Assembly (NCBI GenBank): GCA_050084515.1
Contig: CM114271.1
Coordinates: 15,004,001-15,068,000 of the forward strand
Length of the DNA: 64,000 nt
Direction of reading: 5' to 3'
From: Blasia pusilla
Taxonomy: Eukaryota
The notes beneath the pieces were generated by a model. It saw nothing but the letters and a program-made list of their open reading frames with translations. It ran no database searches and was not told where the DNA came from. Made by a program: the position numbers and the translations under genes. Of this stretch, positions 1 to 64,000 are shown in pieces (position 1 is the first letter of the stretch; every line of letters begins with the position of its first letter).

Positions 1-264
1 GTACCACCAACACCCCCACCGGCAGAACGCGCAACTGAAACTGGCGCACCGAAGCGCCGCAGTGCAGAGTAGAAGAATTGTGTAGAGGCGATCGGGGAGG
101 CTCGAAGGCTTCGTAAAACCTTCTGGAGAGGTGCTCCTGAATCTTCTCATCAGCTCAATGTTGCCCACATCCGCTGAGAATTTGGCTTAGGATATCATCC
201 ATGATTTGTCAAGACACGCGGGAGTGCCAATTATGGAACAACTTTCACAATTTTACTTAACCTC

Positions 265-3200
265 ATGGTGCTGACATATTCTCTCCCCATGGGTACTGCG
301 TCTGCCGGGTTGCTCTCGTGGCAGAATTGTGCCGTGGGTGGTCTTCAAGGAACGAAAGATGAGCACGAAGTGACCATTCGGAGTAGGGGGAATTTCTCAA
401 GACGGAACTATGGAAGGAGTCTACACAAGCTTTCATCCTCGGGAATGGCCGTACGACGAGCTTGTATGGCAAAATGGTATTGCGGAAACCGAGACAGGTC
501 GAGGGATACACGTACTGAGGGTGTTAAACATGGGACCAGACAATCCAAGTCTTCCGACTCGCTAGGTTTTTCGAAGTCTTCGAATGGTGCGGGATTCAAA
601 CCGTTGTTTCAACGCAGATTACAGATTTCTCCAACTGTTTGCAACGCGGACAATGGAGCTTTGCATGCTTCCACAGATTCTGAAAGTAACGGATCGTACG
701 ATAGACGTCTAGACATACTAGCAAACGGCCCCGATTCTCAAGATGAGGGTAGTGGATTGCATGGATCACCAGCTGAATCTAAAGGACTCTTCAAGCGTTT
801 TGTCGCATTTTTTAGGGCATTTCGTTCGATTCTGCCTTACGGTAGCTGGTGGAATGTTGGCGAGAGGGTCGAGAATGAGAAGCCTGCAATCACTTTCGTG
901 AACGCGATGTGCCGACTGTGGGAGTTGATTTCCCCGGATAGATTAGTCATTGCCACGGCATTTTTCGCTCTGGTAGTCGCAGCTGTAAGTACTTCAAACG
1001 CTCCACTGAAGTGATTTATTGTTGTTCCATCTAAGAGCAAATGGAATTGCAGTGAATTCTCAAATTCACTATCCTAGTCTTTAGTGTCTCGTGGCTTTGG
1101 GGTGTGACTACCTATTCTAATTAAATCACGCGTTATCCACTTCTATCAGTTATCGGAGATCACCATCCCTCACTTTGTGGCGGCCACCATATTTTCGGCC
1201 CAAAGTGGCCTAACTGATAAATTCTACCGCAATGCCAAATTGTTAGCTCTCATGAGCTGCACCTACGGCCTATTCAGGTAAGTGACTGCCAATTGTTTTG
1301 GTTGATGAGTATTCATTCTGTACAGGTAATCAACTATTCGCTCGTGTTTGTAAATGTACTGGCTGTTATTCTGATCCGATGTTATCTTTGGAAGTATTCG
1401 TTTCTATGAGTCGTAGTGTGTCGTGTGCCAATGTAACCACGCCGAATTGTAAGAACATTGCATTTTGGTAGATACTAGTTCGTCACACACTCTGAAACGT
1501 AATTCTGCTTGATGGTTCAGTGGCCTACGAGGTGGATGTTTTGGAGTTGCTAACCAAATTCTGGTGAGCATGTAGTCCCTTAGATGAGCAGTAGTTGCCA
1601 TGCGGACTTGTTCTATTGTTGTCAAAAGATGTATTATGTAGTACTTTTGCAACTGGGATTGGTAGTATTGGAAGGCAGCAATACTAAACCCTACATAACT
1701 ATTCCATCTACCTGCTCACCTTTTCCTTTCAGGTGAGGAGAATGCGTGAAAAATTGTTTACGAACCTACTCAATCAGGTACCTCTACTGGAAGCTCAAAT
1801 CGATTTTGGGCTCTCTCCTTGCTCCATCTCCTAACATATCTCCTAAAATCATGCCAAGTGTACTTCGCTAAAGTTTGGACCCTAGATCCTGAGATGTGCT
1901 AGTCCACTCTGCTATCCTTTCCAAGTTCTACACAATAATTTTGACCCCAAGTTAGAAGAGGCGCACCTAGTTTGTTCATTCCGCTTCAACCTGAAAAGTC
2001 AAGTTTAGAGTATTATGCCCCTTGTTGGTATTCAGGTTTCTCATCTCCATTTGGAATGGTAATCTGGGAGAGAGAGTCACAAGACGCAGCTGCTACTTCA
2101 TTAGGGTTGGAGCAGATGCTTTGAAGAGGCCCTCCAAAACGAATAGAGTTCCAGAGTCCTTCACGTACTGCGCTAAAGATTTCTCTACTTCAACTTGGGA
2201 ATCACTGACAAGTCATTATTCTTCATCTCTCAGGATATTGCATTTTTCGACATGGAAGCTGTTGGAGCATTGACTAGTCGCCTGGGGTCTGACTGCCAAC
2301 AAGTTTCACGAATCATTGGGAATGATCTCAATGTTATGTTCAGAAATGGATTACAGGTATGACCTTACCAAGTGTTGGTGGTGTAGTATTTGGCATGTAT
2401 GCAATACTTCTGTTCCACAAGTCATCAAGTTCTCATGTCTTGAGACTGTGTGAGCAGTTACCCAGCTTTGTAGTTCAGAGTATTGAAATAATTTAAACTG
2501 TGCCAGTCAATAATTTGTGTTAGATAATATTCGGAAGAGCAGAAGGATGTTGGAATCATGTATTAGCTACCCACGTGTCTAACATGTTAACTAGTGCGAC
2601 GAACTATAGATGAAGTAGTAAGTTGCCTATAAATTGTTATCAATGAAAAAAAACCCTACAAAATTTCCAACTGTGCTGTTTAATGTATTCTATAATTTTG
2701 TTCTATCCCTTGCTGGGGTAAAGATGTATAAACTGTGAATTGTTATGTACTGCACCCTCCCCTGACTTACTCTCAGACCATCCTGCATCTGTCAATCCAG
2801 ATTGTATCTGAAAAAGAAACCACGGATAACAGAACATCAAGTGCGGATTCTTTTTCTAGTGAGGCCTTCAGGATGAGTTTCATTCTATGGATCCCACCCT
2901 GAACCTTCTCACTTGGATGGTGGAATTGCAGGGTCTGGGGGCCTTTATATATTTGATGACATTATCATGGCAGCTTGCCCTATCTACTTTTGCTATCTGT
3001 AGCACAATGTGGTGCTTTATGAGGTTTTATGGAAGGTGCGCCTCTTTCTGAAGGTCCTTAGCCTTTGGTACTGCTAAAGAATTTTAAGCAGTGAATGTTA
3101 CAAAGATGACCTATTGTGCAATGCAAAGGAGGGAGTCTGTTTACCTGAAATATGTGATGACTGCGGAGGTTGAAATGATGATGTGGATGTTGTCGCTTAC

Positions 3201-6200
3201 AGCTATCAGAAAAGTACTGCCAAGACAGCTCAAGATTCAGTAGCATCTGCCAATGAGGTTGGTCACACCAATACCCAGATTCTGAATATTTCATCAAGTA
3301 GATGACAGGATGAGGGACATGATAGACTATAATCATATTTCCGATTTGCTAGCCGTTGACAAACCTGGGCAAGGCATAAAGTGTAAGCCCCTCAGGCGAT
3401 CTACGCACGAAAAAGTGCAGAGCCTAAACTGCTTGAAGGGCACAATTTTTTGCGGTCCACTTTCTTCAAGATATTTTTGGCTGTATAGTGCTGATGTGCA
3501 TGCAATGTTGTTGGCAGGTTGCAGAGGAGACCTTATCCCTTGCAAGGGTGGTGCGGACCTTTGGTACAGAGAAAGAAGAAGTTGCCAGGTCAGCTAATTG
3601 CATCACCTGAGACAATGGATGGATTCACAGTTGCTTATCATGCACGGAGTGTGATACTTGTACCTCTATGCGCAGATACTCTAAGTGGTCAAGGAAACTG
3701 GTAGATATCAATCTCCGACAGAATGTTGCTTATGGGTTCTGGACATGGAGTTCAAATACCCTTTACAATGCGACGCAGGTAAGCACTAAAAATGCTTCGC
3801 CTCATCTTTTTAATGCACATGGAGTTGAGTGATCGTAAGACAAATAGGGATTTCTTACTTTTGTGGATCCACAAAACTTCAGCACCGAGCCTGTTTGTGT
3901 CGTTTGAGGTTGAGCTTAGGATAAGTTCCAATTCCACTGATTAACTAGCCAACAATATTCTATTGCAGAGGCACGAATTTGAAGGGAATCTCAAGGCAGT
4001 GTTCTTATGTCCAGGGGGTGGTTTTGTAGGTGGTTGCTTTGCTGATAGGAGGAGGTTATGTGATGACGGGGAAAATAACTGCAGAGCAGCTTACCAAGTT
4101 TGTACTATATTCTGAGTGGGTAGTTCATTCAACGTGGTGGGTTGGAGATCACTGGGCCTCTCTAATGCAGGCTATTGGTGCCAGTGAAAAGGTTTTCCAC
4201 CTTCTCGACCTACCTCCTAGCAAGCAGCTTGTCACCAAAGGTGAAGACAATGAATTACCAGAACTTTGTTTGCCCTAAACAATGTTACTGTCTTTGGATG
4301 ATATTTTTTGCTTCTTGATATTGGCTGGCGGATATATACCAGGTTGCACACTTGTTTTGATAGTCAAACAGACAGATATCTGAGGATCAATGGATATCTT
4401 GGTATTTTGGTCGTATGTGGACAATTTCTGTTTAAGAACTGAGGAGTCCCCATTAATTTGCAGGATCCACACTGCCTGAGCTCAAAGGACGAATACAGTT
4501 TAATGACATCTCATTCCACTATCCTGCAAGGCCTCAGGTTGCTCCTTCAACTAGGTGCCTACTGGGAAGTGCACTGTATTCAGAGATAACAAAATAGCTT
4601 ATAATCTATGTTACTTGCACTCAGCAAGGCCCCTTATAAATTATGGAATCTTATTTCATATTCAATTAATCATGTGATTGACTGCTGGTATATGCTCATT
4701 TCCAGGTTCCAGTTTTACGCAATGTGAATTTATCAATATTTCCAGGCGAACTTGTTGCAGTGGTATTCTCTCCACCCATTTTACTTTGTCTTTGATTTGG
4801 TTTCCTCTCAATCCCTCTTTTTGTATCAGTGACCTCTATTCTAATAGATGGTGGTCAGAGTTCTACTTCGCTCAGATCCAAGTTTGAAACTGTAAACACA
4901 CTCAAAGAAAGCAGATCACGACAGGGTGTCCCACTGAACCAGTTATAAGAGAGTAAATTCAGTTATAAGAAATGAATTGCATGCAGAGTTTGTCTGCAAC
5001 TTCTGCTGAGAATGGGTTGCTCGATAGAGCAACTCCTTATTAGAATACACAAGACCTGACAGGGTGACTGGAACCAAGATGCAGAAATATGTGACAAATA
5101 GGTTAGGGAGAATCCCCCAGACCAATGCACATGCCCTTCCTAGTTGACCAAGCCAACAGCTGTTGTTCAGGTGGGTAGGAGCTAATCTCAAGATACACTA
5201 CCTCAGCAGGCAGGAGTTAGAAGTGAATGAAGCCAAATAGAAAAGAGAGAAGTCTAAATAGGTTTGTTGCATCAGGAGAGGGGGGTGGTGACTGCGGGCA
5301 GGGGGCGGCAGGAGAAAGGATGACATCTCAAAGCTGAGGTGGAAGGGACTGTACATTAGGAGCACAACAGGAGTAGGCAACAAGCGTAGCAGGAAAGAGT
5401 TCTAGCCAGAAGAGATTAGTAGTAACACGAAGGGTAAATAAAGGGAGAGAAGTTGATTGTGGTAAACTTCTGGTTCGAGTCACAACTGAGCATGGTTTAG
5501 CTAACCTGTTCAGCAGTAGAGAGAGAGTCTGATGAACAGACAATTTGATCTGTATCCTTATCATGGGCAGGCCCAGACTTTTTTGTCTTTTTATTCATTT
5601 GCACCACCATTTACTACCAGATCGTCACTGGCTATCATTGTTTCTTCATTATGTTTGAATGCTCCTGTGGACTTGAGGAGGAGGTGAAGGCCATCATCTT
5701 CATTTTGGGTTGGTATAGTTAGAGTTGTCCTTTGGCCGAGCTTTGCTGTTGGACGCTCTGATGGTACTTGCAACCTCCATATTCCTGTTGGGTTATGATG
5801 TTCAATGAACCAGTGTATATAGATGGCTAAGAAACTCATGCCTGTGTGTAGATTTCCTCAATTACTTGAACTCCATACTTCTAGAGTGGTTGTATGTCAT
5901 TGGTTGTGTGTTTAATACGCTCTTCCTCCAACTGATCCCCAATGGTTTTGTCATCCGTTCCAAAATTTTTATTAGCTGATCCTGCTCCAAATGCGAGCTT
6001 TTCACTGAGTCCAAGTAGATTGGAATTCTTGAATAAAATGTTTTAGAGAACTTTAACGGCCTTTGATCTCACGAGTCCATATCTCTATGCTGAAGAATGG
6101 CAGTCCATTGAATGAGACATGTCATCAACGGACCTATCCTTGTGTGGTATCAAAGAGGGGCATATATCGACATGGATTTTCTATGAACGTTCTCACTAAA

Positions 6201-8065
6201 ATGCACCTCTTATATGCCTGGGAAAATGAGACCCAGTCACATTGTTCCTTGCATCATATTGTAGAAATTTTACTACAATTTCTTTTAATACAACTCTTCC
6301 ATGCAGTAGTTAGTTCTCTACTCATGATTTAAGGCTTTGATCTTCTCAAATGATTTAGGCACTATTTTATACCTGTCAAGTTTAAACTAACTTGACTTGC
6401 CATTTCTGCATAGGTCGGCCTAAGTGGTAGTGGAAAAAGCACTATTGTGGGTTTACTCCTCCGACTGTATGAGCCCTCTCATGGACAGGTTTGGCTTCTC
6501 ACGTTGTCTATTCTTGTTACTGCCAGCCCTACTGTGACCAGTGCAGTTGTGACACATGATTGTGCTCAGGATTGCAGTAAATTAAAGCAGGCTGGGGCAG
6601 ATGTTGACCGCTATATGTTTATTATACCTATGCTTAATAGTATGAGTAATAGCTCTTGATCGTATGCTCATGACAGCTTGTGGACCTTTTTTTGCAGATA
6701 ATGATTGATGGCGTTCCACTTACGGATCTTGATATTAAGTGGTTTAGACACCAACTCGGAGTTGTGAGCCAGGTTAACTCATATTTACCATGCCTTTCTT
6801 GAATATCCTCGTCCAGTCACATGTGGACAAACCTTCATCTGTCATGTCCTTTGTAGGAGTAGTCCAGCTTTTATTAAATTTCCTCATCCAGTCACGGGTT
6901 AAACAATCTTCCTCAATGGGGAATCCAATTTGGTTCTTGAATATCAATGTTAAGGCAGAGATTCCTTGGTGAAATCAATGAAATCCCACTTAGTTGTTCA
7001 GAGTAGCAGAAACGAGTACGAATTTCTTGAACAGACAGAGTTATCTTCTGATTCTGATCTCACCATTACATTTTTCACCATGACCTCTCACTCTCTCTTT
7101 TCAAATATGCTGCAGGAACCTCGTCTTTTCAGCATGGACATAGCTGCAAACATATCTTATGGATGTGCTAAGAATGTAAGTGCAGTGGATATAGAAAGAG
7201 CAGCAAAACAGGCAAATGCCCACGATTTCATAATGGCTTTGCCTGATGGCTACAAAACTATTGTTGACAATGTTCGACTAAGCGGTGGGCAAAAGCAGCG
7301 TATTGCAATTGCTCGAGCACTACTGAGGGACCCTGCAATTTTGATACTGGATGAGGCAACCAGTGCACTTGATTCCGAAAGTGAACACCTGGTACAGGTG
7401 GGTACTTCTAATATTATGATGTCAGTCTGGGTTCCATAGGGAAGAAAAAGCTGTGCTCCATTTCTTTCAAAATTGCTGATTAGTCCTGGGTTGGCTTGAT
7501 AACAGAAAGCCTTGGATCAAGCAATGCGTGGAGATGGCAAACGAAGGCGGACTGTTCTTGTTATTGCTCACAGGTTGGAAATATGTTCAGCTGTCTAATT
7601 TCATAGATAAGTTTGTGGAGAAGATTATTTTCATGTGGTGGTGACTATTCCTGTGATTATATCGCTGTGGAAAATCCATTGCCAAACGGCATCATGCATT
7701 CAAAATCAATTGCAGATGAGCCATCTAATCATCTACTCACTGACAGGTTGTCCACAATTCGAGCAGCTCACAGAATTGTGGTTATGCACCAAGGTCAAAT
7801 TGCTGAGGTTGGCCAACTCTCTTCTATGTAGTGATTGTAAAGCCAAGAGTTCCACTTGAATCCATTTGTTTGTTCTAACAATAAGGATCCTTGTCAATGC
7901 AATGTCACAATATCTTGCCTCTCAGCAGTTAAGAATACAAGTTTAATTCAAAGTAAGACTGACTTGTTAATGACTGTCATGCAGATTGGCAGCCATGATG
8001 AGTTACTTAGATTGGATGGTGAATATGCTCGCTTAACGAAGCGGCAGTTAAGCACGCTACCATGA
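265..8065 (+). CDS. ABCB26: ABC transporter B family half-transporter, TAP1/ABCB26-like, probably plastid-targeted; 18 exons
   Basis: GT-AG exons join in frame: 265-984, 1150-1277, 1521-1563, 1733-1777, 2234-2356, 2932-3035, 3203-3257, 3518-3588, 3676-3778, 4030-4240, 4464-4537, 4706-4762, 6414-6488, 6698-6772, 7116-7397, 7506-7573, 7747-7807, 7985-8065. Membrane domain: [31 protein letters not shown]. Nucleotide-binding domain: Walker [11 protein letters not shown]-loop VSQEP, signature [14 protein letters not shown], Walker [14 protein letters not shown]-loop IAHRLST. The Ser/Arg-rich N-terminus resembles a transit peptide. The start could instead be the ATG at 289. Confidence 0.92.
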
Positions 8066-9242
8066 TAAATCGTAAAGGTTCAATTATTTTGTTGGCTGTC
8101 CATCTCTTTGCAGGATGGTTTCTTCCATGTATTATGTTCATTTTGTGTTTACACTTTGGGTTGGTGGGTGTAAGATTCCTCTGAAGGTTTTCCAGGCCTG
8201 CAGCCTTGCAGATCTTATCATGACTTGAACATTATTGCAATCAATCAAGGGCATAATCCATCCACTTCTTTCTGTTTGGTTGTCACTTTCATGTGGCGCC
8301 TGGTGTCTAATATTGAAGGGGTTGGTTGAGGTTGTTCTTGAAGTAAATCAAAGAGCCATGAAAGGTCAGCAATGAAGCATGTAGCAATTCATTCATGTGA
8401 GCAACCTAGGAATCCTATGCTGATATTCTCATATGCATGCTGGTGAATCGCCAGCCAGCTTGATCTACAATGAGAAACCATGATTCAATTGAGTAGGGCA
8501 GGGCTTCCATATTTCATGCCTGCCCCATTTCTCTACCAATCCTCTTTTTGTTGCTTCTAATATGTCCTGAGGTTTCAGAAGTGTTACCCAAGGGGATGTA
8601 AGACTAGTTACGGCGACATGGCCCCATAGGCAAATGTATTATTTGTAAGATTTCTAATATTTGTAATGTTAGAAATGTTTGAGATCTGCATTCAAAACTT
8701 TTTTCTCAGTTGCAGAGGTGACACTCGGTATCTTGTGCATATGTGGATCACTCTCTAGATTGTGGCTGTCCCTTCGGATTGAAGAGTAATGAGTGGTCCT
8801 AGCTTCCACAACTCAATAACATAATGTCACACACTCCAGTTTATGGGACACTCACTCGTCTCATTCCTTTGAATTCCTTATCTCACGAGATTTGTCATCA
8901 TTTGAATTACTTGTGAAGATTAGGATAGTTTGGCCATTTTTAGTATAATCATGATATAGTCTGAGTAAAATGGAAGCCATTCATAACTAGTGCGTAGTCC
9001 TTTTCCCAACCCCTTAAAGGCACCTGTTTCTAAAAGTACTTGTCAAGTGCTAAATTATATTAAATTTATATTTTGAGTCAACTAAGTGATCAAAAGTGCT
9101 CCAAATATATCAAGATTTTAAAAAATACTAATATATTTGGGGCCGGAAAAATCGACACAACTTTAGTTGGAAACTTACTGCGAATCTAAGATATTAAGTT
9201 GGTTTCCATGCAGTATAATTCATCAAGAACTTTCAAAAATTC

Positions 9243-9366
9243 GTTTGGTAAAGAGGTGAAGGAGGAAGTCTGGAATGGTTTTCTTGAAGGTTATGAGAAT
9301 CAAAGACTTGTTTGGTAAAGAGGTGAAGGAGGAAGTCCGGAAGGGTTTTCTTGAAGGTTATGAGAA
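9243..9366. repeat. Two-copy tandem duplication, period 67 bp
   Basis: GTTTGGTAAAGAGGTGAAGGAGGAAGTCYGGAAKGGTTTTCTTGAAGGTTATGAGAA starts at 9243 and again at 9310. Confidence 0.9.
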
Positions 9367-11493
9367 GAGAGAAATATCAATATTAACGAGGCCTGTTGAG
9401 GAATAGCGAAGGAGAAAGCCATCAGGAAAAGCGCTTTCTAGTTTGATAAGTTCTATAGGCACAAAAGGACGACCATGTCCTCTAATAAGTTTTTAATTTA
9501 GGTGTGATGTTTGTGGAATGTTTTGATTTCTTTAAATTACATTAAATTACAATTTTACAATGTGTGTTCAAGGGTTTTAACACTTTTTTTAAATTTCAAA
9601 TTTAATTTAATTTATTCAAATTGGTTAATTCCATGTTTGGAGATATTTTCATCTTTCCCTCATCATAAAAATTTGTCTTCAATTTTGTCTTGGTATTTTT
9701 CTCATCTTACATATTGACTAGTTTAAGGGCGTGTGACACACGGGTTTCTATTACCTCTTATAATTAGTTTTCACATTTTTAAATGTCATTTCAAATCAAG
9801 AAAATTGGTCACGTTGGTTGAAAATAACAAGTGTCGAGAGGAGAGGAGTTTGCAAAGTGGAAAGGCACTCTCCCATGACAATATAGATTTCCTTCATAAG
9901 ACACAAATCTATATTTTTATGGGCATATGAATGTAAAATTTTCTTAATAGAATACATTTTCTTCAAATTCTCGGATTAGTTTGGTTTCTTTTTTTCATTA
10001 AGACTTGTAAACTAATGTTATGACCACATTTTTGTTTAATAATTTTAGTTGGATGGCACCACCATTTCAAAGGAACCGAAGAGCTACCTTACTCAAAAGA
10101 ATGTCCCACTAATTTTTTAGACCAGGTCTTTAAGGACAACACCATTCCATGGAATGAGCAACTTGTATGTCGATGATATGTTATAGGGTGTGCATGGTTC
10201 CTCAATGTTTCATATATACGGCAAAACTTCTATCTTTTGCGGTAGTTTAAGAACACTATTGTTTAGAGGGGGCTTAAGAAACTCCAAATCATCCGAGTTT
10301 GTATTGACCCCATGGGAGGAGTCTACCATATCCGTTAGACATGGCATACATCTATCTCTACAATGCTTGCACTTAGGACCTTTAATCTACAATGTTTACA
10401 TAAAGAGTGCTCTCTTCATAGAAATAACTAGTGTGCCTAGCTTGACACTCTATGCACAAATATTTTATTTTATTTTGTTGCCCATGTTGTTGCAAAATTT
10501 CCTTGCTGCCCCAATACCATGTGTCAAGCAAAAAGGCTACTATGGTGTTCCTATTATGTGCAAATTTTTTTGTTGGGTTCCTCCAATGTTTATTGCACAC
10601 GTGGATTTTTGTGGACTTGGGTCTCTACTTCTCATTGTTTGATTTGGCACAAACTTGCGTTTTTAAGGAGGGTTTACTTTGAACTCATAGCCTTTCCTAA
10701 ACATCACCCTCTCGCCCCTACAATTTTGACATAATTCGCATGCATTCTTGGTTTGCATTTGTTGAACGGTGCGCACGTTCAAGCTACATACGAGAGAGAA
10801 GCAAGAAGACGATTGCATCGCATTCAACTACACGATTTGTCTTCATTCCAACATTGATTCTACAATGGAAGAGTGATATAATTGTATATTAGAACACTTT
10901 ACAATAGCAAGCAAGGAGTATATAGCGCACCACTTATGAATGAATGGATTATCATTTAGCACACCGTTGCATACGGGGCTAATATAATGGATTGAAAGTT
11001 TGGGGTGGTAATGTTTGGCTACAATTGCAAAATAGATAACAGAGTCAACCTTAGGGTTTGGTTCCAATTGCAAAATGGAAAACATGGTCAACCTTAGGTA
11101 TGGGTTGTAAGGGTAAGGGCATCTCCACCCCACCAAGGATTATGAAGGACTTGTTGCTTAGGTTTCCACTATATTTTTTGTTTTCCACACGGCAAGAATG
11201 AGCGTTTTGTAGATTGTCGTGCGAATCCACATCGTCATACAACATACATCGCTGACAAACCATACTCACATACATATATAACATAGACGAGAGTATCCAC
11301 AAACACAAGTGTACCACAACTCGCCCCCCTAACTGGCGGTTAGGTCCCTCTAACTCCCAGGTAGCCCTATACATCTACTACATGCTATACACCTTCTTGG
11401 GTGCCCGAATCAGAAGGCCGGGTGCTAGGTTGCCCCATCGTTAGTCGCACATCTGTAATCCATATCATGCAAAGATTAAGTCATCTACCTCTC

Positions 11494-11634
11494 CTAAGTA
11501 CATCGAGGACAAACCCACCTTCCAGTAGGAACAACATCCAAACGTGGAGTCAAACACCTCATGTGCCAACCCCTAGAACACCGATCACACACCAACATAC
11601 GGGCTGCGTTACCAGCAGACCCACACAACATGCA
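11494..11634 (-). pseudogene. PHD finger (C4HC3) at the C-terminus of the retrotransposon integrase
   Basis: CMLCGSAGNAARMLVCDRCSRGWHMRCLTPRLDVVPTGRWVCPRCT* has all eight zinc ligands plus the conserved W before the last CxxC. It is in the same ORF (11494-12024) as the integrase tail RFHVGDYVYL. Confidence 0.92.
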
Positions 11635-14600
11635 CCTCAAGCTAGCACGTATCATGGCTAAGCTTGGGTCAACAGTACCATCGACATTTGGAAGATGACA
11701 TGGCGCACAATTACGCATATGGTCCTTCCAAACAACTCCATCACGACCCTCCAACATGAGAACTCCAGAAGCTAACACCTCGCGCACTCGTAAAATAGTG
11801 CGGCCTGCCGTCACATCCAACGTTGTCGGTGCAATCTGCTGCAAATAGACATAGTCCCCCACATGGAACCTACGAATCGATGGTCGATAACCTCCACGAA
11901 TGGTTGCATACCATAGCAACGTATCCCTGTGTTGAGCAATGGCAAGATTCTCAAAGGTGTTGGCATAACTCTCCAAAAGAGCTCCGGCTGAGAACACACC
12001 CTCATCCACATCTCGGGTCATCAAGGTTCACCACCTCACTAGACTCGACAATTCTTTCTTTGGCAAGTCCGGATCTCGGCCGTATAAAGAAAATAAGGTG
12101 AGAAGGAAGCCAAGGATGCTTGGCGATCGAACCTATACCCCATGGCTAACCATGGCAATCGAATATTCAGTCTCCAAGATGCCCTTCAGAGGCCATACTT
12201 GCGCAATGCCCTCTTCACCGTCTGAACCACACACTCAGCCAAACCATCCGCCTCTGGATGATCTCGAGACGTGGTCCGATGATCAATCAACGCCTTGTCA
12301 CACAAGACTTGAAACTCACCTGAAACTCTGACCTGGTCGGTCAAGACTTGGTGGTGCACCAAAATGACTAAGCACTCTATCCAGAAATGCATACGCCGTT
12401 CCTCACTTGCCTTGTCCGGTAATGCCACCAACTCAATCCACTTGGAGAAGTGCTCCACCATCACCAACACATATCGATGATGATGTCGCATACCAACGGT
12501 AACGGTCTCGCAAAGTCCACACTCCAACGGTAACCCAAACCCATAATAGGCAAGGGGTGTAATTGTGGTGTAGGGGCATTAAATGATGCCCTCACCCGGT
12601 CACAAACCATACAACGTGACACCAACTACTGCACCTGAGTATGCATGCCACGCCACCAATACTGGCCAAGGAGTAAGCTATACGTACGCTTTACCCCAAA
12701 ATGTGCCAACTCCTCATGGGCATGTTGCACAATGCGCTCTCTCTGAGCCAAATGTGGCACTACTCGTACTCTACCATCCTCCCACACGCGTAGAATATGT
12801 GTTCCCTCCAATCGATACCTCTTAGCACGTTGAAGAACACGGTCTCGCTCCTTGGCACTCACTATGCCTGGCACCCTACTAGTCCGTAGGAACTCCAACA
12901 CCAACGCATCATCATGAATATCAGGCTGATCCGTACCACCATCTCCAACCTTAGGATCTGAAGGCTGGCCATCTACCCTCTGACTAGAGTAAGATATCAT
13001 GTGGTCCTCCATACTAGAGTCCACCCCTAACCAACATAAAAAGGCGGATGCATGCCAACCTGGCACCATCTCCTCATCAACCTCGCCATGCCATCTAGCC
13101 CCAGTTGTATCCTCTTGGCTAGTACATGGGTTCCTACTCAACCCATCAGCATCAAGGTTGGCAACTCCAGGTCTATGTACCACCGGAAGTCATACTCTGT
13201 AAGATAAGAGCCCCCGTGCAAGCTTCCCCTGTAAAGCTTGTCCGACTCCATCAACCACTTGAGCGGATGGTGATCAGTAACAAGGGTAAACTTTGTGCCG
13301 AACAAGTAACACCTAAAGTGTGCCACACCCACACTCTTGCCAAGCACTCTCCCTCATATGAACTATAGCGACTTCGCTGCATTATTCGAACGACTTGCAT
13401 AGGCCACCACAAACTCCATGTGCTCATCATCATGTTGTGTCAACACCGCTCCAAGTCCCAACCTACTCCAATCGTGTGTAATCTGAAATGGGCGCCCTCG
13501 ATAGGTCTCCTCAAGATAGGCGCCGCCACCAACTGGGCCTTAAGCTCCACAAACGCTCTCTCTGATCATCTCCCGAGGTGCCACTCTTGATCTGATTTCA
13601 GCAATTGGTTCAAAGGCTTTGCCATAGCACTAAATCCCTTCACATACCTCCGATAGTAGTTCGCCAATCCCATGAATGCTCAAACTCTACTCACATCTAC
13701 CGGACGGAATAAGTGCAATAGCCTCCACCTTTGCTTGCTTTGAACTCCCAAACCACCTGGATAGATCACATGACCCAAGTACTCAACATCCTCATGGAAG
13801 AACTTACACTTTCCTGGATGCAACGTAGACCATGAGCTTTCAACCGCTCAAACACCATCTGCAAATGTATGTGATGCTCCTCCACCATGTTACTGAACAC
13901 CAAGATATCATCAATGTAACACCGAACAAAATCCAATCTTGCTAGGATCCTGTCCATCACTCTTTGAAATTCGGCAGTGCATTCTTCAACCCAAAGGGTA
14001 AGAATTTCCACTGGTACAAACAATCCTTGCCATGAGAGTTGACACCCCAAAATCTTTGTCTTGGCCTTGTCACTCTCCCGAATCGGCAATTGATGGTATC
14101 TGCCGAAGATCCAAATCTGAAAATCTTTGCCTGTCCCACCACATCAAAGATCTCCTCAGGTGTAGGCATGGCATACCTATCGGCCTTGGTTTGCCGATTG
14201 ATAGGGACGGTAATCTCCACACATCCGCCTATCCGTGTAGTTGCCATGCATATCCTTTTTAGCGAGCATGCATGAAGGGGCGATGCATACTCTCCATGCG
14301 ACAACTCCACTAATCCAGCCTCCAAAAGGTCCAACGCCCTACTGAATCAAGTCCCTCTCCATATCACTATATCGGTAGGGACAACGGAAGATTGGTGTAT
14401 CACTAGCCAAATCAATCCATACCGGGTCCAACCAGAGAACCCAACTCCTTCATGCTAAAGGCAAAACAACTCCTATAAGCACGTAGGAAGCGTGTCAGCG
14501 TCGTTTCTCACCTCCCGTAAGCTTGGGCCCAAGTAATGGCTCCCAAGTCTCCTCCTTTGGCACACTAGAGGAGAGAGCGATGCCATTGGCGCTCGCAACC

Positions 14601-14834
14601 CCCTCACAAGATGGTACACCCTTAGCTACAACATCATCGAGAAAATAACTCCGCCACCAAAGATGAGCAACCAACTCCACATGCCCAGCCATTACATACC
14701 ATTTACTCCAAGGATGCAAAATACTACTCTCCTCGCTTGACCGATGCCTCTACCGTCCGGTAGCCATCGAGCTCATTACAAGGGGTGGAAGACCCCAGAC
14801 ATAGTCCAAGAAGTCGTATTTGCTCGCCATACCA

Positions 14835-15785
14835 AGACTCAAAATCCAAGTCAAACAATTTAGGTCCATGGCCTGACCCAACACATGACGTCGTGAAGCC
14901 TCGAAATAGAAGCAACCATTTGTCACACGATAGCAAATCCCCCATCGACGCTCTCTCTCATCAGCGTTAGGCTCCACCAACTGTCGCACATGAGAATCCC
15001 ATACTAGCCCCGGACCACCTTCCCTGTAGGCATGTGACGAGGGAAAACTCAAAAATGTGGGTAGTGCCATCCTAGGATGGCCCACACGGTTCACCACTGC
15101 CATGGGTGACCGATCAATAACCCTCACCACTTGAGAAAGTCGCCCAAGATATCAAGATACTATCCCTTTGTAAGGCGAGGATCATTTGCCTTTGCATCAT
15201 ATGCTCGACGTAGAACCTTCCTAGGCAACAAGTTTGTCCACCACAAGCGTGGATGATGTGCACGCGAGCCAACTCGCGCTGCATCCAACAACACCGCTGG
15301 TCCAATCCAAGACCGCACCTCATAAACACTCGCCATCATCCGGGTCCGAGTGTCACCCAACAATGGAACATTCTCGAATGTAAGCTAGAGCACGTGCCTG
15401 ATGAACTTGAAGATTTCGTAACACCCGTAACATCTCCCAAAACAATCGAGACCTAGGGTCATGTAATCCCTCACCCCGACCAGCACGTGTATGACCCTGA
15501 CATGGCCATCCAGCAATCACCAAATCCACAGGACCAATCCTCTCAAGGTCCTGCGCCCCAACAATGCAATGTGTGATGGTAAAAGCATTTGGTACCCACG
15601 AATAGCGATGGCGGCAACAACTCAGGGTATCTCGCATCAAGCGACTTATATGTCGAGATGAGACTCTCTGGGCCGTCTCATCTCGCTCCACATACACGTA
15701 TCTCCACACAGGAATACCGGCCTGCAACACTGCCGCCAAACCAGTGCTAATCCCACCAAAGAGATCTAACACACAAATGCCCTCC
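14835..15785 (-). pseudogene. DNMT3-like cytosine-5 DNA methyltransferase domain within the pol of copy 1 (frameshifted)
   Basis: Motif I ICVLDLFGGISTG; motif II YVYVE; catalytic motif IV DLVIAGWPCQG (~15494-15514); motif VI ENV (~15370, after a small frameshift); motif VIII LDAARVGSRAHHPRLWWTNL; motifs IX-X EPNADERER...SRRHVLGQAMDLNCL. Confidence 0.92.
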
Positions 15786-16932
15786 GGCGGATCGCCATAC
15801 AATGGGTGTAGTATCCAAAGGGGATAACCAATGGACAGAAGTAGGAGTCCGCCGTGGGGCCTCCCCTTCCTCGTGAGGTATAATGACCTCACACCAAGCC
15901 TCTGCACTAGGCGATCGCCTCTGCCGTAGTGCACCGCTGAACTCCAAAGTGGCACATCCAACGATGAGGATGCCCTTTGCTGCAAAAATAGGGACCTCCT
16001 CTACCTCTCTCATGCGCAGGAGAATCCATAGCGAAACATTACCCTCCAAAAGTCTCTGGCCAAGTGACTACTCCACTAAAACCAGCCCACAGGATGCTAA
16101 CACTTGTTGGGAAGAACCTCTGGTTGAGCCCGAAATAAATCTCACAGAACTTGGCTCATACGTCCATCCCGGACTGCCAACCTGGTCTATAAGACGCATT
16201 TGTCTCGATCCAAGTAATCCATCTGAAAACCCATCGGTACAATATTGCTCCTCCAACTAGTACATCATACGACTCGGGTGGTGTGACTACATGCAGATAC
16301 TCCCAACCGGGAGCTATCGGTCGCATGATATGGTCTCAAGCTGTATGAAAAACTTTTCTGTGTCATGAATTGAGACCTATCATTGGCTCCTCCAAGTGAT
16401 GTTTGAATCTGGAATGGGCAAGGCTCAAGCTCGACCTCCGAATACCCAAACCAATACATGCCGCCTTTCCCAACATCAAGGTTGGGCACGAGTCTAACAA
16501 GACTCTATCGGGTCTATACACTGTCTGTAGGACTTACCAATCGGAAGATCCCACTGGTTGTCCAACATACATACACCAGGTGTGAGCCTCTCACGATCAA
16601 TGGTGGCCGGGTGGTAATGCATCCATCTTCGCCGCTGGTGCCTGCCAAGTAGCACTGGTACTCAATGCTACTCCTAACATAGAGGGTCGCTCCACCGCAA
16701 CACCCTCATCCACCTCAACACGTGTAGCAGTAACACCCCCACGTTCACACAACGTGGCTGCTAACTGAAATACAGGAGCTAAGTCAACTCCTAAAGCCAT
16801 CGACTCGTGGCGAAAACAATGGGGATCCCAACACCGAAGTTGCCATCCGCAATCTTGCATTGATCTTTGCATCCGTGTCTACTACACGCGATGTAGATGC
16901 CTCAGTCCCCACTGTCGGCTCAATAGGCTGCG

Positions 16933-16986
16933 TAGGAACCATGGATGGAGTCCTAAGCATAGGAACCATGGATGGAGTCCTAAGCA
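16933..16986. repeat. Perfect 27-bp in-frame tandem duplication inside copy 1
   Basis: TAGGAACCATGGATGGAGTCCTAAGCA occurs twice (LRTPSMVP repeated). Copy 2 has a single unit (MRTPSMGP). Confidence 0.9.
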
Positions 16987-17274
16987 CCTCTGACAACAAG
17001 AATGACTGGGGAAGCCTAGCCTGCCTCCCAGCCTCACCCCTCTGTGGGTCCAACTCCACAGTAGCACCACGTGGCTCTGACGCTCGAGTGGCTCCTCAGA
17101 ATAGCTGCTGGTGATGCCTCGGATGCGCACACAGATTCACACTGCAACATAGGCCACAAGCCACGAACATCCACGGTGAGTACACAATCAGCCCTAACCA
17201 GATCCTCTTGATCTACAATCGAAGCTACCATCGATCTACTCCAGTTCTTTGAGTGAAATCCGTGAAAGACCTAC

Positions 17275-17622
17275 TGTCATAAAACACGTTTACAATCACA
17301 TACAATCGAGCCAAACCCACTCCACGATGGGAGAATCCAGGTCGAAGCTTGCGGGAAACACCATAGCCAAGAGCTCTACTCACTACCAAGGCTAACTCCC
17401 AACGCATAAAGCTCAACACAAAGAATCGATTTGTTCTTTGAGTGCACTCCACCTTATATCCTCCAACCTAAGAGCGGGCCCTACTGGGAAAGTCACCCCC
17501 AACTGAGTAACCCCCAACCCTATGTATGAAACCGCATCTCTACCAATCCACTACGGTCCTACATAAGGAATGGCCTCTACTAGCACACCATACTCTACGA
17601 CATAATCCGTATGGTCATGACA
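17275..17622 (-). repeat. Probable 5' LTR of copy 1 (348 bp)
   Basis: Bounded by TGTCAT...ATGACA, with a TATA-like GATATAAG on the - strand (~17453-17460). It abuts the TSD. I could not align a matching second LTR. Confidence 0.55.
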
Positions 17623-17871
17623 AGATACAAAACGCTCATTCTTGCTGTGGTGAAAAGAGAGAATGGCTGAAGATACAATCTTTATAATTAAAAGACGAGG
17701 TTAGAACAAACCCTCTTCAAGTGTTGACACCTGTCTTTTTAAGGCTCCTCTTTTGTTGACACGTGTCCACTTAGTGTTAACGAGATGTTATTTGAAGAGC
17801 CCTTATTGTTAGGAGAATGTTATTTGAAGGAAATTGAACTGCCACATGTGCATTTAACGGCAACATACTAA

Positions 17872-18032
17872 TCTATATGATCAAAAGAGGACACCTTAGG
17901 AGGGTTTAGGGAAACCCTCCTAAGGTGTCGACACTTGTCCTCTAAGGGCTTTTATGGGGTCGACACATGTCGTTTTGAAAGAGGGAGTTGGAAAATTAAA
18001 TATCACTCGTGCATAGCATGGGCATTGGCTAC
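17872..18032 (+). mobile_element. Short non-autonomous Helitron-like element with an internal perfect hairpin
   Basis: Starts A|TCTATATG. Ends in a degenerate GC hairpin CTCGTGCATAGCATGGG followed by CTAC|T (CTAG-like). The same 3' motif recurs at ~62950. Contains an 18-bp perfect inverted repeat at 17890-17929. Confidence 0.5.
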
Positions 18033-18165
18033 TCATTTTTATTTATGAACTTAGGTTGTGGGGAAAAGTGTAGTTCCTCCTCCCAAGAATCCTTCCATAG
18101 TCATTCTTATTTATGAATTTAGGTTGTGGGGAAAAGTATAGTTTCTCCTCCTAAGAATCCTTCCC
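18033..18165. repeat. Two-copy tandem duplication, period 68 bp
   Basis: TCATTYTTATTTATGAAYTTAGGTTGTGGGGAAAAGTRTAGTTYCTCCTCCYAAGAATCCTTCC starts at 18033 and 18101. Confidence 0.88.
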
Positions 18166-18480
18166 TACCTCTTCACGAACAAAAGATTAACTATGTCTGG
18201 ATTGGAACCTCAAAACCCTTTAAAACACATCTTGAGGAAATAATTGACGCACCCCGAAAACTCTTGGAGGATCTCATAGAATGCAAGGCACCCGCGCACA
18301 CTTCGATCCATGAGTGCCGGACATTTTCTACGTGCATAAGTTCTTAGGGCAAACAACGGGACAACCCAATGGTATCAAGCGCATAAACTCCAACATTTAC
18401 TCGCACGCGTTTGTGCGAGCGACGCCCGAAGGCGATTTCGCGACCGTTCATTCTCTTTCGAGTATGAATTCGAGTTTTCA

Positions 18481-18674
18481 TCTATATTATTATTGGAAAG
18501 TGCCTTCTTGATTTGCAAACACCTATCAATCTCACATGTAACAAATAAAAAATATTTCACATACTACTAAAACAATTTTTTTTTTCGAATTTGTACGCAA
18601 CAATAATAATCCTTCATAGGCTATACTCTAGAAAAACTTTTGAAAGAGTCTTTTATTGCACGGCACCTTATTAG
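18481..18674 (+). mobile_element. Non-autonomous Helitron-like dispersed repeat, copy A
   Basis: A|TCTATATTATTATTGG start. Shares TGCCTTYTTGATTTRCAAACA with 32752-32791 and 62757-62966, and AAAATATTTCACATA and GCTATACTCTAGAAAAACT with 62757-62966. Confidence 0.55.
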
Positions 18675-18966
18675 TCTACTATTCATACCTAAATGGCCCT
18701 TTCTACTAGTCTATTCGTACCTGAAAGTCCCTTCCACAGCATTCCATCCGCCTTCATTCGTTTCCCGGCGGAGCCGGGAGCGAGCGACTCCGCGGCGAAG
18801 AAATGAATGGATGTGGGAGTAGGTCGGCGTGAACCTGACAAAGCGCGATGCGGGGCGGGGGGATTCTCACAGCGCAGCGGATTGTCTCGGGCGGTTGATG
18901 AGCGCCTCATGACGGACAGACTTCGGCGAGAATTCGAACCCAATTCGAGCGCGCAATCGTCCGCGG

Positions 18967-21900
18967 ATGCTGGTGAAGGTGATGGAAGCGAAGACGTCGG
19001 TCGCCGAAATCTGGCAGTCGCTGAAAAGTCAGGTCGCGTCTCCTCGAAATCAAGGTCGCAATGCGCGCATGGATTGGAATGCCTTCTCGCAGAAGGACGA
19101 CACTCGCGGGCCTACCTCCGGCGCTGCAGTTCCTGCGCCCTTCATTCTCGGCATAGGTGGCCATCGATGCGCGGATCCCGCAGATCTGCGCAGCGCAGCG
19201 AGAGCTGTTCTCCACAACCTACACGAGGAGAGAGAGAATCAGAAGCAGTCGGCAGCCAAATCAGAAAACCCTCGCCATCTCCGGACACACTGTGATGAAT
19301 CTCCGGACATACTACACAAGCTCGAAGAGAATCGAGACCTAAATCAATCGACTGTCAAATGGAATCCTGCCTCTACAGGGTCGAGCTTTGATGAAGTTGT
19401 CATGACACAGGATCTTGAATCGGGTCAAGAGCAAGAGCCTTGCACCGTCAAACCAGAACGCTCTCCCCATGGAAAGCGCGATCAAAATCTGGACGAGAAG
19501 CAGAATCACGAACTGGTCGACGAAGATAAGGAGCGCACTTACAAGTCGTTGCCACCACCGGATGGAAGTAGTCCGGATGTTGGCCGTGGCATGCCCGCAA
19601 GTTTCATAGCGGGTGGGGAGCATGTCGAGGAGCAGGTCTCAGACTCAGAGCTCGAAACCGCAGAGGAGATGAAGGAGCGAAGTAACGACTCTTTGGATAC
19701 ACACGTATCTGTAATTCACGATTGGGATCATGAAAGCTGTCCATTTCAAGACGGGAGGGGGCCAAAGTCTGCCACTGATGAGGAGCTGCTGAAGATTATT
19801 AACAAAGATGCAAACTGCTTACATGATTCCAGGATTGATGTGAGGTACGAGGCCCTGCAGAGCCTCAGCCGGGCCCTACTTGGTGACTTCGTAGGAGAGG
19901 TGCGCCACCAATATGCGAAAAGATCCTCCGATCAGGAGCATGAGCAGCAGGCACAGGCTGTGGATTTCAATGCGGGTCTATTCGAGAACACCGAGAAGTA
20001 TGTATGGTGCGTGGAGGAGATTGTCATCAAAGCGCTGCTCAAAACCTTCGGCGATTCTTCCGAGAGATGTCGCTACCTTTCTGTGTCCATCATCTTATCG
20101 TACGCCGTCTGCCTTCCTAAGCTTTTCACTCCGACAATCGCACAATCTTATCCTCTGCTCCACGGCCCACGGAAAGATTAGATTCGCGGGTTCATTGAAT
20201 CGCCGATATCCTTCTAAGCTCATAACCTTCTGAAATAAACATCTGCATCAAATCTTTCTTGCAGAATCAAGGACCTAGAGCATTGATTTCGGGAAATAGT
20301 TCAGGATGCTCTGTGAACTACATCTTCTCGGGTCAATATACCCCTCGGTCCGTCGGTTGATTGAGACACCAGATATCCTGCTAATCTGCCTGCATCGAAC
20401 ACACTTAACGTTTCTATTTGCACCATCTAGGACCCAGCGCGTCAGTTCCAACAACCGTCCAGGACGATTTGTGAGCTCTATCATCGAAACAGATATAGAT
20501 GCCGACATGGATTGTCGTGAGTCTCGGTAACAGTGAACGGATTGAACAAGCGATGAATGAACCAGTGCACTTTGCCCCCCAGATTGACTACTCAGCGACA
20601 GTGCTGAAACCGTCATAGACTATCTTCAGAAGGGAAGGACCGATTGAATGAATTTGCATCAAGATACAAGAGCGTTTGATCGTTCCAGCAGCAGTGATGA
20701 AAGCATCACCGTCTGTTCGTTCCACCAGAGAAAGTGAACTAATCCTTTGGCGGCTTTACCTCCAAGACCTGTTGTCACCGGAACAAAGCCCAATTCCAAT
20801 TCGTCGTGAACGGAGCGATGCTGACATGTGTTATGTATGCGCTTCCGCAGGCTGTTGCAGTCCGTCCCTCGGTCTGTTGTGTCCCTGCTCCCTTATATTC
20901 TCCCAGTGATTTCCTCTCGCCTTCCCATCAAGTCGCTTCCAACTGAAGATCCGGCCTCAAAGGTATGCAAAGAGTTCACAGACAAGGAACGTTTGGAGGT
21001 CATCCTAGTCGAGAGCGGTCATGGGTGGGTGGTGAGCGGCATTTAGGAGCAAAAGTCTGAGAAATTTCGCATTCCTGTGAGAAGAATCTGGGCGAGGAGA
21101 GACATGCGTGGCCTGAGAAACTGGAGGGCTTACAGTGAGGGAAGAGAAATTGGTGAATTGACGATGATGCCACTCTTCGAACGTCGTGCAACAGCTTCAG
21201 TGCCAAGTCTTGAGAAGAATAGGGTGCTCAGCAACAATCTGATCGCCTTTTGAGGCAACGAGAAGATGAATCAATGAATCAAACAGGGACGTCGGATAGT
21301 TGATGGTTCCTCTTCTTCGGATAGCTCATTGGCTTACACGATCTCATCACCTTTTTGAAGGCAAGGCAATGAGAGGACGAATCGAACAGGGCTATCGGAC
21401 AGTCGATACCTATACAGTTGGGAGAGCTGAACCTCTCACAATCTGATCTACCTCTGAACTAGAAGCCTATCGACGAATATGGAGAGTTAATCACCTTCTT
21501 GTTCCGGTGTAAGACCCACTTACCCCGGAACAACGAGGTGATCAACTCTCTAGCGGCGGAAAGTGTAGTAGGTCCACGAATCCGATGGATATGAGACTGA
21601 CTGGCTGGTGTGGCAGGTAGAGGTGATCGTCGTCGAAAAATCCGAGGAGGTTCGTTTGTTGTTGCTGGAACTCTTACACGGTCTGCTAAAGAAGGCCCGC
21701 TCTATGATTCACCCCTTCGCTTCAGATGTGGCAACAATCCTCACTGCAGCTTCTTGTGATTTTTATCCGGAAGTTCTCACGGTAAGACTCTTTCAAAGCC
21801 TACAACAAAACCACTTTGACGGAGAAACAAGTTGCCACACATCTAAAGAGTTTCCCGTATTACCACATTGTCGATGCCACGAAGGTGCTCCCTCAACGAA

Positions 21901-24900
21901 GAACTCACTCCGGAGTTTCAGCTGAATGGGAACCGGGTGGACAAGGATGCCTATGTTGACTTTGGTGTCCTTAAGTTGGAGTTGTGTAAAGCAACAGATT
22001 CCAGGACTGCTCAATGATTGTGGGTTTTGCAGGAAACGTTTGCTGCTTTGACTCTATTTGGCGAGACATGTGGTCACAAGTTGAAGCCTGTGGCAAAGCA
22101 GCTGATCTCGGTGGTTTCGCGTTCCCTTGCCCACAATCGCCAGAGCGTACGGGTAGCTGCCGTACGCGCCATACACAGGTGAGATCCAAAAGCGAAGTAT
22201 ATTTCACCGATTCCGGATAGTCGTTCTGATTGAACAAGCCCACCATGGATAGCTCATAAGTACCGTGAGAGGCAGCTACTGGCAAGTGGAAGTCAGGGAG
22301 ACCGGCTTTAGGAAAGAAAAACTCCATAATCGGAAGCAGACCGATGGCTAGAAGCAGCACATACAGCCATAAACTAAAGAAGGAAACATCGTGAGAACTC
22401 GAGAGTCGAGACATGTGTTCTACAGCTGATGAAGAGACTCTTAACTGCGGAAGCTACTGGTAAATTAGTCATTAACAAGAACGACAAGTACAAGAGATCA
22501 AGGATGTGGGTCTGAAGAAGAATGTGAGCATCCTGGTCGTTAATCTGATGCTCAGAGACCTGGCCTTAACATCAGCATTTGTGGATGCAGGCTCGTTCTG
22601 TGTGGGGCTCATGAGAGCATCTATGATCTTACAGCATATAGGGACCCCAACGTCATTCCCATTCGAGCGTTCTATCATCCAGATCCCAAGGCAAGAGACC
22701 ATAGCTCCTACGGAATGTTCTGGTAAAGTTCAGTCTGTTACATTGTCGCTTCTGAAGCCTGAAATCCTCCGTAACAATCAGTCCACTGCCCACCCTGAGA
22801 TTCCTCTGCAAAAGTCCTGCTTTTGTAACACACCTTCGACATGTTGCAGACTCAGTATTTGGCATTGCTAGCTGGTGACAGAAGCATTCAAGTGCGAGAG
22901 CAGCTGCTCAAAACTGTGGCCAGCTGGCTCTGCGAGCTTGATGAAAGGAAGGAGCATGAATGCCGACTTGTACCGTAACTCTCATAACGCAGTATACTTG
23001 TCCAACTGGAGTTCCATGAAGACAAAACCTATCCATGAAGAGCAGTTCGAATCATATTCCCTGTTCTGGTTGTCATGTAGCTCCATCGGTTGAAGGAGTG
23101 ATGAGTCTGTAACGTCCGCTTGACATGCATCCGCTGTTTTCGCTCTATGCAGGTATATCTTGAGTGGTTTCACCGATACAAGCCCAGATATTCGGGATCT
23201 TGCCTTCCAACTCATGGAAAAAATCGGTCGTCAGTAAGTTTCAGAGACAGTTGATGAGTGGGATGCACGCGAGTGTTGCTTCGAAAACCTGCTAGAAGGA
23301 GGCCGCTTCAGTGTGTTAGTGCTCACCAGTCCCAAACGATGCAACGCCCTCTCCACACGAGGCATTGCAAGTAGTTCATGAGCTTGCAAAGGGGCACACA
23401 CTTTTGGAAGACTCGTATTCACAGTTTTTGACAATTTTTTCCTTCAACTTCGCAGTGAGTGAGTGACGGCTGGCGGTCCTTTACACACTCGATAATTTCC
23501 AAGTGGGGGACAATTCTACTTCCATCACACGCTTCCTCCTTTTTCCGTGTCTCCAGCTTCATCTTTGTCACTGTGCAGTATCCTGCTTTCCTGCCACAAT
23601 CCTTTTTTTATTTCTTATCCTGGGCCAACAATCAACAACTCCAGGGGATTTCATTCCAAACTTCATAAATTCTCAGCATTCCTGTCTCCACTCTCGTCCG
23701 CCCATCACATTCACTTACGCTAGGAATATGGAACAACCGACTTGCTAGAAAGGTGAGTTATTCAGCAAACCAGGGTGCTTCTTATGTCTGGTGGATGCAA
23801 AATGCATGAACCGTGAACTGATGGACGTGCTTGTGTGCTAGATATGAGGCGGAAAATGAGAACGAAGTTTCAGACATCCAAGTGTATATGCCTGAAGACA
23901 TCGATAATCTCGGCATGGTGGCCGGAAAACCACTACCAAAGGCTTTCAAATGTCCGTGCACTGACCCCTCCCTCCTTTTCTTGAACTACACAGCCAATTT
24001 TTCTTTGTACTAGTCATCTTAGTTAAAGCCAGAGCGAATTGTGCTGTTGTTACACACCAAATCCGTCATCTGAAATGACTCACAATCCCTCACAGAAGCC
24101 ATGCGTGTTACATGCATGGTCACATGACCTTCAATAGTTGCTTCAGTGGGCAGGCTTTCTGATTATTACAGGCACTGCCATCTGTTTCCTCTGCAGTCAG
24201 GCCTTGTCTAGGAGCACGAATACTTGTAAGAAGTTGTGTTTCAGTCATGCTTCATGCACTCAGTGGAGATCTGGAAGCTTGGACATCAGGGACAAAGGCT
24301 CTAGCTGCAGATTTTCTGTATACCATGCTCCTGTTTGCCGAGGAACACATCACTATGCACTTACAATCCGTAGTAATCCTACTCATGAAAGCATTCGATG
24401 ATCCCCAGATTGAAGAAAAGGTCAGTGGACAGTCTTTTCGGCCCAGATCCACTAATAAGTATTAGCCTTTAGGTGCAATCTGAATTTTGACCCCTCGCTC
24501 GCTGTACAGTATTCCACGGGTCCTGCAGGGACTGGTCTTAATAAATAAAGAAACCAGTAGAATGGTCTAGCTCAGAGCGCAGGTCTAAACGAACAAACCT
24601 CCTCAATCAATTGAATGAGCCAATAGATAGACTCAGGCGTCAACGCTGAACTGTGATCATAGAAAGCACATGATGATGATAATTTTCTTCGATTTCCAGA
24701 TTTCCGAATGTGCACAGGTGATTGGATTCTTCGTAGATCCGGCTGCCTATTTGATGGTCCTCCTGCCGAGAATTACTGGAGAGTTCAACAGCGATATGTC
24801 CGTCCAACAGTTGCTACAGGCTCTGAAAGTTTTGGAGAAGATCATGGAAGGGACCCCTCACCCTCGTTTGACCAAACACGTCCCTCAATTGTGCTCGGTC

Positions 24901-25668
24901 CTCTCCGAGTCGGACCTCATGAGTTCTATTCAGTTGTAAGCACCTTCTTCACCCCTCCCTCGACTAAAGCTTCTTAAAATTTCGAATTGGCTGAAGATTT
25001 GTCCTTCTAGCCCTAGATCTTCGGATGCATCTGAAACGGAGACAGATCCACAGAGCGAATTGTGATCAGAGTTATGGACTTCAATTGCAGCGAGGTGAAT
25101 CAGAGCATAGTGGCACAGGCGAGGATGATGGTGAAGGCATGGACTACCGAGTGCAGTAACGAAACCATATCCCTTCTCTGGATCCTTTTGAACACTGCGG
25201 CTGCAATGGATTTCTGTGGAAGACCAGCGCCGGAAGTAATGCCCCGCAGTTCAAATTCCCTTGCGCTTCAAATCATGTTGGTCCAATTGTCCACGTTGTT
25301 GCGCTGCACGTGTTCCGTTTGAAACCTCCATCGTAGCTCCCTCTCTCTTGAGCCTCATTGATAGAATCTGGAATCTCTCCCTCTCCCTCTCCCATTTCCG
25401 CACAGTTGCACGCACGCACTACTCTCGTCGAGAAGGAACGCTGAAGAGTTGGGGGGGGAGGCAGGCCGAGGCGGGGCTCCATGCGCTAGCGATGTCGTCG
25501 GGAATGGGGTCGAGAGAAGCTCTGGTTGCTGCGCACGCGGACACCGTTTTGGATCTCTTGCCGCACCCCCAATTTTGGGCCATGCGGTCGCTGCATGTGC
25601 ACGTCTTCTCGAGACTCCTTGGAATCGCACTTTTCCTCCCTCCCGCCACTCAGCAACGGTGCGTATGA
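18967..25668 (+). CDS. DNAAF5: Dynein axonemal assembly factor 5 (HEATR2)-like HEAT-repeat protein; at least 12 exons, start and 3' end uncertain
   Basis: Exons: 18967-20099, 20851-20962, 21617-21781, 22033-22178, 22591-22690 (GC donor), 22850-22974, 23153-23233, 23842-23951, 24197-24420, 24700-24935, 25091-25235, 25465-25658/25668. Peptides matching DNAAF5 as I recall it: LLKTFGDSSERCR, EKSEEVRLLLLELL, LAHNRQSVRVAAV, RLVPYILSGFTD, RPCLGARILV, DLEAWTSGTK...LLFAEEHITMHL, AQVIGFFVDP. Confidence 0.8.
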
Positions 25669-28600
25669 AATTCCTCTCCTGGCCTTTTGCAGCAAGAAAA
25701 CCTTGCGAATATTACAATTTGTGTGCGGCATCATGAATCCACTTTTTTCATTGGGTGCCCCATGGGGCCATTGTTATTTTCTTCTAGCGGGTCCCGATGG
25801 GTCGCACATATTTGCACCTTATGTTCTAAGGAAGCGAATTCTGTTGGAGTCCCATGAATCTCATCCGTCCGATCAACCACGATCCGGGACAGTGGGACGG
25901 GGATCCTCGCGATGTCTTGATGACCTCGGCCGCATGGGACCGGGTCCTAACAAAAGTGTTTCTAAGTCTATTTTTTATTTCCCATGCATCGTACGGGCAT
26001 GTACGATATAATCATGAGTTTAAATTACTAGTATGGACTTGCCATGCATAAGAGGATGATTTTGAGAATCCCATATGATGTTGACAAGTGTATTTTTGTC
26101 CTCCTTCGATGATGACACAAGTGATAGAAGAGCCAAATTCACATGGTGAATTAAATTAACAGGATGTCTCTCCTCACGGGTGATTTTCAATGCATGGTAA
26201 AAGTATTATGCTAGTTAATGTTTAGGCGTTCGTTGTCGTATGCATACACACATCGCTATACAACACACATCGTCGTTATCGAATATACATGCAAACACAC
26301 AAGTTCTCAAGCTAATTCATGGTATTCACACATCATGATGATAATGTATCACAATATTTCTACTAAATCAAAATTCCTTTTTTCAGTAATGTCTTTATAT
26401 GGTGTATATTATTCTCTATCTTTCATGACAAATCATATTCATTCTTTAAATGATAGCTTCGGATTACACAAAAGGCAAAGAGGATCATAGTTTAGGGTTC
26501 AATTAAGAGATAATAAATTTTAAAGGTCTTTCTTTTCAGATATATCCATTCTATTCCCAAGTTCTCTCCATAGTAATTTTTATTTGCGGGTCACTTTTTT
26601 GGTTCTTCATATGCTAAAGAAAGTTAACTTGTTAAGAGTCACTTCCCAAAATGGGAAGTTAGTTATACTCAAAATAGTATCTTATTTGAAATAGAAGTTT
26701 TTTTTCTAAATGATTTCAAATGAACCAAAACAAAATGGAAATTTCTTCTCTCAACTTATCCGTGGTTTGAATAGGTCATCTTCCACATCTTGAGTTTATC
26801 CTTCGCTATCCTCGGAAGATAGATCTTGTTCATCTATCTTAAAGGAGGTGACATTGTCGTTAAAATATTGCATTTGATCGGTCCGCATAAAACATAACAA
26901 AAATTCAAACATTTGATGGAAATAGTTATTTTTAAGTCCATGGGAAACCTAATTGGCCTATGGGATCCCTTCCACATATGAGACGTTAACGTCACATCTG
27001 TCATAGAATCTCCAAGCAAGAATAACAAAATCTCTAGACATTTGATTAATAAGATCTCCAAGAAAAATAACCAAAAAGAAATGAGGTATAAGAGAATCTC
27101 CAAGAAAAATAAAGTTGATGAAATTTCATTCAAAGGGCCTCTAAATAAAAATAACATAAAATACTTAGGGCATTTGGTTGAGAGCGAGGATTTCTAGCTC
27201 ATCATATTGTACACGGACAATGTTCGTGTTAGCAGACATGATACTCGTAACACGCATCTGAGCCCGTCACGTAAATCCAAGCCATACCCGTTTTATGGCT
27301 CACTCAGAGCATGTGGCATATCCGCAAGGCAGGTTGTGCCCCCATTTAAGAGGCTTAGGCTCGCACACGACATGTAGGGTGGACTATGACGCGGGCTTAA
27401 GCCTGCCTGATGGAGGCCCAGCCCGCCTTAGGGACCAAAAAATGGGTACGGCCCACATCTACGCAACGGGCTCAACGAGCTCAAATGCGAGCGCGGGTAT
27501 TTTAGTGGCATGTCCGCACTTGTCCATTTTTTTTCAGCCTTGTAGCTCACATACCCATTCGATTTGTGTGTGCCTCTCTTAATCCAAGCTTGTATTTATT
27601 TCGACGTCTCAAACCTACGCGGGCCATTGGGATATTAAAAACTCGGAGGAGGAATCCATTTCTATGATTATATTAAGAAGATTCCTCCAAGAGAAATTAT
27701 ACTTTAGCCAATTATCATACTATTAAGGGCGTTAGCCCTTTACTAAGAAGCTCCGAGGGAACACAAGGTGTGAAGCCTATCATATATCCAATTATTGTTT
27801 AATTTTCCCTATACTAAACTAAGATTTGAATAGAAAAGAGATTTTTAGATAATAATTATTTTTAAAGATAAATTTAAATTTAAAAAATGAAATCCAAAAA
27901 ACCTGTTTATCTCTTTTTTATTTTCAGTTTCTTTTTTCATTTTAGAAATGAAATTTATTATTTCAAAATTTAATTTCAAGTTAATTTTGGAAGGGAAATT
28001 ACATATCACTTTAAAAATATGTCATTTAATATCCTTTTCAAGCTTTAATTGTGAGAGTTTTTTAAGAATATTTTGAAACAAACTTTGGATCAAAATGAGT
28101 GAATTTTTCTGCTAATTTAAAAATTTTGAAAACCACTCTCAAATTTGTCCAAGAATTGATGAATTCTTTTAATTTTACCCTGTTCTAAGAAAAAAAAAGG
28201 GGTAGGATTTTCATAATAATTAATTAATTATAATTAACTCAAATTCAAACATCTTCCTAGATGAAATCTTCTAGAGTCTCTTTCATTTTTTTAAAATATT
28301 TCCTCATTTTAAAATTAAAAATTATTTTTTTTCAAGGTTCATGCAAACGAAATTTAAAGTTTAGTTTTGAGGGGAACTTATTTTTTCTTTTGGGAAAACA
28401 AGAAAGGATAATGAGATAGTAATGGGAAAAGAATTATTCTTCAAAATAAAGGAAGAAAAATTATTTCTATATTATTTTAACTTTCAAGTTAGATTGGGGA
28501 AAAAATTAATCCCTCTTTTGGGAAAAAATTCATCAAAAGAAGTGATTTTATTTTATTTTAAAATCAATAAAGGAAAACCTATGAAAAATTGTCGTGAGCC

Positions 28601-29659
28601 AAGTTAGATGTAATAAAAAAAAATTTGATCCCTTTTTTCATTTTTTTTTAAATTAAACTTTATTCATCGTGTGTTCTCTATTTTCACATTATCTTCCTCC
28701 ATATGCAAGTTTTTTCATTCCCAATCATCCTACCCTAAGTCACCCAGTGCATCGCGCGAGCAATAAATATCTACTGTATTAAATGTATGATTCCAAACAT
28801 TTTCAAATTTTTTAGAATAAAATCTTGATCTTTTTAATAATATTAATAAAATTTTGATAGAGAAAATTGATATTTATTAAAGACTAAGACTGTTTTCTTT
28901 AATCCACTTTTCAATTTTATTTAGATGAGATTTTTATTTTCTTTGATTAAAACGCCTTTAAAGTTCTAACTATCAATCTTACTTTGGTCGTCATCTATTT
29001 ATTAAAATTTTAAGGATATTACATATCACATAATTTAAAGTAGTATTTTGTTGAAAAACGTGACTTCCATCATGATATCATGTTGGCATGATATTTATAC
29101 TTACATATTGAATGTTTAATTTCTTTAAATTGCAAATCCTAAACCTATGGTTGCCAAAGAGTTCATCGTTTTCCACTATCGCTTTGGCCTTAGTCATGTA
29201 TTCTACATCCATTATCGCTAATAGATCTATCTTAGTACTCCTCCTTCCAATATCAAGGTTTCATGGAAACAAACTTGTCTGGCTTATATATCCAATGGCT
29301 TCTCCGTACGGTTTTTTTTTAGTACCCTAATGGTCTATGTAGGCTCGGGACACTCGAATGTGTGAGGGAAGGGATCGAATGAGTGTGGGGCTACGAGAGC
29401 TCTTCGGGCCCGCATGGAGTCTATGAAGGCCCGCATTTCTCATGCGGGTCTACTGCAAGCCCTAAGCCCACCCTCTACAAGCCCTTCAGGCTCAGTGGGA
29501 GCCTCGAGCCCACCCTTTGCGGGTCTATTGGAGGTTGGTACGTGCCAATCAGGCTCGATGTAAGCCTTCACAAGCTAGATGCAAGTATGAAATGGGTGGG
29601 AAGAATAGGTGATGGATCGCTGGATTGGATGGAGATTGGTTGAGCCCAAATATGGGCCG

Positions 29660-32655
29660 CAAGAACTTGGGCCTGCACGGATATGTCTATCCCTAGGACG
29701 GACATAAATCTATGGACATTGACTTTTCCTATGTGCAACCTTGTCCAAGATTGATCATGTATTTTGTATAGTTGGAGAATTTCCACGTATTGCTTTTTTC
29801 TTTCACGAGTAAGAATATCAAATCATGAGTAAGATTCAATAAAGAAATAATTCTAGAAAGACTCTTAAATTATTGCATTTGGAAAGGATAATTTTTTAGC
29901 ATCATACTCTTTGTACAAAATTTTAAAATTTCACAAAAGTTGTATGTGTTTTCTTGCCCATTCTATTCTTACTAATAACACATTAATCTTGATTGAAAGA
30001 TTAGTCTAACCATATTTGGTTGATTTAAGGCATTGTAAGGATAGATTTGTGAAATATAAATAAGAAATTCATTGTTGACTCAACCATGGTTCTTTCTTGA
30101 AGAGGTTTCATGCAATTAGATGTTGAGATCCCATTTCATTATTTTTTATGATCTCAAGTCATTATTGATTTTTCCATACTTATTCATGTGTGTAAAGCTT
30201 CTTTTATATTCAGGATTTTTCGGCTTCTCAAGTGGTTTGGATTGGGCTCTTCAAACATAGAAATAAAACTAAGGTGACTCTTGCTCCTATCTCCCCAATC
30301 ATGCATTTGGATTTATGACATTACAAGCGTTGGACTTTCCAAAATATGACTACACATGAATAATTCCTCTTAATAAAATAATGATTAAAAAATGATATAT
30401 ATATATATAAACTTTAGATTAGATTATTTTTCCATCGCCTAATATGTTCTATTCTAGGTAGATCAAGATCAATTGTAATTTTGGAATCATAGATACAAAC
30501 CTTAAAATTTGAGATTATCTGTAGAAAATCTCATCGTTGAATGGCATACAAATACATAGAATTTGCTCTTAAAATAACACTAGATTAATCCAAAAAAAAG
30601 AAACACTTGATGGAAATTACCAACTCAAGTAGTTTCATTATATGACTTTTGATTCTCATCTTAACAAACCACTTTAGGAATACTACTTGTATGCATGAAA
30701 AGTGGATTCCTCCAAAATAATATTAACAAATTGGTTATCTTGCTTCTTATTTAAAAATATAATTTCCACTCTCGACACACCATCTCAAGTGCATACTTGA
30801 ATAGGTATCATCCCAATTATGTCAACGGGGCTCATAATGGAGCAACATATGTATTTCATCACACTTTCTATTGAATCTTGGGAGGACTCCTAATGAACAA
30901 AATATTAGCATGTTGTGTATTGAATGTGGATGATTGTAATAGAAAGGCATGGGTATTTTACTCTCTATATGGAACTGATTTTTTTGGTTGAAAATATCGA
31001 ATAATATGATTTGGCATGTCATCTTGCTAGTAAAATCCAAAATTCATATGGCCATACTTTGGTTTATCTTGCATCTTTCCATTATTATATCAAAACCAAA
31101 AAGCTTGAAATTTCTGAGGGATATCCATATAAAATTCTCTCCTTTATGATTAATTTATTGTTGAATACATATTGAATTGTCTCAAAAGCTCACTTATTTT
31201 GAATGTCAAAACTATAGGTTGGTGCATGCGATCAAGGACATGATGATCACAACACAACACAATGAGAAGGAAAACAAGATTGGCCCTGCAACAACTATGC
31301 TACCCGAATTGGAGGAAGGCATAGTTGAAGTTCTAGAGTACTTCTTCATCCCTTTCATGGAGCAATTGCAAGAGTCACATAAAGGAGGAACCCTACAAGA
31401 GCCTATCTTTGTAGCATTGTCTCATATCATGCATCATCATTCCATCAATATTCCCCGACCTCTTATTACAAGGATTTGTGAGTTCCAAGGATTTCTCAAA
31501 AGGGAGCTCGAGCATGAATGGCATGATAGACTAGACAAAACACCCTCACTCAAGAAACACATCGGATGAGCTTTCTTGTCAAGAACCTTACCATTTATAA
31601 AAATCAATAAATAATTTTACTTCTCTTCAGTGAATTTTGTGGCTTAAGCACTCCATATCGTTTTCTCTTTGAAAGAATTCTTATGATAGTAAGTAGTGAG
31701 GCTTTAATTCCTTACCAATCTACTAAGCAAAATATCTATGAATTCTATTTATGTATTTGGAATCACATTTAAGCTCAATGACTTCTATATACATATGGGT
31801 CCTATCTTAAGAAAGTCTTATTATCTCTATAAGCAAGTTATTTATTAAAAAAATACAAAACTTCCTCCCTTGCTTTGAATATGATAGCTTGACAAAGCTA
31901 ATCTAAAGGATCACTCAACTTGCTTATGGAGACCATACCTTCATCCATGTTTCATAAAATCATGCCATCTTGAACTTTTCACATAAGGACTTCATTTTTC
32001 TCAAATGAAATATTGAAAATTTTCACAAAAGCCTTACAAAAGAGTCCAATTTTCATAACTAAATCTTTGATAAATTTTGGATATAATTAATCTTTCATCC
32101 CAAACCTAGAAAATGTGCAATGCCAAGAACTAGGTAGAAATACTAGTATTGATGATAAGAGATGTGAGAGAACGATGGATGATTCTTAATGGATCTAGAG
32201 TTTATGGGATATTCACTATCATGGCCTTCGGATTCATGTAATGGACAAAGACTGCATCTGCGGACATGTCCATGTCTGTGGACTTATGTATGTCATATAG
32301 AAGTATTTGTCCATGTGGGCCTCATCTCCCCCTTATGGTATGCAGGCTCATGGAGCCCACAATTGGGTCCGCACGGACATGTCCGTCCTTAGGATGGACA
32401 TAAGTCCATGGACACGAACTTTGTTCTCATCCCCCTCCCCCCACTTGCCTTCGTGATCCTTGTTTTCTCCTTTTTTTTCCTCCTTCCACCTCTACTCCCT
32501 CTTCCCTTATTGCCCTATCCATTCTTGCACTGCCTTCCACCATAAATTATAAGTGTAGGCCCCACCTTTTGCAAGTCATGTCCTAGGACATGTCTAAATT
32601 TTTTCTATCCATGTCTGTTTTAGGAACGGACTTGTCTATTTTTTGTGCAACCATG
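29660..32655. repeat. Remnants of a GGACATGTCC-rich MITE-like repeat, with related pieces at ~29660-29745, ~32260-32420 and ~32575-32655
   Basis: TTGGGCCTGCACGGATATGTCTATCCCTAGGACGGACATAAATCTATGGACA (~29667) resembles TTGGGTCCGCACGGACATGTCCGTCCTTAGGATGGACATAAGTCCATGGACA (~32362). TGTGCAACC occurs at ~29732 and ~32644. Boundaries are not resolved. Confidence 0.45.
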
Positions 32656-32751
32656 GGAATGGAGTTTTGATATATAGGTTTCTTCATGTGATTCAAAAAT
32701 ATTTTTGTTTATGTGTTCGTGATTTTAGTAAAGGATTTCCCTTCCTTCTAA

Positions 32752-32791
32752 TCTATATTATTATTGGAGTGCCTTTTTGATTTGCAAACAT
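32752..32791 (+). mobile_element. 5' stub of the Helitron-like repeat (copy B), interrupted by a nested insertion starting TGTCACGAC
   Basis: TCTATATTATTATTGGAGTGCCTTTTTGATTTGCAAACA matches the start of copy A at 18481, then similarity stops abruptly. Confidence 0.6.
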
Positions 32792-35425
32792 TGTCACGAC
32801 TGTTAGGATAGACCGGAGAGATCTAGTAGAGCGCCTTTGGAGATACAAGATGACAACCTTAAGAGGTCAAGGATGACCTACTGAGGCCACGTGTAACCTG
32901 AGAGAGCAGGTTTCCCTTCGTTTCGGCTCATTTGGAGCCATTTTTAGGAACTTACTATTTGGAGTAAGTTTCCATTTGGAATATAGTCGACTTTCCACTT
33001 TGGGAACTGGCCCTTGACTCGCTACAGTAGGTCAAGAGCCAAGGAGGTGACCTACAAGCATAGGTTACCGAGGAGAGAACTTGGGAGAGGGAAGGGGGTA
33101 TACCTCCAAGAGACAGAGCTTAAGAGCTCATTCTCTCTTTGTTGAACCTCTTGGCATGAGGCGACAGAACTATGGCCCTCCTTGCCTTGTATATGTAATC
33201 CAAGCCTCTCATGAGGAGAGTGGGTTTGGTTTGACATGAGAGAGAGTGCACACCATGGAGAGGTTGGTGTGAGATGTGTTGAGAGATCTACTTGATTTAC
33301 AAAGATAGAAAATGAGTAAGTGAGAGTTTCAATGGAAGAGCTTGCTGGTCACTTGCTGTTGTTGCAGGTTGGGGACCGTAGTCCTCGTTTAGCGGCTCAT
33401 GGGAGTGCTCACCGTAGCAAGGGAGGCTTTGGTTGTGCTTTGTGGTTGCCATTTTTTTGTGTGAGAGAATGGCGCGCGGAAGCGCTGCCCAATTTTTTAT
33501 AGGGATTGAGTATTGGGGCGATTTGCCCCATGCCAATGCTCTTGGGAGTACCGTGTAGCTTGCTCATTTATGTGTGCACAAGTTTCCAGTTTTTGTTAGA
33601 AGGAATCAGCGCGGAAGCGTTGCCAAGTTTTGCGTAAGAGAAAGAGACGTTGGGCTGCACTACAATCCCCATCAGTTTTTGGTGGAAGATTGAATGGAGA
33701 AACCAATTGATGAATTTGTAGATCGGGAAGCTGTGCAGGCTATGGAAGAAACAGTGTGCAATTTTGAGTTGGGAGCACAAAGTTGTGGTTGATTGAGCAA
33801 GCTCCCATAGCCACCGTGCTATCGTGTGAGTGAAATTTTCAATTTTCTTTGTTAACTCCTTGAGTGAGGGGTAGAAAATTAAAGATCTTTTATTTCGGTG
33901 GACCAGACAAGTGAAGTTGTCATTGGGAGCTAGAAGTTGAGTGAAAAAATAAATAAATTGAGAAGAGTTGGGAACCGCCACGTCCTTTGTTGACACCGTA
34001 GTCACTTAGTCCGCCATTCTGGTTTGGGAGCAAGGCTCGGACAGTACCGGCATCCTTTGTAAGGCTGCCGGCAGAAATCGAGATTTCCCGATGGCTCGGA
34101 CCCAGGCTCGGGGACAAAACCGAAGAGGGAAGAGGTAGCGCCGGTAGGGAGCTGCTTCAAGTCATGAACGCCGGCCAGCTTGAGGAAACCGGTTGGACTT
34201 TCCCGGCAGTGTAACCGGGACTTGTTGAATCTTCCAGGCATTTTCCGACCGGGGGAAGGAGGTGCCAGGGCCCAACAGGTGTCAAGAGGGTAGTGGATAA
34301 GGGGGGGAGTGTGCAAGGTTCATCCAACCGTCCCTTCTAGGGTGCGGATGATCGGACGGCAGTTCACATTTGGCAAGTTGGCACTTCGGGACTTGGGAGT
34401 CGGGAGAGAGGGAGGCAGGGGAGTAGGGGTCGACTGTGCTCGAGGCATTCGCAACTCATTTATGCTCTCTCCTCCATGAATCCTGAATGCTCGTGGCCGC
34501 GTCCCCGCTTACTCTTGCAGCCCTGCTCGTCGTCGTCTTGGGCGCCTTGTTGCTCGTCGTCGTCTTGGGCGCCCTGTTGCTGGTTGCTCGGTGTGCTTAA
34601 CCACAGGAGTCCTCGTTGCTGGTTGCTCGGTGTGATGAATGCTAAAAGCTCTCTCTCCTCGAGTCCTCAGGGTGACACCATCCTCGGCGCCTCGTTGCTT
34701 GCTCGTCCTCGGCGCCTCCTTGCTCGCTCGTCCTCGGCGCCTCGTTGCTCACTCGTCCTCGGCGCCTCGTTACTAGCTCATCATTGTCTTTACTCCTCAC
34801 TGCTCTCAACGCTCATTGTCGTGATTGCTTGGTTCTTATTATGTTTGCTCAATGCTGTATTGCTCTCGCTGCTCAGTCGCTAATTCACGCTGCTCCATGC
34901 TGCGCAGTTGTAAAGCTTGCCAACCACCGCATCGTAGGTGAAAAAAAGTGGAAGAAATCGGCTGTCGGACACACCTCATCGAGTTCCGGGAGTTGGACAG
35001 GCGAGTGTAACTCACTCTGAGTCTCAGATGCTCATCCAAGCCTCATCCCTGCTGTGAGGACTCAGGATTTGGGACTCGGGAGAGAGTTGGGGAGTGGGGA
35101 CTCGGTCCTCAATCCTCATGTGCTCGATATTGCACCTCATTCTTGTGCCATTGCAATTCGGGAGAAGCCCGCACACACTGCATTCTCCTCCTACTCGCCG
35201 CTTGCTTATTTTCCTGTATTCTCTCAGGAGTTAGGGAGTTGGGGCCCGAGGGAGTAGGGGTCAGGGACTTGGGTTTTCGTTGCACTCTTGTAGCTTGTCG
35301 TTGTCGCTCTTTGTTGAAGTTCTGGGAGCCTTTCATTGGTTCTGTAACTTCTGTAAACCCTTGAAACCGTATGAGCCTAAACCCTTTACAAAGGGTTTCA
35401 AAGTAGTGAACTCTCAAAGTCCCTT

Positions 35426-37695
35426 ATGGAGGATATTTCAGCCAACAATGCATCTAGGGGTAAGAGACAAAAATCCCTTACTGATATGGGATTTATGAAG
35501 AGGACTGTCAGTGAACCAGCAGCAGAAACCAACTCATGTGAGGAGATAGATTCTCCTTCAGATCTTGCCTCTTCAAAGATTGAAGAGAACAATAGGCTTT
35601 GGAAAGACTCTTGGTATCAAGCTTTTGAATGGATTCAATTTGAGCCTCACACGGGGAGGGTATTCTGTAAAGTGTGCAAGGACTCAGGAGGGAAATCTGT
35701 ATTTGCCACATCCGGAGCCATCAATGTGAAGATTTCTGCCTTCAGAGACCATGGTAAATCCAAGGAACATAAAAAAAACTGGCTTGGGCTCAGTATAGTG
35801 GTAGAAAAACTCTACAGAAAGCTATTGCAAGCACCAATAGAAACTGTGATTTAGTGGTGCTTAATCTTTTTTGAGGAGCATACTTCATGGCTAAGTATAA
35901 TATTGCATTTTCTTCATTCCCTGGTCTCTGTACATTACTCAAATCTGGATCTATGATGCTCACAAAATCGATGTATCAGGATGACAAGACATGTGCACAT
36001 ATGAGAACATGTATTAGTTTAGTAATTCAAAGATTGCTTCTAGCTAGGGTTAGACTTAGTCCCTTTTACGGAATAATGGTAGATGAATCCACTGACATAT
36101 CAGTAATAGGACACCTTGTTGCCTTTGTCACTTACCTTGATGAAGGTCAAGTGTGCACCTCCTTCTTAGGATTGATCAAGGTTGAGAATAAGGATGCCGA
36201 GTCCATTTCATATTGTTTAGTATCCTTACTTAGGGAATGGGAATTGAATTTTGAGAAGATGTTTGGTTTTGGGTCTAATGGGGCCAACACTATGGTAGGT
36301 AGTAGGAATGGGGTAAGTGCCCGTTTGAAGAGGAATGTTAACCCTTACATGACAAGCGTCCAATGTGTGGCACACCGGACAAACTTAGCTGCTCTTGCAG
36401 CAGCAAAGAGCCCAGGGTGCAAGGAACTTAGTGATGAGGTGGATAACATTTTGAATTCTGTTGCATTTTATTTCAAGAAGATTTCTAAGAGGAAGTCTGG
36501 TCTCTCTTCTCTACAAGAGGAGCTAAACGATTCTAGGAAAGTCATGAAACGGTATCAGAAGGTCAGATGGCTTAGCAGGTGGCAAGCCGTTACCTCTTTA
36601 TGTGATAGTTTAGAATCGGTCATGGTCTACTTCTCTACTGTGAATCCGAGGGAAGATGATGGGGTAGCTTCACATCTTCTAAAGAGGTTAAAGTCCTTCA
36701 AAATGATTTACATTTTATACTTTCTGGCTGACATCCTTCATTCTATGGCAATGTTGGGCAAGTTATTCGAGATGAAGTTTGTTGATATATCTAGCGTTGC
36801 TTCTATTGTTTAGACTGAGATAGCACATGTTAGAATGAATTATGTACATGAAAGTGTAGATATGAATGCCTATCTCATTTCTCAGTCTAGCGGTTTTAAT
36901 CTCCTTCCGAACTATGGTCCTACTGATGGATATCTGCAGCGCTTGCAATCAGAGATAAGGGGTTCTTTCTTTCATTCAATCCAAATGGATAGGGATATGA
37001 CAGGAAAGGATTTAGAAGAAGATGTTTTTTTCCAAAGGAATTTTGCTGAGGCGATATGTGTAGCTTTGCAAGAAAGGTTTGAAGACAATAACATCATTGG
37101 AGGTTTTAAGATCCTCAATCCATCCCAAATGCCTTCTACCATATCCAGTTTAAGAGATTGGGGTGTGAGAGACTTGGAAATGTTGAGCTCTTTCTATGGA
37201 CAGGAAAAAAGCTTGCATGGCAGGGTGAAAAAGCCTATTCTAGATGGTGCAGCCCTCAAGAATGAATTTTTGGCCTTCAAGATTCAGGCCTTGACAGAAT
37301 GGAAGGAGAAGTCCTTCAAGGACTTATGGTGTATGGTAAGTGGTAGTCCGATCCTGAAGGCTAAGTATGCTAATCTCTGTATTTTAGGTGATATAGCTAG
37401 AGTCCAATGTGTATCAACACCATCATGTGAGAGAGCTTTTAGCATTCAGAATGTCATTAAGAATAGGTTAAGAAATATCTTAACCTCTTATCACTTGGAA
37501 GCTTTGCTGAGGGTTAATATGGAGGGTCCAAATGAGAATTTTGATGTGGATAAGGTCCTCATTTCTGCTATGGACACATGGAAACAGTCAAAGGAATATA
37601 GATTTGTATATGCTAATCGAGAGTTGTACATTGTTCCTCCCGTTGTACTTGAAGCTGCTGAGGAAGGTGAGCTTAACCCTAACCTTTCATCCTAG
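35426..37695 (+). pseudogene. hAT transposase (ZNF862/DUF4371-like), split by frameshifts into three ORFs
   Basis: TTF-type zinc finger W..FEW...FCKVC...H..SKEH; FYGIMVDESTD; GFGSNGA (expected catalytic D reads N); CVAHRTNLA; VRWLSR; C-terminal dimerisation motif STPSCERAFSIQNVIKNRLRN. Breaks near the A8 run at ~35771, at ~35870 and at ~36810. Confidence 0.92.
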
Positions 37696-37802
37696 TTTCT
37701 CTATGACTTCATTTCATTTTGCAAATGCTTTTACTAGTTATTTATTTTCTATAGTCAAACCCCTCCTACAAAGAAAGTTCATTTTATGAATACTCCTTGT
37801 AG

Positions 37803-38089
37803 GAAGGGTTCTTAGCACCTCTTGCCCCCAACTGGTAGGGGAAAATTCTGGTTCAACTCCAGCCAGAGGTAATGAGGAGGTGAGTTGAGAAGGCTAAGAA
37901 GGGTTCTTAGCACCTATGGCCCCAAACTGGTAGGGGGAATTCTGGTTTAACTCCAGCCAGAGGTAATGAGGAGGTGAGCTGAGAAGGCTAAGAAGGGTTC
38001 TTAGCACCTCTGGCCCCCAATTGGGAGGGGGAATTCTGGTTCAACTCCAGCCAAAGGTAAAAAAATGAGGAGGTGAATTGAGAAGGCTA
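37803..38089. repeat. Three-copy ~94-95 bp subterminal tandem repeat in the hAT element
   Basis: GAAGGGTTCTTAGCACCT...AATTCTGGTTYAACTCCAGCCA...GAGGAGGTGA...GAGAAGGCTA starts at 37803, 37898 and 37992. Confidence 0.92.
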
Positions 38090-40291
38090 CTGGGGACTTT
38101 GATAATAACCAGAACTAAACTGAAAGGTAGAAAATGTGACAGCAAAAAACTGGCATGCCAATTCCAAGCCCATAAAAAAATTGGTGATTCAAATTACATG
38201 CAGGAAATAGCCTGAGAAGGAAAAAAATCTTGGGCAAAAACCTGATAAGGTAAAAAGTCTTAGGGGGTCGGCTGAGGCATATTTCAGAAAACCTAAATGT
38301 TTCAAATAGTCCCGGTAAAAATACTGTCCGAGCCCTGTTTGGGAGGTACCTTAGCTTCACCCCTGCTACAGCGCCGGACCCGGGTAACCGTAGCTAACAA
38401 TAGGCTAAAGTGCTTTTGCGCCTAATATGGGACTCCATTGTCGCTAAGTCACCGGAGATGCATCGCTGCTTAGGGCACGGCCAGCTGATTCGTGATCCTG
38501 CGGCTAGCCACATCGCCAACCTTGCTTCCGCTATCCAGCTAACACGCCCACTACGCTGCCACACAGCTGCGTAGTTGGGGCTAGACTTGTGGCCTAGTGC
38601 CCGAGCCTACTGCCGATGATCGTCTCACTCCTACGTTCGACCCCTGGAGCGACCTAGTCCGAAAAACGTCCGTCCGCCTACGTCCATCTGGCTCCGTCTT
38701 CAACCGCGGCTAGCGCCGCTTCCGCTGCTCGCCCTCTTTAGCCACCAACTGTGCCGCAGAGCCGACATTCTCCCTCAACCGGCCGTGCCCAGTTTTGCCC
38801 GACCGACCCGTTTTAGCTGCCGACTCAGACCTGCCACGACCGTGTTTTCCCCTCCGTCCAGCCGGCTGCTACTGCCGCGACCGAGCATCTACTGTTGCCC
38901 TGGCATGTGGGAGTAGCCGCTACTCCCTCCTACTACTGCCAACCGCGATCAACGGCTCCAACTCACTTGCAGTCGGCGGCTGCACTTCCGGCCCTCTGGC
39001 CACTGATCCCGCGGCCTTGTGCCTGCGTTTTGGGGTTCCGTTGCGCAGTCCGTCTCACCGTCCGTGCGACCGTGCCGGGTTAGTGCCACCTGCCGTCAAG
39101 TTGATTCTGGCTCGGCCACAACTGATTAGCTACGGCATCGCGACCACCTCCTGGCCGTGACTCTCGGCCATGCGTGACTGCGTGACGTTGTAGTTGCTTG
39201 GTTGTCGCATCTGTTCATCCCCTAGTGACGGCCCTTTGTTCGTCTAACTACCTTCACGGCCTTATGTCCATTGCCGTTATATTAATGACGGCCATCGACA
39301 CGTTGGAGGTCCGCGCCACCATGCACTTGTTCTTGGCGGTCCACTTCACGTGCCAAAAATCATCGACCGATTGTGAGTATTGGCTAGGAGGGCAGGTAAT
39401 TTTTGTGGATTGATGGGGTCGTAGTTTCTTTCCCGCTTTGCCATGTCCAGAGAGGCAGCCGTTCGAGGACGATCAAGTACCATGCCGTGACGCCCGTAGC
39501 CGCAATGCGCCGCCAATTGCCGCATCGTGCCGCTTGTGGCTGCTCCGCACCGTTTGGATCGTGGATCCGCACCATCACTGGGAGATGAGCGTGTGTTTTT
39601 TTGATTGAGGAGGTTATGCCACCGAGTGCCGCATTCCATTCACGAGTGCCATGCCGTTTTTAGCCGTTGCGTGCCACCAGTGCCACACCGTACCGCTGGA
39701 CCCGCACTGCACATCGAGGAGATTTGAGCATTGTCGGTACTAGAGGAGTACGACTTGCTATTTGGAGGAGTTGTCTTCACAACCGAGTTGGGATCGAGGT
39801 TTTTCAGTTGCCGAGAAGTGGCATAGAATTTTATTCAAGTTACCCATTCTGGTCTTTTGCCCTGCACGTGTTAGGGAATTCCGAGTATTGGGCAATTATT
39901 TGGGATATTGGGTTTCGTGTTGATTCTGAGAGCATCATTGATGTATGGGTTTAGGGGACATAGACCTGTGTGGGATGTCCATAGTTGAGGGTGTGTCCTG
40001 TCAATGAGATGATAGGACAATACATGATTTTCCGCACCACGCCGCTTGTTACCGCACAACACACGTCTAAATGAGAGAGTGCAGCTTGAGTGCTGCATGT
40101 TAGATTGAGTGATTGCGTGATTACTTGCGAGGTTGAGAGTGATCGTGTGAGAGGGGCACGAGGGTCATCACGACGTCCTTTCGGGACTTTGAGAGGGGAG
40201 GTGGTGGACCTGAGAGTAGCTCTAGAGGTTTATCCAGAGTGGTGCAAGGTTTCGAGGGTCTCCACGCGAGAGACCACCTCGATCTCCTTCT

Positions 40292-43200
40292 GTGTCGTCT
40301 TCAGACAAGGGGGAGAGCATAGAGGAATGTGTTAGTGATCCACCGCACACATTGAGTGGTCCTACCAGTTGGGCGTACGAGATGGATGACCTGGATAGAG
40401 GACCGCGTAGGTTTTCGGGTGCTGTAGGCACAATAGAGTTGCACTACTTTATTGCAGAGTTTAGGAGTTGGTGTGACTCGCCGCGGGCTAGGAACTCTAG
40501 AGAGTTCAACGCGTTTACAAAATGGATCGGTATGTTCTAGCACCTAGTGAGGGCACCCATGGACGATTACCATGAGTTCTCCCATAGATATGCCTAGGAG
40601 ATTGAGGCATGGCAACTCTACTATGACCCACATTATGTGTCATGGACTGAGCCGTTCCCAGATGAGGATGAGGAGTCAGGAGAGGTTACTTCCTCTTCTG
40701 CGAGTGATGTGTTAGGAGGGGTGACTCGCACTGGAGCAGTTGCACCATCTAGTCGGGTCCGTCCTAGGTTCCCCCGTGGTTGAGTTCTTTGCTGAGTTGC
40801 GAACAAGCTACCAAGGGGATACGGACGGAGAAGTTGCAGAGCATCCACGACTTCCAGAGGCGCCCGGGTGAGAGTTTGCGTGAGGCCTACACTCGCTTGC
40901 GTAGGTTGATTAACGTCACTCAAGAGGTGACATAGGCCTAGGCTATCCAGTCATGGTACGTGATGCTGGACCGAACCCTGTGGACACAGGTGCGGGAGGG
41001 GGTGCTTCTTATGAACACCTCACCCACGTTGAGAGATGTTTTTAGGACCACCGAGAAAATTGAGCGCAATGTGGCGGAGAAGACCGTAGCTACCATGGGT
41101 TTTGGGCGAGAGCAGTCACGATTGTCTGCACCACTAGTGCAACAACATGGATTCCGAGATAAGTCTCTGGCACCACGAGCTCAGGGAGGATACCGGGAGG
41201 TCATGCCACAGAGACATGTGCCTTCATATGCGGCTCAGCAGCAGTTGCCTACGATTATTTGTTGGTCATGTGGTGGAGCCCATCATCAGGGCGATTTCAC
41301 TCGTGAGGGTCATGGACGCGTGCCTCAGCATGGAGGAGGAGATGGTGCTGCACCAAGAGGTTATTAGTGTTACTATTGTCATAGGTACGGCCACACATGC
41401 GCCGGGTGTTTCAGCTTGCACCCTGAGTTACGTCCGGACCGAGGGCTAGAGGGAGCACCAGAGCAAGTTTCCGGTCCGGGTGGGCTTAGAGGTCATGCAC
41501 TAGATGTTCCGGTTGGAGGACGAGGAGTTGGATTCACCCGAGGGGGTGGTGGAGTTGCCCATGGAGGAGGTAGAGTCCACCACCTAGACGGGTTGAGGGA
41601 GATGTTGGGCGTGAGGCTGGGATGGCTGCTCAGATACAACAGCTACAGTAGCAAATTGCCGCTATGGCATTGAGGCTACCTGATGTCGGATCTGTGGCAT
41701 CGACGTCTTGTGGAGTAGCCAGAGATATGAAGGATCCTGGTTGGATGTGCGGGTTTGCTCAGATGGAGGCCGCCGCAATGGTTACGCGTGGAGCAACTGC
41801 AAAGTTGGATCCATAGCGAGGGCAAGCCAAAAACCGACTCGGCTTCCTCAGTCTTTCCAGTTGTTTGAGGCGATGAGGACCCCATCGATGGGTCCTGATC
41901 AGTGTTCCCGGAGAGTTGGTGAAGTTTCTGGTGTGCAAGCATGGAGGGCGAAGGGAAAAGCAAGTGCGACGACTCCTATTGTTGATGCTCAAGAGGAGCA
42001 TGTATCGAGCATGTTGTTGGGGGCCACCACTATTGTGTACCACACTCCTTTATTTTCTGCTTCCGATGTTATGACGTTGGGAGGTTTGCCCGCCGAGGTT
42101 TTACGGCTGGCCGCTATGCTATGTGAGCATGGAGTTGGAGTTCCTGCATCACATTCAAAGGTGATTGCAAAGGAGGTGATGGACCTACCCTTATAGTCGA
42201 TGCTCGGGCTGTCCACGTCAGAATCATGGCAAGTTGCAGTTGCTAGGATGGCGGAAATGCCTGCTAGACCCGCGATAGAGCGTGCCATGGCTTCTCATGG
42301 TGTTGTATTGTTGGATAACCGGGGAGAGGTCTTCGAGTTGGTGAGTCCAAGAGGAAGAGTTTTTCGTCCGTAGCGCGTCTTGTTGGATTGAGGATCGCAA
42401 CCCCTGATGTTGGTGAAAGCTACATTCAAAGGATTGGGCTTGACAAGAGCCGATGTGGAGCGTTGTCCATTTCGGATACAAACATCCTTGGGTGGAGCAA
42501 GTACCACACAGTATATTACCCGACATGAGGTCGTGGTGAGGATTTTCCCAAGACATCCTAGAGATGAGTCCGTGGTGCAAGCCAAGGCGATAGTGACCGA
42601 TGTAGAGTCCTACGACGTCTTGGTTGGTGGAGCAGTGTTGTACCCGATGGGGTTTTCCCTGGATTATTGGGAGGAGTTAGCATCCTACAGACCAAAATGG
42701 AAGTCCGGTGATGGACGACTTTGTTCATTACCCGTTTGATTCACAGGTGCAGTGCTCGAGCAACGGCCAGGAGAGATGGGGACCTTAGTAGCATTTAGCA
42801 GCGCCATCACTTGGCCTAGTGATTTGATTGAGGGACATGCCCATGCAGAGGACACTCTCGTTCCTGATATTTCTATGGAAAGAAGTGTCATGGTAGCTCC
42901 ATCAATCCGTGGAGGCAAGATGCCGCTTTGGGGCTTGACTGAGGAGCTTCGAGGCTTAGCCGCTGAGCATGTGTACACCGTGTGGAGCGAGGCGTTTGCA
43001 CCAAAGCGTGTCGGGTCAGAGGAACCCGAGGTAGAGAGGAGTGCTCCTATGACCCCTTTGGACACCACCCCGATTGTGTGGCGCATCCCAGAGGAGGGTA
43101 TTCGTGTGTTGGATCTCTTTGGAGGGATCAACATTGGTTTAGCTATTGTTTTGCAGGCAGGAGTACACGTGCAACAATACCTATATGTGGAGATTAATGA

Positions 43201-46099
43201 TGTTGTGAGGTGTGCTTCACTCCACCATGTGATGCAATTACGCCTACGTGTTCCCCACTTGTTGTCTGTGTCCGTTGTCCAAGGATACCATAGTTCCCTA
43301 CCAAGGGATATTTCATTGCTAGGGGCGCAGGACTTGGAGCGGGTAGGGACCATAGACTTGGTCATTGCTGGTTGGCCGTGTTAGGGCCAATCAAGAGCCA
43401 GACAAGGTAGAGGATTAGCTGACACTCAGTCCATGTTGTTTTGGGAGATGATGCGGATCTTGCGATACTTACAAGAGCATCAATCTTGTTCTCGAGCATA
43501 CATTCTGGATAATGTGCCGATTTTTGGGCGATTCGAGGTTCCGCATGGTGACAAGTGCACATCAGGTGCGTGCATGGATCAGCCCGGGAGTGTTGTTAGA
43601 TGGGGCAAGTGTAGGTTCACTAGCACATCGTCCGCGTCTCTGGTGGACTAACTTGGTGCTACATGAGGTTTTGCGGAGGGCATAGGTGAGAGTGGAGCGC
43701 CCCTCCGATTTTAAGGTGGATTCTATTCTGGACCCAGGTCGGCGATCCCAGATAGTGAGGCACGATGATCAACAGTCAATCCTCATGCCACGAGCAACCT
43801 TTCCCACTTTGGTGAGTTTTCCTACTTCCGATGCATTCCAATGCAAGGAGGCCGGGCTTGGCTTGGTTTGGGATGACCAGGTATAGCGGTTGGTGGAGCC
43901 CAACGTCGATGAGCGAGAGCAAGCGATGGGATTCCCCATACGAGTGACGACACTACCGTCACTATCAGAGGCATCACGACGTCATGTCTTGGGTCAGGCG
44001 ATGGACCTGAACTGCTTGACATGGATTTTCAGCTCAGGAGTAGTTGAGCGGTGTTGTTTGAGGATGCAACAAATCACAGTTGTTGCATTGGTGAGCCCCA
44101 TGCCTACCGAGACGGTTGAGGTAGTGGCTGGGGGCGAGACCCGAGGAGATGGACACATCGGGGGTGATCAAGGGGGACACCCTTGGACTGCTTGGGATGT
44201 TTTGCAGGTACACCAAGAGATGGTAGCTATAACATCAAGCGTGGTTGTGGGCACTGCACATGGAGATCCGATTTTGCAGTTGGTTGTAGGAGAGCAGTCG
44301 AGTTCTGTTGTTCAAGATGGGGTTGCACCATAGCAGCCACTAACACCCATGTCGGAGAGTCCTACCGTAGTCATGATGGAGACTTGGGAGCCATATATGG
44401 GCCCTAAGTTGACACGAGGAGAGCGGCATCGGATACACTCCTATAATTCCTTAGGAATTATATGGGTTGTTTTGCATTTAGCATATATGATTTGAGTATG
44501 TTGAAGGGCCTAGGGATCGCATTGAGTTTTTGAGTGACATGTCGATCTTCTAAGGACCCTACAAGTACAGTGACATGGACAGGGCTCTGATTCAGAGTAG
44601 GAGTCAGGACTTGGTTGGAGCAGGACTATTGGAGATGTCACATGGAGAGTATGCATCTGCCACTATCATGCCCACCAAGAAGGATGTGCATGGCAACTGG
44701 ACGGATAGGCAGATGTGTGAAGATTACCGACCTATCAATCAATAGACGAAGTCCGATAGGTATGCCATGCCCACTCCTGAGGAGAATTTTGATGTTGTTG
44801 GGCATGCAAAGGTCTTCAGTTTGTTAGATCTTCGAGCCGGATACCATTAGTTGCCTATCGGATTGGAGGACAGACAGAAGACGGCTTTTTGGGGATCAAG
44901 AGTGGCACCAAAAACTTTGGGGATCATGGATGGCACTTGGGGGATGAGCGAGAGAGTATTTCAGATGCTCAAAGATAGATTGACGTCCGCGCCCATATTG
45001 AGGAGACCGATCAGGGGGCGTCCTTTCCAATTGCATACCGATTAGAGCATGTTTGGGCTTGGAGCCGTGCTCACCCAACATGACGATGAGGATAGAGAGT
45101 TCGTGGTGGCTTATGCTAGTTGCTCGAACAACGCTGCAAAGGCAAAGTATAGCCCATATGAGGGTGAGTGTTTGGCTGCAATGTGGGCTTTCGCACATTT
45201 CACATGTTATTTTTTCGGCAACTCTTTCACCATTATTACTGATCATCAACCACTTAAGTGGTTGATGGAGCCGACAAGCTTAGAGGGAAGCTTGTGAGGT
45301 GGGCTCTTTTGTTGTAGGAGTATGACTTCTAGGTGGTGCATAGAGCTAGGACGCTCAACCAAGACGCAGATGGTTTGAGCCGTAACCCATGCCCGAGTTA
45401 GTGAGATGCGATTGGAGCTCGTTGGCATGGAGAGAGTGATGAGGAGTTGGTGCGAGGATGGCACACATCACCCAATTTGGGCTTGTTGGCTATGGAGAGC
45501 CAGATTACTAAGACTTTGATGGCGAGGTCTGATGGAGAGTCCTTAGATCCAGAGGTCGGTGAGGAGACGACATGTGGCTGGGACATTCACAATGATGGAG
45601 TGGTCTTGGAGTACTTGTGTATTGGCAGTGTTGTGAGCACAATGGGTGCTAGAGAGCCGGATTGGATCCTATAGCAAGCCAGATAGTTCCGGTGGGAGGG
45701 GACACATGTGTTGCGAGTGTGGGAGGATGATAGAGTATGTGTAGTGCCTCATCCTTTATAGAGAGCAAGTTTGGTACGTCATGCCCACGAGGAGTTGGGT
45801 CAATTTGGAGTGAAGCGGACGTACAATTTGCTCCAGATACAATATTGGTGGCGAGGCATGTATATTGACGTCCATCAATTTGTTGCCAGGTGCAGGGTTT
45901 GTGATTGGGTCCGAGGATCGTTCAATGCTCCGACTCCATAATTGCATCCACTTCTGATCATGGGTTTAGGTTATAGATGGAGTTTGGATTTTGGAGGACC
46001 TTTACCTTTTATGGAGCGACATAGTTGTTATGTGTTGGTGATGGTCGAGCACTTCTCAAAGAGGATAGAGTTAGTTACATTGCGTGCCTATGGTGTCCA
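40292..46099 (+). mobile_element. Ty3/gypsy retrotransposon copy 2 (degenerate): gag - protease - C5 DNA methyltransferase - partial RT - RNase H - truncated integrase
   Basis: Gag-like GPRRFSG...FIAEF (~40400). Zinc knuckles CWSCGGAHHQGD (~41260) and CYYCHRYGHTCAGC (~41368). Protease VLLD*GSQPLML (~42380). DNMT 43091-44040. RT start DRYAMPTPEE...LDLRAGYH*LP...KTAFWG. RNase H PFQLHTD, IITDHQPLKWL. Integrase HAHEELGQFG, RWSLDFGGP, VMVEHFSK, truncated at ~46085. Colinear with copy 1. Confidence 0.92.
43091..44040 (+). pseudogene. DNMT3-like cytosine-5 DNA methyltransferase domain within the pol of copy 2
   Basis: IRVLDLFGGINIG; YLYVE; IDLVIAGWPC* (CAG to TAG at 43381); AYILDNV; LDGASVGSLAHRPRLWWTNL; EPNVDEREQAMGFP...SEASRRHVLGQAMDLNCL. 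Confidence 0.92.
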
Positions 46100-46945
46100 T
46101 GTTAGGAGGGACCCAGGAAGTGAGTTATAATCGCGAGTCCAAGAAGGAAAGATCTTAGTGTGACCCACCAATGTCAAAACCTAGACTAGCTAGGAAGGGT
46201 GTTAGGACTAGGCCCTATGTAAGAGGCGTACGTATCTTGAGACAAGCCTTACGTGAGAAAGGGGCATACAAAGGCAAAGTCAAGTAAGGATTGAGACTTT
46301 GGGGCCAAGCACCAATCTATGGACGAAAAGTAAGGAACATGTGAGTAGTCAAGATGGATGAGACAACACAAGACTAGTCACGAAATGCGAAGGGCGGCAA
46401 GACAACCATGAGATGCTAAATGGGGAGTCAAGATGGGCGCTAGCCAATAGAAAAATAAAACTCGGGTTCAAGCTCCAAGTGCTTTTGGGGAGCCAAAAGT
46501 TACACAATCTTCAACTTAATCTCAAAGGTTAGCCTCCGCGAAGCCATCTTAATGTATAACTCGTCAAACGCTAATCCGCAGATCGTGAACTACGTTTGGG
46601 TTGAGGAAAAAAATCAAGGGACGGAGGGAGATAATGGGGAAGGTGGGGTTACATTCTCCCTCACTACTTGGCATACCCGCTTAAGTCCTTAAACTAGGAA
46701 ATAACAGTGATGTGTGTTTGGTTACGTTTCCTATTTGAGCTAGGGGACGCACCTTGAGGAATTAATCGTCACATTTTGGTATAGGTGTTTGGGGAGATTG
46801 GTTGAGGCTTGGGAAAGAGGCTTCAAAGTGAGACGATACATAATTGGGGAGACTTGACTCGATAAGTGCTCGGTAATTTCTCGGCTATCTACAAAAAGCC
46901 CAACCAATTGAGTCTTCGAGACTTAACCTAAATCTTCTACTAACA
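46100..46945. mobile_element. Possible LTR-like segment truncating the integrase of copy 2
   Basis: Begins TGTTAGG close to where integrase homology stops; CTAACA at 46940-46945; no TSD found. Confidence 0.3.
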
Positions 46946-48892
46946 AAGCTCAAGGTTGAAAGGGCTTCGCAGAAAAGCTAGAAAAAATATATGTCAAACT
47001 CTATAATGACACCAAATCATAAGGATAAGGATATACAAAGGAACCACTAAAGAGTTAATTATATCAATTCCTAAAATTGATCAGCGACAACTATGAAAAC
47101 CTTAATACAAAAACTTAATTGTGGTGTTTTGTTAGCCCCCCATTTTCTTTCTTATGGGTTTTTTTCTTAAAGAAGGAGAATACGAGGGATATTGAAGGAA
47201 ACTTCTATAAGAGAAATGACATTCGTGAAAAATTCTCTAAAGAGAGACCTCTTTAATATAAACATAGCCATATGTCATGCAATGGCTTACATTACTAATA
47301 TGATGGAAATCCAAATAAGGGTACAAACAGGTGTGATTGTATGTCCCTTTGAGTCTCCCCAATAGGTCATGTACTTAGGGATGAAATTTGTCAAATTTTC
47401 TATTAAGGTGGTAGATGGAGGAGGAATGTAAAAGGCTAGTTAAAATGGTTTAGGTCCAAGCTTGGTCATTATGGTATTTATGATGGAAATCTCGACCCTC
47501 AGTCCAAATTACGACCCCCAGTCAAAATTTTAAAGGATAACCAACTACGATAACATCCGCATGCAAATGTTACAATAATTCAATTTTGAGAACCTCAACG
47601 GATTTCCGATGTTCTTAATGGGAACATAATATAAGAGATCCAATGACGTTATATGGGTGTCCCATGGGCCGCCAAATGACATGCCCAATTACAAGTTGCT
47701 TAAATGCATAACACATGCTTACATCACTAATATGGCAAGTAACACAAGGGGCCATGTTTTCCCCTTGTGAAGGAGTATTAGACAAGTTGTAGAGGCATAT
47801 GAGAATCGGTTCACACAATATGGGATGTATGCATTCCTATGATATTATATTTGAGAATCCAGATTTGATAGAGTTTGTTAGACGGCCCATATCGGTATGA
47901 TATACATAATTTATCATTAGTTTAGGAATTTAAACAATTTTCCTTTCATCCCAAAAATCACATAAGACTAACAAAATTCCTCTTAAAAAAAACTCCCCTA
48001 TCCCCTCACCCTCAAGTTGGAGGCACTTAGTGTGCTTCTCTTGGTGGATGATTGGCATTGGGCCAAGCAAGTGAGATGCATGAGGAGGAGGGCATGTTTT
48101 TCTATATGCAATGTTTTTTCATGCCTCATGTTTCAACTTGCCCTAACCAGGCGATGTGTGCTCCTTGGCACTCAAGAAGGGAAAGGGAAATGCTACATCT
48201 CACACTTGGATGGAAATGGGCGATGGCAAGGTGCACCCTCTTTCGGACAATATTGAGCCAAGCTTACTGCATAGAATCCTTGAGTGGAGCTGGTCGCACC
48301 CGGGACATCCTAACCTATGTCATAACTTATGAAAGCATACTTTGACAAGAACCAATTCACGAGTGCCAATTCCTCCATATTAGGGAAGATAGCAAGTATC
48401 ATGGTGGCCTTAATATGATGCCTCGCGCTTATTCATCCTCGGATTAGAAAGCCCGAGGTTAGGTTAGTGAACCTTGATCCCTCTCTAAAATTCTGATGGA
48501 AAGGAAGGTTAATTGTTTTACGTTATCCTTACTGTTGTGCAAGAGACTATACCAAAATGGGCAACTCCTCCCCTGTAGAACAGCAGGTCGTGTGTTCGAA
48601 TGTGGGTGGTATGTTTGACTTTGTCTAAGTGTCTCTCACTACTTAACTCGACTCTCACCCTCCATGGTTTAACTTGAGGATGAATAGACACGAGAATACA
48701 ATGGAATGTCATATGAATAATACAATGCAAAAATGCCAACTACTTCATCTTTCTTTGGAGGCCCTCCCACGAGGGAAGGGTTATGGAGTTAGGGATTAGC
48801 ATATGGTGGGGTCTCAAAATAGGGGGTCCTAAAATGGTACTACCTCCTTTGATCATTTCGGCCCGGCATAACCCCATTGGAGATATTTCTTC

Positions 48893-49095
48893 TAATAAAC
48901 CTTAATTAAAAATACATACATATCATTCTACGGGGCCCTATTGCAACATCCTACTTTTTATAATAAACCTTAATTAAAAAATACATACGTAATGTTATAA
49001 TGGGGCCCTATTGGAACGTCTTACTTCTTATAATAAACCTTAATTAAAAAATACATACGTAATATTATAATGGGGCCCTATTTGAACGTCCTACT
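48893..49095. repeat. Three-copy ~68-70 bp tandem repeat
   Basis: TAATAAACCTTAATTAAAAA(A)TACATAC...GGGGCCCTATT starts at 48893, 48961 and 49031. Confidence 0.92.
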
Positions 49096-49582
49096 ACGAC
49101 AGAACTCCGTTTAGAAACACTACGGGCACGGCGCTACGGTGGGCCCTTTGAGCCGCCTCCGCAGGACTAACACCGACTGCCCGTAGTTATTTGGACGTGC
49201 GCCGATGAGGGGAACGGGAGGCTTATGGAGTCGAATGGGATTCGCTGACTGTATGGAATGAAGATTAATAATGGCTGTGCACGTGGAGAGCACGGGGGTA
49301 TTACCGGGAACCGGAAGGTTCCCGGTTTTTACAGCCGGCAAATGGTATTCCCGGTTTGTGAACCGGTTCCCAGGCACTATCTGAGAAGAAAGAAATACCT
49401 CCTTCCCGAGCAGTTTGTTCCCGACGACTTCCGAACGGAACGGGCAGTTTTGATTTTCGACCGGCTAGGGGTTATGGGAAAAAGATGCACTTCGATAAAA
49501 AAGAGCCGGTGTGGTTATGGCCACACCGGCTCGCCCCCGCACGTTGCGCAGCAGTTTGACCAGCTTCTCAAGGATCGCGAGT

Positions 49583-50240
49583 CAGAGTGAGTGAGTGAGC
49601 GAGCGAGCGAGCGAGCGAGGAGAGGGAGTGAGTCAGCGATCGTCCGTTTCTTGCTCGCATGATTGCAGTCCGCTCGCAGCAGACGTGAGAATTCGCAGGA
49701 TTCCCAACTGCGCTGCACAACTTCTCCACTCCTCTGTAAAGAAAACCGAGGAGTTTTCACTCCGTTTGCATCTGAAGTTTGACCGCAACCGCGCGCGCGC
49801 TGTGTCTCACTGCGTCGTTCTTCTTGCAGTTCGGATCAAGGGATACATCCATTGATGAATGAATCAAGCGTTCAATCAGTCACTTCATCAAGCAATCAAG
49901 CAAGGAATCAGTCAATGAATGGAGAGTGAGTGCGTGAGTGAGTGAGCGATGATGAGCATGTAGGGGAAGGATTTGGGATCTGCAACTGCACGACGGCGGC
50001 GTCGAATGCCGGAGCGGGTGGCGCTTTTGTTTTCTTCAGAGCAATCATGCGTGTAGAAAGCTAGGCAGTGCCCTGATTTGCTCCTCGAGCATGGATTTTC
50101 CGGATTTCATGAGCAACAGCGACGACGACGACGACCGCAATCTTGCAATCGAACTGCGGACTGTGGCGTGCGGTTAGAAGACTGAGCAGCACAGGGTTGC
50201 GGAAGAAGGCGGAGAAGAAGAAGAAGAAGAAGAAGAAGAG
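49583..50240. repeat. Microsatellites in the promoter/5' leader of the amino acid transporter gene
   Basis: (GAGT)n(GAGC)n at ~49585-49620, (GAC)n at ~50121-50135, (AAG)n at ~50212-50238. Confidence 0.8.
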
Positions 50241-51119
50241 TCAAGAGTCAGAGAACAAAACTTCCGTTTCTAGATTTCGTGATGGGGAGATGATATCATG
50301 TGCTGCTGCCGATTCGGAAAGTGGGCCCAGAGTAGACCGCACTGACTGTGCGGTCGATGGTACGGTACAGCAGTAGTAATCACGATTGCGATTCTGCGCA
50401 TTGACTTGAAGTTCGTCGCCCATCTTTGCGAGAGCTTATGTGGCCTCGTCTCATCTCCCATCGGCCCACAGTTCTCGCCACAAAGCTCGGGCTACTTTCT
50501 CTTTCTCACCTGCCAGCACTTTTACCAATCTCACCCAAAGCCTGCGGATCTACTCTCTCTTTGTTTTCAGATCTCTCCGTCTCGTCCTCCTCGTCCTCCT
50601 TCTGCTTCTGCGTCTTCATCTGCTTCTCCTGGTGTTCAGAGTGCGGTGATCGGAGGATTCACAGGAGGGGGAGCAGTGCGAGCACAGGAGATCCTCGGAT
50701 TCCTGTTAGCCATGACTCCGAGGATTTGAGCTGTGGAATGCGAATGTACGTGCGCTAGGGTTAGGTTTGGAACGTTGGCGTAGTCGCAGATCGGTGGTAG
50801 AGAGCAGAGCAGCTGAGACGCCCCCCGAGTGCAGAGGGCGAATGCTTCATTTTTCCGGGTATTGCGTGGAGGTGAAGCTCACGACATCGATGCCCGGTGA
50901 GAGCTGGAGCTAAATGACAGCTCCCGAAACAGGAATTTCGCCCGTACAGGTTTTAGATGTTGCAGAATTGCAATCGCTGGCTGGAGGGATTCTAGCGTCC
51001 GGATGTGAGAGTTCCGAAGTGCGAGGCTAGAGATTCTCAGGGCGCACAATCACACGCGCGCCTGGATCAGGAGAGCAACCATCAGCTACTACAAGGGCGT
51101 AGTCGGAGATTCGCCGAGC

Positions 51120-52697
51120 ATGCTGAACGCAGAGAAATCGCTCCTGCCGGCGCAGCTCATAGAGCTACAAGCTATTCATGAGGAGGGTCTGCGCACCTTC
51201 TCTCCCGATCCCCAATCGCATCCAGCGGGAAAATCTTCGGACAGATCAGGACTTCTTCCCGCTGGAGGAGCGAGGTCGGACAGCTTTCTTCCGGATGTAG
51301 CTCCTGTGGGCGATGGTTTATTCCCCGGCAAAGTCTCACCATCCCCGCGACCCTCCAACAAGGGGCCCGTCGATGTGCTACCCCTGTTGGCCAGACATGG
51401 CAGTCTGTCAAGCGGAGAGGAGGAGGGTACTCCGAGGACGCTGGACAAACAAGCCCAGCATTCTGGAGCAAGCCTGCGCAGTGCGGTTTTCAATCTGTCC
51501 ACCACAATCATCGGGGCCGGAATCATGGCGCTGCCTGCCGCCATGAGGGTTTTAGGCGTGCTGCTGGGGTTAATAATAATTCTCGTCATGGGCTTCTTGT
51601 CCACGATCAGCCTGGAGATGGTGGTTCGGTACTGCAATCAGATGAAAGCGTGGGCGTATGCAGACATGGTGCACGGATCTTGGGGTAGGACGGGGCGTTT
51701 CATAGCGCAGCTGTGCATCATCATAAACAATGGCGGGATTCTCATCGTTTACTTGATCATCATGGGAGACGTAATGTCGGGCTCCAAGGATCACAAAGGT
51801 CTGTTCGAAGAATGGTCGCGGGGATCGGGATGGTGGACGAACCGGAAGTTCGTGCTGGCGATCACTCTTCTCTTCGTCCTGGGTCCGCTGACCAGCCTGA
51901 AGAGAATCGATTCATTGGAGATTTCTTCCGCCGCATCTGTGGTCCTGGCGCTGCTGTTCGTGGTCCTGTCCTGCGGAATTGCCTTCGTGAAGCTCGTGGA
52001 GGGGAAATTGGCCACACCCCGCATGCTCCCGGCCTTCAGGTCCAAGAAGGAGCTCTTGGATCTCCTCACGGTGATCCCCATCATGACCAACGCCTTCGTC
52101 TGCCAATTCAACATCCCCCCCATCTTCTACGAGCTGCGTGAAAGGACCGAGGCGAGGATGATCAAAGTGGGCCGCGTTTCGCTCATTCTGTGCGTGGCGG
52201 TGTACGCAGCGACCGCTCTCTCGGGCTACCTCCTCTTCGGGGATGCCACAGACGCCGACGTGCTGTCCAACTTCGACAGAGATCTGGGCATTTCCCACAG
52301 CCAGTTCTGGGACGACGTGATCCGCGTGGGCTATGTGGTCCATCTCTTCTTCGTGTTCCCAGTCATCCACTTCTCGTTCAGGGAAACCGTCGACTCCCTC
52401 CTCTTCCCCGGAGCGCGGCCCCTGCGGGACACCAATTTCAGGTTCACGGCTCTCAATTTCGTGCTTCTCAACATCATCTACATCGGCTCCGCATTGATCC
52501 CCAACATATGGGTCGCCTTCCGGTTCACGGGGGCCACCACGGGACTGGCACTGGGCTTCATGTTCCCGGCTCTGGTGGCAATCAAGTCCAGAGGCGGAAG
52601 CGTTTCGGAGCAGAAAATCGCGTGGGGCATTCTGCTCATGGCGGTTGTTGTGAGTGTGGTGGGTGTCAGCACCCAGATCTATTCTGCCGCCACTTAG
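51120..52697 (+). CDS. AVT6: Amino acid transporter, AAAP/Aa_trans family, AVT6-like (525 aa, intronless CDS)
   Basis: GASLRSAVFNLSTTIIGAGIMALPA; IIINNGGILIVYLIIMGDV; PLTSLKRIDSL; FRFTGATT. Many hydrophobic helices follow a hydrophilic N-terminus, and codon usage is strongly GC3. Confidence 0.92.
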   Translation: MLNAEKSLLPAQLIELQAIHEEGLRTFSPDPQSHPAGKSSDRSGLLPAGGARSDSFLPDVAPVGDGLFPGKVSPSPRPSNKGPVDVLPLLARHGSLSSGEEEGTPRTLDKQAQHSGASLRSAVFNLSTTIIGAGIMALPAAMRVLGVLLGLIIILVMGFLSTISLEMVVRYCNQMKAWAYADMVHGSWGRTGRFIAQLCIIINNGGILIVYLIIMGDVMSGSKDHKGLFEEWSRGSGWWTNRKFVLAITLLFVLGPLTSLKRIDSLEISSAASVVLALLFVVLSCGIAFVKLVEGKLATPRMLPAFRSKKELLDLLTVIPIMTNAFVCQFNIPPIFYELRERTEARMIKVGRVSLILCVAVYAATALSGYLLFGDATDADVLSNFDRDLGISHSQFWDDVIRVGYVVHLFFVFPVIHFSFRETVDSLLFPGARPLRDTNFRFTALNFVLLNIIYIGSALIPNIWVAFRFTGATTGLALGFMFPALVAIKSRGGSVSEQKIAWGILLMAVVVSVVGVSTQIYSAAT

Positions 52698-52954
52698 AGA
52701 CGCCATTTCCAGGCGCTTCGCTTCATGTAAGTAGTCTCCCCACCGGCCATCACAGAACTGCTGCGGCTGTCCACGACCGATGTTCGTCGTAGCACCAAGA
52801 ATGGGGAGCGGTCGCAGATCTCTCGAATACTACTCTCTGTCTGCGTCATCTCAGTTCCCCAAATGTTTACACTTTGATTCAGCTTCGTCGGTGTAAGTCT
52901 GCCTTCATTTCATCTGGTGCTTTTCTCAGCACATGAAGACTACGAGCCCCATGT

Positions 52955-54340
52955 TCTCTCTCTCTCTCTCTCTCTCTCTCGTTGTTTGGTCAGCACTCAC
53001 ACTATATGAGAAGAGGGAGACACTCTCACGTAGTGTGGTACCTTCTTCACTTGCTTCTCTCTCTACACCCATCCCAGTCTCATGCACCGTCCAACCAGGG
53101 CGCGGGGTCTATGGTCGCAAGGCTACGAGAGGCACTACTTAATGAGTACAGTCTCTCCCTCTCTGTAGGACTGTGTGAAAGCTAGAGAGCATCACATAGA
53201 ACAGGGGATCTCGTAGGACCTCTTTGGTTGTGCTCAAATTGTTGGACACTTTTAAGTCACAGTCCATTAGCCCTGTTGGGTCCCTGAGGACAATAAAAAA
53301 ACACTTTCTCTCTCCCTCTCTCCTCTCTCCTCTCCCTGGTTTGGTCAGCACTCACACTATATGAGAGTGCCTCCCTCCTCTCATATGGTACCTCCCTCAC
53401 TTCTTCCTCTCTCTACACCCATCCCAGCCTCGAGCACCGTCCAACTAGGTCGCGGGGTCTATGGTCGCAAGGCTACGACAGGCACTACTTAATGTGTACA
53501 GTCTCTCTCTCCCTGGGTGGTGCACGTCTTTCCAAACCATGCCTAGTGTGGTACGGGGTTGAAAGACTGGAACAAGCACTGATTTATGTGTACTCTCTCA
53601 CACATGCACTATATGAGAGTGTCTCCCTCCTCTCATGTGGCACCTCCTTCACTTCCCCCTCTCTCTACATCCATCCCAGTACGGAGCACCGTCCAACCGA
53701 GGCGCAGGGTCAGAGTAGACTTTCTCTTTCTCTCTCTCTCTCTCTCCCATCCCAGTCTCAAGCACCGTCCAACCAGGGCGCGGGGTCTATGTTGGCAAGG
53801 CTACGACAGGCAATACTTAATGAGTACACTCTCTGCTAGCATTCCCAGCAACGTCCAACCAGGGCATGGGATCTATGGTCGCAAGGCTATGACAGGCACT
53901 ACTTAATGAGTAGAGTCTCTGCTGGCACTCTGTTCAAGCAGGGAGCGGGACCTATGGTTGCAAGGATACTGCAGGCACTACTTTATGTGTACTGTGCCTC
54001 TGTCTGTGTGTGGTTGCAAGGCTATGACGTGCACTACTTAATGAGTGCAGTCTCTGTGTGTGGATGGTAAGCTCTTTCACTGTTCTCATATGGCATTTTT
54101 CTCACTTCTAACACCTTGTGCACCCATTCCAAACACAATTCAACCAGATCACGGGGTCCATAGTAGCTAGGCTACAACAGGGACTACTTGACAGCAAATG
54201 GTTGCAAGGTCACAACAGGCACTACTTAACGACACGGGGCATACGGTCACAAAGCCACAACAGGCACTCCTTAATGAGTGCATTCAGGAGTGCAGTCTCT
54301 CCTCACGTGACGACAGGATCTTCTACTTAATGGAGTACAC
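52955..54340. repeat. Degenerate tandem array, about nine copies of a ~70-bp core, partly nested in larger CT-rich units
   Basis: Core CACCGTCCAACCAGGGCGCGGGGTCTATGGTCGCAAGGCTACGACAGGCACTACTTAATGAGTACAGTCTCT at ~53085, 53435, 53763 and 53851. Partial copies at ~53940, 54010, 54140, 54197 and 54245. Confidence 0.88.
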
Positions 54341-55113
54341 TCTCGCACTCTCCAACCATAGTTATGCAATAATCTTTTCCCAGCAGTGAGAGTTAAGGCA
54401 AGGTGTAACTGGATCCCTCTCTTTCAGGCTGGTGCCTTATGCCACATGTGAAAGCAATGGAGTGAAGTAGGTTTACACACCACGAGGAATTGTACTTGAC
54501 CATATCATTCTCTACTGGTCCTTCAAATTGTGGGAACAACAACAACCCATCATTGTGTCCCTCTTGTAGTGTGACTCTAGAGCTATCAGTCGCACTTGGC
54601 CGCAAATTGGTTGAAGGCAAAAGTGTATACTTTTCATGCCACATGAATTCAGTACCAAACACACCTGACCTTGAGTGGACAGTTTGTCACCAGATTCTCC
54701 TCCATTGAGCTCTTGTGGGTTCGATTGCTATGCAGTTCAAGATTTACCCAAGGCCTCAAAGGATGATTGGCTGGAACTGTGAATCATGATCTCCCAGGGC
54801 GGACAGATTATGTGTGTTATCTTGAACAAGTGACGGTGGGGTCCTGATCATCAAACCCATCTAGATGCTTGGACAGGATTGTGTACCAGCAGACTGGCTG
54901 CTTAATTAAGTGATGTAGATGTGACGAAACCGTCTTCTATTTCTCTTCCTTTCCAAGATGCACTCTCTCGTCTGTTTAGCCACTCCTTACGAGTGGTAGG
55001 TGCTGTCATTTGTAAGTGGCTGTGCAGTTTCTTCTCATTCTCAATGATTCTGTCTTTTCGTGTACTTGGTGTCTCTAGTCTCCGCAAAGTGAAACCTTTG
55101 GAGACTAAAAATT

Positions 55114-55477
55114 GTGGGAATGTGATAGCAGGTTGGTCATCCAATGCTCTCATTGTCCCCAAGGCGCATGCTACATGCCTTGTACCTGTGGGAGATTTTC
55201 TACACATAACCTTTGTACTTTGGATTTGACCTCTCTGAGTGGAGTGAATCCATTTTACAACTTCCAACCTTTCGTGGCATGATGTGTCATAGCCACCAAA
55301 GTGTGGGAATGTGGTAACACGTCGGTCTTCCAATGCTCTCATTGTCCCCAAGGTGCATGCCACACGCCTTGTACCTGTGGGAGTTTTTCTCCACATAACC
55401 TTTGTACTTTGGATTGACCTCTACAAGTGGAGTGCATCCATTTTCCAACTTCCGACTTTTTGTGTCATAGCCACCAC
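55114..55477. repeat. Two-copy tandem duplication, period ~189 bp
   Basis: GTGGGAATGTG...CCAATGCTCTCATTGTCCCCAAGG...CCTTGTACCTGTGGGAG...CACATAACCTTTGTACTTTGGATT...TGTGTCATAGCCACCA starts at 55114 and 55303. Confidence 0.9.
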
Positions 55478-57414
55478 GGTTCTCAAACAATCTTCAAAAG
55501 GTCGATTCCGCAGCATGGGTAGATTTATTTAGATTCCAAATCTGTCTTTCCATGAACCTGAAGTTGTGGATGTTTCCATTAAGAGATGCTACTACATTAA
55601 CCCCTTCCATTTGACTTCTTGCACCATGTGGTCATGAAATCATGGAATTCAAGCCCAAGAGGGATGCATTTGGGACCAAGGGAAGAAGGAAATAATTATA
55701 CATAAAGTTCTAATGAGAACAAATGTACATATTTCTTCATTTGGAAAAGAAACCCTCAAGTGATGTTTGTTAATATTAACATTATTATTAAGATTGGAAG
55801 ACATAAACAACTGGAAATATTAACGTAGGATGTTAATAATGTCGTTGGAAGAAATAAGAATTTATTTCCTCAAAGTATTACCATTCTTGTTCCAATACTT
55901 ATATGGCTAACGTGGAGAAAAGTTCAAATCCAATTTTTGAAGGATCATCTAAAACTAAGATACTAGGCTTTGGAATATAGCCACTAATCAATATGAAGAT
56001 GGTTTGCGAGTAGTATGACATTCTTAGTAAGATCTACTAGGCTAAGCCCAAATGAAAAAAATAAAGAAATAAAACATAAAACAGCCTCTAAGTAGATTTC
56101 AAAGAAACTTGTAATCTCATTGTTCATTTCAATTTTTCAGGTTGAAAAAACGGAATTGAATTTTTAAAATAATTAGTAGTGGAGAAACCTTGGCCAAAGA
56201 AAATGTTTCCCACATTAATTTTTGTTAAATTTCTATCACTTAAACCAATGTGAGAACCTCTTTACAATAATGTCAAAAAAGTAGGAAAGTAAAATATCGA
56301 GAAGTCACAATTGCAATGGCTCCATGATGTTTAAGCATTAAAACAACTTCTTTGGTCATACCGGTTGGATTTCAAAGATTTTTGTGAGATTCACGTCATG
56401 TTGCAAATAGATATATCTAAATGTGATGAAGGCTCTTTACATGTTAGACTTAGCTCCATTTCTTATCATAAATTTTGGCTAGAATGGAAGATTTTGGGAT
56501 AGATACCATCATAGCCAATGTAGGGATATTAGGGGGTGTCATTTTACTAGCCATCCAGGGTTTTACGTTTCCCTGGAACTCTCTATCTGGGGACTCGTCG
56601 GATCCCAAACATGTAGCTCTTGAGCTTCCCGCTTTGGCGCTCCCGGGGAGTGTCTATCTTGACCGTTTTGATTTCTTCCCAAATAACCCCCATGGAATTA
56701 GAGTTGTCGTAGGTGACATGCATAGGTATATGGGATGCTGTAAAACTCCCGTCCCCTCCTCTTCCGGAAATAGCCCAAATGCCTTTCCAAGCCGGTAAAA
56801 TGGCACCCCCTATTATAAGAGTTCAAGCATATGGTAGAATAGATTATTTTAAAAAATAGTGAGTATTTCCGGGCAACTTACTATCCATGAAAGAATACGA
56901 ATCCCGGACAGACGGAAATCGCATCACCGGAAGGAGTTAGGGTTCAGTTGACCGGCGCAGAAGGTCATGAGCGGTAGGGCAGTAGAGAGACGAAATGGAG
57001 TGCACTGAAGCTCATGGGTATGGAAATCTGCAGGCGACTCCGTTTCTGAAATGGCCGTCGCGATGCTATGTTGTTCAGGACGGGCGCTCGGGGTAATTAG
57101 CAGTGGTTTGCAGGCGTGCGAATGGGGGAGAAGTGGCCAGGAATTCGCTGAGGTGTGTTATGGATTGTAGTTGCAAAAATTTAGCAAAAATTGCGGAAGT
57201 GTAGGTAAGTTCGCGTGGTTCTTCGTGTGGTTTTCTGCCTTCTTCGTGATGTAGGAGGCCTATGCGGTCCGCAAGGTGCAGGCGGTTCTCGAGGAATGGA
57301 GCCCGGACTTCTTCTTGCCTGTTCGATTAAGTGGAAGTAGGCCGGAGAAGACAGGAAAATTCAACGAAGTTGTAGGGTGGAAAGACTTGCAAAGCTTTCA
57401 AGAGGGGAGCGACA

Positions 57415-59475
57415 ATGTCTGTCGCAGCGGGCGTCAGTGATGCCGCCATAACGGTGCGGGAGAAGTTGAGGGGAAAGATTGGACAGACGAAAGTGAAGCG
57501 ATACTGGCCCGGGAAAGCGCCGGAATGGGCCGATGAAGTGGAGGAGGATGCAGACATCAAAGTTTCTCGTTCTGTTGCGTCACTGAAGGCCGATTTGGAG
57601 AAGGCCTTCCCTCTTAAGGAGGATTCGAATTTTCCTGCCAAAGATGATCCTCGTCTTCGGCGTCTGGCTGAGAGTCGCAGAGATAGGGAAGAGGCGGTGG
57701 CCAGACATAGGCAAATAAGACAGGCAGAAATTGTATCTACTAGAGAGGAGGAAAGAAGGGCCGCAGAGGCCGCTGAGTTAGAAGAGGAGGAAGATGATGA
57801 TGCAATTGAGGAGAGGAGGCGAAGAATTAAGGAGAAGCTGTTACAAAGGCAGAGAGAGGATGAAATTGCTATGGAGGACGAGGACGAGGAAGAAGAAGAG
57901 GAAGAAGAGGAATCAGAATATGAGACTGATTCAGAGGAGGAGTTTGGGGGAATTGCCATGGTGAAACCCGTGTTTGTACCAAAAGCTGAAAGAGAAACTA
58001 TTGCAGAAAGGGAGAAGCTGGAGGCTGAAGAGCGTGCATTCCAGGAGTCAATGAAGAAGAAGTTAGAAGAGAGGAAGGTGGAGACAAAGCAGATTATTGT
58101 CGAGGTAATTAAGCAGGAAGAAGAGGTTGAGAAAAACAGGGAAGCAGAAGGTGACGGAGGTGAAATTGACACTGATGACGAAACAAATGAAGCTGAAGAA
58201 TATGAAGCTTGGAAAGCAAGGGAAATTGCCCGGATCAAGAGGGACAGAGAAGACAGAGAGGCAATGGTCAAGGAGAAGGATGAAATTGAGAAGATCCGGA
58301 ATATGACTGAGGAGGAGAGGAGAGAATGGGAAAGGAAGAACCCGAAACCCCTTGTGCCGGCGAAGAAGAAGTGGAAGTTTATGCAGAAGTACTATCACAA
58401 GGGTGCCTTCTTCCAGTCTGGAACTGATGATAGAGTTGCTGACAGAGGCGATGAAATATTTAGGAGAGACTTCTCTGCGCCTACAGGGGAGGATAAAATG
58501 GACAAGACCATACTTCCCAAAGTCATGCAGGTCAAACATTTTGGGCGTAGTGGGCGCACAAAATGGACTCATCTTGTTGCCGAGGATACCACACAATGGG
58601 ATAATCCGTATGTTCTCTATCTCCTTTCAAGACTGGTTGCAAGTTTGAAATGTTGTTCTTGTGAAATTATCAGAATGTGAGTATGGGGAAAGGCTAAGAA
58701 AAGAAATGCCTGTGGCTATCAATGTTGTTCGGACAGTTGGTTTTCTTCAAGTAATTTGTAGTGCAACTGTCGCTTGCTGGAGTCAAAGTTGCAAGGCCGT
58801 ACTACACATGGCAGGTCAGGGGTTGCAGGATTAGCCTCTCCCTCTCCTCTCCTCTCCACTTGGTGAGGAAGAAAAAAAGTGAGGATAAAGTGTGACCAAC
58901 GTTATCATCAGTGGTTTCTCTGAGCACTCCCAATCAGGAGCGTCTACTTATTTGTTGCTGTGTTCCCCCTTCTCTTACATTAGTGACCACTCATTCATCT
59001 CATGTTTGACCAAACTGGAAGCTGCTCTTAATTTTCCATGGAACAGTCATTGCTTTAGTAAACAAGTGAACGCAGGGGGCTCACTTGCTTGAGTACGAAG
59101 ATTGGCACTTCTCAATCTGTCATGTATTATGGGTGTTGGGGTTTGTTCCTTCATGTATACTCCTATTGGTCCACCCAGGTTTTGCACGTTAGTTTAGTAT
59201 TCAGGCTGAAGATTTGCAGTGGTCTTGGACCCTGAGACCCTGTTGATTACATCACTTATTTGGTTTGCTTCATCAGTTTGCGCTTTTCATGAATAGACTA
59301 AAGGATTAATTCCATGCCATTTTGTCTTGATACTAACAGTGCATTTCTCCTGCATTTCAGATGGACCTACAATGATCCATTGAGAGCTAAGTACAACAGT
59401 AAAATGGCGGGCATGAACAGGCCAATCGCAAAGCCTCAAGGAAGCAAGAAACTGAAAGACTGGGAGGAGACTTAG
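57415..59475 (+). CDS. MFAP1: Microfibrillar-associated protein 1 (spliceosome B-complex factor); exons 57415-58607 and 59361-59475
   Basis: [19 protein letters not shown]; acidic tract; [75 protein letters not shown] intron gives [14 protein letters not shown]...KLKDWEET*. Confidence 0.96.
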
Positions 59476-60548
59476 GATGGTTCTTGAGCTGACGGGTCAT
59501 TGAAGAATCTGGTTGAGAGCCAAGTACAGCAGTAATACTGCTGGCACAAACAAACAAACCAATCATAAAGCCTGAACTAAGAAATCCAAAAGTTGGGAGT
59601 ATACTTAGGATGGTGTTTTGACCAGTTAGGTGTGTATCTAGGAATCTGAGTTCCACCTCATTGTACATGGAAAATCTCAGTCCCGTTCATACTTTCAGTC
59701 TCAATTTTGTAAGAGCTTTAGCTGACTTGTGACTTCTTGAAAAGAAGCTGTACATTTGTTCTCATTAGTCAGTGAAAATTGTTGGAGTGCCACTCAAAGA
59801 AGCAAATAGTTTTTCTAGGGTTTCTATGTGGCTCTGTCCGGCTGACCTGTTCTGCCAGATCTTGGCAAGCAAGTTCAGGTCTCAATTATTTGCATGAAAC
59901 TCCCCTTTTCCATGTGTACTTCCCCGGACAGGAGCTTGGTGATTGCCCCGCAGCAGAGACTCTATAGTCACCATGATGGCTGCTCCCTGCATTAAATGCA
60001 GATTATGGCCGTTTGTCAGAGAAAACATCACAATATATGCATATGATGGTTCAGCAGGGATGAGTGTGGACTTCACATCCTCGTCTTTGATACCTATTGT
60101 GACCTCACAAAGATTTCACTCCACTTCTGGTAGAGACCTCTGATTGCTGTCAGTTTCTATGGTAGCGAGGCCTGCAGTGATGGACCAAGTTCTAGTCTTG
60201 CACCACAAACCCATGTTCTGCACAACAAACACACTACAACACCTGAAAATTTGTGACATTCGCGTGAAGACACATCATACAAGTAGTATTGCAGGAATTC
60301 AGATTGCTCCCACCTGATCACCCTTGGAGACACCTATCTTTCCATGGAGGGATTTTTTCTAGGCGCCTAGTGGGCCCATGAAAATACCTTAAATCAGCTT
60401 GAACTTTACCATGACTTGATTGGTGAACCAACCTAGTAATGTCAGGCTATGGTGCAGAAACGTGTGCATGAAGACCTGATAGAATCGACACTATGGTGAA
60501 TAGCAGCGCCAGATGCACAAAAAGGTTTGAAACATTTATTTAGCCATG

Positions 60549-60650
60549 TCAACCAATTATAACCATAAGATTTTGATATGGTTCATTCATGTTTGATCAA
60601 CCAATTATAATCATAAGATTTTGATCTGGTCATTCATGTTTGATCAACCA
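60549..60650. repeat. Two-copy tandem duplication, period ~48 bp
   Basis: TCAACCAATTATAAYCATAAGATTTTGATMTGG(T)TCATTCATGTTTGA repeated. Confidence 0.85.
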
Positions 60651-62756
60651 AAAGTGGTCCGGGTAAGACTTGTTTCAAAATTAAATTGGTTTTTGTGTTG
60701 GCTTGTAGTCATTTTCTTTGGGCATTCATGTTTGGATTTCTGACCATGTCCTAACATGCATGTTTGGTTGAAGAAATTTGGCTCCGCTCAACGTAGAAGA
60801 ATCTCAAGCTTTCCCTTGATCATACCTAAACTCTTTCCTCATTCAAAAACCTTTCTTCATTGGGAGACTCCTCCTCCTTCATTGCGGTTCGGAATTGAGC
60901 TTTAGACAATAGAGTGCAGCTTTTAAATAATAAAGAATTCCTTGTAATTTTTTGGGGAGTAAATCTTGATTTATGGGAAACTTATAAGTATCAAGAGTTG
61001 CGAATGAATTGATTTGGATAGTATCATATCCACTTTTAAACTAGTCATAAAATATCTTGGTAGAATAACTACATTGAATTTCACATAGAATTTGACTACC
61101 ACTTGTTGAGGTAATACGCATAAATGACAAATATCCAAGTTATATATATAATATATGGCCAATCCAAAAAGGAGGAATATTAAATGTGATTGCACTAGCA
61201 ATGGGTTTGGGATAAGAAAGTACAAACAATGCAATAGTATAAAATATCAGTTGGGGAAGTAATGACCAACATAGGGCTTCGAATATGGGAAATCTAGTGT
61301 TGTATATGGAAGAATAGGAGATTATGGGCTAGCTTTACGCCGTGATTACGAATGATAATGCATGTGCTCTACTTGAAGTAGGCCATGCTAAAAAGCTTTT
61401 CATAGATAAGGAGTTTGTAAGCTTTAGCGTTATTGACAAGAGCTAAATGTAAGATTATGTTGAGAATACACATACATACTTGGCTACTTGTACCTTGAGG
61501 ATTTGTTGATATTTTTTTTTTTTTTTCAAATGGTACCAAAACTACATGCAGTTTGATAGCCTATAATCAAATTTAATGTATGGGGAAAACTGGAGAACTT
61601 TTGGTCTCAAACCAAACAAAATACTCAAGTTCCTATTGTTTATGGAAGTGTTCAAGTGGATCTCTTGACAGTTGGGATCACTATTGTGGGCCTGCTATGT
61701 TGAGGCCTAGAGTTGGTACACTATCCAAGGAGGATAGTGCAAACATTTTGGTAAATATCAAATTTGGAGACTTCCTCAAAATAAGACCAAGAGGAGATAT
61801 ATGTATATATATATATATATCAAATATGGAAGAAACAAGATCTAGGTGGAGTTGTAGCTTAAATAAAATTTCAAAATCTGATAGTAATGATCATTGAGTA
61901 TGTTCGAACAAGGAAACCTTACCGCAAAGAGAAGATGTTAAAATTTGGATGTAAAGAAATGGGAGAAGAATATTACTGAGAAATCAACGTTATGTCCATA
62001 AGAATCAGTGCTAGCTTCTTTCACTCATTTGACATGTGTGATGGAGAGTGGATTAATTAGTGTATGCACTCATTTGGCTAATATTATGAAGTCTATAATA
62101 AATTTTAGTTAGCCTAAAAGACTAAGTACAACACCATTTTTTCACACATTTGTAATTTTCTTAATCTTATTTAATGTAATATGATTATATTTTAACTCCC
62201 ATTACATATTTCAAATAATTACATTTAAGTAGATCACACGTTGCAAGGGATCCCATGTCAGCAATACAATACTTTCTAGATAGTAGACAATATATTTTGA
62301 TCAAACACACATTATATGGTAGAACATGAAGTGTACTCCATTAGAGACGTAATATGGGATAAAATTGACTTTGCTCCTAGCTAAATTTCCCTCTAATATG
62401 AGTTATCTACTCTCATGAGGCATAGTGAGGATCATGATCTTCTTACATTCATATGGTCCAGACATTAAAGAATTGAACATCAACCATGTTCAATTCTTTA
62501 AAGTCAAAGTTCCATATGAGAATATTCTTGTTTGTGCTAGGGTATGCCATAATTGGACATAAGAGCCAAGGTCTAATTATGACAAGTAGTTGTCTTTTAG
62601 TCACAAAGGCTACTTTCACCTCGGTCTTATATACATTATGCTCTCAAGAGTGAAACCTGGAACAAAGTTATCCATCATTGGTTTGTTAGTTCTAGTGGAT
62701 AGGAAACATTACAGATTTTAGATTGCCTTGCATACTTGTGACGAATATTAAGTACA

Positions 62757-62966
62757 TCTACACTATTACGGGAGAATGCCTTTTTGATTTACAAACACCT
62801 CCCTGGTTGACACATGACAACTGAGCAAGCAAGAATAAAATATTTCACATAATACGGATAACAAAAACAAATTGTGTGAAGCACTATTAATCCCTTCCTT
62901 TCATGAGCTATACTCTAGAAAAACTCTTGAAACAATTTTTTTATTTCAAGTGCATAGCATGGGCAC
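62757..62966 (+). mobile_element. Non-autonomous Helitron-like dispersed repeat, copy C
   Basis: A|TCTACACTATTA start. Homologous blocks to 18481-18674. 3' motif GTGCATAGCATGGGCA is also seen at ~18009. Confidence 0.55.
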
Positions 62967-64000
62967 TTTGAAGGATTAACAAGAGGATGTAGAAGGAGAG
63001 AAACGACTTCAAACTATATCATTATGGGAAACACGTCTATATACCCTGGGCTACAAACAAAAAAAATTCTTCAGTGCATCCCCATGGACACTTTACTAGT
63101 CTCTCCATATCTAGTATACGCACCACAAGTGTTTGAATATCGAGTATGCGCACGACGAGTGTTTGAGATGTTTGACGAGCAATATGTTGGACTTGATGTG
63201 AGAAGTGAGTCATCACAACTATCATACAAGCTTGAGCATTGCGTTGAAGATGATGCTCGGTATTTTGAACCAATGATTGCGGTGTTGTGATAGGATGGTG
63301 GTAGCTTGTCATCTGAGTTGTTGTCGCTTAGAAAATGGTTTTCGGTCGGACTCTTCAAGGGCGGACGACTGGAATGTTTCGGGTCGAATGAAGCGAAACG
63401 TTGCACAGGTCACAATGAGATCCGTTGCAGGAGCACATCTTTTCCATGGTGTTGTCGATGTACCTTTTCAGGATGCTTTTCTCCAGGTACGCCACCAATC
63501 AGGAGCTCCTAGACGGTGACGAGTTATAAGAGCACCGTGCTAGACAAGCGCCCGGGGCTTCGAACGTTGGTGAAATTTGTTATGCGTGGGCTTCTGCGAT
63601 AGGAGAAGAACAACAAGGAGCTGCAAGTGGATGCAATCGATCCATGGATGCTGATGGATGGATCTCACCAGGTACATAAGAAGCAAATCCCTTACTTGTA
63701 AAGAAAGAGAGGGATAGGAGATGGATGTAACCCTGACGCTGAACCGCTGTATCATACCGTGTTGCCATAAGAAAGACGACCTTGCGGCAGAACCTTAACA
63801 GCTGAGACGGTTTGCGATCAAAGCTGTAATGCATTTGCTGCACCAGCAGGGAGAGATTCTAGATGGAGAGATACTACGACAATCGATCCTCGATTCGGCT
63901 TCTGATTACTGTGATGCGATTTTTCGATGAGTAATTGGAAAGTAATATAAGTCATATACAAATATATAGGTAGGTATACGCGCCACGCGTGGCGAGTTTA

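Follow-up and report, generated by a model that had tools for sequence, protein, structure and literature searches.

The window analyzed here, a 64,000-nucleotide stretch of the genome of the liverwort Blasia pusilla, contains two copies of one Ty3/Gypsy retrotransposon family. Copy 1, on the minus strand, includes the PHD finger that is the subject of this report, and a diverged copy 2 lies on the plus strand. The window also holds a conserved single-exon MFAP1 gene (57412–58677), whose counterpart in Marchantia paleacea is 91% identical; two Riccia species reach 88% and 84%, and mosses and a lycophyte 77–81%. These values place the host in the Marchantia lineage of liverworts. The features of the two copies are listed below with the evidence used to define them. 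P0022 (1516 aa, intact) and P0064 are related sequences used as tblastn references, and L001, L002, and L003 are DNA loci of the same family.

11215–11331, minus strand: 3′ end of copy 1 (purine-rich run and terminal segment B)
11494–11496, minus strand: stop codon ending the PHD open reading frame (translation)
11497–11499, minus strand: last residue, T177 (translation)
11500–11634, minus strand: PHD finger, C132 to C176 (translation, Pfam PF00628, PDB matches, fold matches)
11497–12027, minus strand: last open frame, 177 aa, with the integrase C-terminal region and the PHD finger (model secondary structure)
12186–12578, minus strand: integrase catalytic core remnant (Pfam rve and tblastn)
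12629–12748, minus strand: integrase H2C2 zinc-binding domain (Pfam PF17921, E=2.2e-10)
13138–13539, minus strand: RNase H remnants in two frames (Pfam RT_RNaseH and RT_RNaseH_2, E=1e-7 to 1.4e-8; tblastn)
13766–14416, minus strand: reverse transcriptase (RT) remnant (Pfam RVT_1, E=7.4e-9; tblastn to P0022 residues 491–693)
14723–15784, minus strand: DNMT3-like cytosine-5 methyltransferase (DNMT) domain, frameshifted (Pfam PF00145; tblastn to P0022 and P0064)
15785–17097, minus strand: protease and gag-end remnant (blastn to L002 and L003)
17245–17442, minus strand: 5′ terminal repeat fragment A (75% identical to both L002 repeats)
40090–46130, plus strand: diverged copy 2 of the same family (65–73% nucleotide identity to copy 1)
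44331–44339, plus strand: in-frame stop TAG, then CAG CCA, separating DNMT from RT in copy 2 (stop position common to L001–L003)

A genuine PHD finger at the C-terminus of a Gypsy integrase

Translation of positions 11494 to 11634 on the minus strand yields a complete C4HC3 PHD finger together with its stop codon. The finger is a 45-residue stretch in which all eight zinc ligands are kept, with the spacing C-x2-C-x11-C-x2-C-x4-H-x2-C-x13-C-x2-C, and its final cysteine lies one residue ahead of the stop. The original prediction had called an intact C4HC3 finger just before the stop codon and had proposed a scan with the Pfam PHD model. That scan matches PF00628 to residues 132 to 176 (E=4.2e-11, 43.1 bits against a gathering score of 24) over the entire 47-position model (positions 1–47), and the call stands.

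The structural predictions agree with this assignment. A 30-row alignment served to compute an AlphaFold2 model of the 177-aa open reading frame, whose pLDDT averages 78.4 overall, with block means of 87–94 for residues 131–177. The predicted structure begins with a long helix (residues 14–43), continues with SH3-like strands (59–109), and ends with the finger. When compared by Foldseek, the modeled finger fits solved PHD fingers at 0.6–1.4 Å over 46–51 columns, and the interleaved two-zinc fold typical of a PHD is predicted to be present. The region therefore encodes a genuine PHD finger at the extreme C-terminus of a Ty3/Gypsy integrase.

The sequences upstream of the finger identify the element to which it belongs. 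The domain order protease, RT, RNase H, and integrase (H2C2, core, and C-terminal domain) is present both in the window and in intact relatives, and copy 1 is a degraded Ty3/Gypsy element that carries a DNMT3-like domain between its protease and its RT. The original prediction had placed a methylation writer in this element, and Pfam and tblastn locate it upstream of the RT (PF00145 match with E=1.8e-7, 31.4 bits against a cut-off of 22). The frame that contains the finger is collinear with residues 1365–1513 of P0022 at 61% identity (tblastn). Residues 1149–1368 of P0022 match the integrase core region, for which the rve match has E=1.2e-4 and, at 22.8 bits, falls under the gathering score of 32.6.

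Copy 1 is a nonfunctional fossil, and no polyprotein is made from this locus. This conclusion follows from the missing 3′ repeat described below and from three kinds of damage. First, copy 1 is collinear with P0022 over residues 1–1513, but at least seven frame changes are required along the way (tblastn). One of these separates the PHD open reading frame in frame −2 from the integrase core in frame −3, with the shift near 11937–11949. Second, PF17921 matches residues 148–187 of the open reading frame at 12626–13189, where an in-frame stop (12626–12628) cuts the H2C2 domain; the adjoining open reading frame (12461–12625) goes on in the same frame. Third, blastn aligns copy 1 to L002 and L003 from 17097 down to 11215 at 78–79% identity, and about 2.4 kb of gag is absent upstream of 17097, such that L002 4967–7431 is without a counterpart in the window. 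The practical meaning of the locus itself is modest: an annotation should treat it as a degraded Gypsy-DNMT3 element, not a gene. The CpG observed/expected ratio of copies 1 and 2 (0.65–0.67) does not differ from the window average (0.65) and is uninformative as a trace of methylation. Contigs from three public runs, for which the RNA label is a guess, span the PHD region.

Copy 2 includes gag, DNMT, a partial RT, RNase H, and an integrase that is broken off inside its core, and residues 3–1200 of P0022 match it at 43106–46082 (tblastn). The absence of a PHD finger from copy 2 is explained by this truncation.

The ends of copy 1 are asymmetric. Repeat A matches both repeats of L002 (4776–4967 and 13523–13657) and has its end (..CA) at 17254. 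At the other side of the element, an 11-nt purine-rich run (11321–11331) is followed by the terminal segment B of about 106 nt (11320 down to 11215), and the homology of relatives to copy 1 ends at 11215. Comparison with relatives revealed no second copy of repeat A after 11215, and neither a repeat finder nor self-BLAST found long terminal repeats (LTRs) within the window. L003 resembles copy 1 in having the 5′ repeat alone and in ending after a segment B of about 106 nt, and L002 has a 307-nt direct repeat (94% identity) that is interrupted by the contig end. Contigs of public runs connect position ~17254 straight to ~11320, thereby forming A-to-B junctions, and L002 shows a B-to-A junction. 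Two arrangements are consistent with these terminal data, split direct repeats or head-to-tail LTRs. There is also a 49-nt inverted match between 11173–11221 and 17616–17664 (82% identity).

Conservation of the finger and its co-occurrence with a DNMT3-like domain

The original prediction was to be refuted if other family members lacked the finger, and the searches do not refute it. When the 177-residue tail was searched among longer proteins, precomputed Pfam annotation placed PF00628 in 70 of 77 relatives. Five of the seven without it are truncated (31–73% query cover), another has a longer-looped finger that is still caught by a strict pattern, and the last is a distant Tetraselmis protein. 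The strict C4HC3 regular expression fits 62 of 78 sequences, and none of the eight zinc ligands varies in alignments of 9 or 30 sequences. When 1.84 billion cluster representatives were scanned exhaustively with phmmer, 174 representative clusters (50% identity) matched the module of C-terminal domain plus PHD at E≤1e-30, and 143 of the 150 listed matches run through both parts. The PHD tail is a hallmark of this family.

A trivial origin of the finger can be considered at this point. The heavy decay of copy 1, and a finger frame that differs from that of the integrase core, are features that could be expected if the finger were a chance open reading frame or a host exon captured by a single decayed copy. 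This explanation is ruled out by the same-place finger in the relatives and in the listed phmmer matches, and we assign it a vanishingly small probability.

Named relatives of the tail come from Marchantia polymorpha (86% and 82% identity), Calypogeia fissa, Sphagnum fallax, and Klebsormidium nitens (51%). The tentative statement in the original prediction that PHD-tailed integrases occur in seed-free plants is thereby supported for liverworts and a moss, and it extends to an alga. Among the individual DNA copies, copy 1, L002, and L003 are all decayed; the finger of L002 is disrupted, and that of L003 has a Cys-to-Phe change.

The finger was said to stand where chromoviruses carry a chromodomain, and this is the case. 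Eight of 31 other Gypsy polyproteins that were scanned carry a chromodomain after the SH3-like C-terminal domain of the integrase, which is the position of the PHD finger in the Blasia family. Pfam revealed no Chromo match in the window open reading frames or in their relatives, where the PHD stands at that site. We also examined relationships by using a quick, unrooted maximum-likelihood tree of the RT–RNase H region, built without named reference elements. Its rows were 15 family members and 31 of 77 other Gypsy loci (those with frames of at least 1100 residues); these 77, out of 80 metagenome loci, are generic Gypsy elements from a general RT motif scan and were used as the outgroup. A branch with SH-aLRT support of 99 parts all 15 PHD-family rows from all eight chromodomain rows. 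The only claim we draw from this tree is that the family is distinct from the sampled chromoviruses.

We then considered the DNMT. With the DNMT frame at 15353–16000 as the query, 48 relatives were found, many of which are Marchantia polymorpha “hypothetical proteins”, and others are from Calypogeia, Sphagnum, and Closterium. These relatives are gag(CCHC)-protease-DNMT open frames of about 1250–1450 residues (Pfam, local BLAST), and the partner frames that bear the finger are RT-RNase H-integrase-PHD frames of about 1030–1170 residues. The intact-looking DNMT frame of L002 best matches the catalytic domains of DNMT3A/3B/3C (E=5.4e-11) and is collinear with DNMT3A catalytic residues 7–267, from motif I to the C-terminal motifs. 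Because this order is preserved, the domain is DNMT3-like and lacks the rearrangement of plant DRM. Pfam detected neither an ADD nor a PWWP domain in the DNMT-carrying open reading frames.

Both domains are found in a single frame in 13 proteins of the tail and DNMT search sets, and these proteins reveal two domain orders. Five have the DNMT before the RT, as in the window, five have the order RT-RNase H-DNMT-integrase-PHD, and three are partial DNMT-integrase-PHD proteins. Thirty-nine of 140 further representatives hold DNMT and PHD, all in the RT-RNase H-DNMT-integrase-PHD order. The remaining 101 comprise three that cover part or all of the stretch from RT to integrase without a DNMT, 94 that are too short, and four with no match. 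All five DNA copies examined (copies 1 and 2 of the window and L001–L003) have the DNMT upstream of the RT. Judging from these sequences, the PHD appears to accompany the DNMT wherever an open reading frame is long enough to show both, with the exception of the three representatives that lack a DNMT in a partial or full RT-to-integrase stretch.

The two orders also differ in catalytic motifs. Among 11 aligned window-type sequences that span the PCQ and ENV motifs, 10 retain both, two Marchantia polymorpha proteins among them; P0022 departs from the rest with PCV. In members with the second order, the proline of the Pro-Cys motif is replaced by glutamate, alanine, or aspartate in six of seven aligned sequences, the PHD is kept, and a further 230–470 residues follow the finger. 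The four second-order members in the tree described above form a clade within the family, with support of 100.

The window-type order has an additional feature that bears on how the two domains are produced. L001, L002, L003, and copy 2 share an in-frame stop between DNMT and RT, at the same position in each; it is a TAG or TAA, with CAA or CAG and next CCN after it. Copy 1 and P0022 lack a stop at this position. The stop thus divides gag-protease-DNMT from RT-RNase H-integrase-PHD in four of five close-family DNA copies. Intact relatives of the window type have this same arrangement, wherein gag(CCHC)-protease-DNMT is usually followed by an in-frame stop and then by RT-RNase H-integrase-PHD. 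Furthermore, predicted ORF1 proteins from many lineages end, and predicted ORF2 proteins begin, right before the same conserved motif. A stop followed by CAR CCN resembles the UAG-CAR-YYA context of read-through in plant viruses, and the DNMT–RT boundary looks like a gag–pol boundary that would be served by read-through of a stop codon.

The original prediction had the chromatin reader and the methylation writer in one polyprotein. The two domains do belong to one element, but copy 1 is dead, and the stop separates them in most close DNA copies, such that a single polyprotein would need read-through. With this stop, the DNMT would be part of an abundant upstream product, and the PHD-tailed integrase would be part of a rarer read-through product. 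The protease is expected to place the DNMT and the PHD-tailed integrase on different mature proteins.

Possible functions of the finger and the DNMT

The closest solved structures suggest what the finger may bind. The best PDB sequence matches are fingers of CHD4, KMT2C/D, DPF2/3, ATXR5, KDM5A/B, PHF21A (BHC80), BAZ2A/B, UHRF1, and AIRE. The finger is 45–46% identical to fingers that bind the histone H3 tail and fits them at about 1 Å. Fold matches to the PHD alone include, by entry title, complexes with unmodified H3 (BAZ2A, UHRF1) and complexes with H3 (ATXR5, DPF3b, MOZ). The fingers of CHD4, BHC80, KDM5, and AIRE are specific for H3 that is unmethylated at K4 (H3K4me0). From these sequence and fold similarities, we infer that the finger reads the N-terminus of H3 with unmethylated K4. 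Acidic residues after the second cysteine are fewer in the liverwort subfamily than in most relatives, and so its specificity could differ.

Many PHD fingers read H3K4me3, and some retroelements target promoters. A finger that reads methylated H3K4, as found in active chromatin, and directs insertion toward promoters or regions rich in genes is therefore conceivable, but we judge this reading to be highly improbable. Fingers of the ING, BPTF, and TAF3 types are absent from the 60 listed PDB sequence matches and from the fold matches, and no H3K4me3 complex appears, by entry title, among the 32 fold matches with E≤0.001; the UHRF1 finger is also present in an entry with an H3K4me3 peptide (fold match rank 43). 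Moreover, tryptophan two positions ahead of the zinc-binding histidine is a cage residue in fingers that read H3K4me3, and the Blasia finger has glycine at this position.

It is also conceivable that the finger is a zinc module for another partner, such as a host tethering factor, the nuclear import machinery, DNA, or RNA, or that it serves integrase assembly. Some PHD fingers bind nonhistone ligands, and the fold matches list UHRF1 PHD complexes with PAF15 and Stella. In addition, the finger is not the end of the protein in second-order members, which continue for a further 230–470 residues. The close similarity to H3-tail-binding fingers and the location at the site of the chromovirus chromodomain both argue against this possibility, which we consider quite improbable.

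The reading that we favor, and regard as reasonably probable, is that the PHD-tailed integrase tethers to nucleosomes with K4-unmethylated H3, and that the DNMT acts as a separate protein and not as part of a fused reader-writer. In active members, the PHD would bind the H3 N-terminal tail in its K4-unmethylated state, and this contact would tether the integrase–cDNA complex to nucleosomes. Insertion would thereby be biased away from H3K4-methylated promoters, in parallel with the chromovirus chromodomain, which biases insertion toward H3K9-methylated chromatin. The DNMT would be produced within the upstream gag-protease-DNMT product and parted from the PHD-tailed integrase by the protease, and it would then act on its own, possibly on the cDNA or on the new insertion.

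An alternative is a reader-writer pair as implied by the original prediction, wherein the PHD guides or licenses the DNMT of its own element, much as the ADD domain does for animal DNMT3, to give histone-dependent methylation of the new copy or its surroundings. Several observations favor such a pairing: the co-occurrence of DNMT and PHD is tight, spanning a deep clade and two domain orders, and the DNMT is DNMT3-like, with no ADD or PWWP domain of its own detected by Pfam in the same open reading frames. However, the two domains are more than 1000 residues apart, and both the in-frame stop in four of five close DNA copies and the expected protease processing come between them. For these latter two reasons the parallel with ADD-DNMT3 is loose. 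The retention of the PHD in the six second-order members with a replaced catalytic proline further suggests that the PHD is not dependent on an active DNMT. Finally, the DNMT of the related element KnitGypsy-Dnmt3 gave no detectable methylation in yeast, a result that its authors called inconclusive (PMC5890265). On balance, we regard a reader-writer pair as unlikely.

A broader proposal would combine parts of these readings. A deep and widespread clade of Gypsy elements, found in liverworts, mosses, and streptophyte algae, might carry a conserved, two-part epigenetic kit, in which the PHD-tailed integrase picks H3K4-unmethylated nucleosomes and DNMT, produced in excess from the gag-protease-DNMT frame, methylates the cDNA or the insertion site. 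We offer this as speculation, with the chances well against it. If it were true, the element would write its own chromatin state on arrival, as a split, transposon-borne analogue of ADD-DNMT3 logic, and Marchantia, a model land plant, would have the kit and allow tests of it.

Comparison with known systems

Animal DNMT3A, 3B, and 3L combine the DNMT3 catalytic domain with an ADD domain, a zinc-finger reader of the H3 tail with unmethylated K4. Reader and enzyme share a polypeptide, and regulation of the enzyme by the reader is allosteric. In the Blasia family, the two domains are far apart and are usually on separate translation products, and in place of an ADD there is a single, canonical PHD finger.

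PHD fingers are known in other mobile elements, including Chlamys Penelope-like elements and Ginger1 transposases (PMC6673714, PMC8557442, PMC2836005). In Penelope-like elements, Ginger1, and REM1, a PHD has likewise been recruited as an accessory domain, and for Ginger1-9_HM it is listed among the C-terminal domains of a Gypsy-integrase-like transposase. These examples differ in that they belong to other element classes and have the finger elsewhere, and, in the parts of these sources that concern them, none is described with a cytosine methyltransferase.

The EpiLTRs/DAM-LTRs of euglenids and other protists are LTR elements that likewise combine a DNA methyltransferase with a chromatin-targeting domain. 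The chromatin-targeting part is a chromodomain, and the methyltransferase acts on adenine and may be accompanied by a DNMT4-like DNMT (bioRxiv 10.64898/2026.05.21.726589). The same preprint states that they are distinct from streptophyte Gypsy-DNMT3, which it mentions in passing.

Among the closest published systems is KnitGypsy-Dnmt3 of Klebsormidium nitens, a Gypsy element with a DNMT3 domain (de Mendoza et al. 2018, PMC5890265). The original prediction knew of no description of DNMT plus PHD in a land-plant element. In part this stands, because full-text literature searches gave no description of a PHD in DNMT-bearing Gypsy elements, and none that places these elements in Marchantia or another land plant. 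The DNMT-bearing Gypsy element itself is not new, however, as it was published for K. nitens. PHD, Marchantia, and liverworts go unmentioned in the text of PMC5890265, whose Figure 4c or PDF supplements may show a PHD, and Marchantia is absent from its species table. A classification of plant LTR elements (PMC6317226) likewise does not mention PHD, methyltransferase, or Marchantia. What appears to be new in print is the abundance of the family in liverworts and mosses, the constancy of the PHD-tailed integrase across at least 174 sequence clusters, and the presence of the DNMT in two alternative positions within one RT clade.

KnitGypsy-Dnmt3 and the Blasia family share the Gypsy type and an unrearranged DNMT3-like domain inside gag-pol (PMC5890265). 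The DNMT of KnitGypsy-Dnmt3 is described as lying “in the Pol polyprotein ORF”, whereas that of the Blasia family lies between protease and RT in a frame that is usually closed by a stop. The repeats of KnitGypsy-Dnmt3 are described as DIRS-like (A-coding-B-A-B), with which the A-to-B contig junctions and the B-to-A junction of L002 are compatible, and all parts of this four-part arrangement are seen in no single record. A partial K. nitens protein, KFL_005000010, has an integrase with a C-terminal PHD and accounts for the 51% identity to the window tail; no DNMT-bearing sequence from K. nitens was recovered among the 48 relatives of the DNMT frame. The hosts also differ, one being an alga and the other a land plant, and de Mendoza et al. 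assigned the acquisition of the DNMT to the K. nitens lineage (PMC5890265).

Retrotransposons that encode parts of the host silencing machinery are few and only recently recognized, and the published streptophyte case is from an alga. Marchantia has genetics and chromatin maps. The Marchantia members of the family therefore offer a testable system, both for PHD-directed integration of the kind known for chromodomains and for the action of a transposon DNMT3 on its own copies.

Chromodomain-guided targeting in chromoviruses was demonstrated by Gao et al. 2008 (cited in PMC6673714). Chromoviruses and the Blasia family both have a chromatin-reader domain after the SH3-like C-terminal domain of the integrase, where it presumably tethers the enzyme. 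The reader is a chromodomain in chromoviruses and a PHD finger in the Blasia family, and the Blasia family has a DNMT in addition.

A conserved stop between DNMT and RT

In addition to the decayed Ty3/Gypsy element that encodes the DNMT3-like domain and the PHD-tailed integrase (copy 1), the window carries a further member of the same family, listed here with the position of its stop codon and the equivalent positions in three loci of close relatives (L001 to L003).

40090-46130, + strand: copy 2, same family as copy 1
44331-44339: DNMT/RT stop of copy 2
L001, 2686: DNMT/RT stop
L002, 9959: DNMT/RT stop
L003, 9959: DNMT/RT stop

Copy 2 shares 65-73% nucleotide identity with copy 1, retains more of gag, and is cut off within the integrase core at ~46130. 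An in-frame stop between DNMT and RT is conserved in four of the five DNA copies, wherein TAG or TAA is followed by CAA/CAG and then by CCN. The stop is missing from copy 1 and from the fused 1516-residue protein P0022. This pattern suggests that the gag-PR-DNMT/pol boundary is crossed by programmed read-through.

A second domain order among relatives

Database relatives also include a second architecture, in which the order is RT-RNase H-DNMT-integrase-PHD and a tail of 230-470 residues extends beyond the finger. It is carried by proteins P0034, P0036, P0054, P0064, and P0065 and by 39 further cluster representatives, and it predominates among unnamed records. Six of seven aligned members of this architecture carry Glu, Ala, or Asp in place of the proline in the catalytic Pro-Cys.

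Base composition and surrounding features

The coding strand of both copies is G-rich (GC skew magnitude ~0.15-0.26 across window positions 12000-18000 and 40000-46000) and has an excess of CpA, and the CpG observed/expected ratio of both copies is no different from the window average. Other features of the window are as follows.

9233-9366: two-copy tandem duplication, 67 nt
11013-11098: two-copy tandem duplication, 43 nt
18030-18165: two-copy tandem duplication, 68 nt
18913-20178, + strand: 422-codon open frame adjoining copy 1, classed as a host gene
35875-37692, + strand: two neighbouring open frames, 312 and 293 residues long
51009-52694, + strand: exon of a host amino-acid transporter gene (Pfam Aa_trans, E=8.5e-53)
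57412-58677, + strand: MFAP1, a single-exon host gene

The paired frames resemble a hAT-type transposase remnant; the first (312 residues) has a weak DUF4371 match (E=6e-7) that falls under the gathering score. Pfam gave no match for the 422-codon frame. The short tandem duplications, whose copies are 86-93% identical, all lie within AT-richer DNA on the flanks of copy 1.

Termini of copy 1 and L002

A 49-nt inverted match (82%; 11173-11221 versus 17616-17664) has one arm spanning the 3′ terminus of copy 1, with the other ~170 nt past the 5′ repeat fragment.

This 5′ repeat terminates in CA at ~17254, and the ~106-nt terminal segment (~11320) starts immediately after an 11-nt purine-rich run. 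In contigs from public runs, one DNA run among them, the repeat end is fused directly to this segment. In L002, whose repeat regions span 4620-4926 and 13367-13673, the second repeat copy follows the ~106-nt segment. With the repeat as A and the segment as B, split direct repeats (A-internal-B-A-B) have been reported in an account of a Klebsormidium element (PMC5890265). The junctions in the public contigs and in L002 are compatible with this arrangement or with head-to-tail LTR junctions.

What the first reader, a model, noticed from the sequence alone, without database searches (positions are those of the whole stretch)
43091..44040. A second, diverged copy has the DNMT at the same position, so it is a family trait
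Seen: copy 2, in opposite orientation ~27 kb away, has the same protease-DNMT-RT order. Peptides are conserved (PLDTTPIVWR, VLDLFGGI, GAQDLER.G..DLVIAGWPC, LWWTNL, RRHVLGQAMDLNCLTWI) although the DNA differs at many positions. Inference: protein conservation despite DNA divergence suggests purifying selection on the MTase while the family was active. Two copies in 64 kb suggest a high copy number.
Basis: partly seen in the sequence, partly recalled or inferred. Interest (0 to 1): 0.8.

Follow-up and report, generated by a model that had tools for sequence, protein, structure and literature searches.

The report
Dead Gypsy retrotransposons carrying DNMT3 methyltransferase
Two long-dead copies of a jumping gene that carries its own DNA-methylating enzyme sit in this liverwort-like genome, and the enzyme is an old, conserved feature of a large family of a kind already described in a green alga.

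Summary
Window 43088-44051 (+) is the C5 cytosine methyltransferase (DNMT) domain of a second Ty3/Gypsy-type element. It lies between protease and RT, as in the copy at 14819-15830 (-).

The two copies are only 65-73% identical in DNA, with synonymous sites near saturation (pS 0.69). They are not a recent duplication. Both are pseudogenes and lack one end.

With reading frames fixed by a Marchantia outgroup protein, DNMT dN/dS is 0.17 (0.09-0.26). RT+RNaseH+integrase gives 0.16 (0.08-0.24). The methyltransferase was therefore as constrained as the replication enzymes.

The domain is DNMT3-type: the family profile matches DNMT3A at E 1e-28. The same gag-PR-DNMT-RT-RH-INT(-PHD) layout occurs in Marchantia, Calypogeia and Sphagnum, and collinearly in a Klebsormidium protein. 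On an RT-RNaseH tree the slot changes once among 87 rows.

Whole-genome reads at least 80% alike pile up about 2,000-fold over flanking single-copy depth, across the DNMT as well. Sense-strand RNA reads are present.

This is a new member of a known kind (Gypsy-DNMT3; de Mendoza 2018). Earlier notes of this scan reported the same family in mosses and liverworts on other DNA. What the enzyme does for the element remains inferred.

The parts
40379..41450 (+). Copy 2: gag-like region with two Cys-X2-Cys-X4-His-X4-Cys knuckles
   Evidence: tblastn with Marchantia P0002 residues 9-354 and Sphagnum P0047 residues 3-270. The knuckles are read directly from the translation. Pfam gave no hit on this piece. 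The 5' limit of the element was not determined; read depth is already high at 40000.
41706..42740 (+). Copy 2: protease region and linker. In-frame stops at 42371, 42389 and 42737.
   Evidence: tblastn with P0002, P0014, P0029 and P0338. Relatives carry Pfam aspartyl protease domains at this position.
43088..44051 (+). Copy 2: DNMT3-type C5 cytosine methyltransferase domain (the finding). It is a pseudogene, with stops at 43382, 43683 and 43884 and a frame change near 43529.
   Evidence: Pfam PF00145 at E 8.4e-8 with X at the stop. Three-way alignment with a Marchantia protein. It keeps 24 of the 29 columns that are at least 90% conserved in 72 relatives.
44358..44907 (+). Copy 2: N-terminal part of the reverse transcriptase. 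About 90 codons of RT are missing between about 44800 and 44950.
   Evidence: tblastn. blastn gap against copy 1: 14082-13592 has no partner. Length difference of -273 nt against the reference. There are 1,078 whole-genome reads with loose ends at 44950.
44947..45297 (+). Copy 2: RNase H
   Evidence: Pfam RT_RNaseH PF17917 at E 3.1e-24.
45333..46085 (+). Copy 2: integrase zinc-binding part and start of the core. The element is cut off at 46083-46085.
   Evidence: tblastn ends at 46085-46088. Depth falls from 2,984 to 114 in the next bin, and 1,363 reads run on unlike the window behind 46083.
16168..17095 (-). Copy 1: protease region. The gag part was not found upstream.
   Evidence: tblastn with P0002 residues 446-1017 starts at 17095. 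There is no hit to residues 1-445.
14819..15830 (-). Copy 1: DNMT3-type methyltransferase domain. It is a pseudogene, with stops at 15624 and 15162 and four frame changes.
   Evidence: Pfam PF00145 at E 1.8e-7. PDB best match is DNMT3A at 1.1e-7. It keeps 27 of the 29 conserved columns.
13183..14572 (-). Copy 1: reverse transcriptase and RNase H, with many frame changes
   Evidence: Pfam RVT_1 at E 7.4e-9. tblastn.
12177..13189 (-). Copy 1: integrase (H2C2 zinc-binding domain and catalytic core)
   Evidence: Pfam Integrase_H2C2 at E 2.2e-10. rve at E 1.2e-4, which is below its cut-off. tblastn with P0047, P0338 and P0409.
11494..12027 (-). Copy 1: integrase C-terminal region ending in a PHD finger (11500-11634) and the stop codon
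   Evidence: Pfam PHD PF00628 at E 4.2e-11. The intact relative P0338 aligns through its own C-terminal PHD, residues 2041-2344 against 12399-11500.

Best explanation
The finding is the methyltransferase domain of an old, dead, 3'-truncated Ty3/Gypsy-type retrotransposon (copy 2, about 40379-46085, plus strand). A second dead, 5'-truncated element lies at about 17095-11494 on the minus strand (copy 1).

Both derive from a clade of streptophyte elements whose polyprotein reads gag(CCHC)-protease-DNMT-RT-RNaseH-integrase-PHD. The DNMT is a non-rearranged DNMT3-type catalytic domain without the host enzyme's reader domains. The two copies belong to two sub-lineages that separated long ago. They inserted independently, so they are not a duplication.

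Shown here:
- the domain order;
- the DNMT3 affinity;
- purifying selection on the DNMT equal to that on RT/RH/INT while the lineages were active;
- conservation of the slot across liverwort, moss and charophyte relatives;
- a copy-2-like family of roughly 2,000 copy equivalents in this species, with sense-strand transcripts.

Inferred, at about 40%: the enzyme is made as part of Pol. It methylates the element's own newly made cDNA or its fresh insertion, in cis. The PHD finger on the integrase reads histone tails to steer integration. The element thus sets its own chromatin state on arrival. The window's two copies can no longer do any of this.
For: - Domain order from Pfam and tblastn with intact relatives.
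- DNMT3 type. The family profile matches the DNMT3A catalytic domain at E 1.4e-28, DNMT3C at 1.3e-26, DNMT3B at 4e-25, plant DRM at 6e-14, M.HhaI at 3e-9 and DNMT2 at 4e-5. There are three collinear stretches. A single copy-1 piece matches DNMT3A at 1.1e-7.
- Selection. DNMT dN/dS is 0.174 (bootstrap 0.094-0.258, 284 codons). RT+RH+INT-N gives 0.157 (0.082-0.237, 293 codons). Differences at codon positions 1, 2 and 3 in the DNMT number 91, 72 and 155.
- Conserved columns. Of 29 columns at least 90% conserved in 72 relatives, copy 1 keeps 27 and copy 2 keeps 24.
- Relatives. There are 48 hits, of which 18 are named Marchantia, 2 Calypogeia, 2 Sphagnum and 2 Closterium.
- A Klebsormidium protein is collinear from protease into the DNMT N-terminus. 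It matches a Marchantia relative at E 3e-17 and copy 2 at E 4e-18.
- Slot stability. On the RT-RH tree, 11 of 87 rows have the DNMT before RT and form one side of a branch (SH-aLRT 97). The two window copies and 3 Marchantia rows form a clade (100).
- Separate lineages. DNMT identity is 57% between copy 1 and copy 2. Copy 1 is 75% identical to Sphagnum and 71% to Marchantia. The AU test against sisterhood gives p 0.007.
- Abundance and RNA. Depth is 1,246-2,984 per bin on 40000-46075, against a median of 0.84 on 46944-53000. The DNMT bins are at 0.6-1.1 of the element mean. RNA reads show the same strand bias as the plus-strand host gene.
Against: - No LTR pair, PBS or target-site duplication was found for either copy. 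The class assignment rests on pol homology alone.
- Synonymous sites are near saturation (pS 0.69). dS and the exact dN/dS are therefore imprecise. pN/pS is the safer figure.
- Codons entered the count only where each copy was locally similar to the outgroup protein. This favours conserved parts, though equally for all domains.
- Pairwise dN/dS mixes the active phase with neutral decay after insertion.
- The copy-number figure rests on a baseline of about 1x from 1% of one run of the same species label. In that run, 64,602 of 104,983 laid reads fit only in part.
- RNA reads cannot be assigned to intact copies.
- The catalytic activity of this clade is unshown. The one Gypsy-DNMT3 domain tested in yeast gave no methylation, which its authors called inconclusive (PMC5890265, section 10 read).
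- The cis-methylation mechanism is inference only.
Confidence: 0.85

Rival explanations
1. The two copies are a recent local inverted duplication of one element. On this view the shared DNMT says nothing about the family.
For: They lie in inverted orientation within 27 kb. The repeat finder lists them as three inverted pairs.
Against: DNA identity is only 65-73% and pS is 0.69. The lesions and truncations differ between the copies. Copy 1 is closer to Sphagnum and Marchantia proteins than to copy 2, and the AU test gives p 0.007.
Confidence: 0.01
2. The DNMT module is kept by selection but not as a DNA methyltransferase. It might serve as an RNA methyltransferase, a nucleic-acid-binding spacer in Pol, or a decoy that interferes with host methylation proteins.
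For: The Klebsormidium Gypsy-DNMT3 domain gave no DNA methylation in yeast. Its authors called the result inconclusive (PMC5890265, section 10). Pfam matches only part of the PF00145 profile in most relatives, typically positions about 45-160 of 324.
Against: Columns at the recalled catalytic motifs are invariant or nearly so in the relatives. These are Pro-Cys-Gln, Glu-Asn-Val, the Arg-x-Arg stretch and the C-terminal Gly. The profile aligns to DNMT3A over three collinear stretches from the SAM-binding end to the C-terminal end. SymbioDIRS-Dnmt3 domains do methylate CG in yeast (PMC5890265, section 10).
Confidence: 0.15
3. The DNMT is a neutral passenger that hitch-hiked with a successful element. 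It looks conserved only because too little time has passed.
For: Accessory domains in retrotransposons can be short-lived.
Against: Synonymous sites between the copies are saturated while pN is 0.27. The domain persists in one slot across liverworts, mosses and a charophyte.
Confidence: 0.02
4. The high read depth comes from an unrelated repeat or from other Gypsy families that share RT and INT, not from DNMT-carrying relatives.
For: Reads were accepted at 80% likeness, and 89,172 of 104,983 laid reads are under 90% alike.
Against: Depth is high and even over all 14 bins from gag to integrase. The three DNMT bins read 1,743, 1,246 and 2,231 against a mean of 2,075. Depth drops sharply at the truncation point 46083.
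Confidence: 0.07

Closest known systems
KnitGypsy-Dnmt3 of Klebsormidium nitens (de Mendoza et al. 2018, PMC5890265; outline, part 1 of section 5, sections 9, 10 and 11, and term passages read; figures and supplements not seen)
   Same: An LTR-Gypsy polyprotein with a non-rearranged DNMT3-type domain inside Pol. Key residues are conserved and Ka/Ks is below 0.2, against 0.17 here. A K. nitens protein (KFL_008410050, P0427) is collinear with the Marchantia relative from protease into the first DNMT motif and matches copy 2 directly.
   Different: The hosts are a liverwort-like plant and bryophyte relatives, not a charophyte alga. Identity to the K. nitens protein is only 25-27%. I could not check whether P0427 is one of the paper's named copies, nor the paper's domain order (Fig. 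4c) or its DIRS-like repeat layout. The window copies show no terminal repeats at all. The paper reports few copies in K. nitens, whereas reads here suggest about 2,000 copy equivalents.
Animal DNMT3A/3B/3C catalytic domains (solved structures such as 2qrv)
   Same: These are the best sequence-profile matches, at E 1.4e-28 to 4e-25. The matched stretches are collinear from the N-terminal SAM-binding part to the C-terminal motifs.
   Different: No PWWP or ADD reader domain is attached to the DNMT. The module is embedded between protease and RT. A PHD finger sits instead at the far end of the integrase.
SymbioDIRS-Dnmt3 and SymbioLINE-Dnmt of Symbiodinium (PMC5890265)
   Same: A DNMT inside a retrotransposon coding region, under purifying selection.
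   Different: The backbones are DIRS (tyrosine recombinase) and LINE, in dinoflagellate hosts. The authors treat them as independent acquisitions.
EpiLTRs of Euglena gracilis and Cymbomonas tetramitiformis (bioRxiv 10.64898/2026.05.21.726589; passages read)
   Same: LTR elements that carry a cytosine DNMT together with a chromatin-reader domain.
   Different: EpiLTRs also carry a Dam-type adenine methyltransferase and a chromodomain. Their DNMT is reported as sister to DNMT4, and in Cymbomonas it sits at the 3' end of pol. The window elements have no Dam, have a PHD in place of a chromodomain, and carry a DNMT3-type module. Three Dam+DNMT proteins in my set branch far from the window copies.
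Green-algal and environmental Gypsy elements with RT-RH-DNMT-INT-PHD (unnamed group seen)
   Same: A homologous DNMT module: the two groups are sister groups within a 54-row clade, SH-aLRT 97. They share the C-terminal PHD finger.
   Different: The DNMT sits after RNase H, not before RT. The two layouts fall on opposite sides of one branch of the RT-RH tree.

Membership tests
Ty3/Gypsy LTR retrotransposon | Pol domain order protease, RT, RNase H, integrase | tested here: met
   Pfam RVT_1, RT_RNaseH, Integrase_H2C2 and rve on window pieces. Collinear tblastn with intact relatives in both copies.
Ty3/Gypsy LTR retrotransposon | Flanking long terminal repeats with a target-site duplication | tested here: inconclusive
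   No direct repeat pair was found around either copy. Copy 2 lacks its 3' end and copy 1 its 5' end, so a pair could not be present.
Ty3/Gypsy LTR retrotransposon | gag with CCHC zinc knuckle | tested here: inconclusive
   Two knuckle-like spacings can be read in copy 2's translation, but Pfam gave no hit there. Relatives do hit zf-CCHC. No gag was found for copy 1.
C5 cytosine DNA methyltransferase (Pfam PF00145) | Profile match above the curated cut-off | tested here: met
   Copy 1 scores 31.4 bits and copy 2 scores 32.4 bits, against a cut-off of 22.
C5 cytosine DNA methyltransferase (Pfam PF00145) | Intact reading frame with catalytic residues, that is, a working enzyme | tested here: not met
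   Both domains carry stops and frame changes. Copy 2 has a stop directly after the catalytic Pro-Cys and Asp in place of the conserved Glu of Glu-Asn-Val. They are relics of such enzymes, not enzymes.
DNMT3-type (as opposed to DNMT1, DNMT2, DNMT5, DRM or bacterial) | Closest to DNMT3 catalytic domains, with motifs in unrearranged order | tested here: met
   Profile against PDB: DNMT3A 1.4e-28, DRM 6e-14, HhaI 3e-9, DNMT2 4e-5, and no DNMT1 among 54 matches. The three stretches are in the same order in query and DNMT3A. No tree with named eukaryotic DNMT families could be built, because no reference sequences were at hand.
Gypsy-DNMT3 of streptophytes (KnitGypsy-Dnmt3) | DNMT3-type domain inside the Pol ORF of a Gypsy element | tested here: met
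Gypsy-DNMT3 of streptophytes (KnitGypsy-Dnmt3) | Purifying selection on the DNMT (the paper reports Ka/Ks below 0.2) | tested here: met
   dN/dS is 0.174 (0.094-0.258) on 284 codons, equal to RT+RH+INT.
Gypsy-DNMT3 of streptophytes (KnitGypsy-Dnmt3) | Common descent with the Klebsormidium elements | tested here: inconclusive
   One K. nitens protein is collinear from protease to DNMT motif I at 25% identity, E 3e-17. It has no Pfam hit. I could not confirm that it is one of the published copies.
Gypsy-DNMT3 of streptophytes (KnitGypsy-Dnmt3) | DIRS-like arrangement of terminal repeats (A-coding-B-A-B; legend of Fig. 4c) | tested here: inconclusive
   No repeats of any arrangement were found around the truncated window copies.

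The most novel reading that the evidence does not exclude
A single Gypsy lineage with a DNMT3-type module locked between protease and RT may have persisted, mostly vertically, since before mosses and liverworts split. It may go back to charophyte algae. In this large liverwort-like genome it would have amplified to thousands of copies, some still transcribed. Its enzyme would then be abundant enough to act in trans and contribute to the host's own methylation pattern. The green-algal RT-RH-DNMT-INT-PHD elements would descend from the same acquisition, with the module moved to a second slot.
Probability: 0.15. Interest if true: 0.7.

Novelty: new member of a known kind. Interest (0 to 1): 0.4.

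Why it matters
Cytosine methylation is the main way plants silence transposons. A transposon that keeps its own de novo methyltransferase under selection reverses the usual roles.

The kind is known from one charophyte alga and from dinoflagellates. This window and its relatives add several points:
- The Gypsy form is also present in land plants (liverworts and mosses).
- The module stays in a fixed slot across deep divergences.
- It was as constrained as the reverse transcriptase.
- In this species a family of this kind is very abundant and transcribed.

Bryophytes with genetic tools, such as Marchantia, therefore become a place to ask what the enzyme does for the element. In four searches I found no paper that describes these elements in bryophytes. 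The proteins themselves are already in public databases as hypothetical proteins.

Tried and rejected
Read depth was used instead.
- A codon alignment built by chaining tblastx matches between the two copies picked wrong frames, for example at 45331-45480. It would also have biased dN/dS downwards, so it was dropped. Frames were fixed by an outgroup protein instead.
- LTR searches by the repeat finder and by word-7 blastn of the surroundings gave nothing. One 49-nt inverted match (11173-11221 against 17664-17616, 82%) was set aside as probably chance.
- Pfam on copy 2's DNMT pieces split at the stop gave no family. Reading through with X gave the hit.
- Pfam gave no hit on the C-terminal DNMT pieces of either copy, on copy 2's protease or on its gag.
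- The listing of cluster members on 10 representatives gave almost no organism names.
- The search of earlier findings by place and by sequence found nothing.
- No RNA holder was listed among the indexed runs. Raw RNA runs were laid instead.
- No structure was predicted and no complex job was sent, because sequence evidence for the fold was already strong.
- No tree with named eukaryotic DNMT families was made, for want of reference sequences.
- The profile search covered only proteins of 1272-3630 residues. Shorter Klebsormidium models could have been missed.

Full report
OBSERVATION

On the plus strand they lie in three reading-frame pieces between 43049 and 44051. Their counterparts lie on the minus strand between 15830 and 14819. 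That is 27.3 kb away and in opposite orientation.

blastn aligns the two regions in three blocks:
- 64.9% identity over 1013 columns, covering the DNMT;
- 72.7% over 487 columns, covering the N-terminal RT;
- 69.3% over 1187 columns, covering RNase H to integrase.

Pfam finds the C-5 cytosine methylase family in both copies. Copy 1 scores E 1.8e-7 and 31.4 bits. Copy 2, read with X at its stop, scores E 8.4e-8 and 32.4 bits. The curated cut-off is 22 bits.

ANATOMY

tblastn with intact relatives lays out both elements.

Copy 2 (plus strand):
- gag-like region with two zinc-knuckle spacings, 40379-41450;
- protease and linker, 41706-42740;
- DNMT, 43088-44051;
- a partial RT, 44358-44907, lacking about 90 codons;
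- RNase H, 44947-45297 (Pfam E 3e-24);
- the first part of the integrase, ending abruptly at 46083-46085.

Copy 1 (minus strand):
- protease region from 17095;
- DNMT, 15830-14819;
- RT and RNase H, 14572-13183;
- integrase, 13189-12177;
- a C-terminal stretch ending in a PHD finger at 11634-11500 (Pfam E 4.2e-11).

No gag was found for copy 1. The PHD finger belongs to the element. An intact 2358-residue environmental relative (P0338) has protease, DNMT, RT, RNase H, integrase and PHD in this order. It aligns to copy 1 right through the PHD.

Neither copy has a detectable LTR pair. Since each lacks one end, this is uninformative.

Both copies are heavily damaged. From protease to the N-terminal integrase, copy 1 has 4 in-frame stops and 15 frame changes. 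Copy 2 has 15 stops and 3-4 frame changes, one of which is a mapping slip. Within the DNMT, copy 1 has 2 stops and 4 frame changes. Copy 2 has 3 stops (43382, 43683, 43884) and 1 frame change near 43529.

WHAT KIND OF METHYLTRANSFERASE

A profile of 21 relatives' DNMT regions (A1) was run against all solved structures. The matches were:
- DNMT3A catalytic domain, E 1.4e-28;
- DNMT3C, 1.3e-26;
- DNMT3B, 4e-25;
- plant DRM, 6e-14;
- M.HhaI, 3e-9;
- DNMT2, 4e-5;
- no DNMT1 among the 54 matches.

The three matched stretches run in the same order in the profile and in DNMT3A, so the domain is not rearranged as in DRM.

Motif names are recalled, not taken from a tool. Copy 1 keeps the Phe-x-Gly-x-Gly, Pro-Cys-Gln and Glu-Asn-Val stretches. 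Copy 2 has a stop directly after Pro-Cys and Asp in place of the Glu. Of 29 columns that are at least 90% conserved in 72 relatives, copy 1 keeps 27 and copy 2 keeps 24.

SELECTION

Choosing frames by similarity between the two copies would bias the result. A first attempt of that kind did pick wrong frames. I therefore fixed each copy's frame independently against an outgroup protein, Marchantia P0014. I paired codons that map to the same outgroup residue and left out stop codons.

Nei-Gojobori counts with 1000 bootstraps gave the following:
- DNMT, 284 codons: pN 0.270, pS 0.692, pN/pS 0.39 (0.33-0.46), dN/dS 0.174 (0.094-0.258).
- RT+RNaseH+integrase N-terminus, 293 codons: pN/pS 0.35 (0.29-0.42), dN/dS 0.157 (0.082-0.237).
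- Protease, 83 codons: dN/dS 0.42.
- All 710 codons: dN/dS 0.20.

Other outgroups gave 0.16-0.25 overall. Differences in the DNMT fall 91, 72 and 155 on codon positions 1, 2 and 3.

Three caveats apply:
- pS is close to saturation, so dS is imprecise.
- Only codons locally similar to the outgroup were counted.
- The pairwise figure includes neutral decay since insertion, which can only push it upwards.

The DNMT was as constrained as the replication enzymes.

NOT A DUPLICATION, BUT TWO OLD LINEAGES

DNMT protein identity is 57% between the copies. Copy 1 is 75% identical to a Sphagnum protein and 71% to a Marchantia protein. Copy 2 is at most 65% identical to any relative, its best being a Calypogeia protein.

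In a careful tree of 40 DNMT rows, copy 1 lies inside a 16-row group with the Sphagnum and Marchantia rows (support 98/94). Copy 2 lies outside it. An AU test rejects the two copies as sisters (p 0.007). I named that grouping after seeing the quick tree, and copy 2 is a long branch.

FAMILY CONTEXT

A search with copy 1's longest DNMT piece found 48 longer proteins. Of these, 18 are named Marchantia polymorpha, 2 Calypogeia fissa, 2 Sphagnum and 2 Closterium.

Pfam on 11 of them shows the layouts knuckle-protease-DNMT and DNMT-RT-RNaseH. An exhaustive phmmer search gave 1754 representatives at E up to 0.001 and 159 at up to 1e-10.

Pfam on 22 long representatives shows the homologous module in several settings:
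- before RT;
- between RNase H and integrase, with a C-terminal PHD;
- together with a Dam domain, 3 of 22;
- in Copia-type proteins, 2 of 22.

A profile search returned 103 proteins of 1272-3630 residues. Most are RT-RNaseH-DNMT-integrase-PHD proteins from green algae (Monoraphidium, Scenedesmus, Cymbomonas) and environmental contigs.

The same search returned one Klebsormidium nitens protein. It is collinear with a Marchantia relative from protease into the first DNMT motif (25% identity over 365 residues, E 3e-17). It also matches copy 2 directly (E 4e-18).

On an RT-RNaseH tree of 87 rows, the 11 rows with the DNMT before RT form one side of a branch (SH-aLRT 97). Those 11 include both window copies. 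The 76 rows with the DNMT after RNase H form the other side, so the slot changes once. Every row was chosen because it has a DNMT. The tree therefore says nothing about the number of acquisitions.

HOST AND ABUNDANCE

A 562-codon amino-acid-transporter ORF at 51009-52697 is closest to liverwort proteins:
- Marchantia, 69%;
- Riccia, 67% and 65%;
- Calypogeia, 61%;
- mosses, about 55%.

The window therefore comes from a liverwort-like plant that is none of these.

No genome is held, so I laid raw reads of one whole-genome run of the same species label on 40000-53000 at 80% likeness. About 1% of that run was read.

Summed over both orientations, depth is 1,246-2,984 per bin on 40000-46075, with a mean of 2,075. 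On 46944-53000 it is 0-5.4, with a median of 0.84 and a mean of 1.26. This points to roughly 1,500-2,500 copy equivalents. The three DNMT bins (1,743, 1,246, 2,231) are in line with the rest of the element. Most family members therefore carry the domain.

Only 87 of 104,983 laid reads are 99% alike or more, and 89,172 are under 90%. Copy 2 itself is thus a single old copy among diverged relatives. Reads with loose ends pile up at copy 2's internal deletion and at 46083, which confirms that it is truncated relative to the family.

Three RNA runs give depths of about 17-157 on the element. The bias is about ten-fold towards the same read orientation as the plus-strand host gene, which has a depth of about 6-16. 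Sense transcripts of the family therefore exist. They cannot be assigned to intact copies, and per copy the level is low.

CpG observed/expected is 0.66 in copy 1 and 0.64 in copy 2, against 0.87-1.02 in two host ORFs.

HOW IT MOST LIKELY WORKS

Shown: a DNMT3-type module, made as part of Pol, was kept under selection in a fixed slot.

Inferred, at about 40%: after processing or as a fusion, it methylates the element's own cDNA or its new insertion. The integrase PHD finger reads histone tails to steer integration.

The purpose is open. Candidates are avoiding recognition as foreign DNA, tempering the element's own activity, or protecting cDNA. These follow the discussion of PMC5890265 (section 11 read).

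The main rival, at about 15%, is a conserved but non-DNA-methylating role. The only tested Gypsy-DNMT3 domain gave no methylation in yeast, a result its authors call inconclusive (section 10 read).

COMPARISON AND NOVELTY

The closest known system is KnitGypsy-Dnmt3 of Klebsormidium. It shares the Gypsy backbone, the DNMT3-type module inside Pol, and Ka/Ks below 0.2.

A 2026 preprint refers to 'streptophytes (Gypsy-DNMT3)', citing that work (passages). [quoted passage not shown]

Searches for descriptions in Marchantia or other bryophytes found none. PHD fingers are a known accessory domain of retrotransposons (passages).

Two earlier notes of this scan, on other genomes, reported the same kind of element. 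One described it as common in peat mosses and liverworts. My independent hits in Sphagnum and Marchantia agree.

I file this as a new member of a known kind. The useful additions are equal constraint on the DNMT and the replication enzymes, clade-wide stability of the slot, two old lineages side by side, and a very high, transcribed copy number in this species.

Noticed in passing
window 11500-11634 (-), and relatives P0338, P0117, P0168, P0122, P0175: The integrase of these DNMT-carrying elements ends in a PHD finger where chromoviruses have a chromodomain. One polyprotein thus combines a DNA-methylation 'writer' with a histone 'reader'. PHD fingers in retrotransposons are known in general. 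I found no description of the combination with a DNMT, though I made no search for it (my one PHD-finger search, did not include the DNMT).
   Followed up: partly
relatives (not in the window): A large group of green-algal (Monoraphidium, Scenedesmus, Cymbomonas) and environmental Gypsy polyproteins carries a homologous DNMT between RNase H and integrase, plus a C-terminal PHD. They make up 76 of 87 rows in the RT-RH tree. One (P0340) also has a Tudor-like domain, and two (P0175, P0384) a G-patch.
   Followed up: partly
window 11494-17095 against 40379-46085: The two dead copies decayed differently. Copy 1 has 15 frame changes and 4 stops. Copy 2 has 15 stops and 3-4 frame changes. Where family reads differ from copy 2, copy 2 has A or T against G or C in the reads at 509 places, and the reverse at 289. 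This fits C-to-T decay of methylated DNA in copy 2. Copy 1's excess of frame changes might instead reflect indel errors in the assembly, which was not checked.
   Followed up: partly
window 35381-37695 (+): Three adjoining open frames (157, 312 and 293 aa) resemble a domesticated or dead hAT-like transposase. Pfam gives zf-C17orf113 at E 2e-11 and DUF4371 at E 6e-7, the latter below its cut-off. CpG observed/expected is very low at 0.24.
   Followed up: partly
window 37800-38089, 48884-49095, 52954-54190 and 55109-55476: Several short tandem-repeat arrays with units of about 94, 70, 84-350 and 190 nt, 78-92% alike. The first abuts the GC-rich stretch upstream of copy 2's gag.
   Followed up: no
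window 51009-52697 (+), 57376-58680 (+), 6954-7439 (+) and 18913-20181 (+): Host genes. There is an intronless AVT6-like amino-acid transporter ORF, expressed in the RNA runs. There is an MFAP1-family ORF (Pfam E 5e-73) and an ABC-transporter exon (E 2e-11). A 422-codon ORF next to copy 1 has no Pfam match.
   Followed up: partly
window 45270-45403: RNA reads in all three runs (4, 7 and 3 reads), and no reads from the DNA run, skip 132 bases here, with 39 other letters in between in two of those runs (X19, X20). Whole-genome reads also show many loose ends at 45270. The likeliest cause is that transcribed relatives differ from copy 2 in this stretch, not splicing.
   Followed up: no
window 49619: Many RNA reads (90-146 per run) run on into an (AG)n tract that the window lacks behind 49619. 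This may be microsatellite length variation or a transcript feature.
   Followed up: no
read depth: About 1,966 million letters of the whole-genome run gave only about 0.8-1.3x on single-copy sequence. This implies a genome of roughly 1.6-2.3 Gb, large for a liverwort. It is a rough estimate from 14 bins.
   Followed up: no
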